From an uncultured Spirochaetota bacterium (GTDB lineage Bacteria; Spirochaetota; Brevinematia; Brevinematales; JAOACQ01), in the NCBI GenBank assembly GCA_963768055.1, contig CAVYGN010000002.1, positions 1,184,001 to 1,248,000 on the forward strand: a DNA stretch of 64,000 nucleotides. Reading direction: 5' to 3'. Of the stretch, positions 1 through 64,000 are shown piece after piece. The first letter of the stretch is position 1; every line of letters starts with the position of its first letter. Made by a program: the position numbers and the translations under genes. The notes beneath the pieces are model-generated. The model worked only from the letters and a program-made list of their open reading frames with translations, was not told where the DNA came from and did no database searches.

Positions 1-579
1 TGTCTTCGCTCCGTCGGTTGTTGTAAAGAGACTCCCCCCGCTGTCAAAAAGATAGCCGGTTTTCGGGTTCAATAATGAAATAGCTTCGATTTCCAGTATC
101 CCTTCGGGAAGTTTTATGGCAGTCCATGATTTGCCTCCGTCGGAAGTATTGGCTAGCAATTCCTGGGAACCGATCCAGCCGTTGCTGGCGTCCGAAAAGC
201 TGAGATAACGGCACTGATTCGGTTCGGATCCGCCGAAAGAAGCCAATTCCGACCAATTAACCCCGCTGTCGTGAGATATACGTACATTTCTGTAGTTTCC
301 GCAGCTCCAGGCATTTTTAGCATCCAGAATTTCGAGTCCGAACAGGCAATATGAAGAATTAGTTCCGTGTGGCCATGTTTTCCCACCATCGGTCGTATAA
401 TGCACTTCACCCGCATACCCTGCGGTAATGCCGGTTCCGGCATTGTTAAACCCTGCGATATAAACGTGAAAAGAATAATCTGAAACCGATAAAACCTTCC
501 AGCCGGAATCCGCGAATACACAGGCCGAATTGATCAGCAAACCAAGAATTGTACAGTGAACAACAGTTAACAAACGCAT
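1..579 (-). CDS. Secreted BNR/Asp-box repeat (Ycf48-like) beta-propeller protein, 3' end outside window
   Basis: Manual translation (absent from ORF track): MRLLTVVHCTILGLLINSACVFA signal peptide, then Asp-boxes YTTDGGKTW, ISHDSGVNW, TSDGGKSW, TTTDGAKT. AGGAGG RBS at 589-594; frame open to position 1. Confidence 0.88.
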   Translation of the reverse strand, partial: MRLLTVVHCTILGLLINSACVFADSGWKVLSVSDYSFHVYIAGFNNAGTGITAGYAGEVHYTTDGGKTWPHGTNSSYCLFGLEILDAKNAWSCGNYRNVRISHDSGVNWSELASFGGSEPNQCRYLSFSDASNGWIGSQELLANTSDGGKSWTAIKLPEGILEIEAISLLNPKTGYLFDSGGSLFTTTDGAKT

Positions 580-682
580 AATATTTTTCCTCCTATAAAT
601 ATCATGATTATATTATAGGAAATATCAAAATAAGAATGGAGTGTCGATTTACAATAAGAAACAGCTTTTTTACAATTTTAAT

Positions 683-1621
683 TCAGGGAAGAACGGACGG
701 ATCGTCAATCCAGTTGTACTGCTTGCGGTAGGACCTTGGATTGAATCCGGTATGCTTTTTAAATGTCCGTCCAAAATGGGCCGGATCGATAAAACCGGCC
801 CTTTCCATAATTTCGGCTACAGGGATGGTAGTATCCCGGAGAAGCATAGCTGAAAGCCGGACACGGAATTGAAGCATATACTCTTTGATCGATAGGGAGG
901 TATAATTCCTGAACTTGTTCATCAATGTTGTCCTGTTGGTATTGAATATTCTGGCCAGTTCGTCAATCGTAAATCTATTTCCATAGTGAGTATGGAGATA
1001 AAGTATAATTTCCTCGGCCTCCGATGGCTTTTGAGATATGATAGTTTCATTCCTGCTCATATTCGGTTCCCCATACAGCCTCCGGATCAAGAACAGCAGT
1101 TCTATCAGAAAAGAACGGCTCATGCAAGGCCAGTAATCATTATCCTGGGCCGATAATTCTCTGTTAATCTCCTGGATAAGCCGGTTTGTCCTGTGGACAA
1201 TAATGAGAGAGGCAGGGATATAACCGAAATAATCATTTTTTTTATGAACAAATGGATGAAAATAATAGCAGTCGTTTAATTCACTGCCGGTGAAATGACT
1301 ATCGTTATGGAGTTTTCCGTTTATGAAATTATGATTAATGATCCTGGGATCAAAAACAACCAGGTCCGCCTTCAAATTATCCTTTTTATCTAAAACCATT
1401 TCATCAAGATCATTCAGCAATAAAAAGGCGGGGGACTCCAGAAACCTTCTCCGCCCGTTTAAAATAAAAATAGCCGCGCCCTCACGAATGAAATAAATGC
1501 GGTAATAGTTTTTTATTTCCCTGTCTTGTATAAAATTAAAATTTAGGTACACTCCAAGTTCAAAGCGCCATCCTACTTCAAAGAACCAGTCTTTTCTAAA
1601 GTTTTTGGTGAAATATTCCAT
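683..1621 (-). CDS. AraC-family transcriptional regulator
   Basis: N-terminal cupin-like region; C-terminal HTH pair (FTIDELARIFNTNRTTL...AGFIDPAHFGRTFKKHTGFNPRSYR). Start moved from the track's 1642 to the ATG at 1621. Confidence 0.9.
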   Translation of the reverse strand: MEYFTKNFRKDWFFEVGWRFELGVYLNFNFIQDREIKNYYRIYFIREGAAIFILNGRRRFLESPAFLLLNDLDEMVLDKKDNLKADLVVFDPRIINHNFINGKLHNDSHFTGSELNDCYYFHPFVHKKNDYFGYIPASLIIVHRTNRLIQEINRELSAQDNDYWPCMSRSFLIELLFLIRRLYGEPNMSRNETIISQKPSEAEEIILYLHTHYGNRFTIDELARIFNTNRTTLMNKFRNYTSLSIKEYMLQFRVRLSAMLLRDTTIPVAEIMERAGFIDPAHFGRTFKKHTGFNPRSYRKQYNWIDDPSVLP

Positions 1622-1747
1622 ATGATCCCAGAAATAACACAAATTCTATTAATAGTAAAATTCTAACAGAAATAAGAAATAAATGCCAATTAAAATTATT
1701 TTCTCATCTCGTTTGATATCTCCTCCAGACAGCATAGCCTACCGGCT

Positions 1748-1781
1748 CTTGTGCCCGAAGGGTACTTGTGCCCGAAGGGTA
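1748..1781. repeat. 2 x 17-bp tandem repeat CTTGTGCCCGAAGGGTA inside an imperfect inverted repeat (REP-like)
   Basis: Exact tandem copies at 1748-1764 and 1765-1781, flanked by CATAGCCT-ACCGG / CCGGT-GAAA-AGGCTATG arms. Confidence 0.8.
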
Positions 1782-1828
1782 TGTCCGGTGAAAAGGCTAT
1801 GTCCTGTAAGGAGGTTATTAGAAGTGCC

Positions 1829-3018
1829 CTAAATTACATGTTTTTTGGGTATTCTGGATAAAAATAAAAAAATCAGTGTAATGCATCCAAGTACAATCAT
1901 TGTCATATGTAATGATTTATCTGCAAGTAGCCCGACACAAGGATAAAGAAGAAACATAATCAATTTTTCCAGCATTGACACACCGGAAAGTACTGTGGCC
2001 CGGTTCCTGCTTTCAATAAGCTGATTCATTAAATCCGACAAAAGCGGTGCTCTGAGCTGTTTGAGGCCTGCAATGCTAAATATTGCCGGAATAATAATAA
2101 AAGGTGAAAAAGTAAAACCCAATAAAATAAAAAATATTCCGGGAATTAAAGCGGAAAAAAGGATAAGTGTTTTTAATCCGAATATTTTTTCAAGTCTTGA
2201 AGAGTTAAATAAAAGCAGCATCCCGATTAGATTAAAGCCGGCTCCGAAGAAACCGTTCCATCCGATAGGAAATCCGGCCAGTCCGGTTATTTTCTGATAA
2301 AACCAGTAGATAAAAAATGTTACAGCAGATATCAATGCAAAATTAAATCCGTATAAACGTATACCTGGATGACGGAAAATATATAAAAAACCATATACGC
2401 CTTCTTTAACAAGGCTCTCGATTTTCTTATGTCTCCCGGGTTCTTTTACGAATATGGACGCTGTTCCAGCAAGAAACATGATAACCCGGAAAGAATAAAT
2501 GTATAAGGTAAGCCTTTCGGATATTGAAATAGATTGCTTCCAGCCAGAAGTGAACCTATTGGGAAAGCTGCAAGCATTCCGATTGTTCCAAAAGCATCCG
2601 ATCGTGAAAAATAACTGCGGGATTCTTTTTCTTTTCCGTACTCAAGCAATGTATCGAAAAGCAGCGCCCGGTCAGTACCCGAAAACAAAGCCATTCCAAT
2701 AGCGCAAATAAAGTTCGCTATATAGAAAACAATATAGTTATTAACCAGCCCAAATAGAAGGAATCCAAGCCCGGAAAATATACCTCCCAGGACAAGTGAA
2801 AATTTTCTTCCGAATTTATCGGCGATTACTCCGGTTGGAATTTCAAGCAATACAACTTCAAGAGCGAAAACCGCTTCCAGAATAAAAGAACGAGTATAAT
2901 CCAGTTTTGCCCAGGCAAGGTAAAAAAGCAAAGTGACCGAACCAAAAAAAAGAAAGTTTTTGAGAAATTCGAAAAGATAAATAAGATTAATATTTTTATT
3001 TAAACTTTGCCGATTCAT
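1829..3018 (-). pseudogene. MFS transporter split by a single-base frameshift near 2486 (possibly a sequencing error)
   Basis: ORF 2446-3018 carries the MFS motif (EIPTGVIADKFGRK); ORF 1829-2479 is the C-terminal half. One extra G in TCCGGG joins them as ...ILSGVIMFLAGTA... Confidence 0.85.
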
Positions 3019-3125
3019 TTTTTCTCCTGAAACCGGATTAATAAAATCAAAAGGATTTTATTTGGAGTAACTTTTATTGTCAAAGATTGACAGCCTGCTA
3101 TAGACCTTTTATACGTGGTGGCCCT

Positions 3126-3479
3126 TTACCCGGTTATGTGATTTAAAACTTTCATGCCTGCAGAAACATCTACTATCGGAGGAAAGAGGAAACGGGTTGT
3201 CGCTTCGCTGTCAATAGATTTAAAAGCCTGCGTTTCGTTATTGTTAAAGTTATTCAATAAAAAGTTCCAGGAATACTGTAATATAACATGGTATATTACA
3301 GGCATAAAAATCGAACCGGTAGCCGGATAATAATGAAACCCGCAATTGATAACCATCGCCGAGATAATTATTATTATTATCGTAATAACTTCGTACTGGG
3401 GATCTAAAAAACCGAATCCACCCATTGTTTGGCCGTTTGGTCCAAAAGGAATCACCCGGGAAAGAAATTGTAGAGGCAA
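3126..3479 (-). pseudogene. Possible C-terminal fragment of a CPBP/CAAX-protease-like membrane protein
   Basis: TGSIFMPVIYHVILQYSWN resembles the CPBP last-helix motif; no good start or RBS, and no EE motif. Confidence 0.3.
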
Positions 3480-3610
3480 ATAACTTGACTACTGGTTCAT
3501 TGCTATTTGAGTCAGGTGCCGGTTTATCGGCTGGTCATAATGTCCCGGATGAATTTTCATGAGGCTGTCAAGTCCTTGTCAGTCCAATTTCCTGATGGTT
3601 TCGTGCCGGG

Positions 3611-4576
3611 TCATGAAAGCATGGCCACGATTTTGGCGCCGGCATCCTGTTTCAATGCCTTTACGAGATTCAAAAGTTCGACCCTGCTCCTTGCGCCTGT
3701 TTTCTGGTAGATATTATAAATATGATTTTTTACGGTCAAGGCCGATATTTTGAGGTCATAGGCTATCTCCTTATTGAGCTGCCCCATGGCCATCCTGGTA
3801 ATTATTATTTTTTCACTCGGCGTGATCCTGTAATTCTGGAGAAAAATATCCGGAATAATCAATGAGGTGATATCCTCCGGGTTAAGGAAATAATATCTGC
3901 CTATGAAAATAACTGAGAACAAATTCCATATGAAATAAAAAACATTTGTCGAAGATAAAGGGCGGATATAACGGTAAAGATTGAAGTTCCAGAAATACTC
4001 GAATATCCAGATCGGGATAAAAACAATATACTGGAGAAGCATGATAATGATTATCGTTTTCTTTTCCTGGATCGGAGTGTTTTTAATTCCGCTTAACATC
4101 AGGATAATGCAGAAGACATTGACGCCAATCATGATTATGGCAATTGCCCTGAAAGTTAAATTTATCAATACGAACTGTCTCAAATCGAAATTAGGGTTAA
4201 AAAGAATATAAGGAACGAATGTGATCAGGACTATAGAGGAAGCCAGAACCCCGAATAAGGTTTTTAAAACCTTGCTGAATTTTATGCCGAGCAGCGTATA
4301 TAGCCAGCCCGGCAATGTATATATTATTACTCCGTAGCATAGATTGTAAAGCAGGACTGTAATAATATTGCCGTATGTGTCGTATTTCGATAGGAAAGCC
4401 ACGCGGTAGTAATCTATGTTTATTAATATAAGAACGGCTGTCAAAGCAGTTATAAACGGGATATAGTACCTGAAGAAAACGAGCCTTGTCCTGATCTGGC
4501 AGATTATTATAAGAGTAATAGCAGCAAAACCTGAAGAATAAGAGCATAAATAAATAATTAAAAGCGTGTATTTCAT
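3611..4576 (-). CDS. Membrane-anchored LuxR-family regulator (multi-TM N-terminus, C-terminal LuxR HTH)
   Basis: About 7 hydrophobic segments, then ITPSEKIIITRMAMGQLNKEIAYDLKISALTVKNHIYNIYQKTGARSRVEL. Confidence 0.9.
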   Translation of the reverse strand: MKYTLLIIYLCSYSSGFAAITLIIICQIRTRLVFFRYYIPFITALTAVLILINIDYYRVAFLSKYDTYGNIITVLLYNLCYGVIIYTLPGWLYTLLGIKFSKVLKTLFGVLASSIVLITFVPYILFNPNFDLRQFVLINLTFRAIAIIMIGVNVFCIILMLSGIKNTPIQEKKTIIIIMLLQYIVFIPIWIFEYFWNFNLYRYIRPLSSTNVFYFIWNLFSVIFIGRYYFLNPEDITSLIIPDIFLQNYRITPSEKIIITRMAMGQLNKEIAYDLKISALTVKNHIYNIYQKTGARSRVELLNLVKALKQDAGAKIVAMLS

Positions 4577-4688
4577 AATATTCAAAACCGGCCTTAATAA
4601 TAAAACATCGATATTTATTGTCAAGTTTCATTAATTTGAGTAGCGGTATTTTCAGACATAATTTATAATCTTTTAAACGAGGTATTAT

Positions 4689-5684
4689 ATGGGCAGGTTT
4701 TTAATATCTGCTTTGTTTTTATCGGCAGTTTTATCGGCTTATGCGGGGGAATCGGGTCTTTACACCATGAACAATGAAATTTATTACGGGGATCCCTCTA
4801 AAACCGATTTTAATAAATTGACCTCGGGGAATGTGGATTATCATCCCACAATGTCCCCGGATGGAAAATTTGTTTTATTTTTCAGACTGACAGGAAATTA
4901 CTTATGGTATGTCCAGAGGTGGAAAACATCGGTCGACATAATCGGTACTGACGGCGCGGTGGTAAGAAAACTTACAAGCGGAAGCTTTGCCGATTACGAC
5001 CCCGAATGGTCGCTTGACGGCTCAAATTACATTTACTTCAATCGTTATGATACCGTCAAGAACCAGTTTTTGATTTACAGGACCTCCGTTTCTTCCTCTC
5101 CCGGCGATGAAGAACTTGTAAGCGACCCGGATTTCAGCGAGGGCGGCTTAATTTGCCTTAAAGACGGCAGGTTAATTATTACCTCGAGCCGGGGTAGTAA
5201 AAAGAATTATTCATATATTTATTCGGACACCCCCGGCAAAGACGGATTTTTCGAACCCCCGTTTATCTACGCCCTGACACCGTCTCCGGGCAGGGCGGGG
5301 AAATACGAGCAGATCCGTTTCCAGCATAAGCTTAACGCCCTTCCCTTTCACATGTCCGTTTCAATGAATGAAAAAAGCTTTTCATGCGAACTTAATTATT
5401 CCTGGGATACTTTTAGCTATAATGGCCATCCCCTGATGGCAGCCGATTTCGATGCTAAAAACCTTGTCATTTCAAATGAAGAGGTCCTGATCGATACAAG
5501 ATACTATTCGGTGTCTCAATTCCCTGCGGTTACCGCTGACAGCGAAGGCCTGATCTATTCATCCGATATAGACGGAAAATTCCAGCTTTATTATTATTTA
5601 CGCTCTACAGGAAAAATAACCCGAATATCATATCAAAGGAGTTCGGATTACAAATTTTTCAAACCCGGTTCTATTCTGAAATAA
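4689..5684 (+). CDS. Secreted TolB-like (PD40 repeat) beta-propeller protein, paralog 1
   Basis: Signal peptide; PTMSPDGK and PEWSLDGS repeats; GAGG RBS. Confidence 0.85.
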   Translation: MGRFLISALFLSAVLSAYAGESGLYTMNNEIYYGDPSKTDFNKLTSGNVDYHPTMSPDGKFVLFFRLTGNYLWYVQRWKTSVDIIGTDGAVVRKLTSGSFADYDPEWSLDGSNYIYFNRYDTVKNQFLIYRTSVSSSPGDEELVSDPDFSEGGLICLKDGRLIITSSRGSKKNYSYIYSDTPGKDGFFEPPFIYALTPSPGRAGKYEQIRFQHKLNALPFHMSVSMNEKSFSCELNYSWDTFSYNGHPLMAADFDAKNLVISNEEVLIDTRYYSVSQFPAVTADSEGLIYSSDIDGKFQLYYYLRSTGKITRISYQRSSDYKFFKPGSILK

Positions 5685-5696
5685 CTTTTTTATCAT

Positions 5697-5714
5697 ATAG
5701 GAATAAATTCCTAT
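5697..5714. promoter_or_regulatory. 18-bp inverted repeat, candidate regulator binding site
   Basis: ATAGGAAT-AA-ATTCCTAT in the intergenic region upstream of the second TolB-like gene. Confidence 0.5.
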
Positions 5715-5814
5715 TTTAAAATACCGCCTTTCTGGGAAAAACTTCCTATTGTGTAAACCCCTCTATTTTGATAAACTTTTGTAAATTCTGGAGCATTTTT
5801 AAAAGGAGGAATTT

Positions 5815-6807
5815 ATGAAACTTTTTCAGATCATGGCAATTGTTATGCTCGCCTGCGCATCGGCCTTTGCGGAAAGGGCCGCCTATACGGTTAACGACGA
5901 AATCTATGTAAACAACCTCGGCTCACCCGAAGGCAGCCCTATCACAAGCGGCCACCCCGACTATAAGCCTTCCTGGTCCGCCGACGGAAAATGGATAGTA
6001 TTTTTCCGGATCATGGCAAATCCCGGATGGGATATAAGCCGCTGGAAAACGGCTATATTTATAGTAAAACCCGACGGGTCGGAACTCAGGCAGCTTACAA
6101 GCGGTAAATTTACCGACTATAATCCGACCTGGTCGAGGGAGGGTTCTAATTTTATTATTATAAACCGTTATGAAAAATCTTTAAACCGCTGCTATATCTA
6201 CAGGACTACCCCCGATTCGAAGCCGGGCGACGAGATCCTAATAAGCGATCCAAATTACAGCGAATTCGGGAACACCTGCTCAAAAGACGGAAGGATCCTC
6301 GTAACATCCGACAGGTTCCGTGATAAAATTCCGGGTTATGTTCTTTCATCCTCTCCCGTCAAGGAAGGGTATTTCGAACCGCCTTTTGTATTCATAATGA
6401 CACCCGATCCGGGGCATGCAGGCAGATATGAACAGATCCGTTTCCAGCATAAGCTTCCTGCCCTGCCAAGCAGGGTGAACCTTTCGGAAAGCGAAAGGCT
6501 CGTCGCCTACGAAGTAGACAATTCCTGGGGAAATTTCTCTTATAGCGGCCATCCCCTTGTGATAGCCGAGATAGACCTTAAAGGGCTTGTCGTTTCAAAC
6601 GAGGTTACCGTACACGAAACACCTGGAAACGTCTGCTCGATTTATCCGACTTTTACAAAGGATGAAAAGGGGATTATTTACTGCGACAACAGGAACAATA
6701 TCTTCCAGTTCTATTATTATGACAGAGATAAAAAAAACACAACCAGAATATCATCAAACCAGGGAGCGGATTATAAATATTTCTGCCCTGAAGCGGTTCC
6801 CAAATAG
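5815..6807 (+). CDS. Secreted TolB-like (PD40 repeat) beta-propeller protein, paralog 2
   Basis: Signal peptide; PSWSADGK and PTWSREGS; collinear with 4689-5684 (shared FEPPF, YEQIRFQHKL, FSYxGHPL); AAGGAGG RBS. Confidence 0.85.
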   Translation: MKLFQIMAIVMLACASAFAERAAYTVNDEIYVNNLGSPEGSPITSGHPDYKPSWSADGKWIVFFRIMANPGWDISRWKTAIFIVKPDGSELRQLTSGKFTDYNPTWSREGSNFIIINRYEKSLNRCYIYRTTPDSKPGDEILISDPNYSEFGNTCSKDGRILVTSDRFRDKIPGYVLSSSPVKEGYFEPPFVFIMTPDPGHAGRYEQIRFQHKLPALPSRVNLSESERLVAYEVDNSWGNFSYSGHPLVIAEIDLKGLVVSNEVTVHETPGNVCSIYPTFTKDEKGIIYCDNRNNIFQFYYYDRDKKNTTRISSNQGADYKYFCPEAVPK

Positions 6808-6815
6808 GAGGGGCC

Positions 6816-8420
6816 ATGAAGAAGATATTTAAAAGAGCGTTAATATTCCTCCAGGCCGCAATCGTCATAGCAGCCGTCATCAACTGCAGCGTAAGGCCCG
6901 ACGATATGGCGGACAAGGCGTCCATGACCCTTGAGTTCAAAACCGGCAGCCATTTTACAAATCTCGTTAAAGTCGGCTTTTCGTCAAGGACAGCCGAGCC
7001 CTCCGATTCAGATGTAAAAATCATGGCCGACGAGGTTATATTCCAGATCCTGGGCCCTAAAGGCCTTGACTCGATCGTAAAAAAGGGCGACAAAGTAGTC
7101 ATTAAAGTCAATAATGTTGGCCCCTACGTAGGCTTAAACGGCGAGAAAGGCCGAGGCGTTATAACAGACCCGAGGCTTGTAAGGTATATTGCCGAAAAGG
7201 TAAGGGATATCATCGGGTCGGAAGGCAGTTCAGACCTGAAGGTGGTCGACGGGGTTTATTCGCCCTCTAAAAATCCCTCGGATCCCGACAATAAGCAAAG
7301 CTTTTACTGGGCCAGGCTTGAAAGGAGCGAAACGAACGGCGGGACCGTTTATTACGATGAGAAGGGAAGCGGGTTCCTCGACGGAGGTTCGAAGGCAAAG
7401 CTTGTCAATCTTGACGCGATAGGCAGTGACGAACGCTTCCTTGCCAGGGTGAAAAATTCTGAAGGTGGCTACATAAATGTCTGGATGCCCTTTTTTATGA
7501 GGACAAAGGAAGATGCGCTAAAATACGGGCCGGCTTCTGCGACAAACGAATTCTGCGATGTTCTCATAGGCCTTCCCGTGTTTAAAAGCCATGGCTTTGC
7601 CGGGGTTACGGGGGCCCTGAAACTCGATTACGGGTTCAGGCCTGTTTTCAGCTTTAAAGGCGAAACCGGAAGGTTTTCCCACAGCGGCCTTGGCTACGAC
7701 TATTCCGGAATGCATAACGAGGAGAAATTGTTTTATTTCCTCTGCGCCCAGCACAGGGTAAGGGACTACGACCTGATAATAATGGACTGCCTTGCGGGAA
7801 ACCGCAGGGGCCCTACAAATCCGACCGGGGGAGTAAGCAGCGTGGATTACTCCTTGAGAGTGGATTATATCCTTACGCATGCAATGATGGCTTCTGTAAA
7901 CTCTGTGGCGATAGATACCGCCGAGGCCGTCCTTGCAGGCTACGATGCATCCTCGATTGAATTACTGGGCATTGCAAGCTCCTGCGGCCTCGGCCCTAAC
8001 GATCCTGGCCTTATCGAGCTATGCGGCCTTACAAATTTTTCTTCTCACAGGAAATGGCTTTACGACACTTATTCTCCAAAAGGCCTGTACCCCTTCCAGA
8101 ATAGATGGGGAGTATCGAAAGCTGAAACAAATGTTAACCTTTCGGGTCCCGGCCAGGTATTCCTTTCCAGGCCCGAACGGGTTAAGGGCGGCATCTATAA
8201 TTTCAAGTTCGGAGTTAATCCTTCGGCTTCGGGCCTGAAAATAACCAGGATCGACCTGCTTGTGGACGGTAAAATTTTTATATCCCTGCCAGACGCCTCT
8301 GTCAGGAAGTTTACCGCGGACCTCAGGCCCTTTTTGAAGCATACTATAGCTTGCAGGATAGCAGTCTGGGACGGTCAGTTCAACTGTTCGATATCGGATG
8401 AAAACAGTTTGAAATTATAA
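6816..8420 (+). CDS. DUF362-domain putative lipoprotein with Ig-like C-terminus
   Basis: IVKKGDKVVIKVN, ITDPRLV, LPVFKSHGFAGVTGALK and VAIDTAEA match the DUF362 pattern; signal sequence ends ...IAAVINC. Confidence 0.75.
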   Translation: MKKIFKRALIFLQAAIVIAAVINCSVRPDDMADKASMTLEFKTGSHFTNLVKVGFSSRTAEPSDSDVKIMADEVIFQILGPKGLDSIVKKGDKVVIKVNNVGPYVGLNGEKGRGVITDPRLVRYIAEKVRDIIGSEGSSDLKVVDGVYSPSKNPSDPDNKQSFYWARLERSETNGGTVYYDEKGSGFLDGGSKAKLVNLDAIGSDERFLARVKNSEGGYINVWMPFFMRTKEDALKYGPASATNEFCDVLIGLPVFKSHGFAGVTGALKLDYGFRPVFSFKGETGRFSHSGLGYDYSGMHNEEKLFYFLCAQHRVRDYDLIIMDCLAGNRRGPTNPTGGVSSVDYSLRVDYILTHAMMASVNSVAIDTAEAVLAGYDASSIELLGIASSCGLGPNDPGLIELCGLTNFSSHRKWLYDTYSPKGLYPFQNRWGVSKAETNVNLSGPGQVFLSRPERVKGGIYNFKFGVNPSASGLKITRIDLLVDGKIFISLPDASVRKFTADLRPFLKHTIACRIAVWDGQFNCSISDENSLKL

Positions 8421-8452
8421 AAAAGCGATAAAGTTCAAGCATCTACATTGAA

Positions 8453-8472
8453 CCGGGATTTCCCGGATGAAA
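8453..8472. repeat. 20-bp palindromic direct repeat, copy 1 (CCGGGATTTCCCGGATGAAA)
   Basis: 19/20 identical to 11519-11538. Confidence 0.6.
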
Positions 8473-8484
8473 CTTTGAAAATGG

Positions 8485-8827
8485 ATGACGGCATTTGCCG
8501 CTGATAAAAACGAGTACTTCCCCGGAGATTCTTGGAGAGTGTCCACCCCGGAATCGCAGGGAATGGATTCCGGCTATCTTGTAAGGATGATGGATTATAT
8601 CCGCACCAATAAACTGGATATACACAGTCTGATTGTCATCCGGCATGGTTATGTAGTAATGGAGGCTTATGCGGCTTGATAACAATACGCACTGGCTGAC
8701 CACCAGCTATCTGGCAGTAGAATTTATAAACAAGTCCATTATTTCGAACAGGGGCATACCGGAAGACATTGAGAAGCAGGCAGAACATGCCTCTGCAATT
8801 ATGAATTTCGGGATAAAACCCCTTTGA
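8485..8827 (+). pseudogene. Serine hydrolase (beta-lactamase family) remnant with large internal deletion
   Basis: N-terminal WRVSTPESQGMDS...IHSLIVIRHGYVVMEAY stops before the SxxK motif; another frame continues DNNTHWLTTSYLAVEFINKSIISNRGIPED...KPL* to 8827. Confidence 0.7.
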
Positions 8828-9021
8828 AATGTTTAATCAAAAAAGTTAGGCAATGTTTTGGCATGAATATTTTTTGATTTTTAATATGCCAAATTTTAAA
8901 ATAAATCAATAGCTTTTAGGAGTATTATATCAAATGAATAATCTTTTCACTGAAGCTATTGTTGACAAGTAATGTAAATGGGAATCCGCCGTATATAAAT
9001 GCAATTCAAGGAGTCAATTTT

Positions 9022-10566
9022 ATGAAAAGATTTTTAAAGAAGGAAATATTATTCAGTGAAAAAGCGGTTATCTGCTATTTTATTATTATTAATATGATTA
9101 TCTGCCTCTATCCTTACAATTACGGATTTTTCGGTGATGAACTTCTGTATATATCCCTCTCCGACCGCCTTGGCTGGGCTTATCTCGAAGTGCCTCCTAT
9201 CGCGCCTTTGATCCTGGCAGGCGTCCGGTTTTTATTGGGGACTTCTTACTTTTCCCTGCACCTTGTACCGGCATTGCTTAGCTCCATCGTCATAATGATA
9301 TCGGCTTCCATGGTGAAAAAAATGGGCGGGGGGCTTTACGCGATGATCCTCTGCCTTATCTGCGTAACCCTGGCTCCAGGGTTTATCGGCGGAAATTCCC
9401 ATTATGATTACAACACGTTCGACAGGCTTTTCTGGACGCTTTCACTCTATATGGTTTTACTTTTGCTTGTATCAGGGGATAAAAAATACTGGCTGTATTT
9501 CGGCCTTTTTGCCGGGCTCGGCCTGATGTCTAAAATCACCATGCTTTACCTGGGTTTTGCGTTATTCCTGTCATTTCTGTCCCTTAAGGACAGGAAATTT
9601 CTTTTTGACAGGCGTTTTCTGCTCGGCGGTTTGATCGCAGTGTCTATTTTCCTTCCCTTCATTCTTTGGCAGGTTTATTACAATTTCCCGATTATAGAGT
9701 ATTTTAAAGGCTATGCGGGCAAACTCAGCCATTTATCCCCGATTCAATATCTTCAAGCCCAGATCATTGATATGAACCCATTTGCTTTTCCTGTCTGGAT
9801 ACTGGGATTAATTTATTTCCTTTTCAATAATGAAGGCAAAAAATACAGGATTTTCGGGCTTGCCTTTCTTATCCTATGCGCAATTTTTATTCTTCAGCAG
9901 GCAAAGTCTTACCTTATTTTCCCATATTATACTTTTCTTTTTGCCGGGGGCGCGGTTTTCATAACACGGTTTATTGAAAAAAATAAAATTAACTGGCTTA
10001 AACCGGTAGCTGCGGTCTTCACTTTACTTATTATATTACTTGGAGTAATCTTAATTCCTTACTGCCGGCCTGTCCTTTCGCCGGAAGCTTTTATTAGATA
10101 TTCGGGCGGCCATAAATCTACCGATAATGAAAAGAATGACACCGGATCCCTTCCCCAGAATTTCGCCTACTGCTTCGGGTGGGAGGAATTGACGGAAGAT
10201 ATAGCCGGTGTCTATCAAAAATTGAGCGATTCAGATAAAAAGAAAGTATGTATAGCGGCAAGGAATTATGGAGAAGCCGGCGCCCTCCATTATTACGGTC
10301 CGAAATACGGCCTGCCCGAGCCTGTAAGCGGACATAATATCTGGTATTTCTGGGGGCCGGGCAATAATACCGGCGAAGTGGTGATTTATATAGGTCCCGC
10401 CGATTCTTACAAGCCTTTGTCCGACGAGTTTACCGGCGTGGAAATCGCGGGGAAAATCGGGGCGAAATACGCGATGCCCTTTGAAAACGATGAAGTGATT
10501 TTTCTTTGCAGGGGAATGCATGCGCCTTTAAAGGAAGCATGGAAATATGTAAAGCATTTCGAGTAA
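9022..10566 (+). CDS. GT-C fold glycosyltransferase (GT39/ArnT/PMT-like)
   Basis: YGFFGDELLY...AYLEVPP, GLGLMSK, ARNYGEAGA, SGHN; many TM helices; AAGGAG RBS before 9022. Confidence 0.85.
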   Translation: MKRFLKKEILFSEKAVICYFIIINMIICLYPYNYGFFGDELLYISLSDRLGWAYLEVPPIAPLILAGVRFLLGTSYFSLHLVPALLSSIVIMISASMVKKMGGGLYAMILCLICVTLAPGFIGGNSHYDYNTFDRLFWTLSLYMVLLLLVSGDKKYWLYFGLFAGLGLMSKITMLYLGFALFLSFLSLKDRKFLFDRRFLLGGLIAVSIFLPFILWQVYYNFPIIEYFKGYAGKLSHLSPIQYLQAQIIDMNPFAFPVWILGLIYFLFNNEGKKYRIFGLAFLILCAIFILQQAKSYLIFPYYTFLFAGGAVFITRFIEKNKINWLKPVAAVFTLLIILLGVILIPYCRPVLSPEAFIRYSGGHKSTDNEKNDTGSLPQNFAYCFGWEELTEDIAGVYQKLSDSDKKKVCIAARNYGEAGALHYYGPKYGLPEPVSGHNIWYFWGPGNNTGEVVIYIGPADSYKPLSDEFTGVEIAGKIGAKYAMPFENDEVIFLCRGMHAPLKEAWKYVKHFE

Positions 10567-10630
10567 ATTTGATCCCTTTTCAAATTAATACCAGGTAAAA
10601 TCGGGATTCTATGGGATAAAGGATAAAGAA

Positions 10631-11509
10631 ATGGGAATTATCTCTGAAATATTGATGCAGACAGGCGGTATTCTCCTCAGGCTTATTCCCTTTGCAGCAG
10701 CGGGAAGCCTTTTAAGCGCATTTCTGAGGGTTTACAGGAGGAGAATATTCGGGGAAAAATTTTTCAAACTGCCCGGGCCTGCCCTTGTTTCCCTCTGCTC
10801 GATTTTAGGGGCGTTTTCTCCCTTCTGCACCATAGGCACCGTGCCCGTAGTTATCGGGCTGCTAAGCTGCGGGCTTCCCGCCGGAGCCGGCATCGCTTTT
10901 TTGACCGCTTCTTCAATCGTAAATCCGCAGATATTCATGATCGAAGTTGCATCCCTGGGCCTTAAGCTGGCTGTCGTCCAGGCTTTAAGCGGGATAGGCA
11001 TAGGAATTACGGCGGGGATGCTCTTTTCTTTAATGAAGAAAGCAGGGACTGCGCTTTTAAATGAGAAAATGCCGGCCCCTGATAATACCGCCCCTGCGAA
11101 AAAAACCGGTATTTTCAGTATATTCCTTGATCAGTTCGAATTCATATCGTTTTTTATCCTTGCAGGCGCCCTGCTTACATCGGCAATAAATGTCCTTGTG
11201 CCGCCTTCCTGGTTTACACCGTTTTCAAATATGCCTTCCATTGTTTCGGCCCTGCTTGGAACATTGATGTCCGTGCCCCTTTATGCCTGCGGGGGAAGCG
11301 TAATGCCGGTGCTGTCTATGCTTCTAGGCAAGGGCATATCCCCCGGGTTTGCCGCGGCTTTCATAATAGCGGGCCCCGCGACAAGGATACAGACTGTCGC
11401 TGCAGTCAAGTCCCTCATAAGCGGCAAAGCTCTTGCAGGATACCTGGCCCTTATCTGGGCATGGGCCATAGCGGCCGGCATGCTGGTTAATTTCATCGGA
11501 GTTTTATAA
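10631..11509 (+). CDS. Permease (DUF318/ArsP-like)
   Basis: Duplicated PFCTIGTVP / PLYACGGSVMP motifs in a multi-TM protein. Confidence 0.85.
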   Translation: MGIISEILMQTGGILLRLIPFAAAGSLLSAFLRVYRRRIFGEKFFKLPGPALVSLCSILGAFSPFCTIGTVPVVIGLLSCGLPAGAGIAFLTASSIVNPQIFMIEVASLGLKLAVVQALSGIGIGITAGMLFSLMKKAGTALLNEKMPAPDNTAPAKKTGIFSIFLDQFEFISFFILAGALLTSAINVLVPPSWFTPFSNMPSIVSALLGTLMSVPLYACGGSVMPVLSMLLGKGISPGFAAAFIIAGPATRIQTVAAVKSLISGKALAGYLALIWAWAIAAGMLVNFIGVL

Positions 11510-11518
11510 GACTATCAG

Positions 11519-11538
11519 CCGGGATTTCCCAGATGAAA
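11519..11538. repeat. 20-bp direct repeat, copy 2 (CCGGGATTTCCCAGATGAAA)
   Basis: 19/20 identical to 8453-8472. Confidence 0.6.
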
Positions 11539-11723
11539 TCTGCAAATTAGGCCATGGTATAATCAATGAACGGATAAAGAGATAGGCCCTAATCAAACGT
11601 CACTGGCCGCTTTTCGACGTAATCCGAAAAACGATAAGATTAGCCTACAAAGATTGACCCAAAAAGACGGCGCTGGGGGTACGACACCACTTTACTGCCG
11701 GAGATTCGAGCATCGAAAAGGCT

Positions 11724-12233
11724 TTATCTTGACAGGCAGCTTAAAATCTCTCCTATAAAGATGCGATGGTAATCTTTTAACGGATAGTTTCTCTCTATCG
11801 ATTTATCGAGAAAATTAAGGGGATCCAGGTCCTGGAAGTAGATTTTCTCGCATTCAAGGACAAGGCTTGACTCCCCGAAAAATACGGCGCCTGATTCGCA
11901 CTGCATCGGGGTAAGGCCTGATACTTTCATTTTATTGACTTCCCTGCCCGAATGGGAGCCGCAGTAATCAAGCTTATCTTTATATTTGCCTGATAAAAAA
12001 TTCGCCGTAAAGTAATTTTGCTTCTGCATGAATTCAAAGGTATATCTGCCCGGCCTTATGAAACACATGAAGATATCTTTATTCCAGAGAACCCCCATTG
12101 TTCCCCAGCTTGCCGTCATCATGTTGTATGAATCCATCGTCCCGGCCGAGATAAGGACCCATTCCTCGCCGATCATATTAAAAACATTTCCCTGAATTTC
12201 TGCGGTTTTTATTTTTTTGAACTGTGCGTCCAT
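11724..12233 (-). CDS. Flavin reductase family protein
   Basis: NMMTASWG, IRPGRYT, CGSHSGR, YHRIFIGEI; GGAGG RBS before 12233. Confidence 0.9.
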   Translation of the reverse strand: MDAQFKKIKTAEIQGNVFNMIGEEWVLISAGTMDSYNMMTASWGTMGVLWNKDIFMCFIRPGRYTFEFMQKQNYFTANFLSGKYKDKLDYCGSHSGREVNKMKVSGLTPMQCESGAVFFGESSLVLECEKIYFQDLDPLNFLDKSIERNYPLKDYHRIFIGEILSCLSR

Positions 12234-12287
12234 ATTTCCTCCATACATAAGCAGGGTTTTCAATATCTCAGGAGCCCAACCTTAATT

Positions 12288-12464
12288 TTAGTTCTTATTA
12301 TTAATATAAGATACAGGATTATTCAGCATCAAATACTGCGACTCTTTAAGCTTAAGCGCTTTCTTTAGCCCTTCCTGGTCCATCGTTGCCCTCGGCCTTG
12401 TCGAAAGGCCGGTGCCGGCGCAAAAAAGAGCGATGTTCTGCGATACAATACCCGCGTCTTCCGA
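12288..12464 (-). pseudogene. 3' remnant of a nitroreductase/SagB-family gene
   Basis: Manual translation SEDAGIVSQNIALFCAGTGLSTRPRATMDQEGLKKALKLKESQYLMLNNPVSY...* aligns with the C-terminus of the 20813-21436 protein; in-frame stop upstream, no start. Confidence 0.75.
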
Positions 12465-12528
12465 ACGCGATCTCTGTCTTATTTTTTACAGAAAATCTCA
12501 TTATCTATTGAAATCTGCAACTTTGATT

Positions 12529-12912
12529 TTAAGGCCCGGTCAAGCCGTAAGAAATATAAATAGATTTTACTTTCCCTTTTTCATGGACGATTGCAGCCTG
12601 CCATCTTTCAGAGATCCAAACGTCAGGCCATTTAGGCCTTTCCAGGTCGCAGTAGAGGTAATCCATATTTTTTAAAAAGATCCCCTTTGAATTACCCGGC
12701 CATTCTTCGATGAAATCGGCGTTGGTCATGTACCGGCATTTAAAGCCGTAGCTCTTCATGGTCGTTTCTGCATCGGCAATCCCGCTGCCGGGGGGGATCG
12801 ATCCCGCCAGATGTTCCTTGAGCTCCCGGATATTGCCTGAAAGCGCTATCCGTCTTGAAACGCAGGAATATACAATAAGCAGCAGAGGAGGTAAAATAAG
12901 TAGAATTTTCAC
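12529..12912 (-). CDS. Hypothetical lipoprotein
   Basis: MKILLILPPLLLIVYSC lipobox-like N-terminus; 4-bp overlap with the upstream gene's stop. Confidence 0.65.
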   Translation of the reverse strand: MKILLILPPLLLIVYSCVSRRIALSGNIRELKEHLAGSIPPGSGIADAETTMKSYGFKCRYMTNADFIEEWPGNSKGIFLKNMDYLYCDLERPKWPDVWISERWQAAIVHEKGKVKSIYISYGLTGP

Positions 12913-14060
12913 GTTTCCCTCGTGATCCTCCTAAAGGGGGATAATTTGATGATTCCTTTTGAAGTATCGTTTGACAGATAAAATAAAATGCTTTCCCCGT
13001 TGTCGTAGTATTGTTTTTTTACTTTCAAAATCTCATCCAGAGCCATGAAAAAGGCGTCGACTACCGAAGGGCTGAAATGCGAATTACTGCTTTCCCGTAT
13101 GATTTCAATGGATTTTTCGATTGCCAGGGGCTCTTTATAAGGGCGTTTCGAAGTAAGAGCGTCGAATACATCAGCGATGGCGGTTATCTGCCCTTCGATC
13201 GGGATGGCTTCCCCTTTTAATCTGTATGGGTAACCGCTTCCGTCCCATTTTTCATGGTGGGATATAGCTATCTTTTGAGCTATCTGCATTAATTCAGTCC
13301 TGGAATTTTGAAGGATTTTTTCACCGAATACCGTATGCAGCTTCATGATTTCAAATTCTTCAGCGTCAAGCTTTCCGTGTTTTAACAGTATCCGGTCAGG
13401 AATACCTATCTTACCGATATCATGCATTGGAGTCGAATAAAGAAGATTGTTTACGAATTCAGGTTTCTGCCCCATTTTCTGTGCAATGATTGCCGCGTAA
13501 TGGCTCATACGGAGAATATGGGCCCCGGTATCTTCATCCCTGTATTCGCATACTTTAGATAGCAGGTATATTGATTCAAGCGAGGATTCTTTTATTTTTT
13601 CATAGGCTTCCTTAAGCTCGATCGTTTTTTTTCTGACTTCCTCTTCCAGGAAATTTTTACTATCCACCATAAAATCGTTATAAGCTTTTACCTTTATCAA
13701 AGATTTAACCCGGGCTCTCAATTCTGATATTTCAACAGGTTTTGTCAGAAAATCGTCAGCTCCTGCTTCCAGGGCTTTGACCCTGTGGTAAACCTCGTTT
13801 AATGCGGTTACCATGACTATTGGGATAAATTTTGTCTTATCGGATGTTTTCAGAATTTTTGTCGTTTCAAAGCCATCCATTTTCGGCATCATAACATCGA
13901 GAAGGATCAAATCGATTTCAGAGCTGTTTGCAATTGAAATTGCTTCTACCCCGTCATGCGCACGGAGAACCTTGTATCCCATAGGAATAAGCATTCCATC
14001 CAGTATCCTCAGGTTTGTCTCATCATCGTCAACCGCAAGTATTTTCGGTTCGTCTTTCAT
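12909..14060 (-). CDS. Response regulator with HD-GYP c-di-GMP phosphodiesterase domain (RpfG-like)
   Basis: REC (LAVDDD, LLDVMMP, FLTKP) plus HDIGKIG, HHEKWDGSGYP, ADVFDALTSKRPYK. Confidence 0.93.
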   Translation of the reverse strand: MKDEPKILAVDDDETNLRILDGMLIPMGYKVLRAHDGVEAISIANSSEIDLILLDVMMPKMDGFETTKILKTSDKTKFIPIVMVTALNEVYHRVKALEAGADDFLTKPVEISELRARVKSLIKVKAYNDFMVDSKNFLEEEVRKKTIELKEAYEKIKESSLESIYLLSKVCEYRDEDTGAHILRMSHYAAIIAQKMGQKPEFVNNLLYSTPMHDIGKIGIPDRILLKHGKLDAEEFEIMKLHTVFGEKILQNSRTELMQIAQKIAISHHEKWDGSGYPYRLKGEAIPIEGQITAIADVFDALTSKRPYKEPLAIEKSIEIIRESSNSHFSPSVVDAFFMALDEILKVKKQYYDNGESILFYLSNDTSKGIIKLSPFRRITRET

Positions 14061-14443
14061 ACATTCTCCTGAATTGGTAAATATTTCCGGATCATTAAAA
14101 CAAACTCCTTTAAATCCAGGGGTTTACTTATGTAATCACAGCATCCCGTAGTAAGCATTTTTTCTCGGTCTCCGATCATAGCTGAAGAAGTCAGCATGAT
14201 ACAGGGAATGTTTTTTGTCCGGTTATCGGACCTGATTAAACGTGCGGCCTCCATGCCATCCATTTCAGGCATATTATAATCGATCAATACAAGATCGGGG
14301 ATTTCACTAAGGGCAATATCAACCCCCTCTTTTCCATTATTTGCCGCAAGTACGGAATACCCGTTTGCTATAAGGATATCCCTTGCTACCCGCATATTTT
14401 TCTCATCATTGTCCATAATGAGGATTACCTTTTTATCTTTCAT
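14057..14443 (-). CDS. Single-domain response regulator (DivK/CheY-like)
   Basis: MKDKKVILIMDND...LIDYNMPEMDG...YISKP. The track's 5' extension to 14638 overlaps the kinase gene and is spurious. Confidence 0.9.
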   Translation of the reverse strand: MKDKKVILIMDNDEKNMRVARDILIANGYSVLAANNGKEGVDIALSEIPDLVLIDYNMPEMDGMEAARLIRSDNRTKNIPCIMLTSSAMIGDREKMLTTGCCDYISKPLDLKEFVLMIRKYLPIQENV

Positions 14444-14456
14444 ACCGGCACCTCTC

Positions 14457-17400
14457 TTATTTGAAAGGAATTCTAACGATAAATTTGCTTCCCTTTCCCG
14501 GCCCCTCGCTTTCAGCCCGTAAAGAACCATTATGGAGTTCGGCGAACTTTCTGGACAGCGGCAACCCCAGGCCGGAACCGGGTTCTTTGGACAAATTTTT
14601 GTACGGAATCTGGTAAAATGTTTCAAAAATATTTTCAAACTGGTCTTGCGGGATTCCTATCCCGGTATCTATAACGCTGATAACAACGTCATCCCCGGAT
14701 ATTTCACCTGTAACTCTTATTAACCCTCCGTCAGGAGTATATTTCGAGGAATTGGAAAGAAGATTGTAAAGGATCTGCTTGATCCTTCTTTCATCGGCTT
14801 CGATCTCGAGGCCTTCTATTGAAGGATGTAATTGTAATTCAAGCCCTATATTATTTTTCAGGCATTTTTCCCTGATCATGTTAAGGCTGTTGGCTATAAC
14901 CGGCCCGATATGGAAAAGGGATTTATCGAGCGTCATTTTATCGGCTTCGATTTTTGAAAGATCGAGCAGATCGTTAATCAAAGACAAAAGATGATGTCCG
15001 CTGTCCAGAATGTCGTCTACATAGCCCTTTTGATTTTCATTCAACGGCCCGTAATACTGCTCGTTAAGAATCTGGGAAAAGCCGATGATAGCATTCATCG
15101 GGGTCCTGATCTCATGGCTCATGTTTGCAAGAAACTCGCTTTTGGATTTTGTCGCCTCTTCAGCAACTTCTTTAGCTATTTCTAATTCTTTTATCCTTTT
15201 CTTTTCCGTTATATCCTCGAGCACCCCTTCAAAATAAAGGATATGCCCCTTTTTATCACGGATAACATGGGAATGGACAGAAACATCAATGATACTCCGG
15301 TCCTTTTTATAGGCGCCGAACTCAAAATCCGTAACATAACCCTGTTTAAGCATCAATTTTAGAAAATCCTTTGTTATTGCCGGATTGACATAGAAATCCT
15401 GCTTAAGGTTCCGGATAAGGTCTTTATTTCCGGCTATCATTTCTTCAGGAGAATCGTATCCCAATATTCGGGCTATTGCAGGGTTGGCGATCAGGATGCG
15501 GCCATCCGGCGTGATCTGATAGATACCATCCGATGAGTTATCGAAAATGCTCCTGTATTTTGCTTCCGCAAGTCTCAATTCCTCCTCGGCCCTCTTCCGT
15601 TCCGTAACATCCCGCTGGATTCCCCGGAAGCCTGCCGGTTTTCCCTCCCTGTCTTTGATAAGCATTACCGACCCTTCCATCGTCCGTATATCGCGGTTCT
15701 TACGAATAATCTCATAATAAAGCAGTCCTTTTTCAATTTCGCCTCTGTAAATCTTTGAAAAAAGGGTGAATATTTTTTTTGCGTTTTTTTTATCCATATA
15801 CTCCCTGTAGTTCATACCGAGGCACTCTTCCCGCGAGTACCCCAGCAGTTCACATCCGGCATCGTTGAAAAAAATAAAGCTGCCGTTCAGATCTACTTCA
15901 TAATACACTTCAGACATATTTTCAAGAATGCCCCTGTATTTTTCCTCGCTTTCACGAAGGGCTTCTTCAGTCTGCTTGCGTTCGGCATAAAACAGAGCGT
16001 TTTGAATGGAAATGGCCGCCTGGGATGTGAGTATCCTGAGCACCTCCATGCGGTCCCGGGTAAAGGCGGCTGTGACCTGGTTATTTTCCATGTATAGAAT
16101 TCCGACTATTTCACCATGCTGCATGACAGGCGTGCAGAGGATCGACAGAGGTTTCTCCCTGATAATATATGGGTCCCTCATAAACATTGCATCGACCAGA
16201 GCATTGTTCAAAACAACAGATTCATGGGTCCGGTCTACATAATTGACAATTGCCCTGGATAGAAAGCCGCAATCTTCTGCCGGAAGGTTTTCAGGCAGGG
16301 TTGCGCTATCCATTCCCTCTTCGATACGCGCCCGGACCATAAGTCTGCCGTTATTTTTCAGGATCAGGCATCCTTCCTGGGCGCCGGCGTTCTCTATCAG
16401 GATACTCATCACCTTTCTCAGGAGGTTATCGAGATCGACTTCGCTGGAGATTGCCTGTGAAGTCTTGATCACACTTTCAAGATCAAGGACGCCGGCGTTT
16501 GTCTGTTTTTCGGCTGAGCCGGCAAGGAGTTGGGGATAGGTACTTTTAAGTTGATCCGCCTTGGCTTTTGCCCCCCAGCGGTTATAACAATAGTGCGCCT
16601 CTCTCATAAATAGACCGGCAATCTCCTCATCGCCTCCGCCGAGCCAGAACAGCGCCGTTAATTCGTTGGCAAGGGCCTCTTCATTGACGAATTCATTTTC
16701 CCTGGCTAAAAGGATCGCCTCCTTGAAGAATTTTATTGCATCGTGTTTCCGCCCCTCGATCCTTGAAAGCTCCGCCTCGACGAGAAGCCATTTGTGCCGG
16801 GTGTTTTCAGGGGCATGAAGCGACCATTTCTTTAGCATCTTCTGGTTTCTAACTACTTTCCGCAAAGACTTTCTTTTCTCCGGCCTTATCATTGCCGGGA
16901 TCATTGCCAATGATATGAGTGAGTCGTAGAAGAAAAATACTGGGTTCATCATTGTTGACCTGACGCCGTCAAGGTATTCCCGCGCCTTTCGCGCGTTCCC
17001 GGCCGCATCGTTATATTCGCCGAACATAAACCCCAGCACTGCTTTGGTTATATACATATAAACGATGGAAGTCCTGTCGCCGGCTTCGATGTGGAGGGGG
17101 AGCATTTCATCTTCATTGTAAAATTCGCCTGTGAGCCGCGCAGGATTCATTTCATTTCCTAAAAGATTTTTGACTGTTTGACGGCAGATTCGGATAACGT
17201 TCACCTGCATGAACTGTTTTAACCGGCTGACTGTCTCGCCGAATCCAGCCATTTCAGCCTCAAGCCTTGACAGGGGAATTCCTGCATAGAAGGCGTGAAT
17301 GCAATACACCTCAGCTGAAAATGCGGCATCTTCCAGGTCTCCGGTTTCAAGCCCGGTTTGATAAGCCTCATGTAGGGGGGCAAGGGTCTTCCGGAGATGG

Positions 17401-20396
17401 TCCTTCCAGTGCCTGATAAAGGCGTTGAAAATAAAAATATTACGGGCCCTCCATTCCCTGGCATTAAGGTTTTCCATGAGGCGCAGTCCCAACAGGCCGA
17501 AGCGGTAGCCGTTCTCTATATCCCCCAAAACCCCGCAAAGTATGATACCGTATCCTGAATAACTGCTTGTGGCCACGGAGGTATTGCCGTAATTTATGGA
17601 TAACTGGAGGCTTTTCATTATCAGTAATGCGAAGAGGGAGGGAATTGTCATATAAAGGCTGGCCGTCAGAATATGAATTATCATCAAGAGGTCGAGTTTT
17701 TCCGGATCGGTCATCCTGGGTAGATTAAGGAGGCTTTCAATATTTTTTCCTTTCAGGATAAGTTTTGTATTAAGTAATTCCAGGATAATATTCAATACGC
17801 CCGGATTCCCGGGAAGCCTCTCTCCAAGGAGATTGAGGCTGTGCAGGCCGGTCTGAATAGCCTTCAGGGGCTGATTCTGGGCTATATATGAATGCATTCT
17901 GGAAAGGTAGATATTTACCTTGTCATGAACCGTACGGGCATTTCCGAGCAATGTTTCTGCCAGATTTTCCATTTCAGCAAACTCTGTGGAAAGATATGCC
18001 GCCTCGACAGCCTCGCTGAAGAGCGTAAGAGCGAGGGAGTATTGCGTATTCCAGCAATCCTTCTCCAGGCAGGAAATACCCGTCTTAAGGTATCTATATG
18101 CCTGCTCATATGCCGCCGACGCCCTCGCCTTCCGGCCGGCAATAAGGTTCATTCCGGCGAGCCTCTTTCGTTCTTCATTGTCTTCGATAAGTTCCCGCCC
18201 CAGATTAAAGTGATGGACTATCTCGAAGACATGCTCTTCAAGGGCCTCCGGCGGCGTGTGGGCCAGTATGGACCTGCCTGCCCTGAGGTGGAGGACCTGC
18301 TTCTGCGAATCATCGATCAAAGAATAAGAAGCCTGCTGTACCCGGTCATGGAGAAACCTGTATCCGGGGGCGGCAGCTGAAAAATCAATATCCGTATCTC
18401 CGGTAAGCACGAATTTGTAAGACTTGTCCGCAGGGACGGCAAGCCCTTCTTCAAGGGCAGGCCATAAAAAACGGGCTGTTTCCGGCACGAATTTCCCTGA
18501 GACAATTGATAAAGTCCGGAGATCGAATTGATTGCCGATGCAGGACGCATATTTCAGTATTTCCTGTGTGGCGGGAGGGAGTTTTTTTATCTTTCCGACC
18601 ATGAAATCGATGACGTTTTCTGTTATCTCATGTTCTTTAAGCTTGTCCATATCCCAATGCCAGCGCCTGTGTTCTGCATCGAATTCGATCAGGCCCTCCC
18701 TGTAGAGGGACAGCAGGAACTGGCTGAGGTAAAACGGGTTGCCGCGGGTCTTCTGATAACACAGGCCGGTCAGGTCTGCGGCGTCATTATCCGCGCAATG
18801 AAGAGCCTCGATTATGAGCCGGCTGATATGATTTATGGAAAGCGGGGACAGGATAATCCTGTTCAATAACGTACCGGCCTTCTCCATACGACCCAGGGCG
18901 ATCATAAGCGGATGTCCTTCTTCCACTTCATTGTCGCGGTAGGCGCCGATAAGAAGAAGGGAACAGTCCGAAGGGTCGCTCATGATGAATTCGATCAGCT
19001 GCAGCGAAGCCTGATCGGCCCACTGCAGGTCGTCGAGAAAGATTACTAAAGGATTGGATGGAAGTGCGAAGATCCGGACAAAATTCTGAAAGACGTAACG
19101 AAACCGGTTTTGCTCCTCTTCGGGTGAAAGAACGGGAATATACGCCTGGGCTCCTATGATCAGTTCCACTTCAGGGATGACCTCCGCCACCACTTTCCCG
19201 TTCGGTCCTAATGCCGCAAGTATTTTTTCCTTCCAAAGGGCTAAAGAAACATCGCCCTCAGAAAGAAGCTGCCGGATGAGCTGCCCGAATGCGTAGATCA
19301 GCGGGGCGTAAGGAATATTGCGGTGAAGCTGGTCGAACTTTCCTTCAATAAAATATCCCTGTTTCTTCACGATGGACCTCTGGATTTCATGGACGACCGC
19401 CGTCTTGCCGATCCCCGCGTAGCCAGTCAGCAGCATGATCTCCGCCCTGCCCGAGGACGACCGTTCGAAGACATCAAGCAGAAGACTGATCTCCTTATCC
19501 CGGCCGTAAAGCTTCTGAGGGATCTGGAATTCTTCGGGGAAGTCATCCCCGCCAAGCTCGAACTGCTCAGAGTCAGGCCAGGTTTCTAAACATCTTTTCA
19601 GATCGGCTGTCAGGCCGTAATCGCTCTGGTAACGGTCCTCAGCCATCTTCGATATAAGCTTCATAATAATTAAAGAGAGAACGGGAGGGATCGCCGGGTT
19701 CAGTTCGTGCGGGACTGCAGGCGTTTTAGCGATATGGCTGTGAACCAGTTCCAGCGGGTCCGCGCTGTTAAAGGGGAGAGTTCCGGTAAACATCAAGTAA
19801 AATGTTACGCCCAGGGAATACATATCGGTCCGGTAATCCAGGGCGCGGTTCATGCGCCCCGTCTGCTCAGGAGAAATGTACTCAAGAGTTCCCTCCAGGG
19901 AACCGGGATTAAGGATTGCGGTTATCTCGCGGCTCAGTTCAGTAGAAATTCCGAAATCGATTATCTTTACAGTATTTTTCTTCTGGTTCCATAGTATATT
20001 TGAGGGATTGATGTCCTTGTGGATGACCCGCTGCCGGTGGATGATTCCGAGGCATTCCGCGATCCTGACGGCCAGCTTCAAAAGGCCTGCGATATCAAGC
20101 CGGATAGCAGGCAGCAGTGAAGCCAGCGATTCGCCGCCGAAATCCTCCTCGACGATGAAGAATGTGTTTTTGTATTTCTGCAGGTCATAAAACCGGATCG
20201 CCCCGTCTCCTTTCATCTTCTTCGTCATCTCATACTCATGCAGGAAGCGCGAGCACTCCTCCTGCCCTGGATGATCCATGTCGAGAAGCTTTATGATCAC
20301 GGGCAGGCCGTCAGATTCCCTTACCGCATTGTAGATAGAAGTACGGGCGCCCGAATAAATGTTTTTGTTAATGCGGAAAGAAGGTAATGAAATCAT
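14457..20396 (-). CDS. Hybrid Ser/Thr kinase-AAA ATPase-GAF-PAS-PAS-histidine kinase (1979 aa)
   Basis: HKDINPSN, DFG, SPEQTGRMN; Walker A GYAGIGKT, LDDLQWAD; GAF; two PAS; FLANMSHEIRTPMN, DTGIGI, GLGL. Confidence 0.93.
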   Translation of the reverse strand: MISLPSFRINKNIYSGARTSIYNAVRESDGLPVIIKLLDMDHPGQEECSRFLHEYEMTKKMKGDGAIRFYDLQKYKNTFFIVEEDFGGESLASLLPAIRLDIAGLLKLAVRIAECLGIIHRQRVIHKDINPSNILWNQKKNTVKIIDFGISTELSREITAILNPGSLEGTLEYISPEQTGRMNRALDYRTDMYSLGVTFYLMFTGTLPFNSADPLELVHSHIAKTPAVPHELNPAIPPVLSLIIMKLISKMAEDRYQSDYGLTADLKRCLETWPDSEQFELGGDDFPEEFQIPQKLYGRDKEISLLLDVFERSSSGRAEIMLLTGYAGIGKTAVVHEIQRSIVKKQGYFIEGKFDQLHRNIPYAPLIYAFGQLIRQLLSEGDVSLALWKEKILAALGPNGKVVAEVIPEVELIIGAQAYIPVLSPEEEQNRFRYVFQNFVRIFALPSNPLVIFLDDLQWADQASLQLIEFIMSDPSDCSLLLIGAYRDNEVEEGHPLMIALGRMEKAGTLLNRIILSPLSINHISRLIIEALHCADNDAADLTGLCYQKTRGNPFYLSQFLLSLYREGLIEFDAEHRRWHWDMDKLKEHEITENVIDFMVGKIKKLPPATQEILKYASCIGNQFDLRTLSIVSGKFVPETARFLWPALEEGLAVPADKSYKFVLTGDTDIDFSAAAPGYRFLHDRVQQASYSLIDDSQKQVLHLRAGRSILAHTPPEALEEHVFEIVHHFNLGRELIEDNEERKRLAGMNLIAGRKARASAAYEQAYRYLKTGISCLEKDCWNTQYSLALTLFSEAVEAAYLSTEFAEMENLAETLLGNARTVHDKVNIYLSRMHSYIAQNQPLKAIQTGLHSLNLLGERLPGNPGVLNIILELLNTKLILKGKNIESLLNLPRMTDPEKLDLLMIIHILTASLYMTIPSLFALLIMKSLQLSINYGNTSVATSSYSGYGIILCGVLGDIENGYRFGLLGLRLMENLNAREWRARNIFIFNAFIRHWKDHLRKTLAPLHEAYQTGLETGDLEDAAFSAEVYCIHAFYAGIPLSRLEAEMAGFGETVSRLKQFMQVNVIRICRQTVKNLLGNEMNPARLTGEFYNEDEMLPLHIEAGDRTSIVYMYITKAVLGFMFGEYNDAAGNARKAREYLDGVRSTMMNPVFFFYDSLISLAMIPAMIRPEKRKSLRKVVRNQKMLKKWSLHAPENTRHKWLLVEAELSRIEGRKHDAIKFFKEAILLARENEFVNEEALANELTALFWLGGGDEEIAGLFMREAHYCYNRWGAKAKADQLKSTYPQLLAGSAEKQTNAGVLDLESVIKTSQAISSEVDLDNLLRKVMSILIENAGAQEGCLILKNNGRLMVRARIEEGMDSATLPENLPAEDCGFLSRAIVNYVDRTHESVVLNNALVDAMFMRDPYIIREKPLSILCTPVMQHGEIVGILYMENNQVTAAFTRDRMEVLRILTSQAAISIQNALFYAERKQTEEALRESEEKYRGILENMSEVYYEVDLNGSFIFFNDAGCELLGYSREECLGMNYREYMDKKNAKKIFTLFSKIYRGEIEKGLLYYEIIRKNRDIRTMEGSVMLIKDREGKPAGFRGIQRDVTERKRAEEELRLAEAKYRSIFDNSSDGIYQITPDGRILIANPAIARILGYDSPEEMIAGNKDLIRNLKQDFYVNPAITKDFLKLMLKQGYVTDFEFGAYKKDRSIIDVSVHSHVIRDKKGHILYFEGVLEDITEKKRIKELEIAKEVAEEATKSKSEFLANMSHEIRTPMNAIIGFSQILNEQYYGPLNENQKGYVDDILDSGHHLLSLINDLLDLSKIEADKMTLDKSLFHIGPVIANSLNMIREKCLKNNIGLELQLHPSIEGLEIEADERRIKQILYNLLSNSSKYTPDGGLIRVTGEISGDDVVISVIDTGIGIPQDQFENIFETFYQIPYKNLSKEPGSGLGLPLSRKFAELHNGSLRAESEGPGKGSKFIVRIPFK

Positions 20397-20401
20397 AAAT
20401 C

Positions 20402-20431
20402 TCCTTCCAGTGCCTGATAAAGGTGTTGAAA
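20402..20431. repeat. 30-bp copy of kinase-internal sequence 17401-17430
   Basis: TCCTTCCAGTGCCTGATAAAGG(C/T)GTTGAAA, 29/30 identical. Confidence 0.85.
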
Positions 20432-20585
20432 CATGGAATTCGTACGATAAGACGGTTACTTACAAATTTGTATTATAAAAGAATGAAGATTATAGATATA
20501 ATTATTATTGGATATTATAATATGCATTAATAGTTTGTCCAGTATTTTTATTTTTACAAGCGGTTTGAATTTTTGGAGGCTTTGT

Positions 20586-20750
20586 ATGGCCGAAGAAAAG
20601 ATAGGCAATGTTCCCTGCCCCCCTGAGGCATGTCCCCACTGCGGAAGTCTTGAATGGAAGCCGAAATATATTACTGATGATAAAGGAAATGATATCGGCT
20701 TTTGTACAAAGTGCGGATATCATGGGGTCACAGAACCGCTTAAACATTGA
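20586..20750 (+). CDS. 54-aa zinc-ribbon-like small protein
   Basis: GGAGG RBS; CPHCG...CTKCG knuckle pair. Confidence 0.75.
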   Translation: MAEEKIGNVPCPPEACPHCGSLEWKPKYITDDKGNDIGFCTKCGYHGVTEPLKH

Positions 20751-20812
20751 GAACAATTTGTTAATACTTATAATTATGATTAATTCCTGCTTTTGTTTTC
20801 TCTGAAGAAAAT

Positions 20813-21436
20813 CTATTCGATGCGGTTTTGAGGATATCCGACTGTCTGCCCGAAGAGCACACGCTGGTCGGGGCGTAATTTTAATTTTGACTCGAGGCCG
20901 GCCCTATTACAATTATGGAACCATGAGGCCAGGCCCTGTGAAGAGGCAAATAAATAAATATTACCCGCGATAATACCGGTATCGACATAATAATATGATT
21001 TTTGAACTTCAGGATCCTGCAGCCCGGGTTCCTGATAACCTGCTGTATTGTAAAGTTTGTTTAAATCTGCGATGTAGATGATATGAAGGGGCGCCCTGGC
21101 AGCAAAATCCGATTGGCCTTCACCAATCGCCAGGTACCGCAGGTCTTCTAATATAACCGGTGCCAGCCTGTGTTGAAAAGCATCGTATAAATAAATCCCA
21201 TCCTGCATAGCCGCATAAAGATCGATTTCCTGTGAATTACTCGCCGATGCAGCCGTTCTTCCTCCAATTCCAAACGGTCCTTTTTTTCGGTTTATCCCAT
21301 TCGCGGCCCAGAGAAGATTTGAAAGTACCTGCAGGGGGATCTTTTTTTCGTTTATTTCACGGATGGTTTTTCTTTGTTTTAAAGCCCTGAATACCTCGCC
21401 GCCGCGATCAAACTTTGGTTTCGGCAGTTCTGTCAT
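20813..21436 (-). CDS. Nitroreductase/SagB-family oxidoreductase
   Basis: ALKQRKTIRE, LLWAANGIN, RTAASASN, DTGIIAGNIYL. Confidence 0.88.
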   Translation of the reverse strand: MTELPKPKFDRGGEVFRALKQRKTIREINEKKIPLQVLSNLLWAANGINRKKGPFGIGGRTAASASNSQEIDLYAAMQDGIYLYDAFQHRLAPVILEDLRYLAIGEGQSDFAARAPLHIIYIADLNKLYNTAGYQEPGLQDPEVQKSYYYVDTGIIAGNIYLFASSQGLASWFHNCNRAGLESKLKLRPDQRVLFGQTVGYPQNRIE

Positions 21437-22248
21437 TGGAACCTCCCCTGATTTTTGAACCCGTACATATTAAAGAGGGTCTTTCCCATAATTCCGATAG
21501 TTGATCTTCTTGGAATCAGCCGGCGTATTATAAAATCTGCAAGTATGTTCCCCATGCCGGGAATCGAGACCGGTTTTTTCCCGATATCCCTGAGGGCGGT
21601 ATTAGCGACAAAACCCGGATCCATTGCCCTGATTTTACGGCCTTGCAAGCTTTGACGGTAGTTAGGGGTGTCGGTCGCCCCGGCCGCACATGCCAGTACA
21701 TCGATGCCGAATGGTTTAAATTCATACCATAATCCTTCGGCCAATATCAGGTTCCATGCCTTGGTTGCGGCATAGTTCACGATCAATGGAGAGCCTTGAG
21801 AGGAACTTAGGCTTGACATGAGAATAATCCCGCCGCAGCCACGCTTGATAAATCTTTCGCCGAACAAGTATGATAGAGTAAGCGGCCCTTTGCAGTTGAT
21901 ATCAATTTCCTTATGGTGCTGCTCCAGGGGATTATCCAGAAATGGGCCTATCAAGGACAGGGCTGCATTATAAACTACCAGCCCGATATCGAGGCCGGCT
22001 GTCATTTTATTGATTTCCGATATTCTCATTGTTTCGGATAAATCAAAATTTATTGTACGGATGCTGATATGGTACAAGTCCTCCAGTTTTCGAGCAACCT
22101 CTTTCATGAGTCCTTCGCGCCGTGCGATCAGGACAAGGTTCAAACCGATCCCGGCCAGTGAATCTGCAAAAGATTCTCCCAGGCCCGAAGAGGCCCCCGC
22201 GATAAGAGCCCATGGGCCGTATTTTTTCATAAAAGCGTCTTTTTTCAT
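21433..22248 (-). CDS. SDR oxidoreductase (17beta-HSD/DltE-like)
   Basis: YGPWALIAGASSGLG, YNAA, YAATK. Confidence 0.92.
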   Translation of the reverse strand: MKKDAFMKKYGPWALIAGASSGLGESFADSLAGIGLNLVLIARREGLMKEVARKLEDLYHISIRTINFDLSETMRISEINKMTAGLDIGLVVYNAALSLIGPFLDNPLEQHHKEIDINCKGPLTLSYLFGERFIKRGCGGIILMSSLSSSQGSPLIVNYAATKAWNLILAEGLWYEFKPFGIDVLACAAGATDTPNYRQSLQGRKIRAMDPGFVANTALRDIGKKPVSIPGMGNILADFIIRRLIPRRSTIGIMGKTLFNMYGFKNQGRFQ

Positions 22249-22253
22249 AATCG

Positions 22254-22769
22254 TTATTCCATTGCCCGGGTAAAAGGATGCCCGTTCTTAGACATACGCC
22301 AGATAACGTATATAGGAAACAGGAACCAGGGTAGATTCGCCATTAAGACCATAGGAAGGTCGGGCGTAGGATAAGATCCGCAGATCTCTTCGCCGAAGAT
22401 GATAATAACATTGGTGATTAGCATAGTACTTGTAATAATAGAGGGTATCCTGATCCATTCCCGGCCTTTGATAAATGCATAGATGGCGGCGATGTAATAA
22501 GGCCCGAAAATAATCACGTCGATCCAGATAGTCATTTTCCACCACACCGGCCGTGCAAATAACAACGGATCGAAACTCTTTCCATACCAGTGAACCAGAT
22601 CGACAACAATTTTAGGAGGCCAGACAGGATAAGTAAAGTTCGAAGCGTTCGCTACAACGACCTGTTCCAGGTCGAAGAGGTATGTAATAAAGATTATGTT
22701 GATCAAATAGAAAACAATAATCGCTATATCCCCTTTTCTCATATGCAGCGGGATTGTTTTACGGTTCAT
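22254..22769 (-). CDS. EXPERA-domain (emopamil-binding/sterol isomerase-like) membrane protein
   Basis: 4 TM; WYGKSFDPL, WIDVIIFGPYY, ANLPWFLFP; GGAGG RBS before 22769. Confidence 0.75.
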   Translation of the reverse strand: MNRKTIPLHMRKGDIAIIVFYLINIIFITYLFDLEQVVVANASNFTYPVWPPKIVVDLVHWYGKSFDPLLFARPVWWKMTIWIDVIIFGPYYIAAIYAFIKGREWIRIPSIITSTMLITNVIIIFGEEICGSYPTPDLPMVLMANLPWFLFPIYVIWRMSKNGHPFTRAME

Positions 22770-22927
22770 AATATCGTTCCTCCGCCAGATATCTAAACTC
22801 AATATTATATTTTTGTCAATATTTTACATGTTTATTTCCATGTTGTAAAATGAAACCTCCGGCCCATTGCGGTGAGTTATAATATCTGTTATAATTCAAT
22901 ATGGATTTTACAGAGAGGTCCTAATCT

Positions 22928-23398
22928 ATGGTCCCGGGAAACGGCTGGATCCTGCCGGCATTGATCATGGCCCCTAATGTCTTATTCCTGTTTTTTTTAC
23001 CGGTGGACGCCCCGATAAAGGAAAATCCGGATAAATTCGGCCGGTTTATGATAATTCTTGAAAGAACCGGCCAGGCGGGAGTCGTTATTATTCCCTTCTT
23101 TTACAATTTCCAGTTTCAGCCGGGCACTATTTTAGAAAAAACCGGCCTTGCCGCTGCAGTTCTCAGCCTTATTTTCTACTATTCGGGATGGCTCCGTTAT
23201 TTCCTGCTGGGAAGGCATTTCCGTCTCCTTTTTGAACCGATGTTAATAATCCCTCTGCCGATGGCTGTCAGTCCTGTTATTTGCTTTATATCCGGCTCTA
23301 TTGTTCTGTCGTCATTTCCCCTGTTCATTGCGGCGGTAATTTTGGCGGCGGGGCACTTGTATAATTCCGCCGTAACTTTGAGTTCCATAAGAAATTAA
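22928..23398 (+). CDS. Hypothetical membrane protein
   Basis: 156-aa hydrophobic ORF with GAGG RBS. Confidence 0.7.
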   Translation: MVPGNGWILPALIMAPNVLFLFFLPVDAPIKENPDKFGRFMIILERTGQAGVVIIPFFYNFQFQPGTILEKTGLAAAVLSLIFYYSGWLRYFLLGRHFRLLFEPMLIIPLPMAVSPVICFISGSIVLSSFPLFIAAVILAAGHLYNSAVTLSSIRN

Positions 23399-23412
23399 GA
23401 GAGGCCTATTTG

Positions 23413-24132
23413 ATGAAAAAGCTGTTAATAATCGTCCTTCTCGCAATTCCGGCGTTTGCTTTCTCAGATGAGACTTTGATTGAAGCCGCTACAAACGGCG
23501 ATCTTTCGTTTTTCGAAAATTATAAAGGCGATATTAACCTGCCTCTTGACAATGACGGCTGGACGGTTTTAATGGAAGCGGCGGCTTACGGCAAAACGGA
23601 TATTGTTAAACATTTGATCGGGTCGAAGGCAAATGTAAACGCGGTGAACAAGCTTGGTTATACAGCTTTGATGCTTGCCGCCATTAAGGGCCAAACCGGA
23701 GCGGCCAGGCTTTTAATTTCGGCAAAGTCCGATGTCAACGCCGCGAATAATGACGGTTTTACCGCTTTAATGGGAGCTGCCGAAGAAGGCCAGACTGAAG
23801 TAGTTAATGCATTGATCTCGGCAAAAGTATTCGTAGATGCGGCGGATAAAAACGGGCAGACCGCTTTGATGTGGGCGATATATTTGAACTTTATCGAACA
23901 TAAGGATACGGTCGAAGCATTGATCAGGGCAAAATCCAATGTTAACTGGAGGGATAAGGAAGGTTATACGGCTTTAATGTATGCAGTAGTAAGGGATCAG
24001 TCCGACATAGTCAAAATTTTGCTCTCTGCCGGGGCCGAAGTCAACGCGCTGAACAATGGCGGAACTACCGCTTTATCACTTGCTAAAGATCCGACTATTA
24101 TCAATATTTTAAAATTGGCCGGGGGTAGATAA
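23413..24132 (+). CDS. Secreted ankyrin-repeat protein
   Basis: Signal peptide; repeated G(W/Y/F/Q)T(A/V)LMxAA...ADVNA units. Confidence 0.92.
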   Translation: MKKLLIIVLLAIPAFAFSDETLIEAATNGDLSFFENYKGDINLPLDNDGWTVLMEAAAYGKTDIVKHLIGSKANVNAVNKLGYTALMLAAIKGQTGAARLLISAKSDVNAANNDGFTALMGAAEEGQTEVVNALISAKVFVDAADKNGQTALMWAIYLNFIEHKDTVEALIRAKSNVNWRDKEGYTALMYAVVRDQSDIVKILLSAGAEVNALNNGGTTALSLAKDPTIINILKLAGGR

Positions 24133-24220
24133 CTCAGTACGGGAGTTTTTTAAGACACCAAGGATTGGCTGGTTTTATAAAAAGTCAACTCAATCGTGTC
24201 AACAGATAAGATAGCCGCGA

Positions 24221-26077
24221 TTATTTTCCTTTAAACATATACCTCTTGACTTTATTGCTTGAAGTCATCGGCAGTTCTTTATCAAGTATCTCAAATCCTT
24301 TGACTTTTTTATAATCCGCCATGGTACTGGTTTTTTCTTTAATTTCCATAGAGATGAGTTCCCGGATATCGGAATTATCCAGTTTTTTCTGCGTTTCTTT
24401 TTCAAGTACGGAAATAGCATCAAAATTAGGATAAATAAAAGCATAGGGGTATTCGCCCGAATTGCCCTCCGATTTAGGAATGACTACTACTTCTGAAATG
24501 TATTCGCTTTCCAGGAGATTGTTTTCTATCTCCTCCGGATAGATATTTTTTCCACCCCTGGTAACAATAATATTTTTCATTCTTCCCCTGATTGAAATGT
24601 AGCCGTCTTTATCTATCCTGGCTATGTCGCCTGTATGAAGATAACCATTGTGATCTATAACCTCAGAGGTTAATTTTGGATCGTGGTAATAACCCAGCAT
24701 TATATGAGGGCCCCTGGTTAATAGTTCTCCGTCCCCGTTTTGATCCGGTTTATCGATTTTAACTTCCACATTGCAGAGCGGCAGGCCGACCGTTCCCGCA
24801 CGATTATTTTCCGGTACCGTGGCGGAAATGACAGGCGAACATTCAGTTAAACCATAACCCTGCATTATGGTCAATCCCAGAGTTTCCATTCCGTCTATGA
24901 TTTCTTTTGGAATGGGACCGGCGCCGGAAATAAAGAATTTCAGATTTATTACGCCCAATTGTTTACGGATGCTTTTAAATAGTACCGGGCCGATTTTAAT
25001 TTGGAAAAATTTGTAGAAAAAACGGCTGATTCCGAAAAGAATTCTGAAAATCATATAAACTGCCAATCCCTTCTCACGGGCGCCGGTAAAGATGTTTTTA
25101 TAAATCTTTTCAATTAATACGGGGACCGCCGGGATGCATGTCGCACCGGTTTCCCGCATTGTCTGGATCAGGATATTCGGCCGTAATGTCGGGACAGTAG
25201 TTATCGTTGCATATGTAAGAATCGGTAAAATTACCCCAAGGATAGTAGGATAAGCATGATGGTAAGGCAGGACGATGATCCAGTTATCGCCCGGCCCCAA
25301 TTCAGTAACCATGTTCAGCCCATCGGCGTTTGTAATTAAATTTTTATGCGAGAGCATAACACCCTTGGGCTTACCTGTGGTCCCTGAAGTGAATATCAGG
25401 GCTGCCAGGTCCTGCGGTAAAACCTCTGCTTTCTCATAGTATAAATGACCATCGGCTATCAATTTTTTTCCCAGGCGGACTAAAGAATCAAAATATACAA
25501 ACCTGGCATGACGAAAAGGTATCTGATCAGCGAATTCCCTTGCCTCAACAACTTTTAATTCTTCCCTGAAGGCATGAATTTCGGAAAAATCGGGATTTTT
25601 CCCATAAAGTCTTTCCACATCTGCCCCGAGAACCGGGTCTTCGTCAAAAAGAATTATCTGTTTAAGCCGGTGCGACTTTTGTTTGGCATGCAGTACCTTT
25701 TCCAGATGGGTGCTGGAGGTAAATACCAGTTTTGTCCCGCTGGCCTTGATGATTTCTGATAATTCGTTCTGTTTTAAAAGGATATCGAAAGGGGTTATCA
25801 CAGCTCCGATATAGGTGACCGCAAGGTAAGTCAGGGTCCATTCGGTGCGATTTTCAGAAATTACCCCGACAGGTTCACCTTTTTTTACCCCCATGCTGAT
25901 CAAAGCATTGGCTATTGCACGTACTGTTTCCCTCAGTTCGCCGTAACTATATTTTTTATAACCGACATTAAGTTTCATTTGAAGGGCAGTCAAACCCAAT
26001 TTTTCATTTTCAAAACGATCGATGATTTCGCGGATGGAAGTTCTACCGGCTGTTTCCCTGATTTTATTTGAAATCAT
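24221..26077 (-). CDS. Long-chain fatty acid-CoA ligase (AMP-binding)
   Basis: IFTSGTTGKPKG, QGYGLTE, TGDIARID, GKNIYPEEIE. Confidence 0.92.
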   Translation of the reverse strand: MISNKIRETAGRTSIREIIDRFENEKLGLTALQMKLNVGYKKYSYGELRETVRAIANALISMGVKKGEPVGVISENRTEWTLTYLAVTYIGAVITPFDILLKQNELSEIIKASGTKLVFTSSTHLEKVLHAKQKSHRLKQIILFDEDPVLGADVERLYGKNPDFSEIHAFREELKVVEAREFADQIPFRHARFVYFDSLVRLGKKLIADGHLYYEKAEVLPQDLAALIFTSGTTGKPKGVMLSHKNLITNADGLNMVTELGPGDNWIIVLPYHHAYPTILGVILPILTYATITTVPTLRPNILIQTMRETGATCIPAVPVLIEKIYKNIFTGAREKGLAVYMIFRILFGISRFFYKFFQIKIGPVLFKSIRKQLGVINLKFFISGAGPIPKEIIDGMETLGLTIMQGYGLTECSPVISATVPENNRAGTVGLPLCNVEVKIDKPDQNGDGELLTRGPHIMLGYYHDPKLTSEVIDHNGYLHTGDIARIDKDGYISIRGRMKNIIVTRGGKNIYPEEIENNLLESEYISEVVVIPKSEGNSGEYPYAFIYPNFDAISVLEKETQKKLDNSDIRELISMEIKEKTSTMADYKKVKGFEILDKELPMTSSNKVKRYMFKGK

Positions 26078-26234
26078 AAACCTACTCCCAATAAAGGTTT
26101 TGATTTGAAATGCTAAAGAAATTCATAATTCATTGAATAATAATGATATAGTAAAAAACAAGCCGTAAAAAAGCAAGTAAAAGGAGGTTTTTATAAAAAA
26201 TTTCGCGAAGGTTTAGCGGCCTGCAGGCCCGGGG

Positions 26235-27074
26235 CTATTTCCAGACGCTTATTTCATCAAGTTCGCAAGAATTGTTATTATCCCCCGTCTCTTTTACCAG
26301 TATACCGGTTTCTTCATCGATCCAGAAAAAATAATCCTTATAAAAGATCTCCATGAGCATAGCCAGAAAAATATTTCCCATTGACCAGCTGAATTTAACT
26401 GTGTTGAATTTCCCGGCTTTTGTTTCGACAATTTCCCTTCCTTTGAAAATAAAACTTCCTACGAACGGGTCTTTTATCCAGTGCGGCACGACCATATTTA
26501 CGCTTCCAGGATTCGAAGGGTCAAGATAACGCAAGCCCAGATACATGACGGAGTTCCAGTTCCATACAGGATAACCGGGTTTAATTTTAAGAGTGCTTGA
26601 GGATGTTTTCAGGGTGCATCCATCCCAGTCTTTTTCGATATAATTAGCCTCCAGCGATTTCTCATCGATTTTCAATTCCGTAAAAACAATACCCTTTTTA
26701 TTATCTAGCACGGCATTGGTTTGATAATCCTCGAAGAAGTATTGTAGCGATCCGCTTTCCAGAGAAACGATCATTTTCGAGGGATAGTTAGTATAATGGT
26801 CCGGAATTTTGACTTTCGAACCGATTTTAACAAGGGTCATATAAGCGGTAATTTTTTTCGAATTATCATCAACAGTATTAACAATTGTAAAATCTCCTGT
26901 TTTCGTTCCTTTCTCCATCACTGAATATCTCAAAACCTCTCCATTTTGTATGGCTTTCGGGGTCGGTTTCATCGGATTGTCGGAATAATTCTTTCCCGGG
27001 CACATAGCGATTAAGATAAAAAATACCGAAATGAATATAAAGCCTCTTTTATTCAATTTTTCCATAAAAACCAT
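26235..27074 (-). CDS. Exported DUF3108-like protein, paralog of 35905 and 36795
   Basis: N-terminal hydrophobic segment; GEVLRY, LRYLD, IKDP, TKAGKF shared with the paralogs; AAGGAGG RBS. Confidence 0.7.
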   Translation of the reverse strand: MVFMEKLNKRGFIFISVFFILIAMCPGKNYSDNPMKPTPKAIQNGEVLRYSVMEKGTKTGDFTIVNTVDDNSKKITAYMTLVKIGSKVKIPDHYTNYPSKMIVSLESGSLQYFFEDYQTNAVLDNKKGIVFTELKIDEKSLEANYIEKDWDGCTLKTSSSTLKIKPGYPVWNWNSVMYLGLRYLDPSNPGSVNMVVPHWIKDPFVGSFIFKGREIVETKAGKFNTVKFSWSMGNIFLAMLMEIFYKDYFFWIDEETGILVKETGDNNNSCELDEISVWK

Positions 27075-27470
27075 AAAACATCCTCCTTTATTTTGAATAA
27101 ATAATTTCCATTACTTGCACGTATTTCACCAGCCCGGGATCTATATAAACACCTGTTAATATAAATAATGGTATATATAAACCATCGCTTATATTCTATC
27201 ACTAAAAAGTTCTGTTGTCAAGGTGTAATATTTATTTATTATTAACTGAAAGTTAACAATCGATAACTATAATAATATAATTGATTATAGAATGAAGGAA
27301 ATTTATGGGAGCTGTAAAAGTCCTGCTCGTTTGTGCTCATAACTCTGCAAAAATTTATCAAAGAAGTGAGCAAACTTGTATCTTCCGACCCTTTCTGACT
27401 TTTGAGTTGCATTATTTATACCGGAATGGCATAATATAAAAAGCGCTTTTATTCGCATGGAGAAATTATT

Positions 27471-28711
27471 ATGCCTGTTCAAACTATAATCATGGCCGAG
27501 ACCCTTTTTGACGGTAAAAAAAAAGATGATAACTGCTATATTGTGATCGAAGGGGATAAAATAACTGATATTACAAAAAAAAGATCCGGTACAATTATTC
27601 AGGCATTGTCACGCCTGCTTTTATTGATGCGCATTCCCACATCGGGATGCACCGGAGCGGTGAGCCTGATAGCGAGGGTGAAGGCAACGACCGCATAAGC
27701 CAGATAACCCCTTTGCATAATCCGATTAACAGCATCTACTTCGATGACAGCGCCTTTTTAGAAGCGGTATCGTTCGGAGTGCTTTACAGCTGTGTTGTTC
27801 CGGGAAGCGGAAACCTGCTGGGCGGGCGTGCGATAGTGATAAGGAATTTCGCGCAGGACAGGAGCGAAGCTGTCGTCCATGATTTCGGCTATAAAATGGC
27901 TCTGGGTTATAATCCCCGTTCGACGGAAAATTGGAAAGGCGACCGCCCGAACACCAGGATGGGCATTTACAGTATGCTGGAAAAGAAATTTGACAGCGTT
28001 CTTTTGAAAAAAGAAAAGGCCGATCTTAGCAGGGAAAGGAAGCTCCTGGAACTTGAACGGAATTTGAAGTGGAAAAAGATCCGCCTTTCAGAAAAAGCCA
28101 AAGAATTGGAAATGATAGATATGGAACACCGCCTGGATTTTGATGCCGATGAACAAGCGATACTGGAGCTATTAACGCGGAAGAAAAAAGCCAAGGTCCA
28201 TGTCCACAAAGAGGACGACGTCCTGTATCTGATGGGATTGGTCAAAAAATACGGCCTTTCGGTAAGCGCAGACCACCTGGGGGATGTCTTTCATATTGAA
28301 ATATTCGATACTCTTGCCAGGGAAGGTATTCCAATCGTTTACGGCCCCCTGGGTTCGTTCCCATACAAAGTTGAGCTCAAGCATGACAGTTTTGATAATA
28401 CAAAAATATTGATGGGCTCAAAAGCCTTCTACGGCCTGATGACGGACCATCCTGTAATTATGACCCCGAACCTTCGGGATTCCCTGAAATATTTCCTCAT
28501 ATTCGGAATGAAAGAAGAGGAAGCGATAGGCATAATTACATTTAAAAATGCTAAAATATTGGGGATTGATGACAGGCTGGGCTCTGTCGAACCTGGAAAA
28601 CTTGCCAGCCTGGTTGTCTGGGATAAAAATCCGCTCAATTTTTCTGCTTTTCCAAAATATGTAATGGCGGAAGGAAAAATAATCCGGGGCAAAGCCCGGG
28701 AGGTTGTGTGA
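27471..28711 (+). pseudogene. Amidohydrolase split by a frameshift in an A8 run (27575-27582)
   Basis: One added A yields ...TKKKIRYNYSGIVTPAFIDAHSHIGMHRSGEP..., restoring the HxH metal motif; C-terminal TDHP and LGSVEPGKLA. Confidence 0.85.
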
Positions 28712-30234
28712 ATAAAAAGATCCTGATAATAGGCGCCGGTATAGCAGGGCTTTCTGCAGGCTGTTATGCCAGGATGAACGGGTACGACACTGAAATCTAT
28801 GAAATGCATTCAAAGCCGGGCGGATTGTGTACTGCCTGGAAAAGAAGCGGTTATACAGTAGACGGCTGCCTCCACTGGCTTACCGGATCGGCTCCCGGCA
28901 GTATGTTTTATAACTTCTGGGAAGAACTTGGCGCCGTTCAAAACAAAAAGATGTATAACCCGGAGATATTCTTACGTTTCGTGGATAAAGACAACCGGAT
29001 ATTTAACCTCTATACGGATGTCGATAGGCTTGAAAAACATATGATCGAATTCTCACCCCGGGATGAAGCCTCTTCTATCGAATTTTGCCGGCTTATCCGT
29101 GTTTTTTCCTTATTGAAAATGGATATGAATAAAGCGCGGGAATTGATGAATATTTTTGATATGTTGAAAATGATGAAAAATTTAAAACCCGGGATGAAGG
29201 AACTGATCTACTGCATCAAAACAAGCAACCGGGAATTTGCTGAAAAATTTCAAGACCCGATTTTATCCGAGTGTATTATGAATATTCTTGCACCGGAAAC
29301 ATCACTCATAGCACTTGTGATGACAATGGCCGGCCTAAATACCCGGTCAAGCGGTTTCCCTGAAGGCGGCTCCTTTGAATTTACGAAATCGATTGAAAAT
29401 AGGTACCTGGGCCTCGGCGGGAAAATATTTTACAACAAAAAGGCCGAAAAAATTTTAGTTAAGAATAACAAAGCTTACGGTATCAGGCTTGAAGACGGTT
29501 CGGAGATATCTTCCGATATAGTCATTTCGGGATCCGATCTGAAAACGGTCCTGGATAAATTGCTTGAAGGAAAATTTAATTTTCCGATGTACAGCTATTT
29601 ATTTGATAATACGGACACAATTCCTACCACTTTACAGGTATCTTTCGGGATAAACAGGGATATTGCGGATGATTCCGACGCTGTGGCCGTTATTTATAAA
29701 CTAAGCGATCCTATAGAAATTGCGGGTAATAAAAAGGAATACATGTTTATAAGGAACTATCACTTTGATAAAACCATGTCCCCTGAAGGAAAGACCTTTA
29801 TGATGTCGCTTATAACCACCGATTATGATTACTGGGAAAATCTTTATCGTGATAAAGAGGCTTATCAAAAAGAAAAAGACAAAATTGCTGAAGCAGTCCT
29901 GGATGTGATCGATTCGAAATATCCGGGGACCCGGGCTCTTGTCGAGGTCGTGGATGTAGTTACCCCCATGACTTATTACCGCTATACCGGTAACTGGAAG
30001 GGCAGATTTATGTCATGGATCATGAACCCGGGCAACGCAGGTAAATTGCAAATTATTCCCAAGCGGGTCAAAGGTTTGAACAATTTTTATATGACCGGAA
30101 TGTGGGTAATGGCGCCCGGCGGTGTTCCTTCGGGGGTAAAAACCGCCCGTGACGTGATCCAGATCATCTGCAGGAAAGACCGCAGGAGATTTAATACCAG
30201 CAAACCCGAAGCTGTCTTTTCCCAAGGAAAATAA
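28708..30234 (+). CDS. Phytoene desaturase (CrtI)-like FAD-dependent oxidoreductase
   Basis: IIGAGIAGLSAG, KPGGLC, FPEGGS, TPMTYYRYTGNWKG, PGGVP; GTGA overlap with the amidohydrolase stop. Confidence 0.88.
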   Translation: MNKKILIIGAGIAGLSAGCYARMNGYDTEIYEMHSKPGGLCTAWKRSGYTVDGCLHWLTGSAPGSMFYNFWEELGAVQNKKMYNPEIFLRFVDKDNRIFNLYTDVDRLEKHMIEFSPRDEASSIEFCRLIRVFSLLKMDMNKARELMNIFDMLKMMKNLKPGMKELIYCIKTSNREFAEKFQDPILSECIMNILAPETSLIALVMTMAGLNTRSSGFPEGGSFEFTKSIENRYLGLGGKIFYNKKAEKILVKNNKAYGIRLEDGSEISSDIVISGSDLKTVLDKLLEGKFNFPMYSYLFDNTDTIPTTLQVSFGINRDIADDSDAVAVIYKLSDPIEIAGNKKEYMFIRNYHFDKTMSPEGKTFMMSLITTDYDYWENLYRDKEAYQKEKDKIAEAVLDVIDSKYPGTRALVEVVDVVTPMTYYRYTGNWKGRFMSWIMNPGNAGKLQIIPKRVKGLNNFYMTGMWVMAPGGVPSGVKTARDVIQIICRKDRRRFNTSKPEAVFSQGK

Positions 30235-30413
30235 CGCGCCCCATCATTTCGGAATCCCTTAAATGGGATAAAATACCCATTGATATTCATAGTATATAAT
30301 GATAAACTCTTGGACTGGCGTCTCAGGGGTATTATGTGATAATACTGGGATAATATTTGAAGTTAATTTGCAAAAAAGCTAAAATAGAAAATGGCGGCGG
30401 GGTCCTCTGGAAT

Positions 30414-31646
30414 ATGTTTAAACTGATAATTTATAATGTTTTCAGGCACAAATTCCTATTCATCCTGATAGGCTTTATGGTTATGCTTCTTTGTTTTTAT
30501 CTGATGATAGGGCTTAATATGGTTTTTTCTGTCTCGGAATCTCTGACAACAGCGGTATCGGAAAACATGACGGGAAATGTTATCATTGCTTCGTCTAAAG
30601 CCAGGCATATCGATGTTATAACTAAAGAAGGTGAAAAGAAGATAATTCCGCTTGAAAAATGGGAGGAACTCCTTTCATTTCTCAGGTCAAGAGATTATGT
30701 CATTAACGCATCTCCGCGGCTTCGAGTATGGGGATTGGTTAAATCAGATTTAAATGAGATGTCCATGATCATTACCGGGATAGATCCCGAAAGCGAGGGC
30801 AATCTTTTACCCAATCGTGTCCTTTTATCCGGCCGTTGGGTGAGGACCTCGAACGAGATCGCAATGTATTACAGGCATTCTGAATTTTTAAGCACTTCGA
30901 ATAACGAGGTCCTCGGCATAGCTGTTATGACGGTGGACGGATACCAGAATTTCGATACCAACAGGCTGGTAGGCATATTCGATTATAAAGACCTGGCTTT
31001 CTACACCGAGTTTGCGTTTTACGGGCTTGTAACGCTGGATAGCCTGAATTCGCTGATGATGACAAAGTCAAAAACAGCGAGCGAGATATTCGTCAGGCTC
31101 AAGGGTAATAAATATCTGGACGTGATGAAAAGGGATATTGCTGCAAATTTCGGGAATAATTACCGCTTAATCCTTCCCCAGGATTCCTCGAATATTGTTA
31201 ACGGTATTTACCTTCTTACGCAATTTTCAGTCTGGTTCGTGGCGGTATTGCTGATCCTTATGGTATATCTCTGCAGTTCCTTTCTTGTGAATATCTCGAT
31301 CGAGACCCGGAGGCAGGAGATAGGTATCTATCAGGCCCTGGGGGTAAAAAAATGGAGGATCGGGCTGCTTTTCGGCGGAGAATTCCTTTTTGTCCTGATA
31401 CTATTCGGGATTATAGGCATCGTGTTGGGATGGATGGCTGTAGAAAATATTGCAACTAACGGGATCGAGGCAACGATCATTCCCCTGCAATTGATATTCG
31501 GGAGGTCGGTGCTCTATATTCAGAGTTATCCCGGGACTTTGTTAGTGCTTTGCCTTATTCTTTTCATTACTTTAATCGGCAGCGTCCTTAACGCGATCGT
31601 AAAACTTGCAAGGCTGGATCCTGTCGAAGTTATGAGGGAACTATAA
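30414..31646 (+). CDS. ABC transporter permease, FtsX/LolE-like
   Basis: TM, large periplasmic domain, TRRQEIGIYQALG, LDPVEVMR. Confidence 0.88.
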   Translation: MFKLIIYNVFRHKFLFILIGFMVMLLCFYLMIGLNMVFSVSESLTTAVSENMTGNVIIASSKARHIDVITKEGEKKIIPLEKWEELLSFLRSRDYVINASPRLRVWGLVKSDLNEMSMIITGIDPESEGNLLPNRVLLSGRWVRTSNEIAMYYRHSEFLSTSNNEVLGIAVMTVDGYQNFDTNRLVGIFDYKDLAFYTEFAFYGLVTLDSLNSLMMTKSKTASEIFVRLKGNKYLDVMKRDIAANFGNNYRLILPQDSSNIVNGIYLLTQFSVWFVAVLLILMVYLCSSFLVNISIETRRQEIGIYQALGVKKWRIGLLFGGEFLFVLILFGIIGIVLGWMAVENIATNGIEATIIPLQLIFGRSVLYIQSYPGTLLVLCLILFITLIGSVLNAIVKLARLDPVEVMREL

Positions 31647-31647
31647 T

Positions 31648-32856
31648 ATGTTTACATTGATAATAGCTGAAATAACCGGCGGTTTTAAAAGAATTTGGAA
31701 ACTATATCTAACAAATATTATGTCTATAATGCTTATCATTCTCCTTTATGCTTATATAGACGGCTCGAGGCGGCAGCTTAATCTGCAGAACACGGTATTC
31801 TCGGGCGAGATCGTAGTAAAGATGGGCACTAATATAGATAATGTCGAGGGAACTATAGAGTCCAATATCAAACCTATTTTATATGTTGCGGAAAAGTTAA
31901 GCTCGGATGTGCAGTACAGCGTTCCGAGGGAGAGCAGTTCTTTTGCAAATAACGCCCAGCTTATAGGCGTCGATATGCAGAAAGATTTAAACCTCGCCTC
32001 TTACCTTACATTAAGGGAAGGCAGACGGCTTAAAAACGACAGGGATATTCTCATTCCGTCGTCCCTTCTTCAAAAAATAGATATCAAAACCGGGGGGACT
32101 ATCCAGGTTTCAGGCCTCAACGCTGCAAAGGCCATGAATGTTTCCGCGTTCAGGGTATGCGGTATATATAATTCCCCGGGCCTGTCATTATTCGAGAGCC
32201 CCAGGCTTCTGGTAAAGATTTCGGCGATGAAATCGTTTTATATGCCGGCTGCAAGGGACATCGAGTACTGCCTCTTTTTTAAAGATGGAATTATTCCCGA
32301 TACCATCAACAAAGATCTCCGCGATGCCTTCAACGACATTAAGAGGGACAAGATAGATTCGATCGAGGCGAAGAGGATAAGCTCATTCGATATACTAAAT
32401 CTGGCGGTCCAGTTCAATGTGTTTCTGATAATTATGATAATACTTACAATATTTGTCGTCTCGACGGTTGTGGCCCTTGTAAATTTCAATGTCAGCCTCA
32501 TCCTTTTCAGAAAACGCCAGAAGGAAATAGGCACTCTGATGGCGTTCGGAGTTCGCTCCTGGAAAATAGGGATTACATTATACCTGGAATCGGTTTTCCA
32601 GCTTTTGATTTCGACCGTTGCGGCTGTAATATTTTGCGTTATCATCTCAATTGCCGCGAAACAACAGGTAGCTGGTGGATTCCTGGAAGTGCTCTTTGTG
32701 CTACTTTCCGGTACCAACAGGATAGATTTTTTCATACAGGGGTACCAGGTGGTAACAGCTTTCGAATGGATCCTTACAGCGGTGACCCTGTCGCAGGTCC
32801 CGATATTTCTTAGAGTGCTTATAGGCAATCCGATAGAGATAATGACGAATAAATAA
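31648..32856 (+). CDS. ABC transporter permease, FtsX/LolC-like
   Basis: KRQKEIGTLMAFG, NPIEIM. Confidence 0.88.
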   Translation: MFTLIIAEITGGFKRIWKLYLTNIMSIMLIILLYAYIDGSRRQLNLQNTVFSGEIVVKMGTNIDNVEGTIESNIKPILYVAEKLSSDVQYSVPRESSSFANNAQLIGVDMQKDLNLASYLTLREGRRLKNDRDILIPSSLLQKIDIKTGGTIQVSGLNAAKAMNVSAFRVCGIYNSPGLSLFESPRLLVKISAMKSFYMPAARDIEYCLFFKDGIIPDTINKDLRDAFNDIKRDKIDSIEAKRISSFDILNLAVQFNVFLIIMIILTIFVVSTVVALVNFNVSLILFRKRQKEIGTLMAFGVRSWKIGITLYLESVFQLLISTVAAVIFCVIISIAAKQQVAGGFLEVLFVLLSGTNRIDFFIQGYQVVTAFEWILTAVTLSQVPIFLRVLIGNPIEIMTNK

Positions 32857-32872
32857 TTAAAAGGGGATATTA

Positions 32873-33631
32873 ATGAAATTAATACGGATAATTATTTTTA
32901 TTGCCTGGATTTCAGGTTTATTGGCTGCTTTAACTCCTGTATGGGCAGACGATATCGTGAAAACGGGAAAAGATATACTTGTCAATGCCGATAGAAGATT
33001 TTTCCCTTACGAGGGAACGTACGATTTTATCATAAGGCAGAAAGACGCCGAAGGAAATACCACCGAATACGAACTGCAGGGTTATAAAAAAGGAACATTA
33101 AATCAGACCGGGGTATTTATAAAACCCATTATTAATAAAAACGACGTGGGCATGAGAAGCGGGGACGTAATATATTATAAACCTCACGTATGGCCCAAGC
33201 CTCAGATACAGAGCTACGAGGCGCTTTTCATGAGCACCTCATTTTCATGGGGCGATGTTATGTCCAGCGACATTGCCCTTGATTATAAAACTTCGAGCCT
33301 CGACAGGACCAATGTAAACGGGACAAACGAGTGGCATTTAGTCCTCCTTCCTGTAAAGGAGAATAGATACGCGAGGATTGACATGTGGATAGACTCGGAG
33401 AATTACAATACTTACAGGAGGCTTTATTTTACCGCTTCGGGAGACAAATTGAAATCTGCCGAATTTACGGATATCCGGGAGCAGGAAGGCAAAGTGGTAA
33501 GTTACAAGGTCAGTATGCAGGATTTCATCCAGGATGTTGCGACTTACGCGGAGATCTTCAATCTCAAGGAAGAAAAGTTGCCGTCTTTTCTTTTTGACCC
33601 CCAGAATATCGGTAGAATAAGGGCAAGATAG
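32873..33631 (+). CDS. LolA-like outer-membrane lipoprotein-sorting protein
   Basis: Signal peptide; FMSTSFSWGD, YARIDMWID, YFTASGDKLK, LPSFLFDP. Confidence 0.8.
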   Translation: MKLIRIIIFIAWISGLLAALTPVWADDIVKTGKDILVNADRRFFPYEGTYDFIIRQKDAEGNTTEYELQGYKKGTLNQTGVFIKPIINKNDVGMRSGDVIYYKPHVWPKPQIQSYEALFMSTSFSWGDVMSSDIALDYKTSSLDRTNVNGTNEWHLVLLPVKENRYARIDMWIDSENYNTYRRLYFTASGDKLKSAEFTDIREQEGKVVSYKVSMQDFIQDVATYAEIFNLKEEKLPSFLFDPQNIGRIRAR

Positions 33632-33632
33632 G

Positions 33633-34883
33633 ATGGTCATGGAGAAATTAACAGTAATTATTGTTTTTCTGACCGTATCCGCCGCCGGGCTTATTTTTGG
33701 CGATAGGAATGTGACTCTGGAGGTTGATTCCGTGTTCTCTGCCCAGGAACAGCTGAAGGACAGCGATCTCGGCACTAAGTACGGCTGGACTAACCAGGTC
33801 GAGCTGGATGCGCATCTGATAGTATCTCCTGCAATGAGTTTCGGCAGCGACAATTTTCAGCCCGACGTCCTGCTTGACGTGTTTATTACCCGGGCTACCG
33901 GGACCAACGCTTTTGTTACAGCGCTGCGGGAAGCCTATGTGGACCTGCTTTTTTACAATGAATTATCGATAAATGCCGGGTTTATAAGGCTGGATTACGG
34001 CTCCGCGAACAGCTGGTACAATCCCCTTAACGTTGTCGAGCTGCTTAACCTTGAAAGCGTTTACCAGCAGATCATGATCGGGAACGCCAGACAGGGTTAC
34101 GAAGGCATCCCGACTGTACAGGTCCGTTATTCGGCCCCCGAGTTAATTGCCGATCTGAAACTTTCACTTGAGCAGGATATGATATCGACGAGCCTGACCA
34201 ACCTGCAGAATAATTTTTTCTTATCCAAATTCGAAGGAATATATGGAAATATAGACCTGGCGGCGATGATGGGTTATAACGGAGACAGCTGGAACCTAAA
34301 CGATACTAACAGGTTTATGCCTGTGTACGGCGGCAGCCTTTCGATCCGGCTGCCGTATGACTTCATGTTCTTCGGGGAATTGGTTTACAGGTCTCAAAGC
34401 TACAAACAGGTTGTGACAAACGGCGGCGGCCGTACCGGCGACTTCTTCGATACGACGGCAAAACTTAGTTATTCCTTTAAAGAGCCCTGGCTTAACAATG
34501 CTATTGCTGCATCTCTTGAATACTTTCATTACGGCGAGGGCATGACTTCCGGCCAGTACGGCGACAGCTACAATTCCCTGACCAATTCCGGCCTCATGAA
34601 TGCATACGCGCCCGGATTTTATAGATTGGACAGGGATTTTCAGGATTATATTTATTTTACCCTGACTTATTCCCTGATCGTCCCGAAAATTTCTTTAAGT
34701 TACATGCTGGATGCCGAACTCGAATCGGGTTATCTTCAGCACACCCTGTCGATCGCTAAGAATTACGATACGGTGACTCTTACGGCAAGCTTTATTTACA
34801 ACCAGGTATCCGATGTAAAATACAGCCCGGTTTTTTATGATCAGGATTTCGCAGTTTATCTGGAAGCATTAATAGCTTTTTAA
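33633..34883 (+). CDS. Putative outer-membrane beta-barrel
   Basis: Signal peptide, LREAYVD, amphipathic strands, C-terminal Phe (YLEALIAF). Confidence 0.7.
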   Translation: MVMEKLTVIIVFLTVSAAGLIFGDRNVTLEVDSVFSAQEQLKDSDLGTKYGWTNQVELDAHLIVSPAMSFGSDNFQPDVLLDVFITRATGTNAFVTALREAYVDLLFYNELSINAGFIRLDYGSANSWYNPLNVVELLNLESVYQQIMIGNARQGYEGIPTVQVRYSAPELIADLKLSLEQDMISTSLTNLQNNFFLSKFEGIYGNIDLAAMMGYNGDSWNLNDTNRFMPVYGGSLSIRLPYDFMFFGELVYRSQSYKQVVTNGGGRTGDFFDTTAKLSYSFKEPWLNNAIAASLEYFHYGEGMTSGQYGDSYNSLTNSGLMNAYAPGFYRLDRDFQDYIYFTLTYSLIVPKISLSYMLDAELESGYLQHTLSIAKNYDTVTLTASFIYNQVSDVKYSPVFYDQDFAVYLEALIAF

Positions 34884-34905
34884 TTTAGATTTTTGGAGGG
34901 ATTTT

Positions 34906-35217
34906 ATGAAATCTACATTCAGAACTGTTTTACTGGTTATCTGTGTAGTTCTCTACGTAGCGCTATTACCATGGGGCGCGTATGTTGTACTGCCTTATAT
35001 GCTCTTTACGGGGTGGGTAAAATATTTCGCGATCTATCTTGCCTTTATCATTGAAGCGGCCCTGGGGACATTTCTCACGATCAGGCAGTTTCGAAAGATG
35101 AGAGAGACAAAAAAAATATGGCCGAAGGTTATATTCGGCCTGGTTTGTATAAGCTTTGCCGCCTACCTGGTTACCGCAGTTATCTATCTTGTACAGGTTT
35201 TATTAAGTTCAATATAG
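34906..35217 (+). CDS. Small 3-TM membrane protein
   Basis: GGAGG RBS; in operon; three hydrophobic segments. Confidence 0.75.
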   Translation: MKSTFRTVLLVICVVLYVALLPWGAYVVLPYMLFTGWVKYFAIYLAFIIEAALGTFLTIRQFRKMRETKKIWPKVIFGLVCISFAAYLVTAVIYLVQVLLSSI

Positions 35218-35226
35218 GAGAGATAA

Positions 35227-35886
35227 ATGATAAATCTAAGCGGGGTGATAAAAAACTACCAGTCGGGGAGCCTCTACGTAGAAGCCTTGAAGGGTATCAA
35301 TTTGAACATCGATAAAGGGGAGATGATCGTGATCGGAGGTGTTTCCGGAAGCGGGAAATCCACCCTTTTGAACCTTATCGGGGCGATGGACCATGTAACC
35401 GATGGAAAGATAATTATCGACGGAGAGGATATTACCGATTATTCCCAGGGCCAGCTGACAAGTTTCCGCGCACGTAAAGTCGGATTTATTTTCCAGAACT
35501 TCCACCTGATACCCGCCCTTAATATTTATGAAAACATAGTGGTCCCTATGAAACTCAAGGGGCAGCGCTTTGAAAAGGATAGGGTCCTTGAACTTATCGA
35601 AAGGGTAGGGTTAACTGAACATATCAGGCATAAACCCGACGAGCTGTCGGGCGGGCAGCGGCAAAGGGTAGCGATAGCCCGCGCGCTTGTACATAACCCT
35701 CCTTATGTAATGGCCGACGAGCCGACCGCCAACCTTGACAGCAAAACCGCGCAAAATATAGTCGGGCTTCTCAAGGACCTCAACAAAAATCTAAATGTGA
35801 CTATTATCTTTGCGTCTCATGACCAGTGGGTCCTCGATAACATAGACAGGAAGGTAAGATTAAAAGACGGGGTTATTGTACAGTAG
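35227..35886 (+). CDS. ABC transporter ATP-binding protein, LolD-like
   Basis: GVSGSGKST, LSGGQRQRVAIAR, ADEPTANLD. Confidence 0.93.
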   Translation: MINLSGVIKNYQSGSLYVEALKGINLNIDKGEMIVIGGVSGSGKSTLLNLIGAMDHVTDGKIIIDGEDITDYSQGQLTSFRARKVGFIFQNFHLIPALNIYENIVVPMKLKGQRFEKDRVLELIERVGLTEHIRHKPDELSGGQRQRVAIARALVHNPPYVMADEPTANLDSKTAQNIVGLLKDLNKNLNVTIIFASHDQWVLDNIDRKVRLKDGVIVQ

Positions 35887-35904
35887 AAGAAGGAGACATA
35901 AGTC

Positions 35905-36777
35905 ATGATCAGGATTTTAAAGATTTTTATGTGGGGGCTTTTTTTTACCGCATCACTTATTGCAGTTGCATTTCCTATGGGCGGAAGGGTAAAAAATTTC
36001 CCCATGAAGACATATCCCGGGATAAATATTCCCGACGGAGAGTTTCTTCATTACATATCTTATAACGGTGGAGACAAAAGCGGAGACATATATTTTGTCG
36101 TAAGAAAGATAAATAACGGAAAAGGGAAATTTTTATACCGCATTTATCTTGATATGGTTCCCTTAGGGGAAAAACCCCCTGAAAACTTTACGAACTGGCC
36201 TGTGACTTACCTGATCGACCCGGAGCGAGCCGTTACGCTTGAATCCGATGCGCATTATGATAAAAAAATGATGGATAATCCTGTTACAGCCGCATTCGGG
36301 ATCGGGAACTTGATCTCTTTTCAATACCGTTTGAACAGGGATAAGGGCTATGTGGAATATTTATCGAAAAATGTAAAGGGTTCGGTAACAAATGAAAGCA
36401 GATATCTGATAAAGGTCAACCCTGATTTTCCGGGTGGAAAAGATATGGAATTCATGTTTTATTCTATACGCATGCTCGACGTCCGGAGCGGGGGTATTTC
36501 TTATACAATTATGCCTGAATTCATGAAAGAACCGATGGCAGGTTTCTATAAAATCGATTCTAAATTAACAGTTAAGGCAGGGGCAGGGACTTTCAGTGTA
36601 AATAAAATAATTGCCATAGGCGGGGATCCCTTCTTTGCAAAACTTTTGGAACCGATATTGAAAAAATTTGCATATTATGTAGAGGATTCCGATAGAAGGC
36701 TCGTTGTAAAAGTCAACACATTCGCCGGCGATATCGTACTGGAAGAAATATCAAACGTGAATTTAAAAAAGCGCTAG
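35905..36777 (+). CDS. Exported DUF3108-like protein
   Basis: Signal peptide; DGEFLHY, IRMLD, AGAGTF, GDPF, EDSDRRL, LEEISNV. Confidence 0.7.
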   Translation: MIRILKIFMWGLFFTASLIAVAFPMGGRVKNFPMKTYPGINIPDGEFLHYISYNGGDKSGDIYFVVRKINNGKGKFLYRIYLDMVPLGEKPPENFTNWPVTYLIDPERAVTLESDAHYDKKMMDNPVTAAFGIGNLISFQYRLNRDKGYVEYLSKNVKGSVTNESRYLIKVNPDFPGGKDMEFMFYSIRMLDVRSGGISYTIMPEFMKEPMAGFYKIDSKLTVKAGAGTFSVNKIIAIGGDPFFAKLLEPILKKFAYYVEDSDRRLVVKVNTFAGDIVLEEISNVNLKKR

Positions 36778-36794
36778 GGGCTAGGGGGGATGTT

Positions 36795-37667
36795 ATGCCG
36801 GCATGGAAAACATTTCTGAGGATTTTTTCATTCTTAATATCGGTTTTGATAATTATTTCGACGGTTTCATGTGCAAATCTCGGGAAGCAAAAACTACCGG
36901 CGAAGGTCTATCCGGTTGTAAATGTTTCGGACGGCGAGTATCTCGTTTACGGCTATTATGTGGGCGGGGAAAAATCAAGTGAATCGTATATGGTTACAAA
37001 AAAGGAGACTGGTAAGAATGGAGAATTATTTTACAAGGTTTACGGGGTCCAGGCTAAGTCCCCTGCCGATAGAAAGATCCCTGATAATTACAAAGAATGG
37101 CCCTCTTTTTACATTATCGATCCCTGGCAGGGTTCGGTGATCGAAGCCGTATACAGCATTAAAACTTCCGATATTAAAGATATCGACCCGGCCAATCCCT
37201 ACAGCAGTCTTATATACAGCCATTATAAATTGCACAGGGATTCGGGCTATGTGGAATACACATCTAAAAGCTTAAAAAACAAGGAATTGATCGAAAAGAA
37301 TTACAGGGTAAATATAAAAAAAGATTATCCTGTATGCGATGCAAATTCAACCTTTTATTTTCCTACCCGTTTTCTGGATGTTCGAAACGGCGGTATTTTA
37401 TACATGGTTTCCCCCGAGTTTTTAAAGGATCCTGTGCCTTTCTCTTTCAAATACGAATCAAGGGAAACGATCAGGACAAAGGCCGGACAATTCGCGGCCA
37501 TTAAAGGAGCCGTAGTATCCGGCGACCCTTTTATCGGGCAATTGGTCGGACCTCTATTAAAAAAATTCGCAATATGGTACGAGGACTCTGACCGGAGGCT
37601 TACTGTAAAAATCCAGCTTGCATATGGCGGTTATATGGAACTTGAGGAAATTTCGAACGTAAGATAA
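36795..37667 (+). CDS. DUF3108-like lipoprotein (tandem paralog)
   Basis: Lipobox-like ...ISTVSC; DGEYLVY, TRFLD, TKAGQF, GDPF, EDSDRRL, LEEISNV. Confidence 0.7.
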   Translation: MPAWKTFLRIFSFLISVLIIISTVSCANLGKQKLPAKVYPVVNVSDGEYLVYGYYVGGEKSSESYMVTKKETGKNGELFYKVYGVQAKSPADRKIPDNYKEWPSFYIIDPWQGSVIEAVYSIKTSDIKDIDPANPYSSLIYSHYKLHRDSGYVEYTSKSLKNKELIEKNYRVNIKKDYPVCDANSTFYFPTRFLDVRNGGILYMVSPEFLKDPVPFSFKYESRETIRTKAGQFAAIKGAVVSGDPFIGQLVGPLLKKFAIWYEDSDRRLTVKIQLAYGGYMELEEISNVR

Positions 37668-37689
37668 CTGCCTGCCGCAAAATTTTAAT

Positions 37690-39060
37690 TCAATCGTTAT
37701 AAACAGTGTCAGGAGTAAAGCGTGCCATCCCCAATTTCCTCCATTCGAAACCTAAAAGAATGGCTATTATTATAGATACAGCGGCGTCTGAAACAGGGAA
37801 AGCGGCGACAGCTCCATAAAACCCGAAAGCAGATGATAATATCAATAAAACCGGTACTATGATCAATACCTGCCTTAAAAGGAAAAGAAAAAGGGCCTCG
37901 AGGTTTCTCCCTACAGCATTGTAATATGTCGTTCCAATGATCTGTAAACCGAGGAATATGATCATGCACTGCGAATATTTAAGGGCCGGCGGTCCCATAT
38001 TCGATATATAAGAGTTGCCGGTGGAGAAAAGTGAAATGATCTCCCTGCTGAAGAAGAAAATCGGCAGGAACCCGAAGAAACAGAAAGCGCTTGAAGCAAT
38101 CAAGGCGTATTCAACTGTCTGTTTGGCTCTGCCTATCTGTTTTGCTCCGTAATTATACCCGATAATAGGTTGACATCCCTGGCTTATTCCGGTAACAACC
38201 ATGCTGAAAAAAATGTTGACGACCGATATGATCCCGATTATCGCCAGTGCATCGCTGCCGCCAAGCCTGCTGAAGACATTGTTCATTACGATCAGAAGTA
38301 CGCAAATCGCGATCTGTAAAGCGGAAGGCCCTGAACCTGCCGATAAAATACCCAGGATAACCCTTGAATCAAAGTGCATGTTTTTAATCCTAAGACGCAG
38401 AAAATTTTCCTTTCTGATAAAATACAAAAACGTCCATACGGCTGTCGTCAAAGAGGCTAAAAGTGTGGCGAACGCAGAACCCCTTATTCCCATGTGCAGG
38501 ATGAAAATAAAAATAGGGTTCAGGATAGTGTTGACAGCCGCTCCGGAAACCATGATATAAAGGGCCGTCATCGGACTTCCTTTTGCCCGGATGGTGTTGG
38601 TCAGGACAAAACCCACTGACTGGAACAATATCGAAAAAAGGATGACCTCCATAAACTGCTCAGCGTATATCAGGGACCTGCCGCTGCCCCCGAAAAAGAC
38701 CAGCAGGGGCCTCATAAAAAAGAAGCATACGACAGGCAGAATTATTCCGGCGATTACAGATAAAAGGAACGAATTGCCGATGATCGTCCCGGCCTCCTCG
38801 ATCTTTTTTTCACCCAGGCTTATGGACAGCCTAACCGCTGCGCCGACCCCGATAAGCATCATAAATGCAAATAATATCAGCATAAAAGGCATTGTTACCG
38901 TTACGCCCGACAGGGCGTCGGAGCCTACTCCCCGGCCTACGAAAATTCTGTCTACTACATTATAAAAGGCGCTTACCACCATTCCCGTAACGGCGGGGAT
39001 TGAAAATTTAAAGACCAGTTTGCCGATCCTTTCGGTGCCGAGTATTGTGTGTTTATCCAT
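37690..39060 (-). CDS. MATE efflux transporter (MepA-like)
   Basis: FSIPAVTGM, YNVVDRIFVG, QPIIGYNYGA, FLLRQV. Confidence 0.93.
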   Translation of the reverse strand: MDKHTILGTERIGKLVFKFSIPAVTGMVVSAFYNVVDRIFVGRGVGSDALSGVTVTMPFMLILFAFMMLIGVGAAVRLSISLGEKKIEEAGTIIGNSFLLSVIAGIILPVVCFFFMRPLLVFFGGSGRSLIYAEQFMEVILFSILFQSVGFVLTNTIRAKGSPMTALYIMVSGAAVNTILNPIFIFILHMGIRGSAFATLLASLTTAVWTFLYFIRKENFLRLRIKNMHFDSRVILGILSAGSGPSALQIAICVLLIVMNNVFSRLGGSDALAIIGIISVVNIFFSMVVTGISQGCQPIIGYNYGAKQIGRAKQTVEYALIASSAFCFFGFLPIFFFSREIISLFSTGNSYISNMGPPALKYSQCMIIFLGLQIIGTTYYNAVGRNLEALFLFLLRQVLIIVPVLLILSSAFGFYGAVAAFPVSDAAVSIIIAILLGFEWRKLGMARFTPDTVYND

Positions 39061-40084
39061 TATTTTTCTCCGGAAGGCATTCAAGTATGGAAACTCCCTT
39101 TTTCCCTATGATCTTATTCAATCTAAAGCCCGCCCTGTTTACCAGGCGTACGAACTCTTCCCTTGTCCTCTCCTTTCCTCCCGGGCACATGACCATCATT
39201 TGAATATCATTTATCATGCCGGCAATATTTCTTCCGGTGATAACATACTCGATTATCAGCAATTTTCCACCCGGTATTATAGCCTTCCTGCAGTTTTCTA
39301 AAATCTTTATTGCCTCATCGTCATTCCAGTCATGCAGTATCCTTTTTAAAATATAGCAATCCCCGCCTGGCGGTATACTTACAAAGATATCGCCCGGTTC
39401 GATTTTAATATTATCTTTCATTTCAGAACCTGAAAGATATTCTTTTGCATCTTTTATGACCGGGGGTAAATCGAACAAAACACCCCGGCACTTCCTGTGT
39501 TTTTCTAAAATTGCCGTCAGTAATAAGCCGTTTCCCCCGGCAATATCGACTATTTTCCTGAATCCGGAAAAATTATATGCTTTCAGGATCATCGGAATTT
39601 CATATTGCGTGAATATACGCATGCTTTTGTTAAAGGCTTCTCCCGATTCAGGGTTTTTATTCAAATATTCAAATAAATTCATGCCGAAAGCCTTCTGAAA
39701 AGCGCTTTCTCCCGTTTTAACGGCATAAAGCAATTCGCCCCATGCCTTCCAGGTCGAGTCTTCCCCGCGCATTATTGCGACAGGGCTCACTGAATCGGGA
39801 TTATCTGAAATAAAAAATTTCCCTGCTCTTGTCAAATAGAATTTTCCGTTCTTTTCTTTGTACAATCCTAATCCGGCGCAGGCTCTTAAAACACGGTAAA
39901 GAGAATCTCTATGTGTATTTGTCAATTCGGCTAGCTCATCAGCCGTTTTTCCTCCATTCTCAAGATAATCGGATATCTTTAGAACCGCCGCCGCATATAA
40001 CAATTGATTTTCCCTGTAGGCATGCAGTTTCATGATCATCAGACCTCTTAATGCAAAATCCGGTAAAAATCTAAAAATATTCAT
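39053..40084 (-). CDS. SAM-dependent O-methyltransferase (Methyltransf_2 with dimerisation domain)
   Basis: VDIAGGNG, FDLPPV, GDIF, ILHDWND, GGKERT. Confidence 0.92.
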   Translation of the reverse strand: MNIFRFLPDFALRGLMIMKLHAYRENQLLYAAAVLKISDYLENGGKTADELAELTNTHRDSLYRVLRACAGLGLYKEKNGKFYLTRAGKFFISDNPDSVSPVAIMRGEDSTWKAWGELLYAVKTGESAFQKAFGMNLFEYLNKNPESGEAFNKSMRIFTQYEIPMILKAYNFSGFRKIVDIAGGNGLLLTAILEKHRKCRGVLFDLPPVIKDAKEYLSGSEMKDNIKIEPGDIFVSIPPGGDCYILKRILHDWNDDEAIKILENCRKAIIPGGKLLIIEYVITGRNIAGMINDIQMMVMCPGGKERTREEFVRLVNRAGFRLNKIIGKKGVSILECLPEKNNG

Positions 40085-40108
40085 TCCCTGCTCCTCCATT
40101 ATAATCAC

Positions 40109-40744
40109 TCATAATCTTTTATAAATCTGCATCATTATATCCTGGTATCCGGCCATAACCCCTTTTTCAATACCCAGCGTTTTTTCCAGGGAATCTATAA
40201 ACGATGTTATAAGCCGCCCAAACTCGTCCTTTGTCCAGTGGAATAGTCCCGGGTCGAAAAGGATATGCGCCGTTACGATCATAGACTCGGCGTGTTCCTG
40301 AGGATAATCCGTTTTACAGTCCCCTGATCTGATACCCTCTTCGATGATCCGGGTATAAAAAGGGGTAAGCTTGCCGACCAGGGCGGTCACTATGCGTGTA
40401 TGAATATCCGCTTCCTGTATCCTGTGAAGATAACCGAAGTTCCTTAAGTTAACTTTTATCTCAGCAAGCGCCATGCCCTCTAATTTCTTCTTGAAATCCC
40501 AATCGGGATGATCCATGCATGCCGCTGCTTCGCTTGTGAGTTCGTCGGTGTAGCGTTCGATTATCGCATTGAGGATATCCTCTTTGGTTTTAAAATAATA
40601 ATAGAAAGTCCCCTGGGCAACTCCTATTTCTTTTACGATTTCACTCACCGATGTACGGATAAAACCCTTTTCAATAAAGAGCCTCTGTGCGGTATTGAGG
40701 ATTTCGCTTCGCCTCTCCTCATGGTCTTTCGTGATCCTGGTCAT
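40109..40744 (-). CDS. TetR-family regulator
   Basis: ILNTAQRLFIEKGF...GVAQGTFYYYFKTKE. Confidence 0.93.
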   Translation of the reverse strand: MTRITKDHEERRSEILNTAQRLFIEKGFIRTSVSEIVKEIGVAQGTFYYYFKTKEDILNAIIERYTDELTSEAAACMDHPDWDFKKKLEGMALAEIKVNLRNFGYLHRIQEADIHTRIVTALVGKLTPFYTRIIEEGIRSGDCKTDYPQEHAESMIVTAHILFDPGLFHWTKDEFGRLITSFIDSLEKTLGIEKGVMAGYQDIMMQIYKRL

Positions 40745-40760
40745 GCAGGCCTCCGTTCAT

Positions 40761-41228
40761 TTACCAGATTTTAGCGAAAACCGATAAGACAATCAAGGAA
40801 GCAGGTATAATCAGGTTAGCGAAAATTATCGCCGGGTTGCCGGATTTTCGATTATTATTTTTAACCAGATCAAAAATATGGATCACAGCGGCTCCAATCA
40901 GCATCGGGCAGTAAATAACAATGATCCCTATCCATAATGGGCTTTTGTACCATATGGATAAAATTCCCGCAAAGGCCCAGCCCAATTGAGAAAGGCCGAG
41001 TTCCTTCTGAAACAGATTCCCCCTTGGCCAGCCGTTTTTATCGGCTATCATAGCTGATCTGAAAATATGGCCATTGAAACACGTTATCCCGGACAGCGTT
41101 ACCGTAACCGTCATTTGATAAAAAAGCATGTTGTACGATATTGACTGCAGCGTCCTCAGCGACGGGTCGGCGACTGTAGTGATTAACCCTGTTATGATAC
41201 CTGCAATCCAAAAAAATAAAAAAATCAT
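40761..41228 (-). CDS. Small multi-TM membrane protein (DUF6790-like)
   Basis: GWPRGNLFQKELG motif; AAGGAGG RBS favours the Met at 41228. Confidence 0.7.
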   Translation of the reverse strand: MIFLFFWIAGIITGLITTVADPSLRTLQSISYNMLFYQMTVTVTLSGITCFNGHIFRSAMIADKNGWPRGNLFQKELGLSQLGWAFAGILSIWYKSPLWIGIIVIYCPMLIGAAVIHIFDLVKNNNRKSGNPAIIFANLIIPASLIVLSVFAKIW

Positions 41229-41405
41229 AGTTTTCTCCTCCTTCATTTAAAAAATTTATTATTTCATTGCCTACAACTTCATTACTGTCTGCATGGCCAG
41301 TAGTCGTCTTTCTCAGCCGAGATCAGCAGTACTCTTACTTCGAATTTCAATGTCAGTGATATTCAATTTGCCTGTAAGCGGTCATTGGAATTTTCTCAAG
41401 ATTTT

Positions 41406-41459
41406 AATATGACTGACTGTCAGTCATATTATTATATCATAATGACTGACTATCAGTCA
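41406..41459. promoter_or_regulatory. Tandem palindromic operators, probably for TetR 40109-40744
   Basis: AATATGACTGAC-T-GTCAGTCATATT (41406-41430) and TGACTGA-CTA-TCAGTCA (41443-41459). Confidence 0.8.
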
Positions 41460-41549
41460 AGTGTTTTGAAAAATTTATTTTAAATATAGGGCCCTTCTAA
41501 TAACCGCCTTTTCACGCCGGGCAAGTCGGTACAAGGGCGGCAAGGTTAG

Positions 41550-41592
41550 GCCCATAGGGTTTATGCCCGTAGGGTGTTTATGCCCGAAGGGT
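41550..41592. repeat. Three GCCC-RWA-GGGT mini-hairpin units (same family as 1748-1781)
   Basis: GCCCATAGGGT 41550, GCCCGTAGGGT 41565, GCCCGAAGGGT 41582. Confidence 0.7.
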
Positions 41593-41676
41593 GCGGTTTC
41601 ATTACGATTTGAACATTATTTATTAACAACATAGTTAGTTTTTGGAACCGCCCTATATTCCAATTAAATTGAATAT

Positions 41677-42480
41677 TTACCTTTTTACACCTGAAAAATA
41701 AAGAATGGATTTGATATTTCTGAATTCCTTGAATTCGAAATAATTGCTCCACTTGTCTTTTACCTCATCAAAATCATAAAATGGCGGTGTAAAGGATCCC
41801 AGCTTTTTGTAAATATTATTGATAAAAAAATCTGTAAACGCTCTTTCATTCTTTATGTAAAAACAACCCAATAATGATCCCCCGGGTTTTACAACCCTTG
41901 TTATTTCAGAAAGGGCTTTTTCCTTTTCAGGAAAGGCATGAAAGCCGTTCATAGTCATCAAAATATCGGCCGTGTTGTTTGCAAACGGCAGATTACCTAC
42001 GTCGCCCCGTATATATAGAACATTCTTAATGCCATCGGATTCATACCTTTCTTTTGCCTTTCTTAACATTCCCATCGAATAATCGATGGCGATAATCCGT
42101 GAAGATTCTGCGGCTTTTTTATAGAGGCCTGCGGTGAATACCCCTGTTCCGACCGGTATATCAAGGATTATCCGGTTAACGGAATCGGGAAATAAGGACA
42201 TCAATTGATTTACATAATCCGAATCGTATAATCCCCAGACAATTCTATTGTAAATACGTGTTAAAAAAGTTGAACTTGTAAGCAGTTTGTCATAGGAAGA
42301 AGAAACATGATCGTATGATTCCGAGATGTTGTCCTTTTTCTCTGAAATGAGGTCGATAATCCCTTCCTTAACCGGATATTTGATTTTTTTATCATACGAA
42401 CAGATAAAATTATTTTCACTGTCAGCCTTTAAAGGCTGTTTCGTCTTCGGACATACCAGACAATCGTAAACATTTATCAT
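41677..42480 (-). CDS. Class I SAM methyltransferase with Trm112-like N-terminus
   Basis: LVCPKTKQPL...YPVKEGI; LDIPVGTG, IDYS, GDVGNLPF, RVVKPGG; GGAGG RBS. Confidence 0.88.
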   Translation of the reverse strand: MINVYDCLVCPKTKQPLKADSENNFICSYDKKIKYPVKEGIIDLISEKKDNISESYDHVSSSYDKLLTSSTFLTRIYNRIVWGLYDSDYVNQLMSLFPDSVNRIILDIPVGTGVFTAGLYKKAAESSRIIAIDYSMGMLRKAKERYESDGIKNVLYIRGDVGNLPFANNTADILMTMNGFHAFPEKEKALSEITRVVKPGGSLLGCFYIKNERAFTDFFINNIYKKLGSFTPPFYDFDEVKDKWSNYFEFKEFRNIKSILYFSGVKR

Positions 42481-42528
42481 AAAGATCCTCCAATAATTAA
42501 AAAGCATATATTCAACTTTTTAAGTAAT

Positions 42529-42609
42529 ATAATATGAACAATATATTACATTCATATTATAATTTATGCATGAATTGTTGTCAATAATAATATGAATTAT
42601 TATTCATAT
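42529..42609. promoter_or_regulatory. Two ATATGAA...TTCATAT inverted repeats between divergent genes (candidate TetR operators)
   Basis: ATAATATGAA-N12-TTCATATTAT (42529-42560) and ATATGAAT-N4-ATTCATAT (42590-42609). Confidence 0.6.
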
Positions 42610-42664
42610 ATTTGACTGATCCTGTCTTGGAATGCTAAAATATCCATAGAAAGGCAGGATTTAT

Positions 42665-43276
42665 ATGGATCAAAATTTTGAAAAAACAAGGATACCTAAG
42701 CAAAAGCGAAGCATACGAACAAAAGAAAAGATACTTACCGCAGCCATGAATATTTTTGCCGGCAAGGGTTTTTATAATACTAACTCTAATGAAATCTCAT
42801 CGGCGGCCGGGGTTTCCACCGGCAGTTTTTACGCTTATTTCAGGGATAAAAAACATTTATTCCTTGAAGCAATGAACTATTATGATAAACAGATAATGGA
42901 ACAGTTAAAATCTAAATCGCCGTCCGATTATAAGAGCAAAAAAGAGTTATTGGAAAGTCAAATTAACAGCATTCTTCAAGCGCACCGGATCAATCCTGAA
43001 TTTCACCGCGAATTAAATGCGATGCAGCTTATGGACCCTGAAATAGAAAAAAGAGTTGAAGAGCAGGAAAAATTAGCGGTGGAATATATGCGTGGATACC
43101 TGGAAATTTATAAAGATCAAATCAGGGTGGAAGATTTGGAAGCAGCCTCTTATGTCGTTTACAAAACTGCGGAAAATTTGATACATAAAATAGTTTTCTC
43201 CGGCAATCATCCCGATGAAAGCAGTTTAATCAGGGAATTGCTGGATATGCTGTCGAGATACTTGTTTGAAGATTGA
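42665..43276 (+). CDS. TetR-family regulator
   Basis: PKQKRS...ILTAAMNIF...AGVSTGSFYAYFRDK. Confidence 0.93.
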   Translation: MDQNFEKTRIPKQKRSIRTKEKILTAAMNIFAGKGFYNTNSNEISSAAGVSTGSFYAYFRDKKHLFLEAMNYYDKQIMEQLKSKSPSDYKSKKELLESQINSILQAHRINPEFHRELNAMQLMDPEIEKRVEEQEKLAVEYMRGYLEIYKDQIRVEDLEAASYVVYKTAENLIHKIVFSGNHPDESSLIRELLDMLSRYLFED

Positions 43277-43330
43277 GCAATTTCAATTGAGCAATTTCAT
43301 ATTGACTAATCATCCGGGTTTTATTATCAT
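43272..43330 (+). promoter_or_regulatory. Exact 14-bp tandem duplication directly upstream of a sigma70-type promoter
   Basis: ATTGAGCAATTTCA x2 (43272-43299); TTGACT-N17-TATCAT (43302-43330). Confidence 0.6.
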
Positions 43331-43351
43331 TCTTTTTTGGAAGGTTTGACA

Positions 43352-44413
43352 ATGACGGATATACCGCTTACTCTTGAGGCCGTTCGCGACAACGCCCGGG
43401 TTAAATTAAAAGGGATCTGCGGGGTTTACCGCACCTGCGACGGAATAGAGGGACGCATATGCCAGGGGCATAGCTACGGTTCCCCTATAGGCATGGGCGG
43501 AGCAGGTTCGGGGGCATCCTTTGCGAGAAATGTAGAAGCGTTAAAGGCGCTTCGTCTTAAAGAGAGGCTCTGCGGGGAGGACGCAACTCCCGATACCAGT
43601 TTCGAATTTTTCGGCCGAAAGCTTGCGATGCCGGTCATGGGAGCCAGCGTCGCCGGGGTCAACAGTTTCGGAGGGGAAACGGTCATATCTGAAAAAGAAT
43701 TCTGCAGGGCCGTCGTGCTTGGATGCAGGGAAGCTGGAACTTTAGGCTGGAGGGGGGATTCTTTCAATTACTCTATAGAGCATCCCTACGGCATCGAGGC
43801 CATTTCCGAGGCCGGCGGCCTGGGGGTCCAGATAGTAAAGCCCAGGGAGCAGGCCGCAATTATTCGATTCTTCAAACTGGCGGAAAAAGCGGGCTGTACA
43901 GCGGTAGGCGTAGATATCGACGGCTGCGGTTCATACGCCATGAATAAACACAATCAGCCGGTATTCCGCAAAACCCCCGCCGAACTCATGGAACTTGTCA
44001 AATCGACCGCCCTCCCTGTGATATTCAAGGGCATTATGAGCCTGGAAGACGCGGAAAGAGTTTTAGAATCGGGGGCCGCAGCAATCGCGGTTTCAAATCA
44101 TGGCGGCAGGGTTCTGGACCATACTCCTGGCGTAGCCGAGGTTCTCCCGGGAATCGTAAAAGCTGCCGGCCGTTCCTGCATGATCTTAGTCGACGGCGGT
44201 GTAAGGAACGGGTACGATGTACTGAAAATGCTTGCATTGGGCGCCGATGCGGTCCTTGTGGGCCGGGATATTATACGGGCAGCTGTAGGCGGTGGAATTG
44301 AAGGGGTAAGCCTGCAGATGAAGACCTTGGGCGAAGACCTGGCTAAAGCTATGAAAATGACCGGGTGTGCGGCGCTTAAAGACGTCACCCGGGAGATTCT
44401 CATCCAATATTAA
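43352..44413 (+). CDS. FMN-dependent alpha-hydroxy acid dehydrogenase family protein
   Basis: PVIFKGI, VSNHGGR, VDGGVRNGYDVLKMLALGA. Confidence 0.92.
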   Translation: MTDIPLTLEAVRDNARVKLKGICGVYRTCDGIEGRICQGHSYGSPIGMGGAGSGASFARNVEALKALRLKERLCGEDATPDTSFEFFGRKLAMPVMGASVAGVNSFGGETVISEKEFCRAVVLGCREAGTLGWRGDSFNYSIEHPYGIEAISEAGGLGVQIVKPREQAAIIRFFKLAEKAGCTAVGVDIDGCGSYAMNKHNQPVFRKTPAELMELVKSTALPVIFKGIMSLEDAERVLESGAAAIAVSNHGGRVLDHTPGVAEVLPGIVKAAGRSCMILVDGGVRNGYDVLKMLALGADAVLVGRDIIRAAVGGGIEGVSLQMKTLGEDLAKAMKMTGCAALKDVTREILIQY

Positions 44414-44916
44414 GCCATATCGCTGTAAGAGCCGGTCAACAGGTCGCTTTCCTCTATTTCAAATAATTTTAAATAATAACCGCATTGTTCCAGTAATTTT
44501 TCTTTTCCTAACTTGCCTGTCCGGTCTATAGCCTCTATTTCAAAAAATTTACCCAAACCCTTAACTTTGTCGATATGAAATTTTACATTTTCAATATAAT
44601 AAATTTCCCTTTTCTTATCTACAATTTTCATGATCCCCAGCGAACCGGCCAATATACTCTTCAGGATTGAAGAGGGCTCCGTCTTAAACAGGGTATAATT
44701 CGACTCCTTCGGTCCTTTTTGATCGCTGCGGTTATAAAAGATCAGATTGTTTTCAATGTTTCCTTCCCTTAATTTCAGCCTTCCATTTTGAACATTAAAG
44801 TAAGTGTCAATCTGATGGTCAATGCCCTTATAATCGGCTTTCAGGCCCTTTAAAACCGACCTGATCCTATCAGGGTCTTTTGTCCTTGCTTTAATTTCCA
44901 CATTTAAAAAATCCAT
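44410..44916 (-). CDS. CYTH-domain protein (class IV adenylate cyclase-like)
   Basis: NVEIKAR, QIDTYF, LKLRE, FHID, FFEIE, SYSD. Confidence 0.88.
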   Translation of the reverse strand: MDFLNVEIKARTKDPDRIRSVLKGLKADYKGIDHQIDTYFNVQNGRLKLREGNIENNLIFYNRSDQKGPKESNYTLFKTEPSSILKSILAGSLGIMKIVDKKREIYYIENVKFHIDKVKGLGKFFEIEAIDRTGKLGKEKLLEQCGYYLKLFEIEESDLLTGSYSDMA

Positions 44917-44922
44917 TTAAAG

Positions 44923-46302
44923 TTAAACCATATTTTCGGGTTTGACATACCTGTCGAATTCTTCTTCAGTCAGAAGGGAGAGTTCGAGGGCGGCCTCTTT
45001 CAGGGTTATATCTTTCTCATGGGCCAGCTTGGCTATCCTTGCGGAATTTTCATACCCTATATACGGGTTAAGGGCTGTGACAACCATCAGGGTCCTTCCA
45101 AGATATTCGCCTATCCTTTTCCTGTTAGGGATTATTCCCTTCAGGCATTTTTCATTAAAACTTTCGATCGATCCGGATAAAATGCTGATGGACTGGAGCA
45201 GATTATATGCGATCACCGGGTTGTAAACATTCAATTCGAAATTGCCCGATGCTCCCGCTATTGTTATCGTGGAATGGTTGCCCATAACCTGCGTGCAGAC
45301 CATTGCCAGGGCTTCGCACTGGGTCGGGTTGACCTTGCCGGGCATTATGGAACTTCCCGGTTCGTTCTCCGGAAGAATCAGCTCTCCGATACCGCAGCGG
45401 GGGCCTGAGCCGAGCCACCTGATATCGTTGGTTATTTTCATCAGGGAAGCGGCAAAACTGTTCAGGGCCCCCGATAGGTGGACAAGATTGTCATGGCCTG
45501 CCATTAATGCGAATTTATTTCGTGCTGGCTTGAAGGGAAGATTCGTGTATTCCGAGATCAAGGCGCAAACCGCCGAGCCGAAACCCTCGGGAACGTTAAT
45601 ACCCGTGCCTACTGCCGAGCCGCCTACAGGCAATTCATGCACGTCCGGCAAAGCGCTTTTTACCCTATCTATCGAAGCCCTTACCTGCTCCGCGTATCCC
45701 GAAAATTCCTGCCCGAGCGTTATGGGGACCGCGTCCTGGAGGTGGGTTCTTCCGCATTTAATTATATCGGAGAATTCTCCGCTCTTTTGATTCAATGCGG
45801 CGAGCAGGCCCTGCGCGGAGGGCATAAGGTTCTTGTCTATCTCTATAGCGGCCGCGACCTGCATGGCCGAGGGAAACACATCGTTCGAAGATTGGGACAT
45901 ATTAACGTCATCGTTGGGATGAACCGGGTTTTTAGAACCTAATTTTCCACCCATTGATAGTATAGAAAAATTCGATACGACTTCGTTTACATTCATATTC
46001 GTCTGGGTGCCGCTTCCCGTCTGCCAGATCGACAGGGGGAAATGATCTTCGAGTCTTCCGCTCAGGATCTCGTCGCAGGCGCGGCAGATCGCCTCCATCT
46101 TTTCGGCCGGAAGTATCGAAAGTTTATTGTTGGCAACCGCTGACGCTTTCTTTATCATTGCCAGGGCGTAAATGATTTCCACCGGCATATTTTCATGGCC
46201 GATGTTAAAATTCTCAAGGGACCGTTGTGTCTGGCTTCCCCATAGTTTGTCGTTTTCAACCCTGGTTTCGCCCATCGTGTCGCTTTCAATCCTGTATTCC
46301 AT
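44923..46302 (-). CDS. fumC: Class II fumarate hydratase
   Basis: WQTGSGTQTNMN, HPNDDVN, GRTHLQDA, GSSIMPGKVNP. Confidence 0.96.
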   Translation of the reverse strand: MEYRIESDTMGETRVENDKLWGSQTQRSLENFNIGHENMPVEIIYALAMIKKASAVANNKLSILPAEKMEAICRACDEILSGRLEDHFPLSIWQTGSGTQTNMNVNEVVSNFSILSMGGKLGSKNPVHPNDDVNMSQSSNDVFPSAMQVAAAIEIDKNLMPSAQGLLAALNQKSGEFSDIIKCGRTHLQDAVPITLGQEFSGYAEQVRASIDRVKSALPDVHELPVGGSAVGTGINVPEGFGSAVCALISEYTNLPFKPARNKFALMAGHDNLVHLSGALNSFAASLMKITNDIRWLGSGPRCGIGELILPENEPGSSIMPGKVNPTQCEALAMVCTQVMGNHSTITIAGASGNFELNVYNPVIAYNLLQSISILSGSIESFNEKCLKGIIPNRKRIGEYLGRTLMVVTALNPYIGYENSARIAKLAHEKDITLKEAALELSLLTEEEFDRYVKPENMV

Positions 46303-46496
46303 TGGATTACCCCCTGAAAACGGGAAAGGAACGGAGAGCTTAGTGCCTGAATAACTCCATGTGTTATTCGCTTACTTAAAGTTTATTCGCAATTGATTTA
46401 AAATAGGATTTTAGTAAAATAGGGGGTAAAAGTCAAAATAATGAAATGTTTAAATTGCTCGTTTGTTCTTTACCGGCCGAACCACGATCCCTGCCG

Positions 46497-46775
46497 TCAG
46501 TTAGCCAGGGGTTGATCCCCCATTCCGGTAAATCCCGGCAGTTTTTCCTCGCTCATTACTACATAATCCTTGATAAGGTGCTTGATGTCGTTTATGAACG
46601 ACTGGGTCCATTCGGTATCATCGACGCCAACCATTGTCTCCAAGTTGAGTTCCCTTTTAAACTTCCTGAAACCCGTTTTGTTCCGAGGATACCTCTGTAT
46701 CTTATGAACCCCTTCCTCGATGCTATGAGCGATAAAAAAACTACTGGCGACCTTTACGGCGATTTTTTTTTCCAT
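46497..46775 (-). CDS. 92-aa hypothetical protein, probably leaderless and sigma54-transcribed
   Basis: ATG lies at about +2 of a -24/-12 promoter; globular alpha/beta-like sequence. Confidence 0.65.
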   Translation of the reverse strand: MEKKIAVKVASSFFIAHSIEEGVHKIQRYPRNKTGFRKFKRELNLETMVGVDDTEWTQSFINDIKHLIKDYVVMSEEKLPGFTGMGDQPLAN

Positions 46776-46786
46776 AATAATACTTA

Positions 46787-46802
46787 AGCAAATATAATGC
46801 CA
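46787..46802 (-). promoter_or_regulatory. Sigma54 (-24/-12) promoter
   Basis: Minus strand TGGCATTATATTTGCT: GG-N10-GC, one mismatch from TGGCAC-N5-TTGCW. Confidence 0.75.
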
Positions 46803-46921
46803 TATTTTTTAAAGTAAAATAGCCTGCGGTGAAAAATAACCGATAGTATTAAGGAATAAGGAATTAGATAAATGATCGACAGGTGCTCCCGCTTTTTATA
46901 TGTGTATTGTGAGAACGATCA

Positions 46922-46941
46922 ATGTTTAAATATTTGAACAT
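46922..46941. promoter_or_regulatory. Candidate upstream activator sequence
   Basis: ATGTTTAAATATTTGAACAT, near-perfect palindrome (TGT-N12-ACA), about 150 bp upstream of the inferred sigma54 start site. Confidence 0.45.
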
Positions 46942-47045
46942 ATTGTTAATAAACTGACAATTTTTTACCAGGTTTTCATTGGATGTCAAGCTCGTTCATT
47001 TTATTAAAATGAGTTTGATAAGATATGCATCTATCGTTGTGAGAA

Positions 47046-47075
47046 GTCGGCGGGCGAAAGCCCGCCGGCATTTTT
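47046..47075. terminator. GC-rich hairpin, likely intrinsic terminator after the sigma54 activator gene
   Basis: GTCGGCGGGC-GAAA-GCCCGCCGGC with a T5 tail on + and TTCTC on -. Confidence 0.7.
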
Positions 47076-49890
47076 ATTCTATCTTCATTTCTTTGATCTT
47101 GTAAGTTAGAGTGGTTCGTTTTATTCCGAGTATGGCAGCGGCGGCTGATTTGTTTCCTTTCGCTTTGTCGAGGGCCCATTCGATAATTTTTCTTGAGTAC
47201 TGGTTGATCATTCCGTCATAGGTATCAACGGAAGAGATCTCAAGTCCGGCTTCGGGAACGGAATCTTCCACCGGAGCGGCATCCATGATCGAGGGGAAAT
47301 GGGTTAATTTCAAAACCCTTTTGTCACCCCTGGATACTGCAAGCTGCGACATAGCCCTGATGATAAAATTCTCCATCTCACGGATATTTCCCGGCCAGGA
47401 ATAGCTTTCGATTTTCTCTATTGCCGCCTGTTCGATAGTAAGATCAGGGGGAAGATCGAATTCCCCGGCATACTTTTTAATAAGGAAATCCGCAAGAATC
47501 GGTATGTCGTCCTTTCTTTCCCTGAGGGGCGGAATATCGATGACAAAGACACTGATCCTGTAGAAAAGGTCATCCCTGAAGCTTCCTTTTATTATCATAT
47601 CGTTCAGGTCCCGGTTTGTCGCAAATACGAACCTGCATTTCGAATTAACAACCATGTTGCTTCCGATAGGACTGTATTTATTTTCCTGCAGCAGTCTGAG
47701 AAGCTTCGACTGTATGTCGAGAGGCATTTCTCCAATTTCGTCGAAAAACAATGTGCCGCAGCCCGCCGCCTCGACTTTTCCTTCCCGGCTCGACTTTGCG
47801 TCGGTGAAGGAGCCTTTTACATGACCGAATAGCTCTTCTTCCCATAAGGTTCTCGGTATTGCTGCGCAGTTTACAGTTATAAAGGGGACATCGTCCATAT
47901 TGCCGGTATAATGTATTAGCTTTGCTATCAGTTCTTTCCCTGTGCCGGTATCCCCTGTTATTAAAATCGGTTTTGAAATCATTATTGCCTGATTGACTTT
48001 ATCGATAACATCCTGCATTTTTGAGCTTTGATAAACAATGGAGCTCTTTTCATCGAGCCTTTTTTCCTGTCTCTTGGAAATGTGTGTTGTAAGTTTTTGT
48101 ACTTCGCTTTCAACCCTGTCCTTCATGTATTTCATCATGTAAAATTCGGACGTCTTTTTCTTGACCTGGTGTTCGAGCTCTTCAGTCTGTTTCTGGATTT
48201 TCTGGAACATAATCGTGTCCATCAGGTTCTCATTGATCTTTGTCCGGATTATCTCGTACATCTTGTCGTATTTCGGCCCTAATTCCATCATTATAAATCC
48301 GAGCTGAGATTCCCTGTTGAACATATTTTCAAGAATATAAGTGCGGCGTTTTTCTTCTTTAATCAATCCGGCCGGAATGATCTCGCCAGGCCTGAATGCG
48401 ATGCCTCCATGCGGTAAGTCAAGGCGGGCCCCGTTTTGATAGCCGAAAATCAGGGCGGCTTCCTGCTTCGGGTTCTCGGGGTAATTGTACATGGATATGA
48501 AACAGCTGCCTATTCCAAAGGTTGTAAGGCTGGACTGAATAATATCGAACTGTTTTTCCAGATCGAAAGTACTGCTAAGTTCCGCTCCGAAATCGCTCAG
48601 TTCCTCCAGTTTTGCGGTTTCATGGATTTTTTGGAATAGCCCGTATTTCTGCATTGCATCATCGTTCATTACTTGGGCCTTATGGAAGAAGTATTCTGCG
48701 TTTACAAGTTCAGGTCCCTCGCCGATTAAAGACAGGGTATAACTCATGAATATTAAAAGGATGTTCTGAAGATGCCGGAGATTTCCTGTACTTTCGTAGC
48801 ATTCGTCTATGGCCCGGTTCCATGCCGAAAAGAATAAATTGCCATTCCCGCTTGAAAGGGCCGCCTCAAGCCCGTCAATGAGTCCCGGGGCGACAGAAAC
48901 GACCCAGCTGTAGTCAGGGTTAAAAGATTTAATTTCATCGGTAAAAGAGGAAATTATAAACTCCCGGTCATTTTTCAGATTGTAAGGCCGGTTGGTCTTT
49001 ATGCTGAAATGATCCGCCGAATAGCATCCGCATGATTCTCTTACTACAAACTCGGTGGATAGGCATGTGACCTGAGGTATTTCCTCTCCCCGAATGTTTC
49101 TCAAAAGAAGTTCGGCGGCAGTCCATGCCTGGTTGTATGTCGGCTGCCTGACTGAAGTGAGGTTAACGCTTTTACAATAGTCGATATCGTCAAAACCTGT
49201 TATCGGGATGAAATCGGACGATATTTTTCCCCTCGACTTAATTTCATTCATTATTCCCAGGGCCATAAAATCGTTTGAAGATACTATAGCGTCGAAATCG
49301 GCCTTTCTTTTATCCAGCAATTCTATAATTGCTTTTTTCCCCGAATCGATACTGAAATCGCCTTCATAGATCAGGTTTTCGTCGCAGGGCAGTTTATAAT
49401 AATCCAGCATTCTGCGGTACGTGTCAAGGCGCATACATGAATCGGTGTTAACCGGTAAACCCGAGATAAAAGCTATTCGTTTATAGCCATGTATCTCAAC
49501 CATATGCTTCATCACATCCCTGATGCCGGTTTCGTTGTCAACAGTTACGGACGGGATATTAAGCGGGTTCTTGCCAATGCTGACTGCCGGTATTCGCCGG
49601 AGTTTGAACATCATATTTTCTACCGCTTTTTTCCCGGCATAATTTTCGAGCGATGAAGTAGTGATTAAGAAACCGTCTATCCTGTCGTAGTCGATGAAAT
49701 CGAAGAGAACGTTCCTGTTTTTCTCCCACTTGAAGGGTGAATCGAGCTTTCCCCCGACAAAGCAAATCAAATTTAAATCGTTCTTTTCAGAAAACTCGGA
49801 AACACTGGAAAAGATGTCTGAGTGATAAGGCGAATAAAGCCAATCAATTAAAAGAGCTATAGTCATTCTATTTTTAAGAATATCCGGCAC
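47074..49890 (-). CDS. Sigma54-dependent activator (bEBP) with N-terminal LacI-type ligand-binding domain
   Basis: LacI-like (SVTVDNETG, HGYKRIAFI, NDFMALG, TGFDD, VVRESCGC) plus AAA+ (GDTGTGKE, GSFTDA, DEIGEM, WPGNIRE) plus Fis HTH. Confidence 0.92.
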   Translation of the reverse strand: MPDILKNRMTIALLIDWLYSPYHSDIFSSVSEFSEKNDLNLICFVGGKLDSPFKWEKNRNVLFDFIDYDRIDGFLITTSSLENYAGKKAVENMMFKLRRIPAVSIGKNPLNIPSVTVDNETGIRDVMKHMVEIHGYKRIAFISGLPVNTDSCMRLDTYRRMLDYYKLPCDENLIYEGDFSIDSGKKAIIELLDKRKADFDAIVSSNDFMALGIMNEIKSRGKISSDFIPITGFDDIDYCKSVNLTSVRQPTYNQAWTAAELLLRNIRGEEIPQVTCLSTEFVVRESCGCYSADHFSIKTNRPYNLKNDREFIISSFTDEIKSFNPDYSWVVSVAPGLIDGLEAALSSGNGNLFFSAWNRAIDECYESTGNLRHLQNILLIFMSYTLSLIGEGPELVNAEYFFHKAQVMNDDAMQKYGLFQKIHETAKLEELSDFGAELSSTFDLEKQFDIIQSSLTTFGIGSCFISMYNYPENPKQEAALIFGYQNGARLDLPHGGIAFRPGEIIPAGLIKEEKRRTYILENMFNRESQLGFIMMELGPKYDKMYEIIRTKINENLMDTIMFQKIQKQTEELEHQVKKKTSEFYMMKYMKDRVESEVQKLTTHISKRQEKRLDEKSSIVYQSSKMQDVIDKVNQAIMISKPILITGDTGTGKELIAKLIHYTGNMDDVPFITVNCAAIPRTLWEEELFGHVKGSFTDAKSSREGKVEAAGCGTLFFDEIGEMPLDIQSKLLRLLQENKYSPIGSNMVVNSKCRFVFATNRDLNDMIIKGSFRDDLFYRISVFVIDIPPLRERKDDIPILADFLIKKYAGEFDLPPDLTIEQAAIEKIESYSWPGNIREMENFIIRAMSQLAVSRGDKRVLKLTHFPSIMDAAPVEDSVPEAGLEISSVDTYDGMINQYSRKIIEWALDKAKGNKSAAAAILGIKRTTLTYKIKEMKIE

Positions 49891-49998
49891 TTAATACCTG
49901 CGATCTATGATTTATAAAACCCGGTATTATTATAATCCCGGAGGGAATAAATATCAAAATTTTATCATCACCGGTTGCGGTGACCTTTTTTCGTATTT

Positions 49999-50027
49999 TT
50001 GACTTCATGCCGGAAAAAATGTATAAT
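49999..50027 (+). promoter_or_regulatory. Sigma70-type promoter
   Basis: TTGACT-N17-TATAAT; its TTG is what the ORF track used as a start codon. Confidence 0.7.
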
Positions 50028-50064
50028 TTATGCGGAAAGTTTTTCAAAAACAGGAGAAAAAAAT

Positions 50065-51225
50065 ATAAACGGTTCGATAATACTGGATAAAGAAAGGGAA
50101 TTTCAAGGGAATATAACCGATGGTAATATATCCTTCGGCTTAGTGAAAGATAATAATTGCTGCAGATTAGGTTTGAGTTTGTTTGAACATATATACCCCG
50201 AGGCTGTCCTGGAAATATCAGGAAAAAAGTTTAGCGTTCATGGCTGGTATAATGAGATAGTAGTTATAGACGACAGAAAAGAAATATCGATTAAAATTAA
50301 AACGAACGCTGAAAATGTTAAAGTCAGTTGGTGGGATGACAATTCGGATGATTATAAAGAAAAACAAACTTTTATCAAAAACATTAAGCCTAAATATGAG
50401 TACTATTTAAATTGGCACGTCACCAGGAATTGCAATCTTAGATGCGATTACTGTTTTATCGATCTTAAGGAAAGAGCTTCCGATAAAATTCCTACAATAG
50501 ATATACCCAGGCTGCGGGATGTTTTATCGAGATTCGATAAGCAAGTAAACATTAATCTATCCGGCGGAGAACCCTTTCTTATAAAAAATTTCGTGGAAGC
50601 ATGCTCTATGATGACAAAAAATCATTATATAAGTATTGCAAGCAATCTGACAAGCGACAGGGTAAAAGAATTGATCGAAAGTGTCGATGTAAAGCATATC
50701 GATTTCTTTGTTTGCTCGTTTCATCCTATCGAACTCTCCAAAAGAAACGCTGTTGATAAATTCATGAGGAATTATTACTTAATAAAAGAAGCCGGAATAA
50801 ACGCCAGGTTCTCGATAGTTCTTTGGCCCCCGATCATTGAACGCCTGCCCGAATATTTAAAAATGATTAACGATAAAAGCATCAGAATCTATTATGAACC
50901 TTTCCTGGGATTTTACAATAAGATGGAATATCCCGCAGCTTACACCGAAAAAGAACTTCGTTCTCTTGGAATAATAAAAAAGGATATTGGACAGACTTTT
51001 TACAGAAAAGGGAACTACTGCAACGCGGGTTTTAATGCCTGCATAATATTAGCCAACGGAGATGCGATCGATTGTTTCGAGAAAAAGAACAAAATCGGCA
51101 ATATCTATGAAGATATAAATTTCTTAAAAAAGATGGCCAAATGCGATCAAAGATTCTGCAAAAATCCTGTTTCCAAATTTCTTCCTATGCTCTATAATCT
51201 GGCAAAAGACCGGATATCGGATTAA
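50065..51225 (+). CDS. Radical SAM enzyme with N-terminal WW-ending module and Twitch/SPASM-like C-terminus (start uncertain, ATA at 50065)
   Basis: CNLRCDYC, SGGEPF, CNAG...C...CDQRFC; AGGAG 8 nt before an in-frame ATA. Confidence 0.85.
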   Translation: MNGSIILDKEREFQGNITDGNISFGLVKDNNCCRLGLSLFEHIYPEAVLEISGKKFSVHGWYNEIVVIDDRKEISIKIKTNAENVKVSWWDDNSDDYKEKQTFIKNIKPKYEYYLNWHVTRNCNLRCDYCFIDLKERASDKIPTIDIPRLRDVLSRFDKQVNINLSGGEPFLIKNFVEACSMMTKNHYISIASNLTSDRVKELIESVDVKHIDFFVCSFHPIELSKRNAVDKFMRNYYLIKEAGINARFSIVLWPPIIERLPEYLKMINDKSIRIYYEPFLGFYNKMEYPAAYTEKELRSLGIIKKDIGQTFYRKGNYCNAGFNACIILANGDAIDCFEKKNKIGNIYEDINFLKKMAKCDQRFCKNPVSKFLPMLYNLAKDRISD

Positions 51226-52345
51226 TTCTGCCCGGCCTGCCTTTGTTTCTCATTCCTCAGAAATTCCAGCATATCCTTCCGGTCGATTCTTTTTGAAACA
51301 GGGTAGTATTTTGCGGTTATATAACCGTTCTCTTTCGGGAGCTGGATCCATATATCCAGATCAGTGTCCTCGACATAGTCATTTATGACAATTAACCGCT
51401 GTTTTTCAGGCGGTATCGCCAGTATAAGATTCTTCAAATGATCCAGCTTTTCTCTGTCCTTAAAATCTATTTCAATGTACTTCGTGCTATTATCTATATA
51501 TACTATATCTTTGTTGTTTTCACCCCTGAGTAATTCAAGGGCTTTCTCCTTAGGCAAATTCAAAGCCTCAGGGTGTTTTGTGACAAAGTACTCCGAATTC
51601 ATGTTATACCCGGGGATATTTTCTTTCTTGATTACAAGATCGCTTCTTTCTCCATGATATTGGTGGAAGACTTCAAGTCTTGAATTCACGACAATAGGGA
51701 TTTTTTTTTCATACAACATATAACCGAAGGCAATATCTTCCACTCCCCAGCCTTTGAAATTTTCATCGAATCCGCCAGCCGCTTCGAGGAATTTTCTGGG
51801 GATGGCCATATTGCAGGTAAAGACCTGCCCCCATGGAACATGATGGCGCTGTTGTTATAGGAAGCCGATTCGTAAAAAAAATATCTGTACTCCAGGATGT
51901 CGAAATTCCGGTTATCGAAGCGATTCTTTGTGAAAATATCGCCTCTTATTATTTCCTCGTAAGTGGTCGGCGTATTTAATAAAAGCCTGTTACCTATAAC
52001 GGCAATATCATTTTTCATCGAAAAGCATCTGTTCAGTTCGGATAAATAGTCCGGCCTTACGACAATATCAGAATCGATAAATACAATTATTTCACCTGCT
52101 GACTGCTTCCAGCCATGATTCCTGCATTTGGCCCGGCATGAATCTTTGCCCCTTTCCAGATAGAAATATTTTAAATCGTAATTACGGTTAACTCCTTTTA
52201 TATATTCTCCCGAATTGTCCGTCGAGCCGTCATCTACTACGATAACCTCATAATAGCCGTAACCCGGCTGGTAGTTTAGCGCCTCAAGAGTATTTTTCAG
52301 AAGAACCCTGTTGTTATAGGTTGGAATGACGAAGCTATATTTCAT
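51222..52345 (-). pseudogene. GT2 glycosyltransferase split by a one-base frameshift near 51835
   Basis: VIPTYN, VVDDGSTD, FIDSD in the 5' ORF; GGFDENFKGWGVED in the 3' ORF. One added base restores ...IMFPWGQVFTCNMAIPR. Confidence 0.88.
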
Positions 52346-52391
52346 GATTTACAAACTCCCAGTTCATTGGAATATTCACTGTTAATATATC

Positions 52392-52464
52392 AGTATAAAT
52401 TATAAAAATATCCCGGTCAATCTCTCTATAATATTTTGATTATAGTGCGGTTTTATGCTATTAT
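52392..52464. promoter_or_regulatory. Back-to-back sigma70-type promoters
   Basis: Minus: TTGACC-N17-TATACT (52420-52392). Plus: TTGATT-N17-TATTAT with a TGn extended -10 (52436-52464). Confidence 0.6.
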
Positions 52465-52513
52465 AAATCAAAGTCGGAGCTTGATATGGTTAGTATTTTC
52501 AAGGTGGAATTTT

Positions 52514-53710
52514 ATGAAAGAAGATATATTTACAGCTTTAAAGCAAAGAAACGAAGCGGCTGTTTTTGAAGTTAAAAATAAAAAAACATTTTTAATACCT
52601 AAGGAAAGTATCCGGTTCAAATGGGATCCATTTATCTGGAAACCGAAAATTGTGATAGGAACTGCTGTTATAGAAGGTGATTATCACAATTTAAGCCTGG
52701 AGTACAAAGATAGAAAAGAGGATTTTGAAGGCTGGTACAAGGAATTCCGGTTTGACCTGAAAAACCCGGATGAAGATATGATTTTTACCGTTGACAGTGA
52801 AACAAGTAGCAGAAATTTAAAGATCGAATGGTGGATCGAAACCTCTGCCCCCGATGAATACGATGCGGCGCTAAGCTGGGTTATTACCGAAAAATGCAAC
52901 CTTGATTGTGAATACTGCATCTTCCATGCGCACGGGGTTTATCATACGAATAACGAGGCTATTTCCGCCATAAGGATTGAAGATTTATTGTCAACGATTA
53001 ATAAGACCGGTAAAAAGTTTTTAATAACATTCACGGGCGGCGAACCTTTTCTTGTCCCCAATTTTCTAGAGGCTTGCCAGTGTATAAGTGAAAAACATTA
53101 TATAGGGGTGGTTTCCAATTCAGTCCATCCCGACATAAAAAAGTTTGCCGAAACGATAGATCCCGGCAAAGTAGCTAATTTTTTATCATCACTGCATATA
53201 AAAGAATTTAAAAAAAAGAACCTGACCCAAAAATATATCGATAATGTCCTGCTTTTGAAGAAGAAGGGATTTAACGTCATTTCTACAGCCGTAGCTTATC
53301 CGCCCCTTTTATCGGAGATCGTTCATTACAGGGAATATTTCACCTCCAGGGGCATCGTTTTTAATACGGCATTTTTTATAGGCGAATACGATGGCAAGGT
53401 TTATCCCGAATCTTATACTCATGAGGAAATAGAAAAGTTCGGCCTGGAAGACAGGAAAATAAATAAAATTTTATCGCGTAAAGGCATGCTGTGCAATGCC
53501 GGGTACAGCGCGTTCGCAGTATGGGGCGACGGGACAGTTATTGTTTGTTATGATGTTCCTTCAAAAAGAGGTCATATTTATAGAAATATAGATTTTGACA
53601 AATATATTATAAAATGCCCTTCGGAACAATGCTCCTGTCCATTCCCGGATAATTACAAGGCGCTGTTTAACAGGGCGATAAATGAAAAGGCGCCGGTTAA
53701 AAGCGTTTAA
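52514..53710 (+). CDS. Radical SAM enzyme with N-terminal WW-ending module (paralog of 50065)
   Basis: CNLDCEYC, TGGEPF, CNAG...C...CPSEQCSC; AAGGTGG RBS before 52514. Confidence 0.9.
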   Translation: MKEDIFTALKQRNEAAVFEVKNKKTFLIPKESIRFKWDPFIWKPKIVIGTAVIEGDYHNLSLEYKDRKEDFEGWYKEFRFDLKNPDEDMIFTVDSETSSRNLKIEWWIETSAPDEYDAALSWVITEKCNLDCEYCIFHAHGVYHTNNEAISAIRIEDLLSTINKTGKKFLITFTGGEPFLVPNFLEACQCISEKHYIGVVSNSVHPDIKKFAETIDPGKVANFLSSLHIKEFKKKNLTQKYIDNVLLLKKKGFNVISTAVAYPPLLSEIVHYREYFTSRGIVFNTAFFIGEYDGKVYPESYTHEEIEKFGLEDRKINKILSRKGMLCNAGYSAFAVWGDGTVIVCYDVPSKRGHIYRNIDFDKYIIKCPSEQCSCPFPDNYKALFNRAINEKAPVKSV

Positions 53711-53773
53711 GTATTAGTCTTTTGATAAGAAGGATATATTATTATTTAAAATCTGTATCTGGAGCTGGTAATA

Positions 53774-55453
53774 ATGAAAACGATAAAATTCGACCTGCCG
53801 AATGGATATAAGATTACCGCTATAGAAAATACAAAAACAGTGTTCGACGAAATCTGGTATGATAAAATATATGAAAGAGATTTTATCATTAAGGAGGGCA
53901 TGAATATAGTCGATATAGGCGGAAATCAGGGATTTTTTTCCTTATATGCGGCAAGTAAAGGAGCAAATGTTTTTACTTTTGAACCCGAAGAAAAAAATTA
54001 TCAGCTGTTATTGGAAAATATAAAAAATAATAATCTCGAGGGTAATATTAAGGCCTATAAATTCGCCGTAACGAACCATGAAGGTTATTTAAATTTATTT
54101 GTCCAGGATTTTAATGAATATGTTGCTTCTGCTATAGTGTCTACCTCGAAAGAATTTTTAAAAAACATCAACAGATATAATAACAGGATCGAAATTCAAA
54201 AAGCGGCTTGCATTACCTTAAATAAATTGATTGATAAAATTGGAATAAACTCCATTGACCTGTTGAAGATTGATTGCGAGGGGGCGGAACTGGATATACT
54301 GAGAAGCGCCTCAATCAAGCAGTTTAAAAAAATAAAAAATATTGTTATGGAAACCCATAGTAATTATAAGGAAAAAGACTTGCTCTTTTCAATTAAAGCT
54401 GCCGGTTTTAATATTGTATCTTATAAAAGAATTTTGAAAAAATCTCAGAACGGCTATTTGTTTGCTGAAAATAATAATATAACGGAAAGGCCATCCTGGG
54501 ATTATCCGATAGGTGTTTTAAAAGGGATTCCTTATTCTAAAATATATAAAAAAGTTACCCTCGACGCCTCAGGAAGTTTTTCTACCGCTAAAAATAGCGA
54601 TAGATTGATTTATAAATGGAAGATTGACGGTGAAGCAATAGTCAAGGCTGACAAACCTGTTTTAAAGTATTTATTCAATAAAGCCGGTATGCATAATATT
54701 GAATTGGAAGTCATAGCCAAGAACGGGAAGAGCAATAAAATCAATAAAAATTTCTGGATTATTAAAAAGTCGTATTTTAATACCGGGGAAGAAGAGATTA
54801 TACAAAATGATTATAGTGAAGACAAAATATATGCTTTTAAAGGGACAAAATATTTTTCAATTAAAATCCCTGAATCGATAAATCCAGACCTGATCGGTAT
54901 TGGAATTGAATATAAAGAGCCGAAGAATTATAGCGGCATCTTAGAATTTAATGATGATAAAAAAGAGTTAAAAAATGATTTCAATGAAATTCAGTTGTTG
55001 GATTTTCCTCCCGGACTGGAAATAAAATATTCTGTAACGGCAAATGATTTCGAAGTATTTAGAATCTTCTGGTGGTGGCGTGAATTTGAAGAGAATATAT
55101 TAATTAATCCCGAAGAAATAAATCAGGAGGCGGTTTTATTAAAGCAAAAAAACAATGCGGCCCTGTATGAAGTAAATAATAAAGAGACATTTTTAATATA
55201 CCACAAATATCTTCCAAACCGGTGGGATCCCGTATTCCGGAAACAGAAAATTGTGATAGGAATAGCAGTTATGGGCGGTGATTATCAAAATTTATATTTA
55301 GAATACAAAAATCAAAAAGAAAGTTTTGACTCCTGGTACAAAGAGTTCCGGTTTGATCTTGAGAACCCTGATGAAGATATTATTTTTATGATAATAAATG
55401 AAATAAAAAGTAATATTTTGAAGATCGAATGGTGGATAAATTTAACATCCTGA
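53774..55453 (+). CDS. FkbM-family methyltransferase + PKD-like domain + two WW-ending modules
   Basis: DIGGNQG, FEPE, LLKIDCEGAE, METH; VTLDASGS...YKWKIDG...AGMHNIELEV. Confidence 0.88.
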   Translation: MKTIKFDLPNGYKITAIENTKTVFDEIWYDKIYERDFIIKEGMNIVDIGGNQGFFSLYAASKGANVFTFEPEEKNYQLLLENIKNNNLEGNIKAYKFAVTNHEGYLNLFVQDFNEYVASAIVSTSKEFLKNINRYNNRIEIQKAACITLNKLIDKIGINSIDLLKIDCEGAELDILRSASIKQFKKIKNIVMETHSNYKEKDLLFSIKAAGFNIVSYKRILKKSQNGYLFAENNNITERPSWDYPIGVLKGIPYSKIYKKVTLDASGSFSTAKNSDRLIYKWKIDGEAIVKADKPVLKYLFNKAGMHNIELEVIAKNGKSNKINKNFWIIKKSYFNTGEEEIIQNDYSEDKIYAFKGTKYFSIKIPESINPDLIGIGIEYKEPKNYSGILEFNDDKKELKNDFNEIQLLDFPPGLEIKYSVTANDFEVFRIFWWWREFEENILINPEEINQEAVLLKQKNNAALYEVNNKETFLIYHKYLPNRWDPVFRKQKIVIGIAVMGGDYQNLYLEYKNQKESFDSWYKEFRFDLENPDEDIIFMIINEIKSNILKIEWWINLTS

Positions 55454-55460
55454 GCGCCGG

Positions 55461-57095
55461 TCAAGATCGTCTTTTAAGGCAGCCGTCCGCTAAATCATAT
55501 ATAATATCCATCATCTTAAGAATATCCGCGTTGTGAGTTATCGTCAGCGAAGTTATTCCCTTTTGCCGGGTATAAAGCAAATCGGTGATCTCCTTCTCCG
55601 TCTCCCTGTCCAGAGATGCTGTAATCTCGTCAAATATATAAATAGAACTATGAAAAGCGAGGGCCCGGGCAATACCGAGCCTCTGCCGCTCACCTCCTGA
55701 TATATCCACCAATCCCTCTGCAATAGTTGTATTAATACCCGCGGGCAGCCGGGCTAAAAAATCAAAAAGCCGGACCTTTTTCATCAAATCAAGGATTTCA
55801 TCATCTTTCAAACGTTTTTTAAGATCAATATTTTCCCGCAAAGTACCCGAATAAATCGGGATATCCTGGGAAATCATGACGATGCCTTTCCTGAAACTTT
55901 CAAGATCGAATGAGGAATGCGGAACTCCATCGATAAAGATACTTCCGGATGCCGGATCGAAGAGCCTGACCAGTAAAGCGGCAATTGTCGATTTACCTGA
56001 TCCGCTTTTACCGTAAATAGCGACATTTTTTCCATAAGGTATTTCAAGGGAAACATTTTTAAGTGCAAAATGGCTTTTTTGGTAAGAAAAGCTGACATTT
56101 TTGAATTCTATCTTTTGCCTGATACCATGAAATTCAAGGTCTCCGCCTTTTTCAATATCGTCGCTCAGATAATCGTATAAACGTTTTTTTGCACTTTTTA
56201 AACCCCGCTGGGAAATAAAGATGCCGGCCAGTTCATTTAAGGGTGTTATGAACCTTTCGTTAAAAAGAAGGCAGAAAACAAGCGTACCGATCGTAACGTT
56301 TCCCCGGACGACCTCGGGGATCATGAATATAAGTATGAATAATACGGGCGACCATACCATGATGTATATTATATTCCAGAGCATATTGCTGTAAAGAGAA
56401 TTTATTTTCTTTATATAGGACATTTTTGTGAGATTTTCATCCATATTTTGAATTACTTTCGATTTTAAAAGATCGAGCTTAATTGTCTTAATGCCAGAAA
56501 AAATATCCAGAAGATTTTTCCATAATACGTCGTATTCTTTCCCGATCTCGAAAGAGGTTGTTTCGTATTTTTTCCTCCAGATAAAAACCCATCCCGTAAA
56601 GGCTATAATAAAAATAAGATACATCTCGCTGATCAATGGAGCGAAATAAAGGAAAAAAACAAGCCAGAAACCTATTTGAACGAAATTCACAACCTCCATG
56701 ATCCTTCCCGACAGTCCGTCGGCGATGATCCTGCAATCTTCCATAGCCCGTTTTACGAACTCGCTGGAATTCCGCTCGAGAAAAAATGAGTATTTGTAAT
56801 GCATAACTTCAGTCAGAAAATCTTTACGTATATTTGAAACCAGATTCCTGTTGAGAAGCGACATAGTCCGGTCCCTTACAACAGTTAAAAGGTTCGTGAT
56901 GAAAACCGCGGCTATCGAAAGAACTGCTATTAGAATAAAAAGAGAGGTGTCCGGTTTTCTGAAAAGCTGGTCATAAATGATCTTCCATAGATAAAGACCG
57001 AAGGCTATGCTGACAGCAAGCAATAAAGAGATAAAAAATATAAATAAAAGAATAAAAAATTCTTTCTCAAGATATCGTATGAGATTTTTTTTCAT
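55461..57095 (-). CDS. ABC exporter half-transporter (TMD+NBD)
   Basis: GKSGSGKST, ISGGERQR, FDEITASLD. Confidence 0.92.
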   Translation of the reverse strand: MKKNLIRYLEKEFFILLFIFFISLLLAVSIAFGLYLWKIIYDQLFRKPDTSLFILIAVLSIAAVFITNLLTVVRDRTMSLLNRNLVSNIRKDFLTEVMHYKYSFFLERNSSEFVKRAMEDCRIIADGLSGRIMEVVNFVQIGFWLVFFLYFAPLISEMYLIFIIAFTGWVFIWRKKYETTSFEIGKEYDVLWKNLLDIFSGIKTIKLDLLKSKVIQNMDENLTKMSYIKKINSLYSNMLWNIIYIMVWSPVLFILIFMIPEVVRGNVTIGTLVFCLLFNERFITPLNELAGIFISQRGLKSAKKRLYDYLSDDIEKGGDLEFHGIRQKIEFKNVSFSYQKSHFALKNVSLEIPYGKNVAIYGKSGSGKSTIAALLVRLFDPASGSIFIDGVPHSSFDLESFRKGIVMISQDIPIYSGTLRENIDLKKRLKDDEILDLMKKVRLFDFLARLPAGINTTIAEGLVDISGGERQRLGIARALAFHSSIYIFDEITASLDRETEKEITDLLYTRQKGITSLTITHNADILKMMDIIYDLADGCLKRRS

Positions 57096-58839
57096 ACTTG
57101 TTATATTCCTTTGATTTTAAATAAAATGTATTATAACGGCCGCCTCTTTCGAGCAACTCTTTATGGCTGCCTTCCTCTACTACCCGGCCTTCTTCGAGAA
57201 CGAATATCCTGTCGGAATTCCTGGCCAGCTCGAGCCTGTGAGAAACCTCTATGATCGTAATCCCTTTTAACCTGCGAAGAGATTGTATAGTGCGGATTAT
57301 GCTTAACTCCGTTGCCGCGTCAAGAGCGGATGTTACTTCATCCAGGATCATAACCTTATTCCCGCGGGCAAGCATCCGGGCGAGAACCACTCTCTGTTTC
57401 TCTCCGCCCGAAAGGTTCTGGCCTCTTTCCAGCATGAGTGTATTTAGACCATCGGGAAGCTGTTTTATAAGAGTATCAAGCGAAACCTGTTCGCAGATCT
57501 CGTAAATTTGTTCATCGCTTAATTGACCGTCGGGATTGATATTGGCGCGAAGGGTATCGTTCAGGATAAAAGGCTCCTGGGGGACAACGCCGATGAGCTT
57601 TCTCAGGCTTCGGGTTTGAATATTGCGGATGTCCATGCCGTTGAGGAATATACTTTTTCCCGGCGCGTTGTATAGTTTAACAAGAAGCGAGATCAGGGTC
57701 GTTTTCCCTGCGCCCGAAGATCCCACAAGCGTACAGATGCTGCCGGTCGGGATAGAAAGGCTCAAATTCCTTAAAACAAAATTATCTTCCTTTACCTTGG
57801 GCATATTTCTTTTTTTTGACTTTCGTGCCGGGTATGAAAAATTCAGCCCGGTTATTTGAAGCCCTTCGCCTAACTCATTTATGATAAAGCCGTTGGTGGA
57901 TTCTTTCTTCAATCCCAGGAATGGGCGGATCTTTTCCCTGATCGGCCATAAAAAAAAACAGGCGGCGAAAGAATCAAAAAGAGTGCTGATGGGATAGATG
58001 ATAAGCCCCGCATATACAAGGTTGGTTATTATGTAACCTGGGGTATAACGGCCGGCTAAATATCCGTAGTAAGCAAAAACAAAGAAAACGACTAAACATA
58101 ACCGGACGGGCAATGATGCTCCTATGGCAAGAAGAGATTCGAATAATGCCGTTTTTACCGCCAGACGGCGTTCCCGGGTATTCAATTCCTCAAGTTGCCT
58201 GGTCTGCTCTTTATAAAGCCCGTAGCATTTGACTTCCCTGATTTTTAAAAACAGATTGTAAAAATGCTTGAAAATATCGTCGCGCCATTTCAATGAAAGT
58301 TTGCTGTAGTATGTTGAAAGTTTACTGAATAACCGGGTCCATAAAAAATACATCAGGATTGCGGACGTAAAGAGAAGGAAAATTTTAACTTCAAAAAAAA
58401 ACAGAAGGACGCCCAGTATTATTATAAGCTGCAATGCCGACATCAAAAAACGCAGAGAGCTCAAGACAAGATCCGAAAATTTTTCCATATCCGTTCCTAC
58501 CAGACCTATAATGGAGCTCGCCGAATGCCGTAGATAAAAAGAGTACGGATAATCGAGGAATTCATCCATGGAGCTCAGGCGTATGTTACGCGCGACGCCT
58601 GTACGGACATGGAATAAAAGAAACTGGATTACTACGTTAATAGCAATAGAAAAAACGCAGATCAGGATGATGATTCCGCAGAGCCTATACAACAGCAGTT
58701 CTGAAAAGCGGGGGATCAACTCGTCAAAAATAAGCTTGAATACCAATGGGCCCAGTAAGGTTACGCCCGCATAGACAATTGAAAGAAAAAAGATCAGAAT
58801 TATTAAATATGCATATGGTTTAAGAAATCGGAAAAGCAA
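57067..58839 (-). CDS. ABC exporter half-transporter (TMD+NBD)
   Basis: GSSGAGKTT, LSGGEKQR, LDEVTSALD; no N-terminal peptidase domain. Confidence 0.92.
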   Translation of the reverse strand: MLFRFLKPYAYLIILIFFLSIVYAGVTLLGPLVFKLIFDELIPRFSELLLYRLCGIIILICVFSIAINVVIQFLLFHVRTGVARNIRLSSMDEFLDYPYSFYLRHSASSIIGLVGTDMEKFSDLVLSSLRFLMSALQLIIILGVLLFFFEVKIFLLFTSAILMYFLWTRLFSKLSTYYSKLSLKWRDDIFKHFYNLFLKIREVKCYGLYKEQTRQLEELNTRERRLAVKTALFESLLAIGASLPVRLCLVVFFVFAYYGYLAGRYTPGYIITNLVYAGLIIYPISTLFDSFAACFFLWPIREKIRPFLGLKKESTNGFIINELGEGLQITGLNFSYPARKSKKRNMPKVKEDNFVLRNLSLSIPTGSICTLVGSSGAGKTTLISLLVKLYNAPGKSIFLNGMDIRNIQTRSLRKLIGVVPQEPFILNDTLRANINPDGQLSDEQIYEICEQVSLDTLIKQLPDGLNTLMLERGQNLSGGEKQRVVLARMLARGNKVMILDEVTSALDAATELSIIRTIQSLRRLKGITIIEVSHRLELARNSDRIFVLEEGRVVEEGSHKELLERGGRYNTFYLKSKEYNKYEKKSHTIS

Positions 58840-58848
58840 GGGATATTC

Positions 58849-60570
58849 CTATTCAGGCCACCAGGTAACCTGGTAAACCCGTTTTTGTGGAACTTCAACC
58901 CGGAATTCCATTAAGCTTTTGATGTCATTCCCGGTAAAGCCGAACTCTTTATAACCGTCATTGAGGGGGAAAAAGCGATCCCGGAATATCATTTTTCCTT
59001 CAAGCGATTTTCCCGTTGAATCGGATGAATGCACGGAGAAACATATCTTTATGCAGGCGGGTTCCCAATCTTTAGGAAGGTCCGCCAGGCTGACAACCAG
59101 AGCGGCTTCGTCTTTTATGCGGCAGATATGAGCGATAGATTTCTCACCCATGCTGCATTTCTTTGATCTGTCGCAATCAAGCTGTATCGGAAGAACTTCT
59201 TTCGGATTTTCTTTTGCAAACCAGCGCAGCTGGACATGAAAAGAAGATTTTGACTCGAGTGAAAAGCAGATGTCGCTTTCCTTAGGGAAACCGGGGAAAA
59301 ACATCTCCTGGTAAATTTCCTTTAACTCCGTCGCATTTCCATTAAAATCAAAAAGAATGCCTGAAGGTTCAGGATTTTTTGAAAAACCGGAAAGACTTAT
59401 TCCTATTCCGATAGCGCTGTAATGCCAGAAACTGGATATATCAGGAGATGGAATGACAAAATCCTCTTTTTCACGGACATCGAACTCATATCGCTGGTTT
59501 ATAACAGATAAAGGAAAAGCATTTTTCCGGGAAAAGTAGTCTTTCGAGAAGAGCCAGATCATCTTTTCGTCGCTATCACTGGCCTCATCCCTGTTTTTTT
59601 CCTTCGGGTCGATCACCTCCAGCGATACCCGATGAGAACCTTTTTCCATATTTTCAATTGTTATAACGGGATTGGGAGTAATTTCTCCCTGCAAACCGTC
59701 TATTCCGAATATGTATTGAAGATTCCCGCTGTCGGGGTTTATTACTGAAAAGCTCTGGCTTGCGTCGGCGATTATTTCACTCCCCTGGGCAGCTGTTTGC
59801 GGCAGGTTTAAGATAGCGACGGGGTTTTTACGGCTGTTTTTGACCTTTTGGGAGGCGCGAACGGCATATAAATATCCGACAGCAAAAATGTCATTATCTC
59901 TTCTTTGAATTTTATCATAAGTAACGACATCGAATCCCATATCCTGGACGCGCCGGTAGAGCGATTTCTCAGGATAGGCTTTGTGGGTTTCCATGACGAT
60001 CCGATCGACTCCTTCAAGATCATGCGAATCGGCGCCTGAAAGAATGTTTAATTCCGACCCTTCGGTGTCGATTTTGAGAAGAGAAATCCGTGGACTGTTT
60101 ATCTTATTCAAAAATCTTTTTAAGGTCAGGGCTTTGACCTTCGTTTTTTTAATCTTAGGCCTTTTATATTCCTTGAGAACATTCAGCAAAGGAAGAGATG
60201 CGGTAATGAGCCCCGAAGAGCTTAAATCTTCGAATTCGGGAATAAAGAGCGAAATAAATCCGTCTTCTTTCGATACTGCACACTGGAAAGGAGTAACTCT
60301 ATCCGAAAGTTTATTCCTCTTTATATTCGCACATAACAGATCGTAATTAAGCTTGCCGGGTTCAACTGCATAAACGAAAGCCCCGCGGTGTGCAGCGAAA
60401 AGAGAGAAGATGCCCTGGTTCGCTCCGAGATCGATAACTATATCTCCCTCGGCGATATGGTAATCCCTCTCGTAGAAAAGATTATCCCAGATCTCTTTTA
60501 TTATAGTTTCGGTATTGGGAATTAATTCGACAGTATAGCCATTCGGTAAGGAATGTATGGTTGTCTTCAT
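58849..60570 (-). CDS. FkbM-family methyltransferase + PKD-like domain + two WW/WF-ending modules (paralog of 53774)
   Basis: DLGANQG, VEPG, LLKIDTEGSE, METH; IIADASQS...KGSHRVSLEV. Confidence 0.88.
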   Translation of the reverse strand: MKTTIHSLPNGYTVELIPNTETIIKEIWDNLFYERDYHIAEGDIVIDLGANQGIFSLFAAHRGAFVYAVEPGKLNYDLLCANIKRNKLSDRVTPFQCAVSKEDGFISLFIPEFEDLSSSGLITASLPLLNVLKEYKRPKIKKTKVKALTLKRFLNKINSPRISLLKIDTEGSELNILSGADSHDLEGVDRIVMETHKAYPEKSLYRRVQDMGFDVVTYDKIQRRDNDIFAVGYLYAVRASQKVKNSRKNPVAILNLPQTAAQGSEIIADASQSFSVINPDSGNLQYIFGIDGLQGEITPNPVITIENMEKGSHRVSLEVIDPKEKNRDEASDSDEKMIWLFSKDYFSRKNAFPLSVINQRYEFDVREKEDFVIPSPDISSFWHYSAIGIGISLSGFSKNPEPSGILFDFNGNATELKEIYQEMFFPGFPKESDICFSLESKSSFHVQLRWFAKENPKEVLPIQLDCDRSKKCSMGEKSIAHICRIKDEAALVVSLADLPKDWEPACIKICFSVHSSDSTGKSLEGKMIFRDRFFPLNDGYKEFGFTGNDIKSLMEFRVEVPQKRVYQVTWWPE

Positions 60571-60587
60571 ATTTTATACTCCATTAA

Positions 60588-61556
60588 TCAGTTTTTTGCG
60601 GGCATATTCCTGTACCAATCATCCATCGGCAGGATATCTGCCGCGTTTCCATTCCTCACTTTATCAGGCCAGAAGGGATCGGAGACTAGAGGCCGGCAAA
60701 GAGCAACTAAATCCGCATCGCCATGAACAAGAATCCCTTCCGCGCTCTCCGGGGAAGCGATCCTTCCTGCGCCTATGACCGGAATATCGAGAATTTTTTT
60801 GATGGCGGAAAAATAGGGGGCAAAGCAAGCCTCCGGCTGTGTTTTATCCGGGCATTCGGAATTTTTTGGGCTCAAAGCCGTGCCGCCGGCAGAAACATCA
60901 AGGCAGTCCAGGCCGGCCTTTTGAAGCAATAAGCTCACAACCTTAGCCTCGTCGAGGATGAAACCCCCCGGAATAAGGTCTGTGGCGCTTATACGGTAAA
61001 AGAGAGTGAAACCGGAACCCACTCTCGATTTAATCGCTTCGACTGTCTCAATTTGGATAGATGACCTGGCTTCGAGCGGGCCGTTTAAGCGGTCTTTGCG
61101 TCTGTTGATCGCCGGAGAAAGGAGGTGCATGAAAAAACTATGGTGCGCGCCATGTATCTCCATTCCCGGAAAGCCTATTTCTTTAAGCTTTTCAGCGCAC
61201 TCGGCAAATGATTCGGGAATGGCGGAAATTTGAGATTCATTCATAGTGTTCACCCAGTCTCCCACGCCTGAAAAAACCTGGGGAATGATCCAGGCTCCTT
61301 GATCGCGGCATTCCGACATCAGCCTTTGCGAAGCTTCGCGAAAGGAGGGTGTATATAAATCCGAAAATCCGCCCGGAGTCGGCACAGGCATAACGATAAG
61401 ACCGGTTCCTCCCCTGGCGCGTTTTATATAGAACTCCCTGAATTCTTCGGACTGCGCCGGAATATTCAGGTATACCGGAGCGAACACGATCCGGTTGGAT
61501 AATTCAAAGCCGTCCCGAAGCTTGAAAGATGAAAAAAGCCGCCCATTTGTTTCCAA
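60588..61556 (-). CDS. NADH:flavin oxidoreductase (Old Yellow Enzyme family), atypical active site
   Basis: LSNRIVFAP, KRARGGTG, EIHGAH, LSPAINRRKD, LCRPLVSDP. Confidence 0.88.
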   Translation of the reverse strand: METNGRLFSSFKLRDGFELSNRIVFAPVYLNIPAQSEEFREFYIKRARGGTGLIVMPVPTPGGFSDLYTPSFREASQRLMSECRDQGAWIIPQVFSGVGDWVNTMNESQISAIPESFAECAEKLKEIGFPGMEIHGAHHSFFMHLLSPAINRRKDRLNGPLEARSSIQIETVEAIKSRVGSGFTLFYRISATDLIPGGFILDEAKVVSLLLQKAGLDCLDVSAGGTALSPKNSECPDKTQPEACFAPYFSAIKKILDIPVIGAGRIASPESAEGILVHGDADLVALCRPLVSDPFWPDKVRNGNAADILPMDDWYRNMPAKN

Positions 61557-61558
61557 AA

Positions 61559-62551
61559 TTAAACGCCTCCCCCATTAGTCCGAGCGGAAGGATTTATCTT
61601 TGTAACCATTGTATCGGTTATTCCCCCTGTGCACCATTCTTTACTGCAAACATGGGGTTCCGAAGGAAAATTCAATTCGGGATCGCTGATGTTGCCGATC
61701 TTTCCGGAATCACCGCACCAGCTCCTGTAGATATCTCCGCTTATATCGACGACAAGAAGTTCAAGACCTATGTAGCAGTTCCATCCTGGCCATGCATGCT
61801 TATTCTGAGTAATAATATCTCCCGGTTTAGTCAGTTCCTCGGAACCGTCGTCGTATACGAGCTTCATCAATCCGCGGTAGCTATCCCTCGTCCTTTTAAG
61901 TTTCAGCCTGCTGTTGATATCATGGCTTGCTTCAACGATCTGCTTCCTTTGTTCCGGAGTATAGGGATAAGGTTCGATAAAATCCCTCAGCACTATCTGA
62001 AGATCGATAGTTACATCGTCTGTTTCATTCAAGACCTTAAATGCGGCGTCAAGACATTCCTGAAAGTGGTCGGGATGAACCATTATGTTCACATGAGTAT
62101 AAACATCGCTTTTGATAAGGTTTATGACATTGATGAAGTGGTTAAGCTTAGTAAATTCGACGTGATAGCTTAAGCTGGCTTGAAAGAGATATTTTTTTGC
62201 CTCTTCCCAGAATATCAATTTCGGAGATCCGTTACTGCTGATGCTTACCTTCTGACCATTCTCTTTCTGACTGCGTATCAATGTGATAAAGTCCTTGAAT
62301 AGGGTCACTTCGCCGCCTGTATATAAAAAATATACTTCCTTTTTGAGTTTCTTTACGTAATGATCGATAATACGCTGGGAAAAGTCCATTATTTTATTGA
62401 TCGGCATGAAGGGGTAGGTCCCCGCATGCGTTCGCGGAGGGCAATATGAGCATAGAAAATTACACACATTGCTCACTCCCCAATCAACGATAAGTATATT
62501 CTCAGTCTTTTCGAACTGGTGCCTGAGCATAACCACATTTTTATCTTTCAT
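61559..62551 (-). CDS. Radical SAM enzyme with Cys-containing C-terminal extension
   Basis: CNFLCSYC, TGGEVT, ISSNG, WNCYIG...WCG...CSKEWC. Confidence 0.9.
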   Translation of the reverse strand: MKDKNVVMLRHQFEKTENILIVDWGVSNVCNFLCSYCPPRTHAGTYPFMPINKIMDFSQRIIDHYVKKLKKEVYFLYTGGEVTLFKDFITLIRSQKENGQKVSISSNGSPKLIFWEEAKKYLFQASLSYHVEFTKLNHFINVINLIKSDVYTHVNIMVHPDHFQECLDAAFKVLNETDDVTIDLQIVLRDFIEPYPYTPEQRKQIVEASHDINSRLKLKRTRDSYRGLMKLVYDDGSEELTKPGDIITQNKHAWPGWNCYIGLELLVVDISGDIYRSWCGDSGKIGNISDPELNFPSEPHVCSKEWCTGGITDTMVTKINPSARTNGGGV

Positions 62552-63621
62552 AATATAGATTCCTTATAGATCTTTACGACGCTATCCGCTTCCGTATTCT
62601 CAACCTGATGCAGGTTTATGAAATCGATATCCGCTATGATTTTATTGCTGATGAAACTATCGAATAGCTTTGGCGGGTTCGCTGTCCTGTATTTTTCCAG
62701 AAGATCGGGATAAAAACGACGGAATATTGACGTCACGATCGTTGACCGGTGCATTGGTGATTCCTCCCGGGGCTCTATAGTATTGAATTTTTGTCGGCTT
62801 TTGAGAGGGTAGAAAAAGGGACAATCAAAAAAATTCTCTTTCGGATCGGGCATACAGCTTTCAACCCCCGAAATTTTACAAGCCGCAGAAAATTCTTTGC
62901 AATATTCGAGACGCGCTGAAACTATTTCATCGATATCGCTTACCTGCTTTGTTAAAAAGTAGCATTGGATGGCGCTAAGACGATAATTGCAGCTCGCAAC
63001 CTCGAGTTTTCTCCGCGGTAAGGAAGGGCTTAATCCCCAATCTGATATAGCTTCGCATTCGGCTGCAAGCTCGGGGTCATTGGTGCTGATAAGGCCCCCT
63101 TCCCCGGAATTGATGATCTTTGAGCTTTGAAAGCTGAATGTGCCTGCATTCCCAAACGCGCCGGCCTTTATTCCATCCGCTGAACATGAGAAAGCCTGTG
63201 CGCAGTCTTCTATCAGGGCTATATTCCTGCTTCTGCAGTAATCCCTAATCTCGAAAATTTCCCGATTCATAAAACCGGAGAGATGGACGAGAATAACCGC
63301 CTTGACCCCGGACAGTTCCCTTTTTTTAAGAGATTCCAGGGTTAAACCAAAATATTCGGGGCTTACATCGGCAAAAACGGGTATCAGGCCGCAGTCAGCT
63401 ACGGCTGTCGCCGTTGCAATAAAAGACAGGTCGGGAATAATTACAAGGTCCCCCCTGTTTAATCTAAGGCCGCGCAGGGCAACTTCAATAGCAATGGTCC
63501 CATTGGTTACAGGTATAACATATTTACAACCAAGATAAGAGCTTATGCTGCTCTTGAATTCATGTATAACCTCTTCCTCAGGCTTGAAATGGGGAATAAA
63601 CGACTTAATATTATATTTCAT
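62548..63621 (-). CDS. DegT/DnrJ/EryC1/StrS PLP-dependent aminotransferase
   Basis: NGTIAI, SFIATA, IEDCAQA, FSFQSSKIINSGEGG. Confidence 0.92.
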   Translation of the reverse strand: MKYNIKSFIPHFKPEEEVIHEFKSSISSYLGCKYVIPVTNGTIAIEVALRGLRLNRGDLVIIPDLSFIATATAVADCGLIPVFADVSPEYFGLTLESLKKRELSGVKAVILVHLSGFMNREIFEIRDYCRSRNIALIEDCAQAFSCSADGIKAGAFGNAGTFSFQSSKIINSGEGGLISTNDPELAAECEAISDWGLSPSLPRRKLEVASCNYRLSAIQCYFLTKQVSDIDEIVSARLEYCKEFSAACKISGVESCMPDPKENFFDCPFFYPLKSRQKFNTIEPREESPMHRSTIVTSIFRRFYPDLLEKYRTANPPKLFDSFISNKIIADIDFINLHQVENTEADSVVKIYKESIL

Positions 63622-63623
63622 AT

Positions 63624-63998
63624 TTAAACCGGCATCATACGGTTTAATTCGTTTTTAAAGTCATTTAAAACGAAAGTATATTGAAGCTTGCCGTTTTTAT
63701 CTACATATGGCGGAAGGAGTATGTAAAATTGATTTTGGCCGGAAATACTGCAAACTTCCTTCGGGTCTAGCCTTATCCAGCGCTGGCCTTCATTGCTGAG
63801 AAAATAAACGGGTACAGGTAATGTGTTTACAAACTTATTCCTATCCTGGGTGCCGCGTATGCAGAGCCCGCGAATTGAATCGGAATTGAACCAGGCGAAA
63901 TGGTACTTATTATGGGGCCATTCCTGCCAGTCTTCGATCCTGATATTATAATGAATATTTTGGATTATATCGCGATAAACCGATAAAGAAGGGGTTTC
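63624..63998 (-). CDS. 3' part of a hypothetical protein entering from outside the window
   Basis: Manual translation: open 124-codon frame ETPSLSVYRD...NELNRMMPV*, ending 2 nt before the aminotransferase ATG. Confidence 0.7.
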   Translation of the reverse strand, partial: ETPSLSVYRDIIQNIHYNIRIEDWQEWPHNKYHFAWFNSDSIRGLCIRGTQDRNKFVNTLPVPVYFLSNEGQRWIRLDPKEVCSISGQNQFYILLPPYVDKNGKLQYTFVLNDFKNELNRMMPV

Positions 63999-64000
63999 CT

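Follow-up and report, generated by a model that had tools for sequence, protein, structure and literature searches.

A previously uncatalogued mobile accessory module, predicted to be a beta-sandwich, on radical SAM enzymes and FkbM methyltransferases of a spirochaete gene cluster

Cassettes of the PKD/PPC type are typical of secreted enzymes, and ColG of Hathewaya (Clostridium) histolytica has the accessory order PKD, collagen-binding domain (CBD), CBD. The ligands of the ColG CBD are proteins, as are those of the GOLD domains, which bind cargo proteins. Among systems that handle glycans, the O-antigen ABC transporter Wzt has a C-terminal CBM, and among those that handle peptides, the RRE has a winged helix-turn-helix fold. 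Here we describe a module of about 105 residues that occurs in six copies on four enzymes of two unrelated classes (Radical_SAM, PF04055, and FkbM, PF05050) in one spirochaete gene cluster, a count that a preliminary description of this DNA had right. The cluster lies in a 64-kb window, by which we mean the whole stretch of DNA analysed. We conclude that the module is a mobile, non-catalytic accessory domain whose family was previously uncatalogued. What is new is the family; its kind, the beta-sandwich accessory domain, is already familiar.

Module copies and their carriers in the window

The four carriers are listed with their modules and neighbours in Table 1. rSAM1 is 80% identical to P0024 and 33% identical to P0047; it starts at TTG, an in-frame ATG being absent, and the start of its relative aligns with the ATA at 50065. 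rSAM2, whose database form P0001 has 398 aa, shares 29% identity with rSAM1 over 353 aa. MT2 is 47% identical to its orthologue in the related locus L005 and 30% identical to MT1. The cutoffs of both PKD_4 and PKD, the first of which MT1 misses, are passed by another family member, P0059. The window operon as a whole is syntenic with L005 (47-82% identity): the ABC exporter pair is 59-62% identical to the same pair there, and the genes upstream of MT2 keep their order at 54-82% identity. Both pieces of the GT2 glycosyltransferase match a single 811-aa GT2 of locus L002, and a module match is absent from the GT2 of the window. The DegT-type aminotransferase has LegC-, PseC- and DesI-like matches, all below their cutoffs. 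Inspection by eye shows no signal peptide in the carriers, which depend on SAM and Fe-S clusters.

Table 1. Carriers, neighbouring genes and module copies of the window (module coordinates are refined HMM envelopes)
Feature	Position	Strand	Description
rSAM1, radical SAM enzyme	49999..51225	+	408 aa, N-terminal module; PF04055 at residues 141-277, E 7e-13
GT2 glycosyltransferase	51222..52345	-	two overlapping frames (51686-52345, 51222-51809); Glycos_transf_2 E 2e-24 in first piece, Glyco_transf_7C in second
rSAM2, radical SAM enzyme	52436..53710	+	424 aa, N-terminal module; PF04055 at residues 149-289
MT1, FkbM methyltransferase	53774..55453	+	559 aa: methyltransferase domain, PKD-like, A, B; Methyltransf_21 (PF05050) at residues 47-199, E 1.7e-18; TIGR01444 E 6.6e-28
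PKD-like domain of MT1	54548..54739	+	weak match; PKD_4 E 5e-4, below cutoff
Two fused TMD-NBD ABC exporters	55461..58839	-	544 + 590 aa; MsbA-, PglK- and bacteriocin-exporter-like, all below equivalog cutoffs
MT2, FkbM methyltransferase	58849..60570	-	573 aa, C-terminal A + B; Methyltransf_21 E 5.6e-17
Upstream genes of the MT2 operon	60588..63998	-	OYE-type flavin oxidoreductase (Oxidored_FMN), rSAM3 (radical SAM without module), DegT-type sugar aminotransferase, protein cut by window end
Module rSAM1_N	50032-50346	+	rSAM1 residues 12-116; B-like; weakest copy
Module rSAM2_N	52508-52846	+	B-type; near-copy of MT1_B
Module MT1_A	54776-55087	+	MT1 residues 335-438; A-type
Module MT1_B	55106-55447	+	MT1 residues 445-558; B-type; ends 2 residues before stop
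Module MT2_A	59206-59538	-	MT2 residues 345-455; A-type
Module MT2_B	58852-59172	-	MT2 residues 467-573; B-type; ends at C-terminus

The segments encoded at 52538-52837 (rSAM2_N) and 55139-55438 (MT1_B), counted earlier by hand at about 62% identity over 100 aa without gaps, are identical at exactly 62 of 100 aligned positions, ungapped. The same codon is used at 47 of the 62 identical residues, DNA identity is 219/300 (73%), and the DNA likeness of the two genes is sharply limited to about 52520-52850; by BLASTP, rSAM2 residues 17-138 and MT1 residues 428-559 are 50% identical (E 2.5e-38). The four divergent copies show 16-26% identity, mutually and to the strong pair (alignment A1). One of them had been placed at about 54820-55080; the place is right and corresponds to MT1_A, but a start at 54820 is in the wrong frame and puts stops into the translation. 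A profile search found no seventh copy in the 64-kb window: in a set of 12,366 ORFs (50 aa or longer) drawn from the window and 80 loci, true matches reach 29.4 bits or more, and the best score below them is 7.1 bits.

These low identities, together with the score of rSAM1_N of only about 22 bits, are what could be said for the reading that there is no domain family at all, only one local duplication (rSAM2_N and MT1_B) and four segments that resemble it by chance. Leave-one-out HMMs, each made from the five remaining window copies, gave every copy 22.4-96.7 bits against 11.5 bits or less for the best of 3000 shuffles, with the alignment columns fixed while the left-out copy was still present. 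A cleaner design used profiles made solely from methyltransferases outside the window (56 module instances); it recovered all six copies at 21.7-86.2 bits, the best of 6000 shuffles reaching 12.7. The lowest scorer in both designs was rSAM1_N (22.4 bits leave-one-out, 21.7-22.3 bits with the non-window profiles), which fails a profile of A-type copies only (8.3 bits). The claim that the divergent copies are true members therefore stands, as all of them score against the HMM above every shuffle in two designs and none drops out to leave a single local duplication. The six-copy profile in addition retrieves 57 further proteins (from 1.84e9, E ≤ 1e-3), and the AlphaFold2 models are confident. Chance resemblance with a single duplication is refuted by the shuffle controls, the non-window profiles and the 57 database relatives, and we regard its probability as negligible.

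A rare family with A-type and B-type copies

Searched against 1.84e9 cluster representatives, the A1 profile matches 59 proteins at E ≤ 1e-3 and 39 at E ≤ 1e-10. The module is rare, 75 of the 80 fetched FkbM loci being without it. No family in Pfam (2025 copy) covers it, 16 modules searched at E ≤ 10 yielding only 6 singleton matches; NCBIfam and source names cover the catalytic domains only, and PDB sequence profiles give no match to it at E < 0.1. The search for a confident hit to a well-known Pfam domain thus returned none, and the earlier description of the domain as unrecognised is borne out for Pfam and NCBIfam; it does not extend to the predicted fold, a familiar jelly-roll-type beta-sandwich nearest to collagen-binding/PPC domains.

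An FkbM domain is present in 38 of the 59 matches; in one of these, P0022, a single chain runs from methyltransferase through A and B to a radical SAM domain. A further 5 are radical SAM proteins without FkbM, 1 is a GT2, and 2 are large multidomain proteins (with Peptidase_M43/VWA/PKD or FGE-sulfatase domains). Another 12 match nothing in Pfam, and one is probably spurious. The radical SAM carriers include the SPASM-type proteins P0021 and P0031. The module lies at the C-terminal end of the very large multidomain proteins, and one of these appears to be secreted. Shuffling between enzyme classes, proposed earlier for two of them, hence reaches further, to GT2, SPASM-type radical SAM enzymes, a methyltransferase-radical SAM fusion and large multidomain proteins. 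FkbM methyltransferases carry a fixed C-terminal cassette of PKD-like domain, specialised A copy and B copy, and a small radical SAM subfamily carries a single B-like copy at the N-terminus.

A module tree with 27 A and 33 B methyltransferase copies, which is a quick tree with weak deep nodes, places 27/27 methyltransferase A copies in one group. Within the B group rSAM2_N pairs with MT1_B (SH-aLRT 87-90), and rSAM1_N forms a separate group with P0024 and P0047. HMM typing concurs with the tree: MT1_A scores 63.1 bits as A and 42.2 as B, MT2_A 89.9 as A and 49.1 as B, MT2_B 93.9 as B and 42.0 as A, and rSAM2_N scores higher as B than as A. These sequence relations suggest that rSAM2_N is a recent copy of, or was gene-converted from, MT1_B of the adjacent gene. 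The two neighbouring enzymes would thereby have come to share one module and, by extension, perhaps one binding specificity.

Predicted fold and structural neighbours

The AlphaFold2 models agree with the earlier expectation of a beta-rich module. Both the single module (MT1_B; pLDDT 86.3, pTM 0.79) and the tandem A-B (pLDDT 89.6, pTM 0.72, with MT1_A at high confidence) are all-beta, with pLDDT of 86-90, and the module is predicted to be an eight-stranded jelly-roll-type beta-sandwich. In the tandem model A and B pack into one compact unit, and the linker has a pLDDT of about 88-91. Sequence conservation is low (mean column identity 25-38%), only one Trp and one Glu being near-invariant, and no recognisable binding motif was found in the module. 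The conserved Trp pair forms the extreme C-terminus of the methyltransferases; the invariant first Trp of this "WW", in the last strand, may have a purely structural role.

Foldseek ranked the ColG tandem collagen-binding domain first for the tandem model (5iku, E 1.4e-6), followed by tandem SID1 beta-sandwiches and tandem CBM51 (2ygm, E 7.8e-6). For the single module the top match was a ColG CBD (1nqj_B; TM 0.61/0.62, rmsd 3.2 Å, 111 columns, E 2.4e-3), with GOLD domains and binary-toxin domains almost level with it and the PPC domain of a Bacillus anthracis collagenase (5sv5) also among the matches. Homology to PPC/CBD is not established, because identity to the ColG CBD is 7%, Pfam PPC does not match, and the single-domain search gave 0 matches at E ≤ 1e-3. 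Positions 255-323 of the family profile A3, its PKD-like region, weakly match the ColH chains 4u7k/4u6t (E 0.005), which we take to be PKD-like domains.

Proposed role and comparison with known systems

The gene content points to sugar chemistry. The window combines a DegT aminotransferase, radical SAM enzymes, an OYE oxidoreductase, a GT2 and MsbA/PglK-like exporters; L002 and L003 hold GT2 and GT7-like transferases, ABC-2 transporters, a carbamoyltransferase and a polysaccharide deacetylase. Three family methyltransferases (P0003, P0016 and P0059) pass the Pfam cutoff of V_cholerae_RfbT, and RfbT is an O-antigen methyltransferase. Two related loci lack a glycan-biosynthesis setting and so count against a glycan anchor: in L001 a broken methyltransferase adjoins a GH8, and in L004 the methyltransferase adjoins dockerin-bearing GH11 and SASA enzymes. 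Judged by its genes, the cluster neighbourhood is probably one of glycan or deoxysugar tailoring.

The best explanation, to which we give an even chance, is that this uncatalogued, mobile family of beta-sandwich accessory domains acts as ligand-binding anchors on a shared acceptor. This role is proposed from the fold and the gene context. We propose that a cytoplasmic O-methyltransferase, a radical SAM enzyme and a glycosyltransferase may be held on the same extended acceptor, most probably a glycan or lipid-linked glycan built by the cluster from modified deoxy/amino sugars, which would then be exported via the paired ABC exporters. Shared anchoring would allow several enzymes to act on one acceptor.

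Alternatively, binding between modules, or to a scaffold protein that they share (the ABC exporter, for instance), could bring the methyltransferases and radical SAM enzymes together in a single tailoring complex. Such docking would fit the compactness of the modelled tandem, by which modules can pack together, the single-copy carriers that have no partner in cis, the 62% identical pair on adjacent genes, the two enzyme classes working together in the P0022 fusion, and the presence of GOLD domains among the structural neighbours. However, HMM typing makes both radical SAM copies B-like, leaving no A + B pair to rebuild the tandem in trans, and a module-module partner is often absent, because the methyltransferase is the sole module carrier, up to 10 kb per side, in three of the four other loci with an intact module-bearing methyltransferase (L002, L004 and L005) and in L001, whose methyltransferase gene is broken; in L003 the one further carrier is a radical SAM domain of the same chain as the methyltransferase. 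The module also terminates large, apparently secreted proteins, where enzyme assembly is unlikely, and docking seems rather doubtful to us.

Recognition of a peptide or protein substrate (for instance a precursor of RiPP type, or a surface or flagellar protein that carries glycans), with the role of an RRE in another fold, is unlikely. In its favour, RiPP gene sets commonly combine a radical SAM enzyme with a methyltransferase and a bacteriocin-type ABC exporter, the best NCBIfam rows of the exporters include NHLP bacteriocin exporters, the ColG CBD and GOLD neighbours are protein binders, and L003 contains a FapA flagellar gene. SPASM-type carriers exist as well, and as these are more typical of peptide-modifying enzymes they count against a glycan anchor. 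Against this, rSAM1 and rSAM2 have no SPASM match, the exporter matches to NHLP models start past the peptidase domain and lie far below cutoff, and the compact cluster, with intergenic gaps of 8-110 nt, contains no candidate precursor-peptide gene; the DegT, OYE, GT2 and epimerase neighbours indicate sugar chemistry, and the all-beta fold is not a PqqD-like winged helix. Quite unlikely, too, is a module without specific ligand that serves as a structural spacer, stabilising domain or membrane-proximal tether and keeps the catalytic domains in position, for instance close to lipid-linked substrates at the membrane. The low conservation, the C-terminal Trp pair and the missing binding motif would suit such a part, whereas repeated moves onto unrelated catalytic domains and large multidomain proteins are what a functional binding module would be expected to show, and the A and B lineages stay separate across the sampled methyltransferase copies.

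The proposed ligand-binding anchor has several relatives in form or role. Like the ColG s3a/s3b CBDs and PPC (PF04151), the module is a non-catalytic beta-sandwich, of about 110 residues in their case, and ColG and the module-bearing methyltransferases both place a C-terminal tandem after a PKD-like domain. A sequence relation is undetectable, with no PPC hit at E ≤ 10, and the TM to the ColG tandem, only 0.35, means that the paired domains differ in orientation. The analogy also crosses compartments, because the ColG-type carriers are secreted peptidases and those described here are cytoplasmic SAM-dependent enzymes lacking an evident signal peptide. The p24-family GOLD domains (5azw, 5gu5, 7rrm; TM 0.46-0.68) are beta-sandwiches of similar size, but eukaryotic and lumenal, at 12-17% identity and without a sequence-level match. 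With the RRE the module would share, by the analogy drawn earlier, the role of a small domain common to the tailoring enzymes of one cluster, radical SAM enzymes included, which recognises a shared substrate; in structure it differs from the RRE. CBMs, such as the tandem CBM51 of Streptococcus pneumoniae GH98, are likewise small beta-sandwich accessories on glycan-acting enzymes or transporters, and the module may resemble them in tethering a glycan; Pfam CBM models do not match it, and most CBMs, unlike the module, are extracellular and borne by glycan-degrading enzymes. The Laminin_G_3/ConA-like lectin domains on the GT7-like glycosyltransferases of L003, although a known Pfam family of another size on other carriers, are a second, unrelated beta-sandwich, attached to cytoplasmic enzymes of glycan assembly in a similar Spirochaetales cluster.

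Six copies of a beta-rich module

A module of about 105 residues occurs six times in the window: once at the N-terminus of each of two radical SAM enzymes (copies rSAM1_N and rSAM2_N) and as a tandem of two types, A and B, at the C-terminus of each of two FkbM methyltransferases (MT1_A, MT1_B, MT2_A and MT2_B). The closest pair, rSAM2_N and MT1_B, aligns gap-free with 62 of 100 residues identical, exactly as counted by hand in the preliminary description. The DNA of the two is identical at 219 of 300 nucleotides, with the same codon at 47 of the 62 conserved residues, and this likeness begins and ends at the module borders. The remaining four copies share 16-26% identity among themselves and with this pair. 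Their membership, previously proposed from a shared residue pattern, lies beyond chance: leave-one-out profiles score each of the six copies at 22-97 bits against at most 11.5 bits for 3000 shuffles. Profiles built from 56 module instances, all from non-window proteins, recover all six copies at 21.7-86 bits (at most 12.7 bits for 6000 shuffles), rSAM1_N being the weakest of the six. The window has no seventh copy: when its ORFs and those of 80 retrieved loci (12,366 in all) are searched, matches score at least 29 bits and the next ORFs at most 7 bits. The module is real, and it reaches further than was first noted.

Pfam and NCBIfam coverage in this region is confined to catalytic domains. 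MT1 and MT2 belong to the FkbM family (PF05050, 67.8 and 62.8 bits, cutoff 22.7; TIGR01444, 98 and 87.1 bits, cutoff 37.7), and rSAM1 and rSAM2 to the Radical SAM superfamily (PF04055, 49.5 and 50.2 bits, cutoff 29.5); neither of the latter reaches the cutoff of an NCBIfam equivalog, the best being STM4011 (45-54 bits, cutoff 200). Even at E ≤ 10, nothing matches the opening ~135 residues of rSAM1 and rSAM2 or the closing ~225 of MT1 and MT2, except for a weak PKD-like signal located directly ahead of the modules. On PKD_4, MT1 scores 20.5 bits, under the cutoff of 27, and the family member P0059 is above the cutoffs for both PKD_4 (29.5 bits) and PKD (24.0 bits). The earlier impression of an unrecognised domain holds, since neither the window module regions nor 16 modules searched singly match any Pfam family at E ≤ 10. 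No signal peptide is apparent by eye on the FkbM and radical SAM carriers of the window.

Features of the window discussed in the text
Feature	Position	Strand	Remark
Signalling protein	14457-20396	-	1979 aa
EXPERA (EBP-like) family membrane protein	22254-22802	-
Ankyrin-repeat protein	23410-24132	+
Sigma-54 activator	47074-49890	-	beside the cluster
rSAM1	49999-51225	+	radical SAM with module
GT2 glycosyltransferase	51222-52345	-	two overlapping frames (51686-52345 and 51222-51809)
rSAM2	52436-53710	+	radical SAM with module
rSAM2_N	52538-52837		100-residue aligned segment of the module copy
MT1	53774-55453	+	FkbM methyltransferase
MT1_B	55139-55438		100-residue aligned segment of the module copy
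Two fused ABC exporters	55461-58839	-
MT2	58849-60570	-	second FkbM methyltransferase
OYE-type oxidoreductase	beyond MT2	-
Third radical SAM enzyme	beyond MT2	-	without module
DegT-type sugar aminotransferase	beyond MT2	-
Gene of no assigned family		-	cut by window end

Two gene models in the cluster are irregular. Each piece of the GT2 gene matches the same continuous GT2 gene in locus L002, with the homology breaking near 51810 and an A9/T9 run at about 51701-51709; the split marks a pseudogene or else stems from an error of assembly. No in-frame ATG lies ahead of the module in rSAM1, whose ORF begins with TTG, and the start of P0024, a relative 80% identical to rSAM1, aligns with an ATA at 50065, downstream of an AGGAG motif; where within 49999-50070 translation truly begins is uncertain. 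Elsewhere in the window, the 1979-aa signalling protein combines a Ser/Thr kinase, an AAA_16 ATPase, GAF and PAS domains and a histidine kinase core and is followed by two response-regulator genes, one with an HD domain. The EXPERA and ankyrin-repeat proteins are of kinds commoner in eukaryotes than in bacteria.

Carriers, relatives and genomic setting

The family is rare, though genuine: scored against 1.84 billion representative proteins, the six-copy profile retrieves 59 at E ≤ 1e-3, including 39 at E ≤ 1e-10. The carrier types were defined by scanning each of the 59 matches with Pfam and mapping its domains. An FkbM domain is present in 38, nearly all of 553-577 aa with two modules ending precisely at the C-terminus. 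P0022 (913 aa; L003:9683-12421) continues further, running from an FkbM methyltransferase through a PKD-like region and modules A and B into a radical SAM domain, with no third module found between B and that domain. Five of the 59 are radical SAM proteins without FkbM. A single N-terminal module is seen on three radical SAM proteins (P0001, which is rSAM2, P0024 and P0047), and the SPASM-type P0021 and P0031 bear a tandem at the C-terminus, no module being found in the N-terminal 431 residues of P0021. One GT2 protein (P0050) has a C-terminal module, and two carriers are very large: P0053, with Peptidase_M43, VWA and PKD domains, a hydrophobic N-terminus that looks signal-peptide-like by eye and the module making up the final 100 residues, and P0049, with FGE-sulfatase and InlB-B-repeat domains. 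In twelve carriers Pfam recognises no domain; most of these are short and may be fragments, although two are stand-alone modules of 112-115 aa. One of the 59, P0051, with no domain at i-E < 0.01, is likely an artefact.

Existing names pass over the module: source names, where present, go no further than 'FkbM family methyltransferase' or 'radical SAM enzyme'. A word-indexed protein search with a single module found the window's own protein alone, and with the 16-module alignment six proteins, every one named for its catalytic domain. An ESM Atlas search with MT1_B gave no usable match, and full-text literature searching, judged from the openings of abstracts, turned up no paper on the module.

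In a tree of 95 module instances, obtained by a quick maximum-likelihood search and weak at its deep nodes, all 27 methyltransferase A copies form one group (SH-aLRT 92) with the B copies opposite. Separate A and B profiles type held-out copies correctly, from which we conclude that the tandem is old and that A has specialised and occurs on methyltransferases alone. By this HMM typing, the copies on GT2, P0053 and the SPASM proteins are B-like. In the tree, rSAM1_N, P0024 and P0047 form a group of their own (P0047 is 33% identical to rSAM1 and to rSAM2), and rSAM2_N sits beside MT1_B within a B subgroup (SH-aLRT 87-90). With 29% identity and an alignment that extends into the module, rSAM1 and rSAM2 are collinear paralogues. 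On the simplest reading of these sequences, their ancestor would already have borne a module, and that of rSAM2 would later have been overwritten from the B copy of the adjacent gene. In its radical SAM part P0022 resembles neither enzyme closely, so that the module has joined at least three radical SAM lineages.

The surroundings of related methyltransferases were surveyed in one genome per species with two methyltransferase-domain patterns drawn from an 11-row alignment (A3), so that the sample covers FkbM methyltransferases with those motifs. Of the 80 loci obtained, only four (L001, L002, L003 and L005) match the whole of MT1 and one (L004) a part of it; the other 75 match in the catalytic domain only and lack the module. 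All five come from Spirochaetales or Spirochaetaceae MAGs, and module methyltransferases are, tentatively, restricted to Spirochaetales. The L005 operon reproduces the window's minus strand (unknown gene, DegT, radical SAM, OYE, two-module methyltransferase, ABC, ABC) at 47-82% identity, lowest for the methyltransferase. Both L002 and L003 are glycan clusters, encoding GT2 and GT7-like transferases along with ABC-2 transporters, a carbamoyltransferase and a polysaccharide deacetylase, and the GT7-like glycosyltransferases of L003 bear Laminin_G_3, a different lectin-type beta-sandwich. In L001 and L004 the genes are set among glycoside hydrolases, and the context is not conserved; the closest relative of MT1 (L001:2092-3644, 49% identity, from a Spirochaetaceae MAG) has a frameshift within its B module and adjoins a GH8 gene outside any biosynthetic cluster.

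A sigma-54 activator lies beside the cluster both in the window and in L005 (3-1526). Their AAA+ parts are 61% identical and their sensors differ, LacI-type periplasmic-binding-like in the window versus GAF in L005. A -24/-12 promoter search of the window gave two one-mismatch matches against 2.25 expected by chance, none adjoining cluster genes. The G+C content is 0.35-0.37 across rSAM1, GT2, rSAM2 and MT1 (50001-56000) versus 0.41-0.47 in both flanks. Close counterparts of these four genes are absent from L001-L005, including the syntenic L005, and on both grounds the four resemble an insert, acquired or variable, next to a conserved operon.

Predicted fold

AlphaFold2 models the MT1 tandem with a pLDDT of 89.6 and a pTM of 0.72 (40-row alignment) and the single module, as eight strands, with a pLDDT of 86.3 and a pTM of 0.79 (16-row alignment). 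The best Foldseek match of the tandem in the PDB is the tandem collagen-binding domain (CBD) of the clostridial collagenase ColG (5iku, E 1.4e-6), where a differing arrangement of the two domains keeps the TM at only about 0.35; further matches include the tandem extracellular beta-sandwiches of the SID1 transporter, tandem CBM51, CUB and neuropilin domains. Taken singly, the module matches ColG CBD s3b best (1nqj_B, TM 0.61/0.62, rmsd 3.2 Å over 111 columns, 7% identity), closely followed by p24 GOLD domains, the PPC domain of a Bacillus anthracis collagenase (5sv5, TM 0.53/0.58) and one domain from the B components of the iota/CDT binary toxins. The ColG CBD and 5sv5 score E 2.4e-3 to 4.7e-3, and nothing reaches E ≤ 1e-3.

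Neither PF04151 (PPC) nor any CBM model in Pfam matches the window module regions or the 16 single modules at E ≤ 10, and PDB sequence profiles (A1, the six-copy alignment, and A4) give nothing below E 0.1 and no collagenase match for the module. The A3 methyltransferase family profile does match, weakly and in its PKD-like segment, the chains 4u7k/4u6t of the collagenase ColH (E 0.005), which we take to be PKD-like domains; with the two modules behind it, the C-terminal half of the methyltransferases thus reads PKD-like, module A, module B. The extreme C-terminal position also led us to consider a T9SS sorting domain and cohesin/dockerin-type assembly modules, but neither matches in Pfam (E ≤ 10 for the window module regions and 16 modules; E ≤ 1e-4 for the 59 matches), neither is among the Foldseek matches listed, and the window carriers are cytoplasmic.

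Role and comparison with known systems

The module, a non-catalytic and portable beta-sandwich, belongs to a kind that binds polymers elsewhere and is carried here by sugar-tailoring enzymes. We propose that it would anchor these enzymes onto one common extended acceptor, most likely a glycan or lipid-linked glycan built and exported by the cluster, and that copying MT1_B onto rSAM2 would have equipped two neighbouring enzymes with a shared specificity. Three methyltransferases of the family score above the Pfam cutoff for V_cholerae_RfbT; RfbT is an O-antigen methyltransferase. The fusion in P0022 serves as a Rosetta stone, supporting the idea that both enzyme classes act together around the module. 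The main rival, that the enzymes are assembled into a complex through the module, is weakened by several loci in which the methyltransferase is the sole module carrier up to 10 kb on each side, and by the typing of both radical SAM copies as B-like. For this last reason we also dropped the idea that an A-like rSAM1_N and a B-like rSAM2_N rebuild the A+B tandem in trans. A control-free prediction of a two-copy rSAM2_N complex (alignment A5) scored 0.01 against a mark of 0.42 and weighs neither way.

Other considerations tell against anchoring to a glycan. The carriers are cytoplasmic, whereas secretion is the rule for PKD/PPC cassettes; GOLD and CBD, folds that bind proteins, lie just as near; and the SPASM-type carriers hint at peptide substrates. 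A more specific version of the anchoring proposal, which we think improbable, would cast the module as an 'acceptor recognition element' of cytoplasmic glycan tailoring, the sugar-polymer counterpart of the RiPP recognition element (RRE). It would confer specificity for one lipid-linked glycan on whichever catalytic domain it is joined to (methyltransferase, radical SAM or glycosyltransferase), with the modules of neighbouring enzymes, such as rSAM2_N and MT1_B, kept alike through gene conversion and the cassette borrowed from a secreted PKD-CBD-CBD arrangement.

If the module does bind the acceptor, it would offer a handle for predicting which tailoring enzymes share a product, aid the finding of such clusters in Spirochaetales and allow enzymes to be re-targeted through module swaps. 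The family merits a profile model in any case, as ~220 of 560 residues in these 'FkbM family methyltransferases' are now unannotated.

Substrate targeting is well described for RiPP enzymes, through the RRE, and for glycan-degrading enzymes, through CBMs, but much less so for cytoplasmic glycan-tailoring enzymes; here, a rare portable beta-sandwich is common to methyltransferases, radical SAM enzymes and one glycosyltransferase. The RRE (PqqD-like) is a winged helix of three helices and a three-stranded sheet, whereas the module is modelled as eight strands and all-beta. The accessory segments of ColG follow the order PKD, CBD, CBD, the same as PKD-like, A, B in the methyltransferases, and its CBDs carry calcium-binding residues in the N-terminal linker. 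PPC and CBD domains typically lie C-terminally on secreted peptidases, often following PKD, a setting unlike that of the FkbM and radical SAM carriers of the window; the distant member P0053 fits the usual placement, with Peptidase_M43, then PKD, then the module at its C-terminal end. Judged from the models, the relation to ColG is a likeness of fold and architecture rather than an established homology, and the module is a new, uncatalogued family of a familiar accessory-domain kind, not a new kind of thing.
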